Shown here one piece after another: positions 1 to 64,000 of a stretch of DNA of 64,000 nt. The stretch spans positions 2,976,001 to 3,040,000 of the forward strand of contig JAYWIR010000012.1 in assembly GCA_036172245.1 (NCBI GenBank). The letters run 5' to 3'. A program made the translations under genes and the position numbers. Every line of letters starts with the position of its first letter. Positions within the stretch are counted from its first letter, which is position 1. The notes below the pieces were generated by a model, which had not been told where the DNA came from, searched no databases, and saw only the letters and a program-made list of their open reading frames with translations. The DNA comes from Raillietiella orientalis (Eukaryota).

Positions 1-1429
1 TTGCTAGAAATCAATATTCTCCGACACTGATGCCGAAGAAAATCCTCTCAAAATAAATGGCAAGGAAGATAGGGAGGAAATTCCAAGACAGCAAAACCAT
101 ACGCTGCTATCTCGTGAGCTACTACTATTGCTTGTTTTTTTTTTTTTGGTTTTCGGGTGTTTGCAGTCCCTGAAATCTCTCGAATCACGTAGCAACTACA
201 GTCGTTTGCATCGCAGAGCCTGGAAAGTTCACAGACGTTCGTTCGTGCACTTGTAATAACTGTGCCGATAAATTCTCTCATCACCATAGAGCTAGTTTAA
301 ACTCCATCCACTTAATGAGGTTATAAAACACTGCCTTTCAAAATAACCGGTGACGAAATGTCATGGCCACCAGATCGTTCAAATCGACGGGGTGCATCAG
401 CTAAGGAAAATCATAATTGCACTTTCGAACTTCATTTTTATGGATTTTATTGCCAGACTCATGGAATCTTGGCCCCAGGGGCTCCTAAATGGCTCCAGTT
501 TCTTACTAGATGAAGCTGTATGTGAATCTTAATGCTTTTTATAGTTTTATTGATTCCAAGTTTATGATTCTAGAAGTCAAACAAACCAGAGCTTGGCAGA
601 AACCCACTCACTGGTGCGAAGACAACGGGTACTTCCAGGAAGCTATCGGATCGCAACTGCTTGCCGCTCATTCTACAGCTCTTCCAGCTGGATTCCTGTT
701 TCAAAATCGGGATGGAAAGCGATTGGTTCTATGGAGAAAGAGGTGCAACACTTGAAACTTTCCGAGTACCGGAACTTTTTCGATGTCTCAGTAGATGAAT
801 ATCAAGGAACGCGGCTTCTTCCCTGAACTGATCTGTTCCCGGGTAAACTCACCCCATCGGCTACTTTTCAGCTATTGGCGACCAAGGCTGAAAGCTTCAT
901 CTTGCAGTCGAAGTCACCATGGAATCATGGAAGATTATGACTTGATCGTGAAGCCATGGTGAACTTCATAAAGGGATAATGCATAGGAAACCTTTATGCT
1001 GTTCAGATATTTTAACTCTGGTAGGAGGGTGCATCCTGAGTGAAGAGCATTTTCATGTGCTGCCATCTGATAAAGAAGACGGAATTCGGTAGTCCAAGAG
1101 GGACTCATCCCTTCTCTACCACCAACACCTTGATCTAACCTCGTTTAGGTAGAGAAGCATTCCATTTCCAGGCAAAACTATTCCTCCATTTTAACAAGGC
1201 AGAATACAGGAGGACCTGCTCGCAGCAGCATAATAGAACGCACCTTCCGTGCTTGTCAGACGGCCTTCTTTCTCGAAAGACCAGGAAAAAAGACATGCGA
1301 ATAAGCAAAGACCCTCCGATGAGGGCGAGGAACGATGCGAGGTCACCCTGAGGAGGCTCAGGTGACGGAGGAAACGAGCAGCAAGGCGATTCATCCCACC
1401 ATATGGAGCAGCTCAAGGAGAACAGGCGA

Positions 1430-2030
1430 CTGGTGACCTCAAACCAACCGATCCAGGGAGTCAACAGCACACACTTCCTGACCTGTTGCTCTCGAACGCT
1501 GCAGTCTCCGCGCGTGGCACCAAGGTAGCTTCTCAGTCTTTTGGCTAAGATCAAACTGTAGATCCAAATCTCTACGTGGTGGATCGATGCCGAGGAACGG
1601 GTGCGTCGAGAATTTCGAGTCACCCCCTCAGGATGATGTTGGTCGATCTGAAGACATTGGATGCCTCCCTCGTAAAAGCCGAAAAACAAATGACCCATTG
1701 ACAGCACTGGATTGCAAACTGACTCTCCGGACCCTTTCCAGGAATAAAGGAATCACATCCCTTAGAGCTGCACCTTCGCATCTGGAAACGCAGTCGTCGA
1801 GTACCATGGAAAAGCAGGACGATTGATACCTCTCCAGAGTGTCGAGAAGTGCACTGTTAACTTCGGGAGGAGACCCTTCAAAGAAATTTGGAAGCGTCCA
1901 TTCGGGATTCTCTCTAGGGAAGGAAACAAGAAACGGTTTCCCTTACGCGTTCCCCACGGAGAAGAGAAGAAATTCCAGGAGCGGATCCTTCTCGGGTTTC
2001 CTTTGGAGAAGTCATGACAAAGGTCACCTC
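1430..2030. mobile_element. Two abutting fragments of the L1/Tx1-like non-LTR family (RT piece on plus, ORF2 C-terminal piece on minus)
   Basis: About 1560-1680 (+) resembles the RT-region segments near 18750 and 26000 and reads ...MMLVDLKTLD (degenerate D-x-x-K-A-F-D). ORF 1823..2017(+) aligns by eye with ORF 10789..11199(-) (FGRRPFKEIWKRPFGILSREGNKKR vs FGEAPSREMGRHPFRVLFRGGNKER), so it is an inverted copy of the 10.9-11.2 kb segment. Confidence 0.55.
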
Positions 2031-2149
2031 CTGAATGTCCCTCCACGGAAATAAGGAAGAGCTGTGGACGTGCTCTTTCGGTGCTCCGTCCAGGGCCTAA
2101 AGTCAGGGCCTTTTTTTTCCCTTGGTGTTTGCGCAATGGTGCATCCACG

Positions 2150-5100
2150 GTGCCCACATGGCAGCCATGTCTGAGGATATCACGATAGATGGTGGGAGAG
2201 CGAAGGCCACTTGCTCACCCGAAACAAGTGGGGCGCAAGAAGTGGCGGCGTGCACCCCCCAAGGAATCATGCTCTCCAGGAGAGAGGAAGTGGAGTGATG
2301 CGACCGCAGCACCATCAGCAGCAGCCATTCTCGAAACCAATGCTTACCTGGTCCAGGACGACAAGCTCTCCCTGACCTACGAGGTGAGTGGCCTGCTTGT
2401 GGGAAGAAGTGCGTGCTCCTTTCCGAAAGAGTTGCGCGATTCAATTGTCCAGAAAGAATTTGAAGGCCTTTCCATACGAAGCGGGGCAACGTTGAGCTGA
2501 CCTGCAAGGGTGCGCGGCTAGCACGACGCTTGCTAAGCACCTCAACTCCGGTGGAAGGCTGCAAGATCTTCCCCGTGACGGAGGGCCCCTGCGTAGCGGT
2601 CCACCTCGCGATCGTCACTCTCCCCATTCCCAAGAACGCGGTGCACGCGGTGATCGGAAAACATGGCACCGTGCACGCGCTATGGGCCAAGCCCGGCCCC
2701 TACGAGGGTTTTGTGAAACTTTTCAGTGGGCTGGTCGCAGCGCGCGTCACGGAGCGCGTGAACGGCGAGCTTTGCCACAGGCTGGAGATCAACAGAGAGC
2801 GCGTCGATCTTCGATAGGTGAGGGGAAGTCCAAGTACAGTGGCCGCTGTAATGTCACGAGACATCGAAAGAAGAGGTGCCCGAACATCCGGTGAGGCTTC
2901 AGCATCCATCCAGCTTTCAGGAAACGACAAGTGTGCTCGAAAAGTGTATCCCCGGTCCCCAAGGCCTCAGAAATCGGGGAAGGAAAGATCGCGGACGAAT
3001 CGTGAATAAGAAAGCAAAAGAAGGACGGACGACGTCAGCAGCCCAAGTTGGAAGGCGAGTAGCAGAAATCGGAAACGCAAATCTTCGAAGCAGCTGACAC
3101 AGAAGAGGAATGGCGGCCGGTGGAGTCCCCAAAACAATAGCGGAAAAAACGGACCACTTCGCTATCCGCGAAAAAGAAGTCCGCGATAGGAGAAAATCCG
3201 GAAAAGCAAGGTGGTGGTCCTCGAGCGCGTCCCGGCACTCGGAGGCGTCACCGTGGGAGAAACCGCTGCTGCCGACGGCAATCGCGAACGCCGCGAGTGA
3301 ACTGCGCGACGCGTCGGCTGACAGCCAGGACGCCGCCCTGCCTTCGTGCAAGCGGCGTAGGTGGTGGCAGCCATGCCGAGCCAGCGAAAAAGGCCTGGAG
3401 GGGCGGCTCGCGGTCCCGCAGGGAGCGCAGATCTGAGACTCCGACGCCGAGGCCGGAAGCACATTCCCCGTCGAGGCACTCCCTTGGAAATCGGGACGCA
3501 AGTCCAAGACGCGCCGCGGCGGTACATCCCCCCTCGCGAAGGGCAAAAGCTGGCACGCGAAGGGGAAGCCGGCAGCATGGAAACGCGGGACACCCGGGGT
3601 GAAAACGTCCCGCGCTCCGACGCCGTGCGGGGAACCAGCGAGAAGGAGTGCTCTCTGGTGCCTCAGGTACTCGATCTCTCCGCTCGCGTCCCGCCCGAGA
3701 AGGAGGCGGGAGCCCAACGTCCCAGCCACAAGAAGTGGGCTCTCCTCCTGCCGCAGAAGGCGCGCGTCCTGCTGGAACGGCAACGGCTGCGCCACGACGG
3801 CGGAAGACGGGTCGAGTTTTGCCGCCACGCGCTGCACCCGCAGGACACCCACGTGATCTCCGTAGAAGAAGCCCAGGAAATCCTCAGCAGCGCGGAGGAA
3901 AGGCTACTTCTCACCCGGGTGCGCCGGCGCGTTTATCACTAAACTGTCCAGGAACAAAAGTCCCGGAAAAAGGGTACAGCAAAACGAAGCCAGGGAACCC
4001 CGACACGCAAGTCGGGGTTCAAACGCGAACGGAAGAAAGGCTACTGTGGCGTTGCGGCTTCCGCAAATCCTGTGGGATGGCCTACTTTCTGGAGCCGTGC
4101 ACTTCGAAGGGGAAGGTCGGATGGGGCAGCTGCTTGTCAGCTGCACCGACTCGATCGACCACGTCCTAACCAACGTGTGCGCTCCCAGAGGCGAAAACGG
4201 GTATGCGAAGAGAACCGCGTTCTTCGACGACCACTAGCGCGAATGGTTGGCCGATGTGCGGGAAGCCCACCTCGTGGGCGGAGATTTCCACCTCCTCCAC
4301 CTGCTTGCGGATGCGCCGCAGAGTGCACAAGAGCATGCAGCCAACGAGCTGGGCGCACGCGCAACTTGTTGGAGGGACAACCGGGGATGGAGAGCAGCGT
4401 CGACCACGTCTTCCTCGACCAACAGCTGCGTCCACGGCGAGGTTGGCGTGCCAGGCAGAGTGAGATCGACCCTCCCCGACGATTCCCGCATCGAATTTCC
4501 GATTTGCCCACGCGACAAGCGACCTCCGTCCAAAGCGTCGCATCTCCAGGACGGCTGGCTGTACCTCCCGGCAGCAGCCTAACATCTCCGCAAATAAACC
4601 CTCAGAGCCTTCATCCTGCAGAATCTTTCGGACTGAAACGCTCGGTCCGGTTCGGGTTCTGCGAGCGGTTTCCTCTGGACCATCCGCACGCAGAATTGGG
4701 AGAAAGGGTCCGTAAGGAAAGAGCGCGAACCTGCACCCCCAACGTGCATCGTCTGGCGGAGTGCAGAGCCGGGTCCGAGCGCCAAGCCGGGCAGTGTCCG
4801 TGTCGGCCAGATTGCCGGACGACCAGGGCCAGAAGCACTCGGCACCCCCGCAGCTAGGAACTTTAAAAGTTAGGTTCTATTCCTCCCGATAATCGTGGGC
4901 ACCTCCGGAGCGAGATTTCTCTCGGCTTTTGATGCTGGGTGATGCCCCCGCGATCGGGGAGGAGGAGAGGGAAAGCCTCGACGCGCCTTTCACGATCGGT
5001 GAAGTAATGACCGCCGTGCGGAAGCTCACGTGGCGGAAGACGCCATGGGAGGGGACGGCCAGCTGCCGAGTTTTGCGAGTGTTTCGCGGCAGAGCTGACT

Positions 5101-7490
5101 CCGCTGACGCAGAAGTCGACCTCGCTGATTCGGGATGCAGGTGACGTTCCCTCCTCGTCTCGATGAGCAAGGGTGCGTCTCCTCCCTTAGGGAGGAGACC
5201 TGAGATTAATCAGATCGCCGTGTTGAGCGCGGGCGCCACGCTGCTGGCGGAAACTGTGAACTGAGCCACTGGGACGGGTGCCTCAATGCGTTTTAGTTAG
5301 CCCGGAGCAGCCGTACGCTGTTCCCGGACGAAGCATGGATGCCAGCCTGTTCTTCGCCAGCGTATGGTTTCGGGAACAAAGAGGAGACGAAAGAAAAAAA
5401 GGAATTGTCGGCAACCCGAATCTCGGAGCGTATGCCGGGCAGGGAAGGGAATGCCAAGCGGGAATAGGAGCCCTGGAGGTCGCAGTCGACCTGCGAAAAG
5501 CACTCGACAGCTCGCACTCTGGAGCTTCTGGATCGCATGGGCTTCCCGGCAGTAGGAACCGCCTACCTGCGCTTCCGCCTGCGCGACGCGCTGCTAAGCA
5601 TTTCCTCCAACAGTCGAATGCTTTTCGTAGGAGTGTCAGTTCTTCGAGTATGAGGCAGGCACACAGCCTGAGTTGCCTGCTCTTTCAGTTGATGCTGAGG
5701 GCATACAGGGCGACTCTGGACACTTCTTAACGCCTGCGGTGTCTGCGTATGCCGACCCTCTTCCTCTATGGCTCCCCATGGTTACCGCGGATTCAGCATT
5801 CGAAGGCTTTTTCGAGTTACTGAGCCTCGGGACGGCCTTGAGGATGAAGAGGGCCAGATCATCAGCGGCGGCAGCGTATTGCGACGTAGTCTGGGCGACC
5901 GAACTGAATTTGCTTAGGGATCCCCACAAGCAGGTACTTGAAGTACCTTGGCGTTCCACTGATGGACGTTTTCCTTGCAGAAGTCTTACCTGGCCGTCTC
6001 CAGAGAGCAGAGATGGCGTTTGGTCCGTTTCTGGAGTGCAAGGTTTGCTTGCCGCAACGCGACGCGTTCCGGAACGCGTTCGCCGCTCCTCTCCTCCGTC
6101 TCCCGCTTTTTGTTTGTTCCCGTCCCCCGAGAACTAGCTGTAGAACATACGAAGAACGTCCTGAGATTCTCCCTGTGGGATAACGGGATGTCTGAACTGC
6201 AGCTGAAGGACTTGTGTGCTCCACGCCGCGACGGCGGCCTCGGCCTTTCGACTCTGGAGCGGATGGAAATTCAGCTGCGATGGCCATCTCCGCGAAGTAT
6301 TGGAGCACTTCTTGGGGCGTTCTTGCGCACACCTTGCCATCTCCGTGCATCCCGTACGGATGGACTTGTTGTCCTCCTGTTTGTTCTGCTCCGTACGAAA
6401 GGTGCGAAGATGCGGTCTCCTTCTCGCACGCTTGGCCACCTTGGCGAAGGAGAACTTCTGGATGGTCTGTTGCCCCGCCAACTACAGCGCCTGGGTAGAT
6501 GAAACTGCTGGCACGTGGGCGAAGAGTAACGAGCCGAGCTCCGAAGGAGGGAACCGCCTGCGACTCGGCATCCACGCCCGCCGCTCACTGCGCAAGCTCC
6601 CCCCAGAATCCTAGCATGAGCGCGCGGGCAGAGCACACCCCCTCGAGACAACGATGTGCCCTTCCTGAGGAGGGCACTTGGCAGCAGCCGAACGCCGAGG
6701 TGGGAGGTCTCCTGCGAGATTGCAGGGAGGCGGATGTTGATGAGCGCGGACGGACCTTCGGACAGCCGACGGATGCTGAGACCCCATGTGTCCTCCTGCT
6801 AGGACTGCAACGCAGGCGCGAGCTGTTCGGTATCCTTATTGAATGCCTGGGCTGTACCTCAACGCTCAAGGATAGCAGCTTCTCCTTCTAAAGTCGGTGA
6901 AGTCGGCACTGGGGTTTGCCCGTCAACGCACGCGAACACCGCTGGACTTAGAAGAGGGTGAGCCCGGATTATCGCGGGGCGGGCAATCGCGGGAATCTCT
7001 CCCGCTCCTGCTAGTGATCTGTGTTGGCCTTCGGCCCCTATGGGAACGTTTGGTAACGACCCTCGGGATCACTGTTGGCACCGTCGGCGGCATGGGAGAG
7101 CTCCTCTTTTTGCGGGATTCCCACTATCCAGCGTCAGTCCTGGCATAGCTTTGCTGCGTCCTTTGCTGATCGTGGCGCCTTGAAGCGAAGCCGACAGTGG
7201 AAGAAACGACGCCATCCAACTTTGCGTGTTGCTTTCTGGGGATAGAGACCAGACCTGGAAGTTATTCGAACGGACCTGTCTGGCATCCTAGCAAGGATGC
7301 CAGACAGCCTCTTTGCAGCGAACAATTGTCCCTTCCCGACTCTCCCAAAGATTTTTTTTCATTTTTTGATGTACTCTTTGTTTTAATTTTTTATTTTTGT
7401 TTTCTTTGCTTTTTCTCCGCTGTAGAGGGAGTCCACGACGGTCTGCGTGTCGGCGAGCCGGCTGAGCCGTTGACAAACTGAGTGTGGTGA
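2150..7490 (+). mobile_element. Degenerate near-full-length L1/Tx1-clade non-LTR retrotransposon (ORF1 + APE endonuclease/RT ORF2), many frameshifts and stops
   Basis: Motifs appear in canonical order across frames: ORF1 RRM-like segment (VTLPIPKNAVHAVIGKHGTV, about 2600) and decayed zinc knuckle (GRCNVTRHRKKRCP, about 2840); endonuclease SCWNGNG (about 3770), LHPQDTH, TNVCAP, LVGGDF; RT SLDAPFTIGEVMTAVRKL (about 4970), PEQPYAVPGRS, VDLRKALD, MRQAHSLSCLLF, AYAD (about 5745), KYLGVPL (about 5940), LCAPRRDGGLGL (about 6215); T-rich 3' UTR at about 7350-7420. Confidence 0.85.
3909..4029 (-). mobile_element. 121-bp 5'-truncated 3' end of the same non-LTR family, inserted antisense into the host copy's endonuclease region
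   Basis: The reverse complement matches the 3' terminus at 43440-43557. It is flanked by a 16-bp target-site duplication with one mismatch: cggaggaaaggctact (3893-3908) and cggaagaaaggctact (4030-4045). Confidence 0.85.
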
Positions 7491-7569
7491 GACCACGTGT
7501 CCCACCACAATTTATGATTTTATCGTAAATTTTAATGAAAGCTCCGGCATGTTTGAGTGATTATCAGGG

Positions 7570-7760
7570 ACAACTAGGGAAAAAATCCTCTTCGGGTTTC
7601 CTCTTGCAAGAGGAACAGACTCCTTTCTTTGGAGCCTTCCTGATTTCATATGTGGTCTCCTCGGGGTGATTACCTATAACTGAATCGTCACACGCATCCA
7701 CGGGTGGGGTGGACAGTGTTAAAGAGCTCTGCGAGTCACCCCAGGAGGCAAAGGGTTCTC
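7570..7760 (-). mobile_element. Short fragment of the non-LTR family
   Basis: Aligns by eye to the reverse complement of about 10730-10900 (ggaacagactcctttctttggagcctt vs ggaacggactcctttctccggaacctt; gtggacagtgttaaagagct vs gtggacagcgttgaagaact). Confidence 0.6.
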
Positions 7761-8101
7761 TCTCAATAAACCAAAATCGAAAAGGGAAACCTGAAAGAGA
7801 AAAAAAAAAAATGATTACCGGGATGATGGTGCAGTATTGCAGGCACTTAGTCTTCGACCTTTTTCCACCAGATTTGCGCCAAGTCTGACTTCACCGAGAC
7901 TCTCAATTTGAGGGATCGAGATTTTGGTTTTTTTCCATCTCAAGTTCCGCGTTTCTTGTGCCAGTTGAACATCAGGGAAACGCTGCCAGCACACAATCAA
8001 AAGGCTCTTCAGAGTTGGCGCACTTCCGAGGGAAAATTCGTCGCTTGACATCCTTCTTGTGCCTGAAATCATCCGATGTCTCTTTCCGAGTTGCTTCCCG
8101 T

Positions 8102-8578
8102 CTGGGACAAATACGGGAGCAGCAGGTCCCCGGGGATTACGAAGACGGGCTGCACGGAGGGTCGCTGACGACGTGCCGCGGGAGCTACAAGGGCACGTTC
8201 GCCACCCTCACCTCGTACCTGTACTACTGCCGCAGGATCTGGCAAGTCCTCAACGCGCAGACCGCGGGCAAGGTCTTGGGTGTTCTCGGCAAGTGCCGGG
8301 TGTGAGAAGGCTTCGAGTTCGCTTTCTGCATGTCGGGGATGGTCAGCATGGTGCTGGAACTGCACATGGAGGTAAAGGAGTAGTTTTGCAAACGTTCGTT
8401 CCCACTTGCCGTTCTCACCCCCACTCTCAATCCCGCGTCTCTCTTCTCGCACCCCTCACACTGCCTCCCTTGTTCCCTCTGGCCCCAGCAATGCCGTTCC
8501 AAGTCGATGGTGGAGAGCAGCACGCACAGCCCGCACGTCATCTTTCCTCCGCACAGCCACATCCAGAACGACAGCCAG
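8102..8578 (+). pseudogene. SZT2: Two-exon fragment of SZT2 (KICSTOR subunit) with an in-frame stop
   Basis: Exon A (to 8371) reads IREQQVPGDY...FATLTSYLYYCRRIWQV...VLGVLGKCRV*EGFEFAFCMSGMVSMVLELHME, then a GT..AG intron at 8372-8488, then in-frame exon B ...HVIFPPHSHIQNDS. This matches my recall of metazoan SZT2 (LSRYLYHQRWLWSV...VRLSEGFHFA...NMVLELP...YILFPPHS). TGA at 8303-8305. No other SZT2 exons were recognised in the window. Confidence 0.7.
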
Positions 8579-9399
8579 CAATTCTTGCGGTTCCATCCAC
8601 GTTGAAATTCTGTAGGATGAGTGCTCTTGCAATCGATCATGCAAATTCTTGCACGATCCCAATCTTTGGATTATCCTATCTGTCCAGACTTCCAGAGGAG
8701 GAAATTCGTGGTTTCCTTATCGCTTATTCAATGAATGCACATCTCGTGAATGCTGAATGCTTCTCTTCTTGAGCTGTTTGCTCGAATCAGAGATCTTTGA
8801 CACCTCCAGTGCCTCGTCAATCCCTGCTACGCAAGCTTGACGAGCGCTCAGGCTGATTGGTCTCCTGACTTCTCAAGAGGTGACATGGGGACACCCTAGT
8901 ATTCCCTCCTGTCTTGCGTCCAGTAGAGAGGTCTCAGATCTCTCAAAACGGTACAAGACGCTGGTCATGGCGAGCCGGCGGCTGAGCGTCCTGCTCCCTG
9001 GAACACCGGGTCAAGTCGGCGTTTTGAACAAAAGGAAGCTATCGGTTGGTTCAAGGTCATCACATCCGAGCGTTCCTTCGAGTAGGTCTTTTGATTTGAT
9101 TTACCTGGTCATTATGCCTGGAGCAGCATGAATAGGATGTGCCGAAGATGTGCGGGATGGAAGAATCGCATCTTTCGTCGTTGCATCGAAAGCCAACCCC
9201 AATCTCTGTTAGGCACATCAAGAGTCCAGCACAGGCCAAGACTCAACTCAGAAAAAACGAAATCTGCTTGTAGCCTACAACCAGCCTGTACACATGTGGA
9301 GTTGATTTCTTGCCTCGAGAGAACTTGCTTTTCGTCTTCGAATGGATGGGACGACCGAGGGGGGCAGGCAAAAGTCCGTCCCTCGCGAGGCGGCGCCGC

Positions 9400-10450
9400 A
9401 GCGGCTCCTCCAGGGTGTCTTCGGGTCAAAGCGGTGTGGCCGCGAGGCATTTCCACACTCCCCGAAAGGGAGTGTGGAAATGCAGTCCAGCAGCGGGTGC
9501 TCGTAAAAGTTTTCTATCCCGCCGCAGGTGATGCAGTGGCACCATCACCAGACGAGGAGAAGAGTTTTCCCTGGTGGTGGCGCCACTGGTCTCCAGGGGA
9601 TTTGCGGCTGCGCCAACGGCAGAGCCTCCTCGTGCTGCCACCTGTGGTGGTGGCAGCAGAGATGCCCTCTAGATAGAGGGGAAGGATTGCAGTATGCGAA
9701 TGAGAAAGCCCCAAATACCCCGCCTAGCGCAGCAGCTGCGCAGTGTTTAGCGCGTGTGCTGGGTGTCGCCACGTCAGCTACCCCCACCGGCCCTCCAAGT
9801 TCGCTACTCCCGCTGAGAAGTCACCCACCCAACCGGTTGGCAACCTCCGTTTCCATCCCGTGGGAAGGGCGGCTCTGTAGCTAGGGACAAGGATCCAGGC
9901 TCAGGGCGTTGTACTTTGGTGGGAAGGCAAGAAACGTCGTTCCCACTGCCTTGGTGCGAACCCGAGCGCCTCCGCGCGGTCTCGGTTGCTAGGTAGCAGC
10001 GGGAGCCGTTCCTCATTGTTCTCTGTGCTGAGTCGAGGCCCGTGACCCTCTTTTTTTCTTTGATGGAGCGTCCCCCGCGTGTTCTGGGGCTCCCCGATCT
10101 TCCCAAATCGCGGTGCACGGAGGTGGACGAGAAAGCACCCATCTATCTCGAAGCAGCGCTGCAGCAACTTTCCCGACTTTCCCGGGAATCCAAAGCTCCC
10201 GGAAAATCCGGGTGGGGAGTTGGGATAGACTTGAACACTATGGTCGAAAGTTGCTCTTATAGAGCCATCGTTCCTCCCCATCAGATCCCCAGGATCTCAC
10301 CGAAATATCTGCTGCTACCACCAGGATCTGCACCGACGGCGGGTTCGGAAGGGCTCGCGCCCGATCCTTCTGCGCACGGAAAGGTCCGGGCGTTTCCGCC
10401 GCTAGTAGGCAAGAACGGCACTGTTCCGGCGCTTGGGGAAGGGCTCTTTG
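9400..10450 (-). mobile_element. Degenerate non-LTR fragment (probable ORF1-end/endonuclease region)
   Basis: 9520-9990 is clearly homologous to 36850-37330 and partly to 34710-34900 (shared cagagcctcctcgtgctgccacctg and gtgtttagcgcgtg; both translate ...RWQHEEALP... on minus). Confidence 0.6.
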
Positions 10451-10459
10451 CTTGAACAT

Positions 10460-11780
10460 CATCTTCAGAGTCCTCTGCTTTGGCAGGCGAGTCGTCGCAC
10501 GGTCCTTAGAGGATAACGACTTCCATGGTCCTGTAGTCCATAACAATCAACGTCGCAAGGCCAGTAGCGACCTCATGGAGAAGTCGTTATTATTGGCCAA
10601 GGATGATGGAAATCTTCGATTCTTTGTTTCGCTGTTTTCCTTTCAGCGTTTTTCTGAGGAGGTGGATGAGGTGGGTGGAGGTTCTTTTTTTGGTCCCTAA
10701 GGAGTGCTGAAGAACCGTCCGCCTCCTTGCCAGGGGCCTACGAAGTTCTTCAACGCTGTCCACGCCACCCGAGGGTGCGTGCAACTCTTCAAGTTACTTG
10801 GGGCACTACAATTGGTGACCACCCTCTGAATTTAGAAAGGTTCCGGAGAAAGGAGTCCGTTCCTTCCTTACTCTTCGGAGGGAACCCAGAAGAAATCCCT
10901 TTCCTTATTTCCTTCAGAGGTTCCCCGGAAAGGGCCATTCTTCGTTTCTTCTCCGGAAGGAACCAGGAAAGAGATCTCTCCTTGTTTCCTCCTCTGAAGA
11001 GAACCCTGAAGGGATGCCTCCCCATTTCTCTGGAAGGCGCCTCCCCAAAGGGAGCAGCGAGCTTCTTAGCCCTCTGGCGAGATATCAATTGGCTCCATAG
11101 AACGTGGTGGAGGGTTCTTCCTGAGGGGACGACGACTGAGTCTTCACAGCCGGAGGGGAACCCCGAAGGGAAGCAACTCCTTGATTCCTGGAAGGACACC
11201 TCGGAGGGTCAACTTCCGATTCCAGCCACTCAGAGGAATATCTGGAGGGTTTCCAGCTTCCATCAGTGCCTCTGTCCTCTCTTAGGAAATACATGGGCAG
11301 CCGCCTTACGGTTAGATGGGAGGTCACTGTGGAAATCTCCAGAAGAAGGAAAGGACTGGGCGAGTGGACGATGGACCAGCTCACTGACGCTGCGACCCCG
11401 ATTGCTCGGCCGCATGGACTTGGGAAGCCATCCGTTTTGCTGTCCTCTTCATGAGGATAACGTCAAGATGGCCCCATACGGGAACCATAAAACAAGAACT
11501 TGCCGGCATCCTTACAAGAATGCAGAGGACACCCTCCAGTACACGGTGATCCCTTCCCGAACCCCCCCATTTTTTGACCGTATGTTTTTTGTTTTATTTT
11601 TTTTTCTTTTTGCTTGTCTCCCCTTCTCCTGTGCTGCCGAGGGGATCCCCGTTGGCCTGCATGCCGGTTCCCGGCAGGTTCCTTCTCGTAGTAATTAGTA
11701 ACGTGGCAGGATCAAACGTTCTGCCACAGACCTGTGTGTGCTTATTTTGTGTATTAACACCCCGGCACGACCAGGTGTAA
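10460..11780 (+). mobile_element. 3' part of a non-LTR copy with T-rich 3' UTR and terminal hairpin
   Basis: The ORF2 C-terminus-like IKQELAGILTRM (about 11490) parallels VRREIAGIHRRF* (43290-43333). It is followed by a T-tract at 11570-11615, hairpin ttggc-ctgcat-gccgg (11652-11667) and terminus acaccccggcacgaccaggtgt (about 11757-11778). Confidence 0.7.
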
Positions 11781-11799
11781 ACCAACACACCCGAAGCTA

Positions 11800-13140
11800 A
11801 GAGCCCAACTGGCTCCTTCCTACTGAGGGGACTCGAAATCCGCGACGCACCCATTCTTCGGTGTCGACTCTTCCCAGGATGAGATTGGAACCCGCAACTC
11901 CTGCCGCCACGATCGGAGACCACAGGTACGCTGCCGCTATCGCGGACCAATACTTCTCGTGGGACCTGATGAGCGTCGCATCGGACGCCGTACCCCAACA
12001 TGCGGTTCGTCCCTCAGCGCCTGTCCCGCACGCTCGTTTTCCCGTGACGGCATCTGTCGGAGGATGGCCCCATCGGAGACGCTCTCCGGGACCACTGCCC
12101 AGTCTTCGGGAAGTCTCCTTGGAGGTGACCGGAAATCGAAGCGAAAGCACGATGAACTCCACGTAAGCGGTGAACCGAGTGACTCCACGCTTCAAACCCA
12201 CAGCGGGTGCTGCTCGAAGTACAGGGCGATCCACTTTAAAGTGGTCCGATACAGTTCTCGCTGTGTTTCGTCATACAGCCAGACCTGAGGTTTGCAGCTT
12301 GCAAAGAGGAGGATCCAGGACCTATCCTGATTCTGGGTCCACCTGCGGCGTTCCTCCTTCTTCGCCCTATCCCAGCTTCCCCTCCTGAGAGGAACAGAAG
12401 CTTCGAGCACAGGAGCAGTACCAATTGTTAAATCCGCGTCCAAAACCACCTCACTAAGAGGGTGGACATCGATGCTTCGAGTGTGGGACTGCAGACTTCT
12501 AAGATGAAGGGTTTACGATGGGTAGAGTGAGAGGGCGGAGTACGGATGGGCGCATCTGGGATTCCCGAAGAATCTGTGTCGTTCCCGAGATCTTTGGACG
12601 CCGCCGATCTTTGGAAAGTGAGGTTCTGCGAGGTGGAGTTTCCCGGAGGAAATCAGGCAAGGAGGTCGCTGAGCAATTAGAAGGGAATCTCCAAGGAGAC
12701 ATCCTGCCGTTCCCGAAAGCGGATTTCTTAGTCGCTTTCTCCACCATCCGCCCCCTCCTGTGTGGCAAAGCGAATCCCAGAAGAGGAGCGGATGCAGAAG
12801 TGGGGAAAAATTCTAAAATTCTCCGGGTGTGGTCTCTGGGAGCGTGGGTTGCTTGCCGTTTGCTGATGAGGATCGCCCTCCGGCGCTCGAGGATTCGAAC
12901 CCGGTCACGCTGGAAGGTTTATTTTGGAAAAAAAGAAAGAAAGAAACAAAGAAGCTGCAAGTTAGAAGGGAAGAATGGTGTCCCTTCAAAAAACAAGAAA
13001 TGCCAAAAAAAAAAAAAAAGTTCCTAAGGGTGACCACTGGCATGCAGGCCGGCTTCCAAGAAGTAGCGAACGGAGGGAGGAGACAATAAATGCATAAGAA
13101 AAGACATGAGGGTCCTGGGTTGAAGTAGGAATGCTTCCTT
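11800..13140 (-). mobile_element. Jumbled minus-strand fragments of the non-LTR family, including a 3' end at about 12895-13140
   Basis: 12290-12420 is the reverse complement of 15090-15220. About 11830-11900 matches the RT-region segment at 1580 and 18750. The minus strand reads gccggcctgcatgccagt (13036-13053), T-tracts, then aataaaccttccagcgtgaccgggt (about 12898-12922). Confidence 0.6.
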
Positions 13141-13189
13141 CTCTTCTAGGAGTGGCTCTGGACGGTGGCGATCTCCCTAGCAACTTCCG

Positions 13190-16100
13190 GCAAATGAAGC
13201 CACGTTGCTGCCGTCCTCATGACGGATGCTTCTATGCTGGTGGCCTCTCGTCGCCGCAAACTTGCTTCTAGCACGTGGCGGAATGTCTCTATGGCTCGGA
13301 TGCAACCGATTGTTCTCATCACCCGCGTCCGTCTTGAGCCCGTTTCCGATGAAGAAGCGTCGCAGCAAGTCTTTAGCAGTGCCTTGAGGTAGACGGAGCG
13401 CCGAAGCAAGTCTCTACCACAAGTCTCCGAGGGCACTGCAGACCAACAGGAGGTGCGGGAGTGATTTCATCTCCCACACCTGGAACAGTTCGGGGAAGCA
13501 GCTCCCCGGAAACCAGGTATCTGAGCTGATTGCACTGGAATCCACAGTGCAGAAACAGCAGGACATCCGGTTTACAGCACGACGGAATATGAAAGTGTCC
13601 ACACCGGGGAGAAACCGCGAGTTCTTCGGGAGGCATTCCAAATTCACACCACCGAAGGAGCCCCTTTGCCTGGAAACGGCGAGTGGCGCCATCCACCAAC
13701 GCGCTCGCATTGCAGCCGTCCAAGAGTTTTTCCACTCCTGCAATGTTGCAGGAGCACTCCCACCCCGTTGCAGTTGACTACTGTCATTGCTTGCCCTGAG
13801 GCAGACAGCGCTGCGGCAAGGGGTGTGACGGGTATCCGGGACCACCGTGTCCAATGCAATGTCACATGCTCGAGGAGTGAGAGCGATTTTTCTCTCTTTT
13901 TACTCCATAAGGGGAAGGAGGAAGAATGGAGAAAGAGAAGAGGAGGAGGTGGAAGGCAGGAATGCGGGAAGAAGAAGGAAAGAGGAGAAGGAAGGGAGAA
14001 GAAGAGAGAAGGGAGAGGAGGAGGAGACGAGGTAGAAAAGAAGAGGAAGAGAAGGAGGAAGAGTGGACTGTCCATTCCTCCCGAAACACGCACGCGAGAG
14101 AGCAAGGGAAAGACCACAACTCCGGAGAGGACATCAGAGTAGCGAACGAGACACTCGATGGCCCTCCACCCGAGCAAGGAGTACGCCGCGCGAAGCACAG
14201 GAGGTATCCCCGGGCTACTCCCAGGATTACGGAAAAGCGCCGATCCGCATGAAACTTCTCTTCCAGCTCCGGAGCACTGGCAAACTCTTCTTTTCGTTCT
14301 CTCCCTCCCCCTTCACAACCTCCCCCTCTGAGTCCCTCCTGCGATTTCCCTGGAGCCTTACAGGTTTCTTCCCTGTTTTAGAGCACAAGACAAGGGACAC
14401 GGGGAGCCACAAAGGAGGAGGGTACGGGGGGAAGGGAAAAAAGGAGCAGCTAGAACCACTCCAGAAGAAAGTCTCTCGCTCTCCCGGCAGGCGGTGCCTC
14501 TCACGAATGGGGAGCGGGCACGGGAGCGCCAAGAGCAGGTGCATGCTCTCCTGGCATGCCGGAAGACAAGGGGGAGGCAGAAAAGGACGACTAAAGCAGG
14601 GAGGATGGTGAAAAAGGGAAACAAAGGGACGGAAGCGTGAGGAAGAGGCTGGGATCATGGGAGCAGCCATCTTTCACCTCCCTCCTCCAAAAACGAAGGA
14701 AAACGGGAGAGCGGAGGCGACGATAGGGAAGTTCTGCGAGAGGAAGAGATGAAGGAAGGAGAGAGCAATCAAATTCCTGGACTGGAAAAAAACACACACA
14801 CACTCGCTGATTAGAAATCCTTTTTTTCCCTCTCTCTCTTAGGAGAGAACCTCTGATGATGAAGAGGGAGGACGCGTGATCCGCAACTGCTGTCGTTCAC
14901 CCCATTCGAAAAGGAGATGGCAAAAGCAAGAGGGATGGGCAAGGAGAGGGACGTGGGTAGGCGAGCAAGAGGCTAGAAAGAAGCAAGAAAGGGAGGGAAA
15001 AGAGACAAAAAAAGGGCGCAAATAGGCAGGAATGGAAGCAAGGAGGGTCCTTCTCCTCCTATGGAAGAGGAGGAGCAGCTCGCGCAAGACGCTCTCTGCT
15101 CCTGAGCTTAAAGTTTCTGTCCCTCTCAGGAGGAGGAAAAGATGGGGTAGAGCAAGAAGGAGGGGTTCCATAGGTGGATCCAGAATCAGGGTTGGTCCTG
15201 GCTCCTTCCCTTTGCATCGAAACCACTCCTCACCACTTCGAACCTTCTCCTCCTGCCCTGTTCAGGATGAAAGAGACTTGACCACTGCGAAAGCATCGGG
15301 GCTGTAAGACCTCAAAATGCTGGTCACGACAGTGCGCCAACATTTATGAGCGGTTTCGCAAGGTCGGGTCGCCTCGACCTTGGAAAGTTCCCTTGCAAGG
15401 AGCATCTCTTGTCTCTGCATCAAGAGGCAAAGGGCTCTTTGAGGAAACGACCACAGTCACTTACTGTTCTAATTCATGTCTCCTTCCCCATCCCATTCTC
15501 TGCCTTTTTTCTTCACGGAAATCAAGAAAAGGAAGGGTGGGAGATCAATGCTCTTTAAGGTCACCTACTTATCTCGCGTAAATCCGTTGGCAACGTGGAG
15601 TTAAGTCGAGCTAAGTGGGACGGCAATGCATGCACCTAAGTAGCCTCATATGTGCCCTCAACAACTCCAGAGCACCACTTCTGGTCTCAAAGAGAAACTG
15701 TGATGAAAGGAATGCAGAATGCATGTCTTCCACCTCGTAGAAGCAGCACCAGGAAGTCTGGATCATCGGCATGCCTTTGGAAGAGGGGTAGTGTTTACCT
15801 CTTTGGTGAAGTTGTCTCTCCCACAGACTTTCGCAGAATGTCTCTGCCGTCTGCCACCGTCCAGGCTCCTCAGCTGCGGCAGTGCCACTGGTGGCACTTG
15901 TTTTCTGTGAGGAGATTTAAGGAATCAGGTTTCAGAGGGCGAGCCCGTCTCCAGGCAAAATTAGCTTGCGAGTCTCGCTGCCACTTCACTCATGTGGCTC
16001 TCCCGTACATATTGCATGGTATCGTCCCTCCTCCTTCCCTCCCCCTTCCCTTCCTTCTTTCCCTCCTCCCTTTCTCCTCCATTCCTCCCTCCTCTTCCTT

Positions 16101-17347
16101 TCCTCCTTCTCCTCCCTTCCTTCCTTCCTGCACCATGGAAATGGTGCAGAAAGAGAGAAAACTCAGAAATAGCAAAGTATGACATTGGCAGATTAGTTAG
16201 CACACCCAAACTCTTGCAGCATCTTTCATCCTCCTCTTTCTGTACCGATGCACCTTCATCTTTCTGGTATATTCGGTTAGAACCGCCCTGTGGCATCTCA
16301 AAGTTCACTCTGAGCCTCTTGGGCATGAAAAGCTCTAGAGTGATGAGGCAATGAATGCCCCAGTGTTGCTGCAGAATAATCTCTGGATCCCTTGACTCAC
16401 CAAGGACTTCAATGCTTGACGGAAAGAGACAGTGGAAACCTGGATATCCAGTTTCAAAGTCACCTCAGAAGAATTTGCCTCTTCAAGGGAATGCCCTGGA
16501 AAATGCTGCTGTTGTAGGAATCCAGCAAGTGGTCCAGATTGGCCGCCACGCCCTGCAGAGCCTCCTGCCCTCAGCACAAGTAACAGTAGCCCACCGTCGA
16601 TGGGAGGGTTCCCCTGCATCACTGTGGATCAGAAAGCTCCTATATGACTGGAAAACGAGTTGGCTGTCGATGCCGCCACACCACGCTTTCGGTCCCAGGT
16701 TCGATGGAAAGAATCCTTGGAGTGCCCTTGCAGGACAGGTGGTCCCTGCCCTTCTCCCCCTCAAGCGGCGGCACCAAATGGTGCTTATCCGGAATTGGGA
16801 CTTCCAGCGAGAAGTGCTCCCCGCACTTGGTTTCCGGAGGAACTGCATCTCCTAACTGTTCTAGCTGAGGGGCGATCGAATCATTCCCTCGCGCACCTGT
16901 TGCTGGACTGCGGCGTCCTCTGGAAACTGTGGTGGAGACTGCGGAGGACGCGGCTGGAGACTGCGGCTGCATCGCTTTTTCGCACGCGACGAACTATCGC
17001 GCGGAGAGGTGTTCTCCGCGTAGGGTTGGGTGCGCGCCATCTCGGCGACCCGGGTCTCTCCGGAGCTACACTCGCAGTGGCGGAGAGCCACACGCCGTCT
17101 TCATGAGGAGTGCAGAGCGAGGAGGGTGCTACCGTCCTCCATCAAGAAGTCTCCAGGGAGCTCACTCACATCTCAGGAAGACCGCAGAGAAGAAGGAACG
17201 TATCTTGTTTTTCTTGTCTCCTCTCTTTCGCTCGAAACTTTCTGCTTGTCCAGCCTGCGTTCCTTTGCTTCCCTCGGGATTTCGGCTCCCGGGTTTTTGT
17301 AGGCTAATTTTCAGAGGAAATAAACGCTCTGGGGTATGACCGGGAGA
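13190..17347 (+). mobile_element. Degenerate non-LTR copy with ORF1, endonuclease remnant and C-terminal CCHC, but no recognisable RT core
   Basis: Decayed Cys/His knuckles at about 13730-13870; purine-rich tract; endonuclease-like segment at about 15300-15950; PNCSS*GAIES/LAHLLLDCGVLWKLWWRL (about 16850-16940) parallels PSCKRCGEVETLPHLLLDCGSLQGLWRRL; terminus aataaacgctctggggtatgaccgggaga (about 17319-17347). Confidence 0.7.
13910..15080 (+). repeat. Interrupted GA-rich (polypurine) low-complexity tracts
   Basis: Runs such as gaagaagagagaagggagaggaggaggagac. Mirror CT-rich tracts occur at 16025-16130, 31270-31340, 32860-32930 and 34390-34530. Confidence 0.85.
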
Positions 17348-17399
17348 GAAAGGGAGTTGGACTTTATCCCAGAGATTTTTACCATGCAGAGTGGCGCGC

Positions 17400-19085
17400 C
17401 TTACTGCAGGTTGCGTCGTGCTGAGGTTCGGCTGCTGTGGAGGAGAGGTCATGGTGCGAGAGGGGGAAGTGAACAACGCCATGTTTAGGGAGGAGGGACG
17501 TGCATTGCAGAGAGTGGGCATCGGTCAGCGCCTGCTGTTAGTTTGGGAGCTCGCGATCCCCCGCCGGTCACCTGCACGCGGCTTGGCTCCTCCGGAGTGT
17601 GCTGTTTTTCCTCGACTGGGACGCTGTCTTCCTTGAGCGGTCGATCCATGGTCACGAGAGCATGACGCTCCTGCTCCTGATGCAAACACATGTCTTCCGA
17701 TTTAGGTAAGGCCACTCCGACTGCCCTTCGGGAGAGGAGCGCCGAAATGGTCCAAGAAACGGCCCATTTCGGTGACACGGAAGGAAGGGATCTCAGGGAA
17801 TTGTCAGAGGGATTAAGGACCCGACCGATAGGAGAAGCCCGTTCCCTCTCGCCTCGGGCGACCGCTCCGATGTGCCGCAATCATTACCTGGAGGGCTGGA
17901 AGAACACGTTCCCAATCCCCTCAGGGGTGGGGTGGGAATTGGAACTGAGGACTGGGGTCTTCCTTCAGCCGGACGGAGCTCTCGCGAAACCCGTTCGCCG
18001 TTCGCCCACGCGAAAGATCGACTGCCGTCGGCTGCAGACGCAGCGGCCACCTCGTTGCCTTCTCGACGGAGCGACGCCAGAGCTCCTTCATTTTCCTGAC
18101 CGCCTTCGTGCTGCCGTGAGAGGGGAACGGCCTCGTTCCGTTCCCATCAGCCTTGGAGGACATCTCTCGAGACGTGAGAGGACCAAGAACTGTTTGTCTT
18201 CACCCATTCCGTTTGTCATTCCGGACCCTCGGGACGAGGTTAGCGTCGCGCAGCAGCCCTCAGCACGCTTGCAGATACCTGCTTGTGGCAGGTATCTGAG
18301 TTTATTTTTGATCCGTCTAGGGTAAAGAAAGGAAGGCAAGGAATCCGGTCCACTGCCGGGGGGGCGGTGCATCCCACGACTGTTTGCTTATCGATCCTCC
18401 CTCCTCACTTCCACCGTCCCCTCCCTAGCCACATGAGGTTCGGAACCACTTCGCTCCGGGCCGGCGCATATCGGACCCATCTCCCATCTCATCTTCATTT
18501 TGTTGATTTTGAATGAGTAATCTAGGATGCAGGGATAGAAAGCTCTCTGTGATTACCCGGATGCGTGCAGCTCAGTTTCCACCGTGCAGAGTGGGTCTCA
18601 AAGGTTTCGCAGACTTTATTCTGCAACATCGTCCGTCCCTACTTTTGCCCTTCCGGGGATCAGTTTTTCCGCTTCCACCCGAACCACGATAGACTATGTT
18701 GGCGGCCTCGTGGCTGTGGTCTCAGAGGGCTACACTAGGCGTCGCGAGTTGGAATCCCGGTCGGGGAAGGATCGACCCCGAGAACAAGGGTGTGGGTCGT
18801 GGGTTTCGAGTGCCCTTCAGGATGACACTGGGATTAGGATACGACACATGTGGAAGCTGGAAACCGGATTCCCCCATTGACCAGACAGGATTGAAAGTTG
18901 ACCCTCAGGGGCCCTTATCTTCCTTTTGTTGTCTCCTCCCCTTCTCTCGGAGCTCTCTGCTCGTCCGCCCTGAGTGCCAATGCCCCGTCGCCGACATTCG
19001 TTTGTCTCCCCTGGGAACTCGTGTCCCAAGTCTTTGTAGGTTTATTTTTAGAAAAAAGGAACTCTCAGACGTGACCATAGTGAAG
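17400..19085 (+). mobile_element. Rearranged non-LTR fragments ending in a family 3' UTR
   Basis: An RT N-terminal-like segment (about 18540-18850, shared with 25990-26040 and 1570-1640) runs almost directly into a 3' end (tttgtaggtttatttttagaaaaaagg...gtgacc) similar to 17290-17345. Confidence 0.55.
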
Positions 19086-19699
19086 TAAACGTGAAGAGGA
19101 GGAAATGATTATCTTCATAGGCCCACTGAAGACCTCCTCCATAGCCATCTTTCGCAAAATATACGTGACGTCACAGCAGCGACCTTTTCGCTAGCAGGGA
19201 GCTGCGACGGAAACACTAAACACCTGGAACCCCATTTGCTGTCGAACTGATGCAAGGCAAGCTGCAGCGGACCTCAATGAGGATGGATAAGGGAACGTTC
19301 CTTGAAATTTGTGGACAGACCCTGGGATGGAAACCGCTGAGTTGCATTTCCTCTTCCACCCTCCTTTTCAACCCTTCCCGACTCGGAATTCTGGAAGGCG
19401 CTGTCATCAAGAGATCGTTAGTCCCCTTCCCTATTTATTTCTTCATTTGTTTCCTCATTGTTCCTTCCACTCCCCTCAAAGTGCTGCTTGCCGTGAGGTA
19501 CGGACCGTGTGGACTCACTTGAAGTGACTAACGACATTTCACAGTATCCACTGATTTATTTAAGGTTCACAAATGGTCGGCGCTTCCGTGACTGGGAAAC
19601 GCCTCCAACTTTTGAATTCGAAGAAATCATCCAGCTAAGCACCGGAACAGGAACATTCCTTCATCCGCTTATTTGTTTCCCTGCGAGCCGAGAAGCAAT

Positions 19700-20880
19700 C
19701 ACAATGAGGTAATCAGTCACCCTCAATTGGAGCGACCTTTGCTTGGTGTTCTCTGACCGAGCACGAGACGCCTCCCTATGGCCGTTGAACCACCACAGCT
19801 CGCGAGGCTTTTGAACTCACCCCCTAATGCCCACCGGCTGCCGAACTTTGCAAACAGCATGGGGCGGTGGGGTACACACCCGAGAACTTTTTTTTTTTTT
19901 ACTCTTCTGGAAAGGGGGAGACAGGGTGGCAATGGGGATCCCGCACTAAGGGATGAAACAGCCACCGAGTTCACAAAGAACGGCGAAGCAGATGAGGTGG
20001 AACTTTGCGGCGTCGAAGAGCTCCGTCTTCGTGCTTAGACCCCGTCATAATCCGTCCCACCTCTCAATGTGTTCCCCAGTACGCTCGCTGCTCGCCGTAG
20101 GAGATACTGGGAAGATCCACGAAGAACAGGTGTGTGCAAAGCACCCTACGTTCAGCAACGCCATCCTCCTCCTTACGGGAGTGCACCGCGAAGACCGCAA
20201 GGAGGAAAAGATCCCGAGAAATCGCAGAAAAGGCGAGAAAAGGAAATTGGGATGTCGGCCTGATAGTCGCATGCCACCTAACTGAAGTGTTTCCGCCCCC
20301 GCTACCCTCCTCGAGGAATTCCTTAGCCGGGCAGTGTTTCCGGAGCGACTCCATTCTCTCCCCCTTGGCAGGTGGCAGGACTCGGCGTTGCGACTGCTGC
20401 ATCGGATCATGCAAGGCGCTCCTCCACTCCGCTGGACCAAGGGAGGTGCGGCCCCTGACTGCGTTTTGTACTTGAAAGGGAAACCCTTCCGCACCTACTG
20501 ATTGAATGTGCTGCCCTTCGGGACATCTGGGATACGTCGCGCTACGAATCCCGGAATTGACAGCCTCAAGGGCGCATTACAACCCTCTTCGCGCGAAGCG
20601 CAATGCCACCTGCCACGTCGATCGCAGCTTAAAGCTTCCCCTTCTACTGGGAAAGACCGCAAGATGGTCCCCCTCGCGACGACAGCAGGAGCTCGCCTGC
20701 ATCCCGGACAGGATGCTGAGGATGCCGGGGAGAACTCGATGATCCCTTTCTTTGCCCCTCAACATTCTTAAGAACAATTTTTTTTTTTTTTTTGGTGGGG
20801 GGCTCATTTTTTTGTTTGCTCCCCCCCATTTTCCTTGTGTGGGTCTCTCCAGGCAATAATCGCTCCCGGAACTCTTAGTG
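19700..20880 (+). mobile_element. 3' portion of a non-LTR copy
   Basis: RWSPSRRQQELACIPDRMLR (about 20660-20720) parallels the ORF2 C-terminus of other copies and is followed by a T-rich UTR at 20775-20840. Confidence 0.55.
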
Positions 20881-21999
20881 GGATTGCAATGCCACTGAGA
20901 AGGAATGACTTCTCCTCTCTCATTGATAGTTTGTTTGGGCTTTCCGCGATCAACTCCTTAGGCTAACGGGGTGAAAACTTCCGCAATTTGTGAACCCATT
21001 TTTCGAAGAGCAACGCCACTTTGACGGAGAGGGGAGAAGAGGGAAAGAGTTTGTTTTAAGGGAGGACCTGGCGCACCGGCCTGCTCGGCCTTCTGAGAAG
21101 GAAAAAAAAGAGAAAAGATTTGAAAAAAAAATAAAATAAAAGAGTAATTGATGGCTAGCTGCTGGTAATGATGAAGGTAAGGGGGTAATTTACTAATTTA
21201 AGTAAAGATGAATTTGATGTTGATAATTATTTGAATTTTTGTTGGGTTACTAAAGGACGCTGCAAGGAGAAGTGGCGACAGAGGAACGTCTTTCGTTCGG
21301 CAAATCCGCTCATCTGCTGGCGGGTCCAAGGAATGGGAACGGAAAGTGCGAAGCTACTCATCCTAACACTTCAGGAACTGCTTTTCGCAACGAATCCAGC
21401 TATCAGCTTCCGAACCGGGATTCGATCTCTGGACCGAGGGTGCCGACAACGGCATCACTGATGAGTTTCCCTGGAAAGTGTCCTTCTCTTGCACTTGGCT
21501 GTGGATCCGAATGCGCAAAAGCGGGCACTTGCTTTAAAGGATGGAGCTGCTAGTGGAGCATGAAGGGAAAGGAAGGTGTCAGAGAATACCAGCGAGTGGG
21601 GGACACACGAAAAGAGAAAACAGCTGATTCTTCGGGAGGACTGTGCAGTACAGAAGTCAGCAATGAAAATCTGGGTTTCTGCTTATTGTAGCCAAGGCAA
21701 GATCAAAGAGAAGCTAATGCTGAGGGAGTTAAATGAGGAACTCAATAAATCGAACGAGAGGCAAAGGTTTTTTTTAAAAAAAAAAAAGATTCCAGAACAA
21801 AACAGACCACCCAGGCTCGGAAAACACCCCCAGATGACACCTGATCCTTTCCCGATGCAGAGGAAACGAACAGGGATGCATGCTTGAAGTATGATAAGAG
21901 AGGCTGCCGACCATGTTGAGAGACCGGAAAAGAAGAAGCACGATTTGGGAAGTAAACAGAGAATGCTGGTGAAACCTTGTGATGGTAAAGAGTTGTCTG

Positions 22000-24900
22000 G
22001 AAGTTCAGAGTGGAATGCCTAGAGAAAGGAAGAGAGAGAGGTGGAAGAGCTTACGAGAGCAATCGAACCGAGGATGCTGGCGATCCAATCGGAAAGCCAG
22101 AACGCAAAAAGGGAAAGGGGAGCACCGGAGGCATTACCGAAAATCAAGTTGCCTCACGGGAGGTCTCAGGGCGTACGGGGAGCCGACACGATCCTGTGAC
22201 GGGGCTCACCGGCCACAAAAGCAACTGAGGCTCCGGCCTCACCGAGCCACGTCCACCGCCACTCGTTCCTCCTCCGATTCCCCAGACACTTGGATGCCAC
22301 TCGATTTCACCGGATGCCGCTGCGCTATACACACCCGTGAGGAACCGGAAACCAACGTCGAGGGGCACCACAATCTGGACAACCTCGCGGAATGTGCTCC
22401 GCATAGACAGACACAACGCATGTCCAGGGAAGAAGGAAAAAAAAGAACTGCGAGTCACGCGAGAGCAGCCGTGCGACAACCAGAATGACGGGACCACTAC
22501 GAAAGCACTTCAAACTCCCCCCATACTTCCCGTCAAAATAGCGAGGGAGGTATTATTAAGGTTATTAGGGAAGCAGGAGCGTCGTCAAGCATTTCCCTAC
22601 CTCTTGATTAGAATCAGGGAGTTCCTTTTAAGTCCAGTAGGGAAGTTCGAGAAGCGGGAAGGAGAGTGCAGTACAGAAGAGTCTGAGCAGGCCAAACACT
22701 TGAGGCGTGTGGAATGTCGGCGTTGAGAGAAGGACAAATTTTCATCTTGACAGAAGGCAAGACGGAAGACTCCTGGAGGTTTCCTGCTCCGGCAACAACA
22801 TGGAGGGCGCCGATTACTTTTCCCAATAGCGTGACCATGGAAAGGACGGGGGGGAGCAGTCCTGCAAACAGACGTAGGCGACGTTTTGGTGCACTCGGAC
22901 CTTCAAGTGCAATGAAATGCAGGGGATGCAAGACCAGGGTTCGAATGAGGTTGAAACAAAAGGGTTGGTGAAGCAGGAAGCAGGTAGCATTCCCTCACTG
23001 GGAAGGCGCTGAAGGATGGTTAGGGAACCTCGTGGAAGAATCCATGCGGCAAGTGTCGTCCGGGAGCTCGAAGTGAGTTCGCCATGTAAAGCCAACGAAG
23101 TCCCGGAGGGTCAACCACATCCCACCTACGAACCATGGGGAGTGGCTGGGAAGCGGAGCCAAGTGCCAGCAGAGGGGAAGAAAGCAGACTGAAGACCAGA
23201 AGGGACAACCCAAGTCCACGCAAGATGAGAGCCAGGAGAGGGAACGTGGAGCCGTTGAAACCCATACGAAAATTCGGGCTAACTGAAATGAAAACGAGGA
23301 GCACTGTCAAGAGAGAGATGACCAAAGGAGCATTCCAGAACTTTCTACACACATCGAGCTGCGGCAATTCTACGGAGGTGAAATGCCGAAAGCATCACAA
23401 ACTTTACCGATTCTCCTCGGTTTCGTCCAGGGTATGGGCTCGCTGGACAAACAGAGAGGGGAATCAACGAAGAATACTTCAGAAGGCATCGTGCTGCTTG
23501 CAGGATGTCTCGGCTGTGACAGAAGACCGTGGTGCCAGCTCTGAGATCTTTCAACGATGCCGAATAATTATTGGCATTTACGGAGCGAAGAAGAGAAAGG
23601 GATCGTGGAGGCAACAGCTGCATTCAAGGCTTTCCTAACGCGGACTCTCTTTGTCACGGCTTTCTGGATTCTGGAATTAGAACAGGATGAGACGCAGGAA
23701 AAATCTTCGGATAACAAAGAGAGGTCGAAGGAGATTTCGAGTCCTTTCTGAGTGAAAGGATGTGCTGGTGGTGGCTCGGGAAAGAGAGTATGGGTGTGTG
23801 CTGACAGCGGGGAAAGCGGCCAGCAAACCACTTTCCGCGGATCCTCGATTGTTGTTGAGACTCATCCATTGTATCGCTTGCCAGAAAGTCCTCAGCCACT
23901 CCCCTCTCCAAAGGAACCACTCCAAAGGTTCATCTGCAAACACAGGTGGTGTTTGTGGTGTCTGTAAATTGGCTGGGACACTTTCCCAGTACGCATGAAG
24001 CAGAGTGTCCGATGCGTGACTTGCGGCTTCCTCGGCAAGACTCTGGAACTTCTGAACGGGTTCCCGGTCGGCAGAGTCACGGAGAACCCGTGAATGCATA
24101 AACTCGGGACTCCAGGGAACCTTCAGGAGGTTCAGTTCCAGAACCCGCGTTTCCCGAGAGAACGACGGACAATTCCGATTCGCAGGCGCCTGGCAACGAA
24201 CGAATGATCGCTGCATCTCTCCGTTCCCGGTACCATGTTGTTCGGGAAGCTTCCTATAGACTCAAAAGCGTCGGGAGAAGCAGATCCTGCGGAACGGATT
24301 CCTGGTTCTCTTAGCTCTGGAAGTGATGGGAGAGGACGGGAAGGGGGAGGGACAATTCGAAAACATTGACAAAAGACTGGGTGGAACAACTCGCCTACTG
24401 AGCGGAAGGAGGAGGGGAAAGGGGAGGGAAAGGAACACGCCATCCAGAGGCAGAACGTGGGAGTGGGATGCGAGATCAAAGAGCAGGAAGTATGTCGAGA
24501 TGCGGGGGGAAATCGTGTATTATCGAATTTCTCGGAGCATGAAAAGTCGAAGCTGATTTGCATACCAGTGTCCCTTAAGACTCCATGAAAAAAAAGGCAT
24601 TCTGAGTAGAGGCGCGATGCTGTTGAGCGAGTAGAAGGGGGAAAGGATGTCAGAAAGAATTAGTGATGTATTCATTTCGGAGTATCGCTCGAAGAAAATT
24701 TGCCCAAGGGGGAAAAATCGTTCGCGCCACCTCAGATACAGGTATGTCTCGGCCTGTGGGTGGTTGGCACGAGATACCAAAAATGCTGCACATCCGATCT
24801 GTGGCCTCCTTCGCGTATCTCCTCGTCGGTAAAAGCCTTGCCGTAGGCTGAGGGAAAAAGGCGAACGCATCAGGCGGGTCACTCAAGGTCGGAGAGGAGG

Positions 24901-27400
24901 AGTAGGAGACCAAGGTCGCCTGGAGGCAGGAAGAGCTACAGGAGCAACAGAAGAAGGAAAGCAAGGAGGAGGGAGAGGAGGAAGTAGACGTCTCGTCGAG
25001 GTTGGTCCCCGACAGGGTGGGCATCCCAACAGCCTGTATGCGCTTCCCGTGCAAAAGTCCGCCGGCCACTGTTCAAAGAATTTGCAAAGGATGCTTGGGG
25101 GCTTCGACCGGCGACATCAGGGGTTCGTGGTCCTATCCATCACACGCTCGACGCTGTGCTCTCATGAGGGTTTCTTCGTCCTGGTCCAACCTGCGCTTCC
25201 AGCGGGTCTCCTTGGATTGGTGTGCGCTAGCCCGCATAGCTTCCCTCCTTCTCTCCCCGCCTCTTAGGGAGATCTTCTCTTCTCTACTTCATTCACCGTT
25301 TTCCGGGTGCCACGGTCCTGCGGTGATCCTGACCGTGCCATGCAGGCGGAAACTGTGCCTCCCAGCCGGTCAGAGTGGTTAAGCGGAGTCGAGTTCGGTC
25401 TGTACCTGGATGGACTCCAAACTGCTGACCTCGGGCGCTTTCCAGCGGCATGGAATTCTGACTGGGAGCTGCTCTGCTGCTCGTGAATCCCCCAAGCGCG
25501 GGTGCCAGTAGAACGGTTCGGCTTTGGGAAAACACACAGCCGGACGTCGAAGGTGGGAGAGCAGAAAAGAGCCTCAAACTTGTCCCCTTTTTCCCAGGCA
25601 TCCTCTGGCGGATACTTTTCTCCAGAAGAAAGGAGAGAGCCCCTGACCTCTTTCCTTCGTCTTGCCTCACCTGGAGTCTCAGAAAGATCCCTGTAGAGGC
25701 AGGCCACTCGAGCCCTTATGATCTTCTCGCCACCCCACTCCGATTCGACTTGGGTTCTTGTCCTCTGATAGGTTGCTGAGGAACCATGAACTATCACTCT
25801 TCTCGCACGGCCTCTTGATTCAGGATGCCAGTTTGAGGAGTCCCAAATGCCAAAACCACGAGCACCCTCTCCCACCCTCGGAAACTCGAGCACCGGTTAG
25901 CGAGCTCATCCTCGGCCATTGAAACCGTGAGGTCCGAAGAAGATCGCTGCAAGAGCGTGCTGGAGGCTGTGTGGCTGCGCGGCAATAAGCGTTTCGGGTT
26001 CAAATCCCGCTTGGGGAAGGATCGGTGACGACAAATGGATGCGTTGTGCCTCCAGCAGGACGACGCTGGCTGGCCTATTCGGGTGCGGCACCGATGCAAG
26101 CCAGATGTCCCCGGATGCCCGCGCTGACTGGTCAGGATTGGAAGTCGTGAGGGCATCCCGCAAGAGCTGCGGACCGCATGCAGACCAGCTCAGCGAGATA
26201 GCGGCTTCGTCCAGCATCCAACATAGTCTAGGCATCTTCTGAAGCACTAGACGTGACATCCCTCTCGAAGATTGAGCTCCGACCCGCATGTTAGGGACTC
26301 CAGAAAACCAAGACCAAACCTCTGACTTGCCCATCGTCGGAACCCGAGCAAGTAGACTTCCTCCGACAGCCAAAATTCCCGCGTCGAGAGAGAAGTCGGG
26401 GCCCCAGAGCTCAGGGACGAGCTGCTCGGCAGGGCCCTCGCCTTGGAGAGGAGCACCATCTCCGAAGGTGCTGACCTTCGGAGATGCAGACCTTCGACGA
26501 CGGCAGAGCTTGCCTTCCCTGCGGCAGATGAATCCTTGGATTCTATCTCTCACGTGGCTTCTGGAGGCTGTGGGATACCTGGCAGCAGGAGAGACTTCCA
26601 GACCACCCGGGAACTATTCCGTAGCGTCTTAAAGCCTCGAGACGGTGTTTCCGAGGGAGAGCACGATGTATTTTCAAGGAAGTGAGCACGTAGTACGCTC
26701 CCTCCGTGCTAGCAGCGCTGTCCTTCCTGTGGGGGCGTGGATGCATGGGCCATCCGGCCAAGTGGGAGGTTTCCTGCGTCACAGCAGGAGTAAAAGAGAA
26801 GGAAAAGGCCATCAGGTGATTGTCCGGCACAGGAACTCTCGGGAGCAGTCGCACCTTCTGTCAAATGTTCGCGTCCACTGCTCCCATGGGAAGACGGGCA
26901 AGCATCTTTAAAAAACGACAAACTCGCGCAAATGCCAGCGGAAGAGAGGGAGAACGCGTTTCCGGTTCGTGCCAGCTGAGGGGAGGTCAGATTGCGCCTG
27001 CTCGCACCTGGCGAGCTCCTCCGCAACGGATGCCAACGAGTGACAGCAACCCTTTTACGCCCGGAGGACTTACCCCTCGGAGATTCTTCACATCGCGGGG
27101 CCACCTTATGGCCACCGGGCACTGGAGATGCCGAGAAGCAATCGTAACGTGTCCCTGTCTCAAGCCTGCTGACATGACCTCCCAGTGGTTTACAGTGTGA
27201 GCCTTTTTTTTACTGATTTCTTTGCTCCCTTCCCGAGCGTGTGAGTCCTCGTTTCTTCCTACCCTCCTCCCCCTTCTCCCCCCCCCCCTTATTACTGCCT
27301 TCTTGTTTGCTTGTTGTTAGCGTTCCAGGTACTCAATGTGTAAGGAACATGTTTGTTTATTGACTTCAGATGAACGTCCCAGAGCGACCGTAACACAACC
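22000..27400 (+). mobile_element. Heavily decayed long non-LTR copy (or several), with RT region at about 25200-26250 and 3' UTR at about 27200-27390
   Basis: MDSKLLTS..FQR-like RT motif (about 25410); segment gggttcaaatcccgcttggggaaggatcg shared with 18745-18775; T/C-rich 3' UTR. The 5' boundary is uncertain. Confidence 0.5.
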
Positions 27401-28049
27401 GAAGACGAAGCCTGGCAATCTGGGCTTCGTCGGCCCCATGCCGAAGGAGCTGCAGGATAGAAAACGATGCTGCCTCCTGGTCCAAAAGACGTGATCTTTT
27501 GTCATCCAGTGACCAGCCAGCGGCGTGTGACCATCCCCTTTCGGAGTAGCCGTCCTGAGAAGAATCAGCCACAAGGGAATTGATCAAAAGAGCGTCACCG
27601 CTGGTGGAAACTCCGCAGCAGCCAACTTTCCTTCTACTCTTTTCACATAGACTGGGCGGCTGAACATGCAACAAGGAAAGCAGCTAGAAGCGATGGCGCG
27701 TCTCCGTCGGATTTCGGAGGAGGTTTGCTGAGTAGGGAGCAGGAGAGGTTTTTATGGATCGCGAAGGTGATTCTCCTTCTCCTGACGTCACGTCCCAGAG
27801 GGAAAGCGACTTGGTCCACACCTGCATGCAAGTCAGATATGATTTTTATTGCGATTCTTCTCTTCTTTGTTGCGGAAAAGATGAGTGACTCTTCGCTCAC
27901 ATGACCTCTTGCGACGGCGGGAAGGCGCGAGGTAGCGTCGTCTTTGGTGAAGCTTCCGCAGGACATGCCCTGCCTGACCTCCTCCTCCTTCTCGAATTTC
28001 CCATGGCCTCCGTTTTTTTCTGGAGATCCCCCCTGCATACTCATCCGGT

Positions 28050-29210
28050 TCAGAGGCATTTCCACCTCGAACTGGACAGCATCTGCCTCAAGGTCTTCCT
28101 GTACTGGCAGTTCATGAGGCAGTAGAATATGAAGTTCACGGCGCTGTTGATCAGCGCGAGGATATCGAGGACTTCATCGAACGGCCTCACGCACTCGACA
28201 TAGAACGTCTCGTCGTAGAAAGCGCTCAGCAGCGACAGGATTCCCTGCGGGACCTCGGTAACCAGGAACATCAAGAGCAGCGCCAGTAGCAGCGCGTTCG
28301 TCCTGTCCGCCACCTTTTTGCGGATGGTGCTCTTCCGGAACTGGAAGGCGCTCTCTCTGTTGCAGTGGACGTAAAGGTTTTCCCTCCTGTTCCGGGAGGA
28401 ACACACCGTCCTCACGAGGAAGAAGACGAGTACGGAGAGGAGAACGCAGGGAAACAGCTTCACCAGGATGCCATAGATCCAGAAGTGTATGATCTTGATG
28501 ATTCCGTCCTCGCTGATGCCGCTGACTCGGAATCCCCTCAGGTCATGAACCTCTTCTATGTGCAGAGACAGGTACACCGGGAGGCAGAGTATGGGAGACA
28601 GGCAGTAGACGCAGGCGATGGCGCGGCAAGCCTTCTTCTTTGTGAACCAGGAAAGGTTCTTGGGGTGGAAGCGGATGTACAGGAACCTCCATATGGCGAG
28701 CGCCACGGTCATGTAGATGGAGATGGTGTGGAAGGTCTGGCCGAAGATGGCGTGGAAGAGGACAAACATGGCCCACGTGTACGAGTGCTTCTCGACCTTC
28801 CCTCTGTCGAAAAGGAGGTACTCGTGCAGACTGTAAGGGATGTATTCGAGGAGGACCAGAAAGTCAGCCACCGCCAGGGCGCTGAGTATGGTGCTCGTCG
28901 GGGAGCGCATTTGCTTCTGCATCAGGATGACCATATTGGCCAGGTTGCTGAGCAGCCCGAACAGACAAACGGACAGGCTGGCATAGCCGTAGCGCTTCCG
29001 GATCGCCGCCTGGATGTGAGCCAGGGAGTCGCCGCAGAAGACGGGTTCATCGCTCCGGAGATACTCGAGGCAGATTCCGCTTTGCAGCATCTCCGAGGAG
29101 GACCAGTTGCCCTCGCTTATCATCCGGTGGCAGTACTCGAAGTACTTTTGTTGAAAGTCCCTCCACTTGTCCACATGAAAGTCGGCGAACGATCTGTTCG
29201 ACTCGTCCAT
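28050..29210 (-). CDS. Intronless class A peptide GPCR, myosuppressin-receptor (DmsR/dmsr)-like, about 386 aa
   Basis: Uninterrupted ORF (first ATG 29210, TGA 28050-28052) with seven hydrophobic segments: TM1 GYASLSVCLFGLLSNLANMVIL, MRSPT, TM2 LAVADFLVLLEYIP, TM3 FHTISIYMTVALAIWRF (WRY-type DRY variant typical of this family), TM6 FLVTEVPQGIL, TM7 DILALINSAVNFIFYCLM. Third codon positions are strongly G/C. Confidence 0.92.
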   Translation of the reverse strand: MDESNRSFADFHVDKWRDFQQKYFEYCHRMISEGNWSSSEMLQSGICLEYLRSDEPVFCGDSLAHIQAAIRKRYGYASLSVCLFGLLSNLANMVILMQKQMRSPTSTILSALAVADFLVLLEYIPYSLHEYLLFDRGKVEKHSYTWAMFVLFHAIFGQTFHTISIYMTVALAIWRFLYIRFHPKNLSWFTKKKACRAIACVYCLSPILCLPVYLSLHIEEVHDLRGFRVSGISEDGIIKIIHFWIYGILVKLFPCVLLSVLVFFLVRTVCSSRNRRENLYVHCNRESAFQFRKSTIRKKVADRTNALLLALLLMFLVTEVPQGILSLLSAFYDETFYVECVRPFDEVLDILALINSAVNFIFYCLMNCQYRKTLRQMLSSSRWKCL

Positions 29211-29449
29211 CCTCGCCCCACTTCTTCCTCCGGTCGGCGCGAGGCGAGGAGCGTCCACGGAAGCTCTTCCTGTCCGCCTCCTCTCCTGAAGTGACGACTT
29301 CCGGGATTCTCGTCACGGAGGTTACCTCCCCGCTCATGCCATTCTGGAATTAGAAGGGAAGATGAAACATTTCGCCTTCCCTCCCTGATTCGCTGCTGTC
29401 GCCATGGAAGCGTCAGTTTGGCCGGAAAGAGTGGTTCGCTCAACCCGCT

Positions 29450-32400
29450 ACCATTCGCGCGAGCTGCACCCTCTGACCGCCTCGAGGGCGGTCAGAGGGT
29501 GCAGAAGGAGGGAAGGGGAAAGAGAGGAGCAGAAAAGGAGGTCTTTGATGAGGTGAGAGGGGTAGCACCGCCATTCCAATCTCGTCGGCTGCTGCTGGTG
29601 CCTAGAGGGCTCTGGTCGGTGTAATGGATGTCTGCCTAGATACGCATCGATTTCCTACCGACTGGTCCCTCGACCCATAGGGATGAATGTGTGAATCCGA
29701 CCCCTCGTCGCTGGAAGCAGAGGCGGTAGGTGGAAGCACGCCCTTAGCATCTGAAATCCTCCGCCTCCACGCACTCGACCTCAAGAGGCCTCCGCGGGTT
29801 GAACTGGAAAATTGAAATGAACAATGGAAATTTCCAGACTGCACGCGGGTCAGCTTTGTCTGTTAAGTGGATGGACAAAGTGCATAGAATGGATGTTTCC
29901 TGTTCTGGTGGGCAGGACTGGAATGTTTCCACTGATGGCGATGGCCCAATATCCGACACGGCCGGAATATTCACCAGGCGCGCTCTCTGGGAAACCCTCA
30001 ACATCACTACGCACGGACCCAGGTGGCCGAGTCTCCAGGTGACTGAGACCGACCTTTAGCGCCGCGCAACCCAGGAATGGTGAGCAGCTCCTTTCCACCA
30101 TTCCCGGGAGGAAGTTAGAGGACTCGAAGCTCGGAAGTGGGTTACACGACGGACCCCTATCTCTCGCTGTGAAAGAGACCTCCCTCCAAGAGCGACGAGG
30201 AAGCCGTCGGAGGTTGCGGGAAAAATCCGTTCTTCGCCCCTGGCATTTGACGGACAGCCTATCACTTTGTGAGAGATTCCCTCGAGGCAATCTCTCTCCG
30301 AATGGCGCTTGCAGCCTCGTCGACACCCCCTCCATCCCCGACTCAGGTGACCGAGGTCTCATACTTGAACCTCTCCATTCTTTATGAAATGAAGATTTCA
30401 GCGACTCAGGGCGGAGGGGGGCGGGCAACTCCTGTCGACTTGTTCACGATCTTCTAGAGGTGCGAAGGAGAAGATGAATCGAAAGACGCTAAATTTCCTC
30501 TCCCTTCCGTCCCCTCCTCCTCTTTGAAGGTACCACTCTGAGATAATTCAGCCGCGGTCGATTCCCCCAGTCCCGGACCTCCCCACCTGCTCTCTGGAAG
30601 AGCGATTTTCAGGACCGGCACCTGAGCGAAAATCCACAAAGACATCCGTCTTGGAGCGGCGGCACGCGTGCGAGCTTTTCCGCACGGGAGCGCGCTTTTT
30701 GCTGCGGTCGTGGAACGACCAATCAGCGTTCCTGCCGATCACATTTCCAGTCCCTGGAATTCTCATCGCTCTTTAATTCCCTCTTCCGGTACCTCTTTCC
30801 CCTCATTGAGCGCCTCTTTCTTAGCGTTCCTGTCGGTTTTCCCGAAAACCAGTTTAGGCGTGTCTTTGTGAGCGAATGTTAAAAACACCAACTGCTGCTC
30901 CGTAGCGAAGTCATGAATAATTAATGGAAGGTAATCCCTCAGGCTTCTCATGAGTGACGGACCCATGCAATTAGGATCCTCGTTTTGCTCAGTCTGCAAG
31001 AAAGGGACCCGGGAAGAATGAGGTTTTGCCTCCCGGATCCCAGGGTCGCTGGTGCGCGTGCGCGCTCCCGCGTTCGCCGAGCTCCTAGAACCGCGAAGAT
31101 GGTGTCGTTTTCCCCCCACCGGAAGTGCTTCCGCCCCTCTTCCCCCGGAGTACCGATGGCGTCCCGCGCCCTCCCGACCATCGAGGCCGCCCAGAATCAT
31201 GACCAGAACAGGGGAAGTTTCTACCCTCTTTGCTTTTCCCACACTCTCTTGAGGGAGCGGGGTCCCCTGCTCCTCCCTTCCTCCCTTCTTCCTCCTCCTC
31301 TCTTTCTCCTTCTCTACCCTTCCTACCCATTCCTTCTTTGTGCCTTTCCTTGGGACCACCCTGGAAACCTTTCGGACGTGGAGCCACCTGAGGGTCGGAA
31401 CGGAACAAAGAAGTTCCCCTCTCCCTCCCCCCGTTTCCTCTCCTGCGGGAGTAAGGCTTCCCTCGTGTGTGGGAACCTTGTCCACTGAATTACTGACTGG
31501 CACGCCATCCCCGAATACATCTCTCCGCTCTTCTCGTCTTGTAGAAGTTTTATTTTTTCCTTCCACCTCTCCTGCCTCCTCTCCCGAAATTTCGATGGCG
31601 GCCAATCTGCTCACACCCCACGCTGCTCGCCTCCTTCACAAGTGAGGGGCGTGGACGAGGAAGGACTGCTGCCAGGAAGAAAAAGGGGAAGATCTTCTCT
31701 TTGTTTCCGTCCACACACGCCATTCGGGTGCATCCGAGAGAGGAAGGAAAAGGGAGGGGGGTAGAAGGACGTCCCTGTGATACGTCCAGGACTCGGAATT
31801 CCCCCACGAGTTTTCTGGTCTCCGGTTCGGATATTCTCCTTGACGACGACGATGGCGCGCGGTACGCGACAAGACCAGGTAATGGTCAGCGTGCTTCGAG
31901 CGGGAAGCAGAGAGAACGAAGCGGAACGAGCAGAGGGAGACGTTGCTGACGGTGGCCTAAGGGCAGTGTGACGGAAATAAAGGGAAAGGGGAAAGCCGGC
32001 AAAACGGAAGAGGTTTTCGGCCTGCGAGGCTGCCCGGGAATCTCGCGCGAACAAGACCAGCAGTTCGTCCGACGGCGCCGGAGCGCGAGGACGACCGCTG
32101 GTCGGGCACCGCGCCGCCGTGGAGGGGGAGCTCTCTGCCGCACCCTGACCGGGAGACAATACTCAGCCCCGAGGCGGCTTCCTTCTCAGTCCAACGACCC
32201 CTCGAGACGATGCATGCCCAGACTCTTCCTCCGAGCACGGCGAATCCTGAGAGAACGTCCTGTAAATTTTCGCGCGACCTCAGGCTTGCCGGGCAGCACA
32301 CCTCAGGGTGCTTTCCAAGCGCCCAAGGGAAGAAACCACGAGCTCCCGCGTGGCCTGCAGGTGGCTCATCTTCCGCGCGGGCCCGGAAGGAAGAAATTCC

Positions 32401-35400
32401 GGTGCCTTTTGGCTCGGAGGATGAGAGGCCTTCCAAGCTGCGAAGTGCCTCCGAGCAGTGCGTCCGCTCTGCATGCATGGTGAAGATTAAGGACTCCCTT
32501 GGGACTTCAAGAATTTTTTTTTATGTATACGCATTGGTTCCCCCATTTCTGGATAGCGACCACACAGCTGGATCGGAATCTAGAGACACCCCTGGAGCCG
32601 CCCTCCCTCTGAGGACCCTTTAGAGGTGACCAACGCCACCCTTTCCTCCCTTGTGGAAAAGTCTGCAGGAGAACGACCTCAGGATCGATTCTCACTAACC
32701 TCAAGGGTTCCCTCTCACAACACCCGTGCGACTTCCTGGGTAGTCTGCCTCTTCTCTTCTGGGGCAGGCGTACGCGCCGCTACTAGTGGACATCCACTCT
32801 CCCTTCGGGGTGTCTCGAACTTCCAGAAAAGTCAAAGAACGTCTTCCGACGGAGGATGTTCTTCGTCTCCCCCCTCCTTCCTCCTTTTCTCTTCCTCCTC
32901 TTCCTTTCTCCCTTCCCTGCTCTTTCATGCTCCCCATCCTAATCGGAGACCGTCAGACCAATCACCCGTGGGGACCACTGTGGCCCCAATGATCGGCAGG
33001 ATCGCAAGAGACGATCTTTTTCTCCGCCAAGGGGCTTGAAGAGGAGGTCATCTGGATGAGGGTGACCACGCTGCTGGGTTCGCGGACGCCTATCAGGTGA
33101 TGCTCCCAACACTGGTGGTCCCCAGCCTTAAGGATCTCTTGCGCAGACGATGGACCTTCGTCCTCTTTTTAGGCTCCCTTTCAAACCCGGGGCTGCAGGC
33201 GGTCGCTGACGGACTTTGTGGGCGCAGCCCCCGGATTGTCTCCTCCCCTCTCCTTCTCATTCTCGGAAGGGCTGTAGAACCTTAGCTTTAGCCGCGCCTG
33301 TATCGAGAGCTGGTGGCATCCGGAGGAGAGTTCTGGACCCTCCTGCCGGCTCGCGCTGCGAGGAACGGACGGAAAGACGGCTGCGATTGGACGACGGCCC
33401 GCGCGACTGCGTGATGGTGCCGGCGCCCTCCCGCGCAATCAGAGAGGAGCGCGGAGGAATCAATCAGGGTTGGGAGGATTTGATTGAGGAATCCCCGGGG
33501 CGACCTCGGACCGGTGTCCCTGAGGTCCTCACTGACAACGGGAAGCGGGATAATTGATGACTCCTTCTCCTCCTCCCCCTCTGGGGAGTTAAACGACCTG
33601 CAGAAATCTTTCCGGAAGCCACCGAGCAGCGAGCAGGCGCGGTGGGGAACACGGGAGGGAGTGCAGCGATCCGCGACAGCATCCGGAGCCGGAGGAGCCG
33701 AGGCTGAAGACTGCCGAGAGGGTAGACGCAAGGGACGCGCACGAGTGTCGGTGATGGGAACTTGGAATGACGGGAGAGGAAGAGGGGGGAGGGAGGGAAG
33801 AGCCACTACCAGGCGAGGAGGAGCAGCGCGGGATGGCTGCGGTGCTTCCCTTTTTGCCGGAGTACCGCCGCTCCACCCTGAGGTGGTGAAACGAAAACGC
33901 CGAGGCATCTTCGAGCTCCAGGTCGTCGCACAGGAAGATAAAGAAAAGCTCCTGGGGATCCTTGGCCGCAACATGATCGGGGGAGGGGGGAAGAGGGGAT
34001 CACGGATTCGTGGGTCTTTTCTCCTACCTCTGAGGCTGGCGCACGAGCATTGGAGTCGAGAGAGGGCGGCGCAGGTCACCTGCCACAGGAGGACCCACCA
34101 CGGAACCAAGGTTTGAGTTCGCCTCATCCTTGGAAAAGCCGATTCGATGAAAACGCCGTCCCAGATCTTTTTCTGGGGCTCGGAGGGGTCCTCCTCGATA
34201 CAGAGGAGGGGGCAGGGAAGGAAAGCGACTTGGAAAAGAAGCGTCGCTGTGAAACCTGTTTTCCCCTGTCGCCGCTAGCACGCCGCGAGCCTCTGATTCG
34301 TCCAGGAGCTCCCGGTATCTGGAATGTCTCCCAGGTTCGAACCGGAAGCGCTGCTTCCGCAGGAAGGGATCCACGAATGGAAAAAGTCATTTCTCCCCTT
34401 CCTCCTTCACCTCCCTCCTCCTCCTTTCTTCTTCCTCTTCCTCCCCTTCCCTTCCTCTTTTCCTCCCTTCCCTCTTCTCTTTTCTTTCTCCTCCTCTTCC
34501 CTTCCTACTCATTCCTTCTCTTTGCCTTTCCTTGGGACCACCCTGGAAATCTTCGGACATAGCACCACCTGGAAATCGGAACAAAGCATCCGCGTTTCGC
34601 CCCGCGGAAGACGAAAAATCCACTAGAGTGAGGGGGAGGGGGTGCCGCGAGACCCCCAGAGAAGTCTCTCCTTCTTCTCCCCTCCCGCGCGTCTTCCTCG
34701 ATTGAGGGAGTTCACTCACCCTGCCGGCTGGCCACCGCCGTTTCCGTTCCGCGGGAGGACAACGCTGCGTCTGGGAGGGTTGGTATCTTTCCACTTCCTC
34801 CGGGAAGACTGCTCCCGGGATACGGATGGGGTGCGCCCCTATCCCCGATTCGACTCTTCCAAGGGCAGCCCTGAGCTTGGATCCGTGAAGACTGCACTTG
34901 CCTTCCTCTCCCCCTTCAATTCTCTTTCGTGTGCCTCACCCTGATCAAAAGCCATCAGTCCGATCCCCCGAGAGACATCGATGTGATGCCAAGATCATCC
35001 GGACCGCGAGAGGCGATTCCGAGGGGGCAGAAACGACGAAGGACGCCTGAGCTCAGCTCCCTCGCCGACCGCTCGGCCCCATTTCCTCTGGCCCTCCCGC
35101 CCCCGCGTGCGCGCGAACCGGAATCCTCCGATTCCGAAAAAGGCGGTAAGGGGTCACGTGCGCGCGAAGTGAAAGAGGAGACAGAGGGTGGAGGATGTCT
35201 CTCGCTTGCGTGAGACCTCGTCATGCTCGTCTCCTGGGCGGGACCCCTCACCAGGAATCGTGCGGATCACAGGAAGGCTCGAGGAGGAAGAGTAGGGAAG
35301 TGGATGGTGAGAGGAAAGGTGACAACCGTCGAACTCGTCCCGTGGACGGGCGCTTCGCTCCTCCGGTCCGCCTCCTCCCCGGACTCTCCCGGATTCGTGA

Positions 35401-38400
35401 ATACCGTGGCGGGGAAAAAATTACTCACAATTGGCTGCTGGTGCTGGTGCTGCGGCGGGGCGGCGTACTCCCATTCTTTCGCGCTCCCGGAGCCTCGGTC
35501 CAGGACGCCCGCAGGGCTGGCGCAGCAGCTCCGCCCCGTAGATGTTCCCGGCGGAAGGGGATGCCCGAGAGTGCTACTGCTGCTGCCATCGCCGCAGCAG
35601 CACTCTCGAGGAACCAGACGGGGAGGCCTGCGCACTCGACGGATGCTGGCGCTCAGTCGCTCTCCGGCCGCTTCCTCAGCGAACGCGAGCGAAGGAGGGA
35701 GGTGCCCGCGGCCGGAAACGGCGTGCTCAAACCTTCCGGTTCCGAGCTACCACGGAGAAAGGGGGAGGAAGGAGGGAAGGTTACGAGTTTCCCAATCCTG
35801 CCCGCCTCCTTGAGGACTTCCCTGGCGCTTCGGAGCGCAGGCGCGCGTCTCGGGCTCCCGGGAAGAACAAAGGTGCACCATCTTTCCCACCACCCCCTGA
35901 CTCCTCCGGAGCCACTGCGCGCCCCTCGAACAGCAGGACGAGGTGGCAAACGGGGGTCGTCTCGTGGTTACGCTAGGATACAGGTGAAAGCTTCGCGAAG
36001 TACTTTCTCGCCGAAGGGTTCATCCTCCAGGAGGGGAAAAATTCGCCTTCTCGGAAGTGACCCTGACCTCGAGATTCCTCTTCTCTCTTCTCTCCGGCTG
36101 CTGCTGGAGCGGAACAGGGGCAGTTTCCGGCGCATTTAGAGGGTTTCATCCCGCAGAGGTCAAAGCTATTCAAGAGGAACGTAAGGAGTGAAGTTTCCAG
36201 CTATTCGGCGGAGAGACGCAGCGCCTTTTCTTTAGTCGCTAATTTTCTTTTTTCTTTTCCTTTTTTTTCTGAGGTCATAGGTGAGGATGAGTTTTCTTTG
36301 CCTACGCCTCCGGGATGTCTCCTGGTGACGTCTGAGCGAGGGTCCATGAAGACCTGCTAAGAAGCTGCGCTCTTAGCGCATTTGGGGTGGATCCAAGGAA
36401 GATTACAGATACGCCATTTTCCAGCCCCCCTACAGGGCGAATTCTTCCTTCACCGTGAACAGATCACCGCCTTTGCTGCCGTCCACGCTCTGAAGTCTCC
36501 TGGGACAGTAAATGAACAAATAAAAGGTGAAAAGGGATAGGGGTCGCCGGTCTCGCCCGCCGCATTCCCTGCAGTCTTCGTAAGATACAGGTGGCATCCT
36601 CCTTGAACCAGTCATTCTGCAGAAGCTACTTTGCCACGTTCCTCATTGCTGCTGGAGCGAGACCCATGACCTTTCTTACTTCCTTGCTAGCACGCCTCCC
36701 TCGTCTCCCTGCACGCCACGATCCTCCTGGTGCAACATGGGATGGGGCTGCACGGGTAAGCAGACGAAGCAGCACCCCAGAGGCTCTCAAGGATCAAAGA
36801 GGAGTGGCCACGATGGTCACTGTAGCAGGCGCGTGTCTTTAGCGCTCCGAGCAGCAGGTGCAGTTGGGAAGGGCACCGCCCCTCGTCCAGCGATGCCACC
36901 GCTGGTTGCACGGGGAGCCGCAGCTGCGCCGAAGGCAGAGCCTCCTCGTGCTGCCACCTGAGGGGAGGCCAGAGATACCCTCCAAAGAGATGGAAGGGGT
37001 CGCGGTCTGCGAGAGCGAAACGTCCGGCTGTTCTGCCCAGCGCAGCAGCTGCGCTGTGTTTAGCGCGTGCGCTGGGTATCGCCGCGTCAGCCACTGGCCC
37101 ACCAAGTCCACCGCCCCTTCTGCGAGGTCACCGGCTCCACCGGCTGGCAACCGACGTTTCCATTCCGCGACAGGACAGTGTTGCGGCTAGGACGGTGGCT
37201 CGGATCCCCCCCGAGGGACTGCTCCCTAGATGCGGATGGGATGCTATGCTCCCAAATCCCTCGATTTGGTTCTTCCAAGAACCCTCCCGCTCTAGGATCA
37301 AACTGCCCCTGCGGTCTCGAGGGAGTTGCATCTCATGTGGCCAGAATTCCTTCCCTTACAGAAGTTCTAAGCGCAGTCCTCGCGCCCCAGGATCGCTCTG
37401 ATACTCCACCTCGTTTTCCCCCCTTCCCCAGCCGTCACTCTATAAGAAAAAAATCCTTTTCCTCCCTTCATTCTTGAACTTTCTGACTCCTGCCGGAATT
37501 CCCTTCATTTAGGTGGCTGCATTTGCATTGATTTTTTTTCTGAAATTCGTCTTCTTCCTCCACAGATGGTCCGGCTACTGGCGGGTTGCGACGGGCTCGC
37601 CCCTCTGATGGCCGCGTCGACATTTAGGAGATGCGAGAAGCAGTGCGGGAGAGAGGGACAGCTCTTTCTACCTCTAGCTTTCTTCCCGATGCTGTCTCCG
37701 CCCGGCAGTGCCACGCACCTCTCTGGCTCGACGGCGACCGCTTTCCGCAGACAGGGCAGCTCACGACTAGTCCTTCAGAGTATCCTCCTGAACTGTTCAA
37801 AAAGAGAGCGACCATCTTTCGGAGATCTCCGCACAGATCGCTAGTGCTAGAAGTCTCCTATTCCTCCGGTATCATCGTTCCAGGGGAAGGGACCATGGAG
37901 TCATCATTAGCTCAGCCGATGGTGCCAGCCACTTGCCTTGCAGTGTGTCAGCATAGGATGATGAATGCGTCCTGATTTCTTTCCCGTTCGTCCCTTTGCC
38001 TCTCGGACGCCATGCTCTTGGTCCAGGAGGGCTGCTGCCGCCACGATCCGCCTCCTCAGGGAAAAGCAGTTGCCTGACTTCCATGGCTGACGTGCTTTTC
38101 TAGTAACCCCGGGGAAGTGGAATGAGCCTAACATCCTGGGTTCACCAGGAGGAGTCTTGCCACTCCTCGCGCACGAAGACGAGGAAAGAGAGACTACAGC
38201 GTGGAAGGTGCAGAGGAGGAGCGAACGATCACTCGGAGCTGCTCGCTTTAAAGTCATGGAACCCTGCGTAGGTCCACAGCTCTTTTACCGGGTCTCCCTA
38301 CTTCCTCATGACTCCTCCCTAGTTCTTTCCCCAGATGGGTTGGATCTCTTTCGATTCGGACCGGAGCATGTTAGCTCTTCAACTATAAAAAATTTCCACG

Positions 38401-39300
38401 CCCTGCGCGGGTTGCTGATGGCAACCTGCTCAGGTCCGCAACTCGAAGTGACTAATACTTGAGTCTTCTACCCCTTTGTGGATCATGGAATTCATTCGTC
38501 CTGACACCCGTCACTTTCTCCTTATCTCAGTCTCGATTACCCCTACCAACTGCTGCCTCATCCCACTCGTCGCTCTCGGAATCCGACTGCAGTGGTTTCT
38601 CCCTGTGCTCTTCCTCTTGGAGACGAGAACACCTCATCCTGCAGTTCGTCTCAGACCTCTTTGTCTTGCGGATGGAGCACCGACCTTCTCTTGCGAGTTT
38701 GCATCAGCACAAAGACCCCAGAGCTTTGCTTTCTCCTGACTGTGCTCGGCCTCCTTTCCAGGGCTCCTAATTCTGCCGTTCCCTCCTTCCTTCCCACTTC
38801 CTCTCGGCATCATGACGTCACGAAGACTGAAGAACTTTTCAGAGGACAATCTTCCTGATGCAGAGGCGCTACTGATCCGAGGCAGCTTCCCCACAGACGC
38901 GGCAATCCCTTCTTAACGCAGGGACATGTGAGGTCATGGGATACTTGCACCCCTTCACCAGCCCACCAGCGTCACAGAGCTAGTAGGACTTCCAGTGTGG
39001 AGCAGAAGCCGAGCGAACAAAAGAAAGCGTCGCCTCTCCAGCTGGTGCTGCCACATGCGCAGCCACGGCTATCACGAGATACTCCGTCTCATGTTCTCGT
39101 TCCACCTTTGGAAGAGTTCGCAGCAGCAGGGATGGAGTCACTTGAGTCCGTCTGGCTCTTCTGATGTAAGAACCGGAGCTACATGAAGCTCCCCTTCAGC
39201 ACTTGTTAAGGGAGTGGGGCACAGCAGCCATCTTCGAGTCTTCACCCTGTCACGGCGGGCGCTTATCGTCAAAGACTGTTGGCGACAGAATGGTCCAAAT
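29450..39300 (-). mobile_element. Cluster of mostly minus-strand non-LTR fragments (ORF1 and endonuclease regions)
   Basis: Internal homologies: 31340-31410 vs 34520-34590 (gcctttccttgggaccaccctggaaa), and 34710-34900 vs 37125-37305 vs 9815-9890. ORF1-like SVECAGLPVWFLESAAAAM on minus at about 35590-35645. CT tracts mirror the GA tract of the 13-17 kb copy. Individual boundaries are not resolved and parts may be unrelated repeats. Confidence 0.55.
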
Positions 39301-42300
39301 GGAAAGAAAGAAGCCATTGGTCCGCAGCGGAAAGGCCTCCAGGATTTACCGAAGCGGGAGGCTCTTACCGCTTTGGCAATTCCTGTAGTAAGGTCACTGC
39401 TCAGCCTACAGGAAGAAGTTCGCACAGGGAAATGTGAGGGAATAGAAATAAACGAAATAAAATAGGTAAGTATCCAACCCAAAAAGATCTAAAATGCTAG
39501 AAGAGGGGGATGCAAGGAAGGCGATCGTAGTTACCTCCCTGGTGTCCTCTGCATCTGTTTCAGGATGTCGGCAAGTTTCTCCTTCTGCTGAGAAAGACAC
39601 GGCCATATTATGGTCATCCTTAAGAGGGAAGCCACCATCGGGATGGCTTTTCTGGTTGTCCGGCTTCTGCTATTGTGGCTGCAAACCGCCACCATACTTC
39701 ACGAGCAGTATGGATCGACATCGCGGGAGACATTTCGCCGCGAGAGAAGAGGCCTCTCGGCACGCTTGGTCTTTCAGTGAGACCAGAGACGCAGATGAAA
39801 GTTTCCGAACACCATGGAGGTCTCTTCTGATCTCCTCGAACTCGGAAGACTTTGCTTCTCCCACGTTGAAGGGAGGAGTACGAGTCTGCGGCGAGGCCCG
39901 TTGATGGGCCTGTGAAATCCTCCTGGAGCCAGCTGGGAGTAGGATGTTCCTCTTCTCTCCCACTGCAAGCCCGCAAGATGGAAAGGAGGACGTTTCGGCT
40001 TCTTCCCAGTGCCGCCGCATTCTCCCAAAGTCACAAGAGGAGCAGATAAGCTGGAATGTTTCCCACAAACGTTCAAGACGTTCTGAGTGTCTTTGTCGTT
40101 GCAGTTGACCATTCCGTGAAGTGCAGCCATCGTTCCTTCCCAAAGGTCTCTCTGGGAAACTGCAGAGCGTCCACGTACTGTAGCAGTGAACCCGCCTAAC
40201 GATCTGCTGCAGATGCGAAGCGCCTCAGTCCGTAAGAGAAATTTCCCTCCCATCTGGTGGTGGGAATCGGATTTATCCTGCATCTCTGCCGTCTGGCATT
40301 TGGAAGCGAAGGCGGACCTTCGCAGCAACGCGGATACGATGAGCCTTTCTACTTACGCGTTACGACAGCCTTTCTCCGGCATTTCCAGCGCCGACTTGGT
40401 CTATCAAGGGCGATTGCATGGTGCCTCGAAGCTGGAGTCCGGAGTGGTAGCTAAGAAACCCGTGATAGCAACTTGTTGGTGGCTGTGGTAACGCAATCAG
40501 ATTTCCTTGCTGCAGAGCCATTCCTCACTTTCTTCAGAATGTCCGCGCAACGCAAAAAGGGGAAGAAGAAAACGTAAAACCACATCAGCAGCATATGTCG
40601 CACTCCAAAATTCAGGGCACCCTTTTGGAATTTTCAGGATACTTTGCAAACATCACGGAATCCAGAGGAATGGCTTCAAAATGTCCTCTATGGCTCCGTT
40701 GAACATTCCTTTCTACTGTCTACGACTGCTGTTCTGGAGTTGCTCACCGATATTTCGTTCCATGTCGCGCATTCTGGGGAATAGCCTGGACTCCTTTTTA
40801 GGAACATTTCAGCGGTGCATGGGTTCCAAGTGAGGGAAGAATCCCTCCAACACTACGATCAACAACAAGCAAAAGGAGTGCGTCGTGCACGATTGGAAGG
40901 CCTTTCGGATTGCCGAACAAGAGAGCACAAAATGTTCGAGATGAAAACATTTGTTCGCCTGCAAAATTTTTCCGCGTTTGCGTACACCCAGCCGCTAAAT
41001 GCACCGACATTGAGGAACACACCCACATACATACAAGAGATGAAGAAATGCACGTGTGCTCAAATGCATACATCAACACGAACATCATGCACATGATGAA
41101 CGCACGTCCATTCCTACGTGTGTGTGCACACCCATATACACGTTCGTATACGTGGAGTACCGCATACCTATCGTCATAGGAACACCATACACCTATGTGA
41201 CGCGTAACCTTCCTTCGGAAGCGCCACAAGCAAATGATTGTTTCTTTTGACGAATGGATCGCGCTTTGGTGTACTGCTGTGCCAGTTTTTGTTTGATGCA
41301 CACTTTCCTCCGCATGCCATGAGCTCTCCACGGAGACATCGGACCCTCGAAAGTGCCTCGGAAACCCTTCCGGCCGGAGGGATTTTTCTGCCTTGATGCA
41401 CAGTAGGAAAGAAAATATTAAGGGGCGTCTGTCCTTCTGCAGTGAAACAGAGGCCGCACTTTATCAAATCAGTTTGTAATCTCAAATCTTTATCAGCCTA
41501 AACTATTAGTCTTTCTCTCTAGTTGTAATTGTGCTTATCATGATTTATCCATCGGTTTCATCATAGGACCACGCGTCCATCGTCACAGCAGGAGATCCTG
41601 ACTAAATAATTCAAAAGCTCTTATCGTTCTCTTGCCTTTTAGGACATAATTCCCCCAGCAAGTGCGAATTATTGTATGTCTGCCACACAAAAGAAACGAG
41701 GTGTCTTCCTGTTCAAGGAACAGAAAAACGTCCGCACGCACGCTATGGAGAAACTTTCCTCTGTGAACCGAATTCGTTACTTCGATGCAACAGGCACACC
41801 CAATGGGCATCCCATCACTGCTGTATGGAGCATGAAAAGTGCATCTCCTTCCTTGATTTCTCGTTTCTTCAATGCCTTATTCAGCTTCTCTTTTCAAATA
41901 GTAGGCTCCCTTTGCGTTGGATGGGGGGTGCTTCAGTTGACAACTGCCGATAGTTTCGATAGTTTTTGTTCCTTCTTGTTGTTGAGCCCCCTCGAGACAT
42001 TTCCAAAATATCAACATCTCTCCCTGGAACTGAAGAGCATTCCCTTTGTTTCTTCGCAAGCCTAACAGTAGAATAGCTGAAGACATTTGTTCCGTTAACA
42101 AACCATCAGAGATGGTGTAAAGAGACTCATCTACATGATTCACTGGTACACAGTTGTCGCCACTCACTCGTAACTACGAGCTGCGCCAACCTAACAGATC
42201 ATTCCTTGACTATCGTTTTCCTCCCGCCTAACGACGAAGATTTGCTAGGCAGTTCGTCCACATCCATGGTTTCAGTTTCTTCTTCCCCGTTACCCTGCTT

Positions 42301-42581
42301 TCCTTCTTTTTCCTCTATGTTCCTTGTGCTAGGCCGCGTTCACCTTTCAAGGTATCTAAGAGTGCAGCTTGATATTTGAAAGATACCGATACTGCGGAAA
42401 TACCCGTCGGTAATCTGTCGGATCCGAATGGAGCACTCAGCATTGAATTCGGAGTTATTCACTCGAAGAAACGATTCTCGTCATTTCCTTCTGTTCCTTA
42501 GAAGCGTGAAAGATTAAACGAATTCAGATGCCCCGAATCACTGTTCAGAGAACACTCCAGCCATGCACGACAGCTCCTCCG

Positions 42582-43560
42582 ACCCGTAATGCACGGTGGA
42601 TGAGGTGTGCAACAGCCAGGAGAAGTGGACTCGCCTGGCCGTCACGCCGCTCGCCGACGCGCTGTCAGCCCTCAGGGCAAGAGATGACAGCTGCGAACCG
42701 GCGAGATGGGAGGTCGCCTGCATCATTGCAGGAACAACACGACCTATTGGCGGCTGGAGGACTTGCGAGCTGGCAGACGCCGCCACGCCTCGCCACATCC
42801 CGAAGGGACTCCTTCGGTGGAGCGAACACTTGAGTGTGCCCCCCGAAGAACTTGTGGTCCCTCCCTCCTGTTTGAACACTTCTGTGTTCCCCCTTTCGTG
42901 GAAGCAGGACGTCATCATGCTGGTGCATTGGGGTTTTCACTTCAACCAGCGGACGAACCGTGTTTCCGGGGGAGTTGTCTCCCCAAGCTGTAAGCGGTGC
43001 GGGGAAGTGGAAACGCTCCCGCACCTGCTCCTGGACTGCGGTTCCCTCCAAGGACTGTGGCGGAGGCTGGCCTCAGCTCTCCTGCACCAGGGGGACACCG
43101 CGAGAGACTTGATGCGCCGCTTCTTCACGCCAGTCGGCCTGTCCTTAGGTACGGTGGTCGCAACGGTCTGTTGCACTCGAGCCATCGACAAGGCCCACCG
43201 AGAGTTGGAGAAGCTGGCCATCCTTCGTCAGCCCACCGGACTAGCCAGCGCAAGCATGTCGTCGGCTGCCGAGTGGGCCCACCTACCAGAGAGCGTGAGG
43301 AGAGAGATCGCCGGCATCCATCGCCGGTTCTGAAAGGAAGGAACGGCCGAACCAAAGACCCTTGTCCCCTGCCCCCCATATTTTTCTTTTTATTTTTTTA
43401 TAGTAGTGTATTTGTGGTCCCCTCCCTCTCGTTCCGGACTTTCGGCATACCGACCTGCGTGTCGGGGATCCCACCCCCTTCGTCTCTTGTTTTTCCCTTT
43501 GTCCAGGAACTCTGTTCCCGGATAGTTTTTAATAAACGCCCTGGCACGCCCGGGTGATAA
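42582..43560 (+). mobile_element. Young 5'-truncated L1/Tx1-like insertion (979 bp) with an open ORF2 C-terminus and complete 3' UTR
   Basis: Perfect 12-bp TSD acagctcctccg at 42570-42581 and 43561-43572. Stop-free frame to 43333 containing C-x2-C-x7-H-x4-C (CKRCGEVETLPHLLLDC). T-rich UTR, AATAAA at 43531-43536, terminus ...cccgggtgataa. Confidence 0.92.
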
Positions 43561-45559
43561 ACAGCTCCTCCGGCAAATCCTAATCGACTCATATTTCGTA
43601 GATGCTGATCTGACGGTCTGCCAGCTTCACACCTCTTCCAGAGCTTCATCGGAAACTTCAGGCGCCACCAGATAGCATCTGGCACGATGGGGTCACTGCA
43701 ATTTGAAAATACAATCGCTTGTAAGTAGCATCGCCTTTGAGTTGTTTATTTTCGTGTGGGCGAGTGGAAAAACCTTCCTCCATTGCACGCTTTGAAGCAA
43801 AACTCTTGAAGTATCCGATTAGTAGGTCTTGCTAGGCGATATGTATACATCGCTTCTCAGCCTTTTGGCTAAGATCAAAGTGTACACATACATATGGCAA
43901 TTGCCTGCTGCTGTCCCATTTTGTCGATTCCGGAGATTTTCAAGAGTGGAGCATCGAGTGGCTTCTCTTCCAGCACAAGCATTTCTTGCGATCCATTTGC
44001 TTGGAATCCTGCTCGTGTCTCTGTTTTACCCTTTTTGTATTTACTATTCTGTTCCTTGATGCAAAAATGCACGTGCCATCTTTAGGCATCGAGTATTTGT
44101 ACTCGAATTACAAGGCAGATGGCGAGCCGGACTGGAATGCTAGGCAGCAGCACTATTCCTCAATCTTGGGAAAAAAAGATGGTTCCTAGTGCGAAAAGGA
44201 TGTTGGGCCAATGTTTCCCTTAATTCGGTGATGCCCCACATAGTTCGCGGGTCTCACCTGAAGTTATACTCGACGTTTCCCTGATGAGTACCACCTCCAA
44301 CCTCCTGATCGCAGACTACGCGAGTTTTTAAAATGTGCATAGCAAACCCCTTTGACATTTCCTTTGGCTTCTTCCGACTTTTTCAAGCAGATCACCTCTA
44401 ACCCAAGCTTCAGTTTGACAAGTTTGACATCGGGTCCTCGCTATGATTCATTGACCATATGCAAAAGCTTTTGCATTTATCATTAATTTGCTACGATGAT
44501 CGCGCGTCATTACCTAACCTTAGCAGGCCGATTACGGCTTGGTCGGAATGCTGCGCACAGAAGAAAGCAGGAAGCTCTCTGTGAGCATTCTGCATTATGG
44601 TTGAGAGTTCCTTAAGTAAAATTGGGAATGATCGCTGATCGCACGTACAGTGCTGAGGGAATCAAAGGGAACACTTGGCGTCCTCCTGAAAATACCAATA
44701 ACTTGTACTCGTAAAGTCGGAAAATTTCAAGAAATCGGTTATACAAGTTCTCGTCCCTTCAATGATTTCGAGTTCCGGGTTTTCCATCATTCTTCTTTTC
44801 TTTTTTTCCTCAAGAACAACAGAGCTGTTACAAGACGCCATTCCATTTGGGTTTAATGGATCTTTCATGCTAATTCAATTAATGTTATGCAAATTTCCAT
44901 TAAAAAGCGCAGACACAACAACGGTTAAGAGTCTTTTCCTAGATCTAATTAACTGGGAATAACTGCCTGCAACTTATAACATGAACACAGTGTTTTTTTC
45001 GCACTTCCAAAACACTCTCATTTCACTGAAGATAGGAGTCCTGGAGAATTTCGAAGATTCGTCACGTCGCTTCGAGAAAGATGATTTGGAATATGAGGAT
45101 GCACGGTTACTATGAAAACACCTCTGCTGTTTTTTTTTTTTTTTTTTTCCCCTCACTCCAATGTAATCATCCTGAATTCCAACTGAAATACAGAGGGGAA
45201 GAAATCTTTACAGAAGAAGGAAAAAAATGAGATATCTGATAAGGAAGAGTTAGGCACCTGGCGAGCAACTTCAGGCGTGAAAACGGCGATTCGGTAGGAC
45301 AAAACGGTCTTACGCTGTTGAAAAGTGAAACATTACAATATGCTTTCCTTTTTTAACGGTGCCGAAGACAACCATCATCGGACTGCAAGTTGCAAGGCAC
45401 CTTTCTTCCAACAGACAAGCTGGGTGATCAAACAGAAAGTTCTTAAATGCAAAGATCTCGATGCAACGTGAAGAGTGTTGCTTCCTTAGTCCAGGACACG
45501 CCCGGTCGTAATTTGGATTGTAATTTTTATAAGCAGGCAGAGATGTGGAAAGTAGTCCA

Positions 45560-46750
45560 TGCTATTTGGATGTGGGCCGTGCATACGCGTAAACCATTAT
45601 TTTCTTGTGCTGTAGTTGCAGCTCGCAGTCGGGGATGCCCCAGCTCGAACGTGGCAACAGCTGCGGGACGAGCCCTACTTTCTGGCCGCAGCCAGCAGCA
45701 AAAGGGCGCGGTGTTTGTTTGTCGGCAGCAGGCAAACCTAGGAAGAATGCTTTTCCCTCGCTACACCGATGGTAGGCGCTACTTGTTTCACTGGGGAAAT
45801 TTGCCAGATCTCCAGTGTGTTGCTGTCTGTGCTTCAAAGGGCAGTCACCGACTCCAAGCTTTGGACACTGGCGGAACGACAGTCTTGCCACTCTCGGATT
45901 CCGCTTTGGAGTTGCAACTAGTCGGGGCGCGTACTTCTTCTGAAAGCACAAGGGGAAACGGGTTGCACGATTCAGCTACTCACGTGTTCTTGGGGTGTTG
46001 GCGAAGGAAGTAAAGACGCAGACAGAGAAAGCGCATTTTTCACCTAAACTTTTTTTGTTAGCCCCATCTCGTTAGCCACTCATCGTGTTTCGTCAACTGG
46101 GACCTTATTCCAATGTTCTATGTTCGTAATCTCTTGGGCTGAATTCCAGTGACCACTGATCTTCGCCCAACGGAACCGATGGTGATGGATAAGGAACCTA
46201 AGCAGCAGGTGGCTACGCTCGAAAAGCACGCTGCCCTTTGAAGGCCGGACGGGACTCACGACGAGGGCTTTCATTTTTTCGAAGCCAAAGCCGATCTTTG
46301 TTTAAACGACTTCGAGAGAGTGAAGGGCGGTGGGGAGAGGCGTGCAGCAGCTGCAAGGTTTGTGTTTTCCTTTCGGGGTACCGTTCGACCGAGGAAGGAG
46401 GCTTCAAGGGAACCGCTCACTTAGTTCCCAGTGGGATCCAAAAGCTATTCGCTGTGGTTACGGACGGTTTGCTGTACGCAGACCTTGATTATCTTCGTGT
46501 GAGGTGATGGCTTGAGAGCATCGGCATCGGCGCGAATTCCCTGCAGTGGGACGCGCGGCCGCAGCATCGCAGCTCGCCGCGCCCAAGTGGGGCAGCCACT
46601 GCATCCTTGGGGACGTCGCCTGGACGCAACCGCGGTGCGTACGTCAGTGAGGTAATTCCTCGAAAAGGGGAGGACCTGCCCACGAAAACAAACACCCCGA
46701 AGTGAAAAAGTGCACCGCGAGCGCTGTGAGAACAACCGAAGGCGTGTGTG
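45560..46750 (+). mobile_element. Two old non-LTR remnants (ORF2 C-terminal-like, then ORF1 knuckle-like)
   Basis: LFPRYTDGRRYLFHWG (about 45750) resembles VFPLSWKQDVIMLVHWG (about 42885); a decayed Cys/His-knuckle-like stretch lies at about 46520-46660. Similarity is weak. Confidence 0.4.
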
Positions 46751-46989
46751 TTCATTTTTGGAGCTGGTTACGATGACAACAGAACCGGTAGCCGTTCAGG
46801 ATGCATCCAGTGAATTGCATGGCACTAGAAAGCACGTGCACCGTGTTGTCAGGTGTGTTGGGACTGTTCCATGCCACATTTCTTCGGACACTTGTATTGT
46901 CAAGTAGTTTGTACATGCTGACATTGCAAATGCAGATGGATAAGATCCCAAACAAGTTGTCCATGCATTAAGATTCCTTCGCAGAACAA

Positions 46990-48160
46990 ATGCTGAAATC
47001 GTTGTGCAAGGGTACAAATGTATTTAAGTTGTTTGTGCTACTCTCTCCGCTGTTATTGTGGTATTTTATGAGAAATATAACCGTGCTAGAAAGAACTGTA
47101 AGGCATAAAGTCAATTTAAAAGACATATTAATAACGGCCGTCAATGCTGCCATGGATGGAGGACTCGAAGTTGTTGCAGTAAGAAGAACAGCTCAACTGT
47201 TGGAACAATCTAAGGGTAAAACTAAAGAAGGCATTAAAGACCCTGTTACTGCCGGCGATATTCGTTCACATCTTATAATGATGGATTATTTTAAAAAGAG
47301 GTTTCCCAACTTGCATGTATATATAACACGATCGAGTCTCAGTGAAATAGCCTTTCATTTTAGATCGTTTCAGAAGAAAGTAGTGTGGAGTCCATGTTAA
47401 AGAATCTCACCATAGAGTCACGCGAAATAATCTACGAAAACATAAATGTACAAGATGAACTAGTCTTTTCCGATGATATACTGATTTGGATTGATCCACT
47501 TGATGCAACAAAAGAATACACTGGTGAATACAAATCATGCTAACGTGGAATATGAATTATTCTAGAAAGACTGGATACATATGTAACAGTTATGGCATGT
47601 GTAACACTAAAAGGATTGCCCATTATGGGTGTGATCTACAAACCATTTGAGGAAGATCTGTATTGGGTCTGGGTTGGCAAAAACATGTCTGATAGCATTC
47701 ACAACCTCAGGGTGAGCATGACATATCAGATAAGCCATAATTCTTGCAGAGACTTAAGAGCAGATCGAATAATACAGTTATTACCTCCCGTTCTCATAAA
47801 GGGAAAGTAAATGAACTTGTGAATTCAACTTTTGGAAAGCAGTGGAAAATTATAAGTGCTGGTGGTGCAGGTATTTGCGTTTGAAGTTTGTGCAGTGAAT
47901 TCATGCTAGATTATAAAGGATACAAAGTGCTGCAGTTATTGTCCAAACAAGCTAATGTTTACATTCATACTACACTGATCAAAAAGTGGGACATCTGTGC
48001 AGGACATGCGCTTTTAATGGCTAATGGAGGGCAAATGACTACCCTGTCTGGCCAACAAATTACCTATGGATCACCCTTCAGATCAGAATTACATGATGGT
48101 TTATTGGCCACAATGGAAAATCATGAATGGTTTTTAAGAAAGTTGAAAACACATTCTTAG
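46990..48160 (+). CDS. IMPAD1: Golgi-resident PAP 3'-phosphatase (IMPAD1/BPNT2/gPAPP), 5 exons, 331 aa
   Basis: Exons 46990-47316, 47364-47523, 47566-47711, 47750-47870, 47919-48160 with GT-AG introns of 47, 42, 38 and 48 nt give one frame. It has an N-terminal TM anchor and the motifs SKGKTKEG..DPVT, IVSEE, WIDPLDATKEYT, SRSH, AGGAGYK and IKKWDICAG. Confidence 0.95.
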
Positions 48161-48290
48161 TGCTATCATTACAAGTGAGGAATACACATATAACTTTAAC
48201 ATTAACACAGAGATCATTGAGGTCATTAAGTGTTGACCTTTGTGTATTGTATTGCTTTGTATATACGGGGGAATGTAATTAGACAGTTAA

Positions 48291-49844
48291 TCACAAATGA
48301 TAATTATATAAACAACTGTTATTGTTACTTGATCCAGCAATACCAGATTGCAGTTTAACTACATTCCAGTAGGGATGGAGATTTTTCCCTGAATATTTAC
48401 GTGACAAACCAAGTTTTAAATTGTGCCTAGGTTTCAAGGAATGAGCATCTGATGCCAAATCAGGCACACCTAACCTGAATACTTTCTGTGGAGTAGATTT
48501 CGTTTTATGGACTGGAAACTCTGAGCATGTACTGCTATATAGTTCCAATCCTACATCTTCCATCGAGAATTCTTGTTTGTTATCAGCAGGTACTTCTTGG
48601 TCATCTTTCAATGAATGATGACACAAGGAAAACGTAGTTTGAATGCAAGCATCAGCTGAGGAGGGCTTTGAGAAAATTAAATTCCAATCCTCGACTAAAG
48701 GATCTTGAGAGTTGACTGCCTCGGTCAGATCAAATCCTTGGCTGCAGCAAGGACTTTCAATTTCACAGAAATTTTCTATGCATTCAGATGTTTCAGTTGT
48801 GTAATTCGTTAGATGCAGTTCACAAATATTGTGTGCGCACTGAATATCAAAATGCTCGTGTTTGCCATTTGAGCTGGAAACAAAACTGCTTGACTGCTGT
48901 TCTTCTGTCTCCATATGTGTGTAATTCAAACATAAATACTGATGTGGTAATTTAGATTCACATAGGGGACAAAAAAATTCATGATGACTTATGCATGCAA
49001 CTTCAGCAATGCTGAACATGCAAACAGAATAAGAATCTGATGTGGTCATTGCAATGCAGTCATTCTGCATTGCTTTATTGTAATATATACTCAACTGAGA
49101 TAGATCAAGGGAAACATCTGATAAAAGAATTACTCGATAAACTTGTCGTAGTTGATCAGCAGATGAGCAAAATTTTCTCAGTGTTATTAAACAGTTTTTC
49201 CAAATACACTTGCAATAACCTTTCCAAAAACATGGTAATGATTTTTGCTGTAGTCGTGATCTTGTGAATGTTAATTTTTTCCACATCATGCAAATGAGCT
49301 GATTAATAACATGCCCCCAACCACAACACAAACAAATCATGCAGAAATGATGTAGTGCAACGACAGTAGAAAGTTGTGTCACTGAGATCAGTTTCAAAGT
49401 ACGACGGATGTTACAAAGACTTCCATGTAATTCCTCAATGACTAACAAGTAGCATGTTTCTGACAGGAAAACAAACTGTATGACAGTAATTAAAGCAAGG
49501 AACAATATGAGGAAATACATTTAAAAAGTACCTTTAGAAAAACAGTACTCCATAAACCAAGCTTCAGTAAATTTTGATCAGCAAACAAAGACATATCAAA
49601 GAATAAAGAGTCAGAGGATAAAATATGATCTACAGAATAAAAAACCAGAAGCAATCCAGTAAAATAAAAGCTTACGTGGAAATCCAGATATTAGCTTCTT
49701 GTCTTCACATGAACTACTTGCTAGATGGCATAGAGGAGAAGAAAGAACTGGTAACACAGGCAAAGGAAATGTCGGATTCTGATAAATATATTCCCTTATT
49801 GCATTCAAAAGTGATTCTAGATCAACTTTATAGGTATATTTCAT
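48291..49844 (-). CDS. Uncharacterised Cys-rich protein (about 483 aa) with a C-terminal RAD51-interacting-like motif
   Basis: Predicted exons 49844-49676, 49629-49532 and 49475-48291 are joined by GT-AG introns of 46 and 56 nt into a single open frame. A 1185-nt stop-free exon in AT-rich DNA is unlikely by chance. C-terminal LKLGLSRKYSGKNLHPY resembles the RAD51AP1/RAD51AP2 motif (R[IL]GLSR..R[IV]K.LHP). Confidence 0.7.
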
Positions 49845-49896
49845 GTTGACTGGAAAGAAAAGCAATTCACAATTCAAAATTGCAACATGAATAGAC

Positions 49897-52800
49897 TCAA
49901 TCTAAAGGCAAGGTATGCAATTCCGAAATTACAGATCTGCAATCTAATTGACCATATGTTATCAAAATTTCTAAAAAAGTTGGGATATTCTTGATCTCCA
50001 CAGGAACATCTCGAAGCAGACTACAGTGAAATAAATGGATGAATTGACAGAAATGTCATCTACCTGCTGCTTCTTATGATAAAACCTTTCAGGTATTGCA
50101 TAAAGTAGAATAACATCTGCGTAGCAACACAATTTCGAAATTGTTGCAAAGTGACAACGACACCTGCAGTCAGAGTCATTCCATCTACATGTTCTGTCAA
50201 TTTTGATATCCCTAATTCATTTACATTTCAATAAATGACTTCACTGAAGTCTGATTACCACTTGAATGGGCCCAACGTATTTTAGCCATCTGCAATATCA
50301 GCAGCAAAAATAAGAAGATAGACAAATGTGGCAGTTCAGGTGTGATGATGTAGATCTTCAGTATTGAATCCCATAGACCTACACTTTCTGAATAATCATT
50401 TAATTCTGAAAGCATTTGATTCTCTGGAATCAGTGATGATTCTTGCATATGCCTGGGTGCCTCAAACAAAACTGCACTACAATCCACATTGTTAACTATT
50501 CCTTTAAAAAGCATCTCATACTTATTTAAAGTTCGAACACTCCGAACTAATTCTTGAGATTCACAAGAACTTTGAAGCTGCAATTCTAGGGACAGATGAT
50601 GATTCAGGAGCTGCAGCTGCCCTATGCGTGCAATGTGCTTTAGAAAAATTGAAGATAATTTTCGCATTTTATTGGAGGGACCATTACATAATCGATCTGT
50701 GTGATATCATGAAATACATGTAAATATCTCAGTTAACTTACCAGGAATGACGAGATTATCCAAATCCCTAGATAAGGCAGATAAATGATCAATCAAAAAG
50801 CAATCCTGAAGGGCAGTCTGCAAAAATATCACTAAAGACTGAAATACAGCAGAGTTGATAAAATTTAGAAAAATGGAATTAAACTCAAGCAAACAGCTTA
50901 TAAGACGGAAATGAAAAACTGTAATAATAACAGTCCATAACTTTCCAATGATGACTGACAAGAGTAATAATCAACTGCTGAAGCTCAAAAGCAAGCAATT
51001 ACTTGTTTTTAAATTTCCTACCGACAATTTAAAGTTAATTTTCACTGGAAAAGCACTGACAGATGTACTGCACCTGTAATGAGCCAACTCTGATTGTTGC
51101 TTTCATTTGTGACTCCACACAATTAAGTGAAAGCAAACTGAAAGCATGTAAGAAATATTCCAAAGTATTGTAATCCTATAAAATGTTTCTTCTCTGACTC
51201 ATATGAGCAATGCATTGATAATGGAATGTTTTTGTCAAATTCATTGAAATCAAGGCACGTAATGATATAAACATAATAAATGAAAATGCATGACTGTGAA
51301 AGTTTTAGCTTTCAGGTAAAGGAATGAATAACTTGGTATCAATATCCTTTGCAAAACATCTGAATATTCCAAATCATCAGACAACTTCAATCTCTAGTAT
51401 GCCAAATTCAAAACAAGAAACACAAAACCATTTTAGCACAGTCCGAGATAATGAATTATATGATGTATAGTGACTATTCATCAATTTTTTCTCCAGTAAT
51501 ATTTCATGAAATAACTACGACTAAAAAGATTTTGTAAAACATTCAAACCAGGGTACATTTCTTCAAAAAATAAAAATGCTCGTGTATAAGCTCTGATCAA
51601 TAGTAGTATTACAAAAATAAAATGATTACATGCAATTATCAGATATCAGAAAATGCCTACAAAAATAACTGAGTAAGGGAAAACTTTCACGTATTCAACT
51701 TCCTTACCACCATCAGATGTCAACAGCAATTAGAAAAGCCATAAAAACCTAGCAAACCTTAGAGGTCTGACCTCATCAAAGTATTTTGTAAAGGGTTTAA
51801 AAAAAAAAACAGTCCCACTAATGCTTACATTATCAGCAAATGAGTTTATTAGATAATATTTTTTGGTGATGAGAATGATATCATCTTGCCAAACCATTTA
51901 TTTATCATGAAATCAAAATTTGCAAATAAGCATTACTGCAACACATTTAAAACAGCTTTCCTAAGTATTTTGGTAATTAACAGCTTTTTCTTCACTTTGA
52001 AATTCAATTTTCCTTTATAATTTCTTAAATTAAAAAAGAATAAACAAATTTCATAAATAACTGTACATTGCAAATGCTGTGCTTTATATGGTTCAGATCG
52101 AGTAAAGAAGCAAATGGATCTCAATAACATGAACTTCTTTTAATCAAGCAATGTACTTCATAAATGTTACTGAACTTTGCATAGAAATGATGCTGATAAA
52201 AATTTTTTAATAGCCCTGTACAACACAATTCACATTCATGACCATTCTCCAAATACTTAGTTCTTCCGAAAATATTCAATACAATGGATGACAAATAGTG
52301 CCTTTCACCTGCAATTCCTTGACTAGCATGAATCCGAATAATTTATGAAGACCTTGTAAAATGCTGGGACCCAGACTTTCCCCAAGTTGTTTGAACACTA
52401 CTGAATGAAGAAGTTCTTCTTTGGTTACATGATCACACCAACAGCCTGCTAGCAGCACATGCATACTAAACCTATTTAATAAAAACTCTGGAATAAATAC
52501 ATTATTACCTGGCATCTGTGATTCGAAGAAATTCTGCAACCAAACGACCAACAAAACTTGCAGTTTGGCAAACCGTAGAAGGAAAGGTAGGAATGGGGAT
52601 ATCACAACTTTGGAAATTGCTAGGCCAATCTATTTACTTCATATAATAAGCTGAATATCTTTTGATAGCTCACGTTTATGACATCGATAGAAGTCACATT
52701 CTCGTTCCACATTACATTTCACAATTCTGGCTAATTCTTGCTGCCATAGTCTATGGCCAGATATTCCAAGATAATCTTGAATATATTCCAGTGAATGAGA

Positions 52801-55800
52801 AAAGCCTTTCATTTTCTGAGTTACCAGTTTTAGCTTAGAAATCAAATCTCCATGCTAGAAAACTTATTATTTGAAGCAACATATAGAGCAAGTAACCTTA
52901 TTTTTAGCATCAAAAATCAAAATGGTATTCAATGCAGACGAGACGTTTTGTACTAGCTCCTTTCGGATTCCATCTATGAGTAATTGTTTTGGATCTACCT
53001 GAACTATGCCCATCAGAGTAGTTTTCATTGATAAGACTCCTTGCATCAGAATAGATATATTATGGCTAAGGCGTGTAAGCTTACAGAAAAATAATGAAAA
53101 TATTATCTTCAAATTTTTACTTGGAATCTAGCATCTGATCGAGCAAATTCTTTAGGCAGACTTTTGCCTGCTTGGGATGGCAATTCACATAAAACACTGG
53201 TTTGCAAAACAATAATTTCTTGTAGCAAGCTGAACATGGAATGAGGTATAATATGTAGCACATGTTTTACGTAGCTAACAAGTTGCTCACTGTACAACTG
53301 AGACACAGAAACTAGATCAGAACTATGTGCTTGATTAATACGAAGTAGAGGAAGGTCCAATGCAGAGCTTAGCTACTTTCCAAAAAATAGAACATAATTT
53401 CAACTAAATACAAACCTTTAAAAAAATAGCACGTAACTGTCCTACTATTCCAGGATCTTTTTGAATGCATTGCTGCATGATTACAGTATAAGCATCAATG
53501 AGAATCCAGGCATAACTAAAATCTGATATAATTTGAAGAGCAATCAGCAGTTCCTCTTTCAAATCAATTAAATGCAATAACAACAATAGTTGAGTACGGC
53601 ATTCTTGTAAGAGTTGCTTTACTTGCAAATTTCCATCCAATTGATGAAAAACTGTTTCATTCTCATAGCAGCCAGTGCAATAATACACTTACTTTGTACT
53701 TCATTAAAAGCTTTCAACAGCTGTACAATCTTTTTACTGCTTGATATATCTTCCTGTAAACTTAAAGTATGAAGCTGCTCTCTAATCTGCTTGAACCACA
53801 TAGCCAAACTATCTGTGAAAGCATTAGTCACATAGCAATCACTTACTGGTTTTACCATTTTTTTCCAAAAGCGGAACAACAGTGCTACCTTCAAATAACT
53901 CAAAGAGATGAGTGACATGAGTAATGCTGCTCCTCTGAGCAGTATCCCAATATGAATTGCGGTCTTGAAGAAGATGTTTTAAAATATCTTTTAACTTTAA
54001 TTCTAATAATGCTGTGTTCAACAACAAAAGCAGCACTTTTGAAGGATCATGCAACAAATGAATCTGAACTTGTTCACATTGAGAACGACATTTTCTATTA
54101 TCAGCTGTGCCAAAGCTGTTCATATATGAATGCAACAGAATCCATCGTAGACAGATGTTACACTGACGTAATAAACTTAGCAGCTTTTGATGGTTTTTTA
54201 AAACTGTATTTTCACCTAGAGTACCTTCTGTCAACCAATGCTGAGTTTCTTCAGTCAAAATCTGAATACAAGCAATCACAAGTACATGAAAGACTTCACA
54301 AACTTTCAGCTGCTTCTGAAAATTATCTGCAAGAAAACGGATATTTTCTGAATCAACAGTGTTGAGAAGGGCTTGTCGAGCTGCCTGATATGGCTCCCAA
54401 ACATGAACTAAATTAACAGTCATGCCCATGTACACATTGATCACCTGAAATGTTTTTATTATTGATCAGAAAAACTTTTTATAACATACCCAATTATCTG
54501 GAAAATATTTATCTACAATTTCTCGCATCTTTGCTGTTTGATGATGCAGTACATTAGGATGAAAGTACAAACATACATACAACATGGATGCTTGTGTGCT
54601 TAAAGCAACACTACGATGGTCAGGACAAGGATATATATGTAACTGATGATAAATATCATCTGATCTTAAATGACCTATCACCATTTCCACCAGCATTTTA
54701 TTTACTGGTACTCTCCTAACAAAGATGCAAATTTCAGTATGCAAGAAATATGCAAGCACACTTACGCAAAATAATTTTCAGGATATGCTTGTGGATATCT
54801 ATTACTGACATTTGGGTTGAAACTAGTGGAACGAAACAATTTACACACTTCATCAAAATCACTGCACTTTTGTTTGCTGCTATATTTGTAGAAAGCTACT
54901 AGAAGTCTTTCCCGAATGGTTCCTTCTATCTTCCAATCTGTGAGAAGAAGCATAGTTCCATACAAGAACAGGATTTCACACTAAAATAAGGAAAAATGAT
55001 AGCAGATGGTATTATAGCCCTTCACATTTAAAAGCATCTTGAATTTACCAGCAACTGCTTGCCATCTTTATTAGCAAAGATGGATTCCAGAGACTCATGA
55101 ATGTACATGCCATTTTCCAAATCATTTACTATTCTATTTAAGTCCACAACATACTGGAAGATGCTCTCAAATATTAGATAAAAGCGATTTATGATTTCCA
55201 AATAATTTTCTCTTATTTCTTCATCAACAACCTGAAGAGCCTGAAACAAACCACTGCATAATTTATCTACACATAAAGATGAAATGCTACTTCAATGTTT
55301 CATCTCAAAATTCTTCTAGTTGCAGTTTAAGTTAAAAGCTGTCTGGGTGTGTGCAAGGTTCTAAGGTGTATTTGTTTCTCCTGAAAATGTCACATACTAA
55401 CATACCTCACTTTTTTCAACTTCTTTTTCATACACTTCTAGGTTTGTAAAATACGTGAAATCATGAACGATGCAGCCATATTTCTGTTGCAACTCCTTAT
55501 TGCTTAACCTAAGAGGAAACCGTTTTTGTAAGAAATTCAAGGAGTTTCTGGAGAATATTCATTAAAAAATTCAATAGTGAAGGAGTTTGGTAACAAAACT
55601 TATTGAAGACGAATCCGAGAATCTCCAAATTTGACACTTTAGAGATCACAGACTGCAATGAGATTGAAATGAAACCCAATGACCCGATGCTATTAGATGT
55701 TGCATAGGCCTAAATTGAAATATCCTTACTTTATCACTTCTGGTACGAAATCGCTTAATCTTTTCACTTCGGAAATTATAGCGTTCCCCCTTGCAGATAG

Positions 55801-55851
55801 ATGCAACAATTTCTGACCACATGGGTTTTTCTCAACAAAATTGTCGGTCAT
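49897..55851 (-). CDS. WASHC5: Strumpellin / WASH complex subunit 5, 18 exons, about 1155 aa
   Basis: Exons 55851-55730, 55508-55406, 55240-55049, 54980-54766, 54715-54490, 54444-54304, 54261-53856, 53812-53693, 53651-53416, 53372-53121, 53079-52897, 52854-52674, 52629-52509, 52471-52309, 50838-50742, 50696-50259, 50211-50064, 50020-49897 total 3468 nt in one frame, with all introns GT-AG. Family motifs: [77 protein letters not shown]. Confidence 0.96.
51713..51779 (-). ncRNA. Candidate intronic box C/D snoRNA
   Basis: Lies sense to WASHC5 in its only kilobase-scale intron: C-like TTGATGA (51779-51773), D box CTGA (51716-51713), and an adjacent 16-nt element TAATTGCTGTTGACAT. The C box is imperfect and the terminal stem is weak. 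Confidence 0.25.
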
Positions 55852-56570
55852 GACTTTGAAGAATCACTCGGCATACCAAAACCATCCCAAGGATTTTTCC
55901 CAAGCTCGAACTGAAACGGCATCGGCTAAGAATTTGTTCAGCTGAGGCAATTTTTTCAAATTAAAAATTCATCTTGCGTGAAGTTCCTGTGTTCGTAACT
56001 GTTAAGCATTACTAGCGTTTACTGTTTTGGAGCAAGTTTTACAAATCTAAACAAAACCATTACAAACCATTGGTTTAGTCACCCTGCATCGCCTTAGCTT
56101 TTGCTTTACTGTATCCAAAATGGAGTCCCCTAATTGTACGCGTCAGGTACTCAACTATACATTTCTTTGCATATAATACATATAAAGAGTACACATTTTT
56201 AAATTACCCATGATGAGCAGCCTCGAAGCTGCATATCACACTATTATCCAAGATAGATTTATCGCTTTCTGCAATAACATTCTCGTTAGTAGGAAAGCAG
56301 CTGTGCTGGCCGAGACTTCCTTCAAAAAGAACTTATTGAAAAAAAGATCCTGATTCCAGTGAAGGAATCATTTTCATTCCGTGCATACAATCCATTCGTA
56401 AAATGCAGTCGACTGCTTACATGCGTCCGGAAGCGGCCACCCTGGTTTGTTAGACCCTCAAGTACACTTCTGGGGCTCCCAAGTATATCGTGATACATCG
56501 TGGCCTAGATGATCGGATTAGAATCTGCAACACAGTCTGTAATGTTTCTATCAATCACAATTCCACGAGC

Positions 56571-56609
56571 AGTGTGAAGCAGACGGTATTCTCCCGTCTG
56601 CTTCACACT
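56571..56609. repeat. Perfect 16-bp inverted repeat with a 7-nt loop
   Basis: agtgtgaagcagacgg (56571-56586) - tattctc - ccgtctgcttcacact (56594-56609). Confidence 0.9.
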
Positions 56610-58029
56610 TACACTTTTAGGATGATCTAAGATGACGGTGATAATGTTTCTAACTCTCATTTTTTTTCACGAGGTACACCTTATTCTTGGACCCTTGATT
56701 TTCAGCCTTGTTTCAACGGGGGTTCAAAATGCTCCACAATTTTAGCTAGTAGAATTTATTAAGGAGAAATGTGTGCGATCATAAGAGATTGACCATCAGA
56801 TTACAGATTATTACGAATGATGGCCATTTGCATTCAGTTTTTTTTTTTTTTTTTTGCATCCCATGATTGTTCAGTTTATGAATACATTCTCGAGGAGGCA
56901 TTTAAGTTGCCGAGGAAGCATGCCCTCATGCTAACAACGTAACCCCCATTGAAATGTAAATGAATCAGGGATATCAAAATTAACCAACTTTTCACTGAAT
57001 CTTGTCGGGGTCATGCATTTCAAAAGCCTGAAGACTATGAAGATAGAAAAGAGCTAAAATTCTGTGTTGAAATTCTCACTTCTTTTCTACCTGCTATAAT
57101 TAGTAGCTTAAAACACTAATGGTTACACAAGTGTAGGTTGCCACTGAATGCGAGTGTGCTGGCAACGAGAATCTCGACAAAGTCCTAGGTTCTGGAACGT
57201 TACCTACGCTCCTCAATGTTCTGCTGGAAGCAGGTTTTGTGGTATGCTGGCCTCGGAAGTAGGGGACAGAAATCTTCAAGAATCTTCCCTCTCGTTTTCC
57301 ATGATTTCCCTTGGTTCTATTATAACTCTATCCGTTCATTTAGAAACGGCAACATCGAGTTTTTATCGCCTCATATCTTGTGGGTTATTTTGCAATGAAG
57401 GTGAGCAAAATTCAAGGGATCTCTACAGTGCGTTCAATCTTTGCAGTTTCTTTTGAAAATTCCTACAGGAAATTGGACAGCGGGATACACATGACTGAAT
57501 CCAAGGTTGTGAAACGAGATTTCACTCTTATTTACGCAGAAGGGAACACGATTTCGGTGTCACATGATTTTCTCGTCTATGAAATCTTCATACAAGGTAC
57601 TTACTTTCAGCTAAGCATGGAATATAAAATATTGCATATGAATACATAAATTTTTTCCGCTTGATGTTTCAGGTTCAATTCCAGTGTGCAGGCCCTTGAG
57701 TTCAACACACTGCTCCATCACATGCTTCATTGCTACAGAGAATGGAAATCTGGGGAATAGCTGAAACCGTTTTATCTAAAGAGTCTCCTGTGTACCATTC
57801 CTTACGCCTTTTTTGCTCTGGAAATAGTTCTCTTCTTTCATCTTTAACGACATAATGACATACTCTCATGAAGTGAGAGTGACAAGAGAAGCAAACATTG
57901 CTTCACTGGATTTATGTCTGTTCATTGATGGGATCATAAATGTTAATCTCGTAAAAATTGTTCTCCAAAAGCTTCTGAGCATATCAGCTACTTTCCACGC
58001 TATTAACTGCACTGAATTATACCGTAGGT

Positions 58030-60750
58030 TAAGAGTTTAAACGACCCGGTTGATTTACTAGACTTGTCGGAATGCTGTCGGAACTCCTAGAGAGCAGATT
58101 TTCTTCTTCTTCTTCCTCTTCTTCTCAACATCAGTTCTTGAAGCTCACTGCCATTTATAAAAGTTCGCATTCCGTGCTTCTTCACGGCTGTCTGGTATAG
58201 ATGATCCATCTGGGGTGTAAGTGTTGAGGATCACTGATCCTTACTCAACAAATTTACATCCTTCATTCCAAGTCGATGGCTCCCCAGCATAAGAGCACCT
58301 GGGTTACCATTTTCTGAAGGTACTCTTCCCGTAAAGTTCGAATGATCAAGAAGTAATAATGAAACATAATGTTGCTTTTCGGACAGTACTGTACGTTCTT
58401 CTATTAGCATCATCGATCAATAGTTTCAACATTCCGAGACAAGAAGGCCACTATGCAAGTCGTCAATGCTGTTGAAGATTCCGTGTTGAAATTCTTTGGT
58501 CGAGCATTCGGCAGAGCTTTCTGACTGCCCAAAAAGTCTGCATGCCATTCTGCGATGCTGATCTCTTTCTGAGGTATACTGTTTCCCTCTGAACTAATAC
58601 CAAAGAGGCTGATCGAATCCGTTCTTACAAATTCTAAATGTCGGCACAGAATAACATCTCAATGACGAGGCTCATAGCTTTGAAATAGCCGAATAGTTCT
58701 GAAGTTCTTTATTTCATGATCAGGATGATGGAATCCACGCTCCAGTTGAGTGAGCAGCAGGTACATCTCTTGACTAGGGGATGATGCACTGTCAATGAGA
58801 AAAAATCTTCTGGAATCACATTTATTATTAGAAAAAAAAAAAAGTCGTGTGGAGGACCCGATCTCGATTAAAGCAATAAGCGTGCCGCGTGGGATGTGGT
58901 CTGAATGTATAAAGCGACATGAAGCTTATAGATGTGGCATGACATAACCGTAACGTTGACACCCTAGGAAGGTATATGGTGCGTGTGTCATGCCCTTCCC
59001 TATTCAGCTTTCGTTTTTTGTACGTGCATTAAAAACACTAACGGCCGTTATTTTCATCGCATCAGTTTTCCATTTTCCATGCTTTGAGCATTTGGTTCGG
59101 CAGGGAAATAAACTGCATTTGTGTTCGTTCGCTTAATCTATAATTATGTATTAATTGACGTGCATAATTAAACGGAACGGTTGTTTCGCACCCAGCTGAG
59201 AAACTTGAATCGCCTCGCTTTCACGGAAAGAAAGAAAGAAATTCCAGCGCGGCCGCAGATAGAAATAAATCATGAGCCAAGACAGAGGGAAAGATCAGCT
59301 TTGGCAACCGAGAAGTGCTTTATCCTGAATTCAGAAATCAATTACCTCCCTGAATTGATATTCATCGTTGCGATCGTGTTCTCAGACAAACGTTCATCGG
59401 AAGTCCTCTTCACCACCGACTGCAAGCTCGCGTTATTAATTCTCATCGTCGAGTGCAGAGATTTCCACCAACGCTGCTGCTCCGCGGGCCACACATCTGC
59501 TTGCATCCGAACCTCCAGCACACAGGCGTGCCCCCTTTTGGTCTGCCACCATGCAGGTTCCTGGTTTTCCCTTGTACGTCCAGTACGAAGGGAGGTTATT
59601 CTTGAGCGAAAGATGGCTCTGGATGTTGTCGTTATGTACGCTCCGTGTCGGCTGAGTCGAGACACGTCCTAATCAGACCTCTTTCATCAAGCCAAGTAAT
59701 GAACTCCTCTTTTCCAAGATTGTTCCGAGCATCATTCGATATTTTCGATCTTCTGAATCCCTTGTGAATGGGCACCATCCATTTTGGATTTCTGCCTAAT
59801 GAAACCCGAGCTGTCGTCGATTTGTCCGAGAAGCGGACCATCATCGTAATTTTGCTGCTGTTCTCATCTATCTAGTGTTTGGTGCATCACGTTATCGAAT
59901 CACCTTCACAACCATTTGCACTTCCCAACTAATGCAGCCTAAGAAAATATCTCTACGGAAGAGAAACGTGCTGTTTTGGCAGCTCTACCAAGGTGCTGTT
60001 TCTCAATCTCTTATCCTTTTCTGGATGAGGTCTCACCTTCCGGCTTTAGTCGAAGATGTTAGTAGAGATAGAGTGGATCCGTATCTGCTTCCAGCCACTC
60101 AGGCAATCACATAAAAAAAAAAAAAAGTTTCCTTCTTGTCATTGTTTCAGCAGCAACAATTTTTTTTTTTTTTTTTTTGGAGGGGGGGGGGGTATTTGGG
60201 TGCATATCCCGAGGCCTGAAGGAGAAATATCAAATTTTCCCACAGTGCACCGACCACTATTATGCCTGCAACACCTTTTTCCGCGATGCTTTTCGGTTTG
60301 CCACAGTGCCTTCCTCCGCCTTCGCTCTTGAATGCAATTCCCTGCTACCAGTCACCTGAACTGTTTAGTTCGACGGCTCCTCAAGACTCTGTGAAAAGAT
60401 GGCATCAGGAGGTGACCTCAGCTGACCACCGCGCAGCATGCGATTTCACTGTGCAAACAATCCGCTTCGCCCGTTCGTGAGCGATGGAAGCTGCAGCCAG
60501 TCCAAGTTATCGCCTCTGATGCAAAGAACCTGCTGTTCTCAAGAAGATTTGTTCGAGTTGCGGAAGATGGTGAATCTGGAGTTATGGAGGACCTCTCAAA
60601 CTTCAGCAATTTCCGCAGTGAATATGAGTGACAAAACGAGGCCGAAACAGAGAGATTAACTTCCGTTGAGGCAAAGATGGCCTCCAATCTCCAAACCCTT
60701 CTACGCAATCCCGAGTCTTGTTGCACCCGGTACACTCGTTTCCTCCTCCA
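58030..60750 (-). mobile_element. Highly decayed Gypsy/Ty3-like pol remnant (RT, RNase H, integrase order)
   Basis: On minus, in Gypsy order: RT-like IHKGFRRSKIS (about 59750), RNase H-like NNASLQSVV (about 59420), integrase-like GQSESSAE (about 58515; compare PQSNGxAE) and a C-terminal TYTPDGSS...QPGRL (about 58040-58225). All motifs are degenerate. Confidence 0.45.
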
Positions 60751-61039
60751 AATAGCATTTTTTTTCCCCTTCCTTCGTCGAAAGGTCTGAGGAACGGTTT
60801 CCCAGATACGAAAAACAGCTGTCAGGAATTCCCTCGTGCCATCTCTGTAACGGCAGAACCCTGATATTGCTTTACTAACATTCCTGAAGTGTCCAGGGGG
60901 ATCTCGAAAACTTCGTTAGCCTGTTTGCCACCTCGCTGACGGGAGTCCTGTTGAGGAAAGTCGATTTTTTCCTCCGGCATACCTCGAAAATATTGATTTC
61001 TTCATTTTCTGAAGTAAACGAAGGAATGAACCTTTCTAT

Positions 61040-62000
61040 TTATATGGAGGTGCAATTAACAACGCCCTTGAAATGCAATTAAAGTGGGTTTCAGCGCACA
61101 AGGATCTACGCTGCGTCGATGGTGTCGAATACGAAACATAAAACAAACAGCGGGGAACAACGGGAGTCTGAATACAAGCAAATAAGGAAGTTGCAGGAAC
61201 ACATATGGATAAAAATAAAGGCACACACGGAGCCCCCCCTTCCGAGCTGTTCCTGCTGCAAACCTCGAACGGAAGCTACCGGTGCAGCGCAACACCAGCG
61301 GCGGTCCCCTTGCGTCCACCCCACTGAAGCACACACAGGGATGACCTCTCGGAGCCCTCACCTCGGACGAGAGCTGCGGGTTGCCAGATCGCAAGCCCGC
61401 GCCAGAATTTTCCCTCCTGCGGGTCTCGAAGGCCGAATGGCGCCCGAACCGTGCCTACGGACGGGCCAGAAGAAGAACTTGATGAGCGGAACCTCGCCTG
61501 CTCGGAGTCCGCTCTGGGAGCTGCCGATTACGTGGGTTCGAAGCCGTGGGTTCTTAAAATAACCGTCTTTGCTCGGACGGCGTGCTGCGTGCAAGGATTT
61601 CTTACGTCACTTGTGATGCGTGAGCCCACTTTTACGCAACGAGGAAGCGCTGCCTACTCTGCTCCTAGTACCCAATTCCCCGGAGTTTCCAGTCGAGGAA
61701 ACGGGACGACTCCTCGCTGGGAACCCCGGAATCGGATGCGTATCGAGGGAGGGTCCATTCAAGAGCCTGCCAGAGGTTCGCGCCAGCCTTGAAGCCTTCG
61801 CGTAGCAACCGTCGCCACGTTTCGACAGGGACACGTCCCGAGAACGGTGCTCAGGAAAGGAAGGCGAAGAGGTAGCACGCGAGAGTGATTCCACGCGTGG
61901 GGCCACCATTTGATGGATGCCGGGTTTATGCGCCCAAGCCAATGTTTAGCTTCGTGGACGAGTGTGTACGGGTGGAACTGGATGGAAAATCTCTCCGATC
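61040..62000 (-). mobile_element. 3' fragment of an L1/Tx1-like element interrupting the Gypsy remnant
   Basis: GC-rich block with RFLDWKLRG (about 61680-61705; compare tttcctcgactgg at 17607) followed on minus by a T-rich UTR-like tract (61130-61220). Confidence 0.45.
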
Positions 62001-62299
62001 ACCTCCGTGTTTGCTGAGTGCATTTCCGCTCAGAGATTGTGAACTGATGACAAATTAGCAGCTCGGGTAATCTGTAAACAAGACAGCTGCGTTCCACCTA
62101 AGCATTCAATGCCTAATTTTAGAAAACATCTTCAAATAGAGGTGAGGGGAGGTTTCATCCTTCACGATCCGTAGCATGCATTCTTGAGCGCGCGCAAAAA
62201 AGATGGGATCGAAAGGTGTTTTCGTGTTCCCATCTCCCTCCCTCTTTTTGTTTTTTTTCTCTTGCGGAGGGGGCGAGGAGGTCTCATCTCCTCCTACAG

Positions 62300-63400
62300 G
62301 GCTTCCCTATCAGAGGGATTCGTCGGCTGCTAGTGCGTTTTCCTTTCTTTTTCAAAAAAGGAAAAAGCTTCAGTGCTTTCCTTGGTGAGAGGAGCTTTTT
62401 TGCACACGCCTCCAGAACTTAGCCGGAGCTTCGGCTTGCAAGAGACAGGACGGCTGTGCTTCGAGCTCACTTGGGACGACGAACATCCTTCTTGCATGCA
62501 GCCCGGAGTGATTCATTGAATGGGTTGAGCTTTTTGTGGTACATCTGCAGGAAGAAAGGACACAGGTTTCTCCGACGAAGTGCGGAGATGGAACTGGATG
62601 CATTTCTGTCTTCCCCGGGATCATTTCGGTCCATCCCTGCCCCACTGCTGGGAAGAGGACATGAGATTTGTTGCGCACCAATGGCGTGCCCCCCAGTGCT
62701 CAGAACCAGACGAAAGCCGATTGTCCGATGGAATTCCGTTGGAGCAGGCAGTACAAGCGGATGTCACAGGTGACATCCATGATACCATCGAGGCATCGCC
62801 AACGGTGCTGATGGGCACTGAAATGTGACCGTCGCAAGCGCCCTAACTCAGACGAGAGGCGGATTGATGAGAAGACCACCAACAAATTTGGGACATTCCT
62901 CGTATAAACAGAACTGTTTTGGAAAGTCCCAGAGAAGCAAGAAACCTCGAGGTGTTTGTTCTTCATGACTTTTTCGAGAGATTTGGCTGCAGAAGATTAA
63001 CGTTTTTGGTTCTCTAACGAAAAAAAAAGATAAGGATCTAGTTTTTTCAGTTTTTTGTTTTCCATCTTTGGTTGCATGAAGGTAGATGGCAACACTGGCA
63101 TTCCGATTTCCACACATCACCTTGATCAAGAAAAAGATCAGTAATGAGATTTGCTCTGAGCGTGTTGCTTCTCGAGAAGCCACATGGCTGTTTATTTTTA
63201 TAAAGATATCGAGATGGAGGATTTTTGGAAATGATCCGATGTCTACCAGTGCAGCGGAGGAACATCCCACAGTTGCTATAAACTTGAAGAACTGGTATTG
63301 GTTTCCCAAACGTAAGACTATCCAAACAACACTTTAGGCATGTATTAGATACAAAGGCTAGATGAATACACTGTACCGATTAGTCAGATGTATACACTGC
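62300..63400 (-). mobile_element. Possible Gypsy gag remnant
   Basis: Decayed knuckle-like RNKSHVLFPAVGQGW (compare CxxCGxxHxxxCPAxGxxC), upstream of and co-oriented with the pol remnant. Confidence 0.3.
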
Positions 63401-64000
63401 GCTTCGGGCAGGCAAGATATCAGAGACAAGAGCATTAGAAGTGGGGGCGCCGTAAGTGCTCTACTTTTCATCGTTGACATTTCCGTAGGATGAGAGACTT
63501 TTTTAAAGAAGAATCTCTTCTAGTGCATCCTGACGACTGGATGGTGGTGGAAGATTTACTAGAGAAGCTAAAAAAAAAAAATCAGATCTCCGGGAAAGTT
63601 TATGCCGCCATAGCGGCCTCTCTGGTGGCCACTGCAATTGTGCAAGGTAATGCTTCTCTGCTGCAACCCCAAGGGGGTGAAAGATCAACTACCTACCGCA
63701 CCAAAGGATGTAGGTAACGCCTGCCAATTTCTGGGAAAACCGATCGAACTTGAGCTATCTTATTTGACCCCTAGAAATGAAATAGTGGCCAGAGAAGAGG
63801 CTATTCTAGAGGTTGTCCGCCTGGCAACAAACACATGCCATGAAAGTCTTTTTTCTATCCCGTCCCGTTCCATTTCCAGCGGTCGGAAGTGCTCCTTAAA
63901 TTCTGGTTGGATTCTACTAAACAGTCCTAATGAAGGGGTTGGTAAAGAAGTGCCTTCTGTCCTGCTCAGTGGAGCAGCCAAGGAATTCTCATCCGAAGAA

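Follow-up and report, generated by a model that had tools for sequence, protein, structure and literature searches.

In Caenorhabditis elegans, the spacer between the genes of an operon follows a 3' end directed by AAUAAA. In the tunicate Ciona, 16 of 18 upstream cistrons of operons are without AATAAA, the upstream cistrons of Oikopleura are likewise without it, and the condition given for trans-splicing is an unpaired acceptor (excerpts of PMC1488885). Distance cut-offs of 60 and 84 nt have been applied to tunicate operons and, as far as the excerpts extend, arthropod trans-splicing is listed for copepods and amphipods only, with operons unreported there as of 2021 (PMC7986045). The literature since 2019 yielded no crustacean operons with trans-splicing among the matches listed. 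Trans-splicing lineages have also been linked with losing methylation in gene bodies (excerpts of PMC12460157).

Insects provide the other described cases. In the silkworm tricistronic mRNA uENF1-uENF2-PP an intron lies directly after an upstream ORF, and this mRNA, stoned and Snapin use leaky scanning (excerpts of PMC2978622). A literature search found no publication that places strumpellin in a dicistronic context.

The locus considered here lies in a 64-kb stretch of DNA (the window) whose best protein matches are arthropod proteins, at only 32-44% identity, which points to an arthropod-like lineage; unlike the rotifers, it is not known to trans-splice. WASHC5, which encodes strumpellin, is followed on the minus strand by a second gene, referred to as gene 2, and the features that define the pair are as follows.

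49897..55851, minus strand: WASHC5/strumpellin coding region, from ATG 55851 to TGA 49899-49897, placed by Pfam and spliced alignment
49845..49896, minus strand: 52-nt spacer from the WASHC5 stop to the gene 2 ATG, T-rich, with one ATG and no poly(A) hexamer
49891..49896, minus strand: GTCTAT, a poor donor candidate right after the stop, matrix score -1.3
49850..49867, minus strand: polypyrimidine tract and CAG splice acceptor, with 12 pyrimidines in 15 positions, overlapping an initiator-like CCAGTC
49676..49844, minus strand: gene 2 exon 1, 56 codons and 1 nt, opening with an ATG in the context caacATGa
49630..49675, minus strand: gene 2 intron 1, 46 nt, GTAAGC...TGTAG
49532..49629, minus strand: gene 2 exon 2, called on its codon-usage score
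49476..49531, minus strand: gene 2 intron 2, 56 nt
48291..49475, minus strand: gene 2 exon 3, 394 codons, stop TGA 48293-48291

Read along the minus strand, the junction consists of GAT (49902-49900), TGA (49899-49897), GTCTAT (49896-49891), the polypyrimidine-CAG sequence to the G at 49850, tcaac and ATG (49844-49842), so that the GT..AG in the spacer measures 47 nt (49896-49850) and the gene 2 ATG stands 5 nt past the acceptor. A preliminary description had given this anatomy as a stop, a 47-nt U-rich GT..AG, CAG, 5 nt and ATG 49844, and re-reading the strand reproduced it exactly. Thymine makes up 49% of the 47-nt stretch vs 35% of the strand in the gene block, and the sole ATG of the spacer, at 49888, opens a 4-codon ORF. 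The distances from the stop, 52 nt to the ATG and 47 nt to the acceptor, both fall below the tunicate operon cut-offs.

The same description had named the upstream gene as WASHC5 and had taken the two adjacent genes on one strand, 52 nt apart, to be real, and both points hold. All four WASHC5 exon ORFs tested match Pfam PF10266 (profile positions 266-1041, E 5e-43 to 2e-06), and spliced alignment guided by orthologues (P0001, P0008) covers orthologue residues 1-1152 of 1168 and extends to 49927, 9 codons short of the TGA, with a C-terminal length that agrees with the orthologues. The WASHC5 models, which cover the gene on either side of 52300-50700, have 19 GT-AG introns each. Gene 2 contains a long open frame of 409 codons in DNA of 35% G+C. 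A stronger alternative acceptor for its second intron is found at 49460, and is in frame solely with other donors. An in-frame fusion of WASHC5 to gene 2 through the acceptor at 49850 was rejected, because the last WASHC5 donor, 50063, is phase-incompatible and the orthologues end where WASHC5 does; 4 of 16 WASHC5 donors (53855, 53692, 52673, 50258) are phase-compatible with this acceptor, near the third expected by chance.

The acceptor ahead of gene 2 had been called strong, a view borne out by its pyrimidine count. Only 7 sites in 7,901 nt of strand, this one among them, are a YAG preceded by at least 12 pyrimidines in 15 positions, and 26 have at least 11. By our own arithmetic, any one ATG would by chance have such a YAG ending no more than 10 nt away in ~1% of cases for the stricter class and ~3% for the looser, figures that overstate the significance because the junction was chosen for its acceptor. 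Its matrix score of 3.2 lies at the 74th percentile of 474 AGs. Introns of 37-50 nt account for 18 of the 22 at the locus, making 47 nt a typical size; the pyrimidine-rich tracts at the locus accompany the longer introns (68-221 nt), not the 37-50-nt class.

The only GT at intron distance from this acceptor is GTCTAT. Its score of -1.3 compares with 1.2 to 9.1 (leave-one-out) in 22 true donors and ranks at the 37th percentile among 456 GTs. Because it falls below all 22 true donors, removal of the 47 nt as a cis-intron is improbable, which leaves the acceptor in effect without a partner. The observation that a C at +3 occurs in none of the introns was upheld for the 22 donors collected, but the number then given, 23, was not, 19 introns having been found per WASHC5 model. 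Locally, then, the acceptor is of the unpaired kind associated with trans-splicing, and distant donors 5' of WASHC5 could still be its partners.

The base composition and the poly(A) signals at the junction agree with what had been described. The hand counts of CpG against GpC (3 vs 8 at 49741-50040; 11 vs 14 at 55681-55980) were exact on recount. Within 300 nt on either side of the start codon, gene 2 has a CpG observed/expected ratio of 0.36, as against 0.85 in WASHC5 and 0.82 in the IMPAD1-like gene listed below. Gene 2 is CpG-poor along its whole length, like a gene body, and the deficit is continuous across the junction; the statement that gene 2 shows no promoter-type CpG sign is thus confirmed, both neighbours having a CpG-normal 5' patch and gene 2 none. 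A hexamer scan likewise confirmed that the spacer holds no AATAAA: neither AATAAA nor ATTAAA occurs in the 47-nt stretch or anywhere from 50404 to 49079 on this strand, and none of 16 variants of the poly(A) hexamer is present from 50020 to 49845. The first AATAAA after the WASHC5 stop is at 49079, within gene 2, and the next is at 48105, past the gene 2 stop. The absent hexamer is weak evidence, because the convergent gene pair is also without one in the 130 nt between its stops. These outlying features are as follows.

55867..56082, minus strand: unused donor-like GTs 5' of the WASHC5 ATG (56082, 56067, 55876, 55867), matrix scores 3.3 to 5.8
48100..48105, minus strand: first canonical AATAAA beyond the gene 2 stop, a candidate common 3' end signal, inside the convergent IMPAD1-like gene
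46990..48160, plus strand: convergent IMPAD1-like inositol-phosphatase gene, its stop 130 nt from that of gene 2

The best explanation, which we hold tentatively and at somewhat under an even chance, is that WASHC5 and gene 2 are a co-transcribed pair and that the gene 2 mRNA begins by splicing at 49850. Transcription from the WASHC5 promoter would cross the spacer and gene 2 and end near the AATAAA at 48105, and the 5' end of the gene 2 mRNA would be made by splicing at the polypyrimidine-CAG, 5 nt from its ATG. The simplest route would be spliced-leader trans-splicing of a polycistronic precursor, in which case the WASHC5 3' UTR would be at most 47 nt long and without AAUAAA, on the pattern of the operons of Ciona and Oikopleura. 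A second route would be cis-splicing from a common non-coding exon 5' of the WASHC5 ATG, for which the four donor-like GTs listed above are candidates. Within the co-transcribed-pair reading, trans-splicing receives about two thirds of the weight and cis-splicing from a common upstream exon about one third. The coding sequence of WASHC5 contains 80 ATG triplets in the 3,323 nt examined, and translation of gene 2 therefore requires a separate 5' end. The layout of the junction, its poor local donor and the distribution of CpG and poly(A) signals are directly observed; co-transcription, use of the acceptor and any leader are what we infer from them. At gathering thresholds Rfam gave no match in the 64 kb, and no spliced-leader RNA gene was found in the window. 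Furthermore, the gene-body-type CpG deficit at the locus runs counter to the link between trans-splicing and methylation loss and counts against the operon reading.

A serious contender, to which we give a lesser but substantial chance, is that the two are independent, overlapping tandem genes, with gene 2 served by a promoter of its own in the final WASHC5 exons or in the spacer, the WASHC5 3' UTR overlapping the start of gene 2, and the pyrimidine-CAGTC sequence serving as an initiator-type start or being there by coincidence. The hexamer CCAGTC (49853-49848) resembles an arthropod initiator, and since the acceptor overlaps it, the acceptor sequence may itself be a promoter element. The compactness of the locus points the same way: the convergent stops, 130 nt apart and with no intervening poly(A) hexamer, mean that overlapping transcripts are already required here. 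So does the arthropod-like lineage, in which internal promoters are common and operons unreported in the excerpted text of PMC7986045. Against this stand the 5' end of gene 2, which has no CpG-normal patch while each of the block's other two genes does, and the place of the start itself, since initiation at 49851 would leave a 5' UTR of 7 nt and initiation farther upstream would put ATG 49888 in the leader. A polypyrimidine acceptor at exactly this position would, moreover, be expected by chance in only ~1-3% of cases. The ATG of the IMPAD1-like gene is preceded by ttccttcgCAG and 5 nt, and, as that gene illustrates, an acceptor 5 nt ahead of an ATG can also be compatible with an ordinary 5'-UTR intron, a point against the co-transcribed pair.

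It is improbable that the gene model itself is wrong and that gene 2 begins elsewhere, for example at ATG 49520, which would make exons 1 and 2 chance frames, the acceptor irrelevant and the gap to gene 2 ~377 nt. Taken alone, exon 1 is indistinguishable from a chance frame (codon-usage score 8.9 vs a null of 3.2 +/- 6.6, which 19% of null values equal or exceed), the long frame has a leading ATG of its own at 49520, chance alone should yield about one stop-free run of 96 codons in the block by our own arithmetic, and the N-terminus has no homologue for comparison. However, exon 2 scores 12.8 vs 1.9 +/- 5.0 (1.4% level), exons 1 and 2 joined score 22.8 vs 6.5 +/- 8.7 (1.2% of null values at least as high), and the two are linked in frame by a 46-nt intron whose donor is GTAAGC. 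The start context is good at 49844 (caacATGa) vs ttttaaATGt at 49520, and the hydrophobic residues after 49520 are such as the T-rich end of an intron would give in translation.

Weakest is the alternative offered in the preliminary description, a dicistronic mRNA from which the 47-nt GT..AG is removed or in which it is kept, with gene 2 translated by re-initiation or internal entry; its length is the usual one for introns here, splicing would leave a stop-to-start gap of 5 nt, and insect precedents exist in stoned, Adh-Adhr and the recombination pair mei-217/mei-218 (excerpts of PMC2978622 and PMC6778797). It was not borne out, the 47-nt cis-intron being rejected on its donor score and leaky scanning on the 80 ATGs of the ~3.3-kb WASHC5 sequence, where the stoned type has an AUG-poor upstream ORF. 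Ribosomes are not expected to re-initiate downstream of an ORF that exceeds 1,100 codons, and we regard this reading as very improbable.

The product of gene 2 had been described as a putative recombination factor, which receives weak support from one feature near its C-terminus.

48369..48440, minus strand: RAD51-interacting-like motif, exon 3 residues 346-369, PF15696

The match to PF15696 (profile positions 14-38 of 39) has E = 0.01 and 16.5 bits, below the 25-bit cut-off. The core of the motif, KLGLSRKYSGKNLHP, lies at 48372-48416. Mutating R316, L319, L328 and H329 of the RAD51-interacting motif reduced RAD51 binding (PMC1636435), and K, L, L and H in gene 2 match the spacing of these residues, with R replaced by K. 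Otherwise exon 3 gave no Pfam match at the default threshold, no homologue among 802 word-sharing candidates from a set of 5.8 billion sequences, no homologue by phmmer against 1.84 billion representatives and nothing in either Atlas search; the last 79 residues matched no PDB sequence, and a single-sequence AlphaFold model had a mean pLDDT of 32. Gene 2 thus appears to encode an orphan, lineage-restricted protein with no detectable homologue. Like RAD51AP1 and RAD51AP2, it has a short basic motif close to its C-terminus, the rest of the protein being unrelated and poorly conserved; unlike them, it scores under the PF15696 cut-off, and it shares no other similarity with them. RAD51AP2 has been termed vertebrate-specific (PMC1636435), and it is plausible that gene 2 carries a putative RAD51-binding tail outside vertebrates. 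Whichever reading of its transcription holds, this tail bears on the breadth of use of the RAD51-interacting motif.

Among the flanks, Pfam applied to 146 further open frames identified a GPCR and an inositol phosphatase only. A metagenome scan with a WASHC5 exon returned two loci; at 33% identity they are too divergent, and with contigs of 2-5 kb too short, to be compared for synteny. Should the two genes simply overlap, the second being driven by an internal promoter, the pair illustrates only the compactness of the gene island. If it is resolved by trans-splicing, operons would be extended to a lineage without reported ones, and the junction would be a clean test locus, with the leader visible at 49849. 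The fullest form of the proposal, a Ciona-type operon resolved by a spliced leader in an arthropod-like animal with signatures of gene-body methylation, in which the promoter of an endosomal housekeeping gene would drive a fast-evolving RAD51-binding factor, we consider unlikely. If true, it would be the first operon from this branch of the animals and would run counter to the proposal that ties trans-splicing to lost methylation in gene bodies.

Among known systems, the insect di- and tricistronic mRNAs share with this locus an arthropod setting, a short gap and one partner that is a recombination factor, putative in the case of gene 2 (excerpts of PMC2978622 and PMC6778797), and an intron that may directly follow the WASHC5 ORF recalls uENF1-uENF2-PP (PMC2978622). 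The locus differs from these mRNAs in its long upstream ORF, rich in ATGs, and in the donor of its spacer, which does not surpass a random GT. Like SL2-type operons of C. elegans, the locus combines genes of the same orientation with a short, U-rich spacer and an acceptor ahead of the downstream ATG, although the nematode spacers are given as ~100 nt in the excerpts (PMC1488885, PMC7986045) and here 47 nt separate stop and acceptor, with no AAUAAA. The operons of Ciona intestinalis and Oikopleura dioica differ from it in that this lineage looks arthropod-like, the CpG deficit is of the gene-body type and no spliced-leader RNA gene was found in the window. They resemble it in having genes on the same strand, less than 60-84 nt apart, with an unpaired acceptor near the downstream ATG (excerpts of PMC1488885 and PMC7986045) and an upstream cistron, here WASHC5, that is without AATAAA (PMC1488885).

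WASHC5 (strumpellin) and the gene that follows it on the minus strand (gene 2) are tentative candidates for co-transcription, in which the 5' end of gene 2 would arise by splicing at an acceptor at 49850. Direct reading of the minus strand reproduced exactly the junction in the preliminary description, from the WASHC5 TGA at 49899-49897 through the gene 2 ATG. The relevant features are listed below.

49902-49897, minus: WASHC5 end, GAT (49902-49900) then TGA (49899-49897); direct reading
49896-49850, minus: 47-nt stretch after the stop, GTCTAT start at 49896, ttgcttttctttcCAG end, G at 49850; direct reading
3' of the 49850 G, minus: tcaac, then gene 2 ATG at 49844; direct reading
From 49844, minus: gene 2 exon 1, open frame from ATG to GTAAGC donor
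49675-49630, minus: gene 2 intron 1, 46 nt, GTAAGC donor
49629-49532, minus: gene 2 exon 2, frame continues
49531-49476, minus: gene 2 intron 2, 56 nt, in-frame join to exon 3
Ending 48293-48291, minus: gene 2 exon 3, 394 codons, stop TGA
46990-48160, plus: IMPAD1-like inositol-monophosphatase gene, two Pfam exon frames, convergent with gene 2
28053-29312, minus: intronless GC-rich peptide GPCR, ATG 29210; Pfam, best matches

All four WASHC5 exon open frames tested match Pfam Strumpellin (PF10266; E 5e-43 to 2e-06), and a search set to 'longer' length returned eight full-length strumpellins at E <= 1e-10 among 1,083 candidates (37-44% identity), the five with names being four tick proteins and one leafhopper protein. 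The gene was modelled with a purpose-written spliced aligner that follows a protein guide and admits GT-AG introns only. The orthologue P0001 could be aligned over 55845-49927, which takes in its residues 1-1152 of 1168; with P0008 as guide, the alignment ends at 50078. Both models contain 19 introns, 15 of them identical, with the last (50063-50021) present in the P0001 model only and the guides differing over 50700-52300 (minus; different small exons, introns of 106-832 nt, about 40 residues). Because nine codons separate the end of the P0001 alignment from the TGA, and orthologues end within a few residues of the same point, this TGA is the natural WASHC5 stop.

The spacer had been described as U-rich, free of AATAAA, of typical intron size and closed by a strong acceptor, and all of this holds: T makes up 49% of the 47 nt (35% for the same strand of the block), neither AATAAA nor ATTAAA occurs in it, 18 of the 22 introns of the three genes measure 37-50 nt, and 12 of the 15 nt before the CAG at 49850 are pyrimidines, making it one of 7 such sites in 7,901 nt. 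The acceptor's matrix score (3.2) is mid-range among true acceptors. With a donor matrix built from 22 donors, the true ones scored leave-one-out, GTCTAT reaches -1.3 against 1.2 to 9.1 (n=22) and lies at the 37th percentile of 456 GTs on the same strand of the block; as a donor it ranks with GTs taken at random. A score below every true donor weakens the proposal of a cis-spliced dicistronic mRNA, and the good acceptor is thus left without a local partner. Its partner, if it is used at all, would be a leader or a donor far away. Across 46990-55851 the introns form two classes, the 18 short ones mostly lacking a pyrimidine tract; pyrimidine-rich acceptors in the locus go with longer introns (68-221 nt).

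The long frame of gene 2 is stop-free for 409 codons in DNA of 35% G+C, which, judged from composition, cannot be chance. The small exons, scored by WASHC5-trained codon usage against stop-free windows of Markov-simulated sequence, look less secure: 8.9 for exon 1 (null 3.2 +/- 6.6; equalled or exceeded by 19% of the null), 12.8 for exon 2 (1.9 +/- 5.0; 1.4%) and 22.8 for the two joined (6.5 +/- 8.7; 1.2%). Intron 2 has two candidate acceptors, 49476 and a stronger, pyrimidine-rich one at 49460 (minus); the latter is frame-incompatible with the AAG/GTACTT donor, but phase-1 donors within exon 2 would keep the frame, making alternative splicing possible.

Homologues of gene 2 were found neither among 802 word-sharing candidates from a 5.8-billion-protein set nor by phmmer against 1.84 billion representatives; PDB sequences gave no match, two Atlas look-ups returned nothing usable, and a single-sequence AlphaFold model was unusable (mean pLDDT 32). 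At E <= 10, one Pfam family was recovered, the RAD51-interacting motif PF15696, matched by exon 3 residues 346-369 (KLGLSRKYSGKNLHP) over profile positions 14-38 of 39 (E = 0.01; 16.5 bits, cut-off 25). According to the motif-defining paper, R316A, L319Q, L328A and H329A weaken RAD51 binding by RAD51AP1, and the C-terminal motif is the sole feature RAD51AP1 shares with RAD51AP2 (PMC1636435). Gene 2 carries K, L, L and H at identical spacing (n, n+3, n+12, n+13) near its C-terminus. The suggestion of a recombination factor thus gains weak but coherent support from this sub-cut-off match, which does not extend to family membership.

The window is a sharp compositional mosaic. An AT-rich island (46900-56000; 33-39% G+C, CpG observed/expected about 0.3) holds three closely packed, intron-rich genes, and its flanks (53-61% G+C; CpG 0.7-1.0) contain a single Pfam-recognised GPCR over 46 kb; three of 146 flank open frames were recognised by Pfam, the GPCR and two inositol-monophosphatase exon frames. 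The pattern resembles what prolonged methylation decay would leave in the bodies of housekeeping genes of a GC-rich genome. The flanks also carry short, imperfect TCC/GGA-rich polypurine/polypyrimidine tandem arrays (13980-14061, 16025-16127, 31266-31313, 34393-34505), and a run of about 20 A upstream of WASHC5 (~56838-56857, minus) is possibly a retroposed element tail. Myosuppressin, dmsr-1 and sex-peptide-receptor-like proteins are the best matches to the GPCR (32-44% identity); 84 of the 120 matches listed carry an organism name, an arthropod in every case. Together with the strumpellin matches, they suggest an arthropod-like lineage (ecdysozoan at the least) that lacks a close database relative.

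The CpG and GpC counts reported earlier proved exact (3 and 8 at 49741-50040; 11 and 14 at 55681-55980). Around the ATG (300 nt to either side), WASHC5 has a CpG observed/expected ratio of 0.85 and the IMPAD1-like gene one of 0.82, falling to 0.1-0.4 in the gene body; for gene 2 it is 0.36 and low throughout. CpG loss may, as established invertebrate patterns suggest, reflect germline methylation of transcribed gene bodies, and if so, the CpG-poor start of gene 2 would lie inside a gene body rather than at a promoter free of methylation. None of 16 poly(A) hexamer variants occurs on the minus strand from 50020 to 49845, and that strand lacks AATAAA/ATTAAA between 50404 and 49079. As evidence of co-transcription this absence is only weak, because gene 2 and the IMPAD1-like gene have convergent stops 130 nt apart, and the interval (48161-48290) also lacks both hexamers on either strand. 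The nearest canonical signals lie within the opposite gene (minus 48105, the first past the gene 2 stop, and 48018; plus 48676), so the two 3' UTRs probably overlap antisense.

An internal promoter giving gene 2 its own 5' end is a serious if doubtful alternative: the 49850 acceptor overlaps CCAGTC, which resembles an arthropod initiator, and overlapping transcripts are already needed at the locus, but the CpG pattern of the gene 2 start speaks against it, as does the very short leader it would impose, or else an upstream ATG within the leader. That gene 2 starts elsewhere than at 49844 is improbable (contexts caacATGa there and ttttaaATGt at 49520, heading the long frame), and the three-exon model was accepted as the predicted structure. 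A functional dicistronic mRNA is very unlikely; leaky scanning, the mechanism shown for polycistronic mRNAs of stoned, Snapin and the silkworm (PMC2978622), was rejected: with 80 ATGs in the part of the WASHC5 coding sequence examined (3,323 nt), it cannot bring ribosomes to gene 2. A separate 5' end is therefore required for gene 2.

The unpaired acceptor, the continuity of the CpG pattern and the number of ATGs lend some strength to the operon interpretation, which is plausible. Co-transcription with splicing at 49850 is the leading reading, slightly ahead of an internal promoter though at less than even odds, and it could supply the 5' end in two ways. Cis-splicing into 49850 from a shared non-coding upstream exon is quite improbable: unused donor-like sites do lie 5' of the WASHC5 ATG (56082, 56067, 55876 and 55867, minus; scores 3.3-5.8), but the intron would span the whole gene (about 6 kb; largest modelled, 832 nt). 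Also in favour of this route, acceptor-like leads precede the WASHC5 ATG (ttcttcaaAG+2) and the IMPAD1-like ATG (ttccttcgCAG+5), which suggests that 5'-UTR acceptors right next to the ATG are a local habit. Trans-splicing at 49850 is the other possible source, the more probable of the two though unlikely by itself. Against it, no SL RNA gene was found in the 64-kb window, nor a crustacean operon in the literature since 2019 among the matches listed; a 2021 source lists only copepods and amphipods among arthropods as trans-splicing, with operons unreported there (PMC7986045). Trans-splicing lineages are also tied to loss of gene-body methylation in PMC12460157, and such methylation appears to be kept at the WASHC5/gene 2 locus, which counts against trans-splicing. 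The anatomy of the pair nevertheless matches that of tunicate operons: directly juxtaposed cistrons in Ciona, with 16 of 18 upstream cistrons lacking AATAAA, and spacers of 23-30 nt in Oikopleura, where the poly(A) signal is also missing (PMC1488885). Operons there are told apart by maximum gene distances of 60 and 84 nt (PMC7986045).
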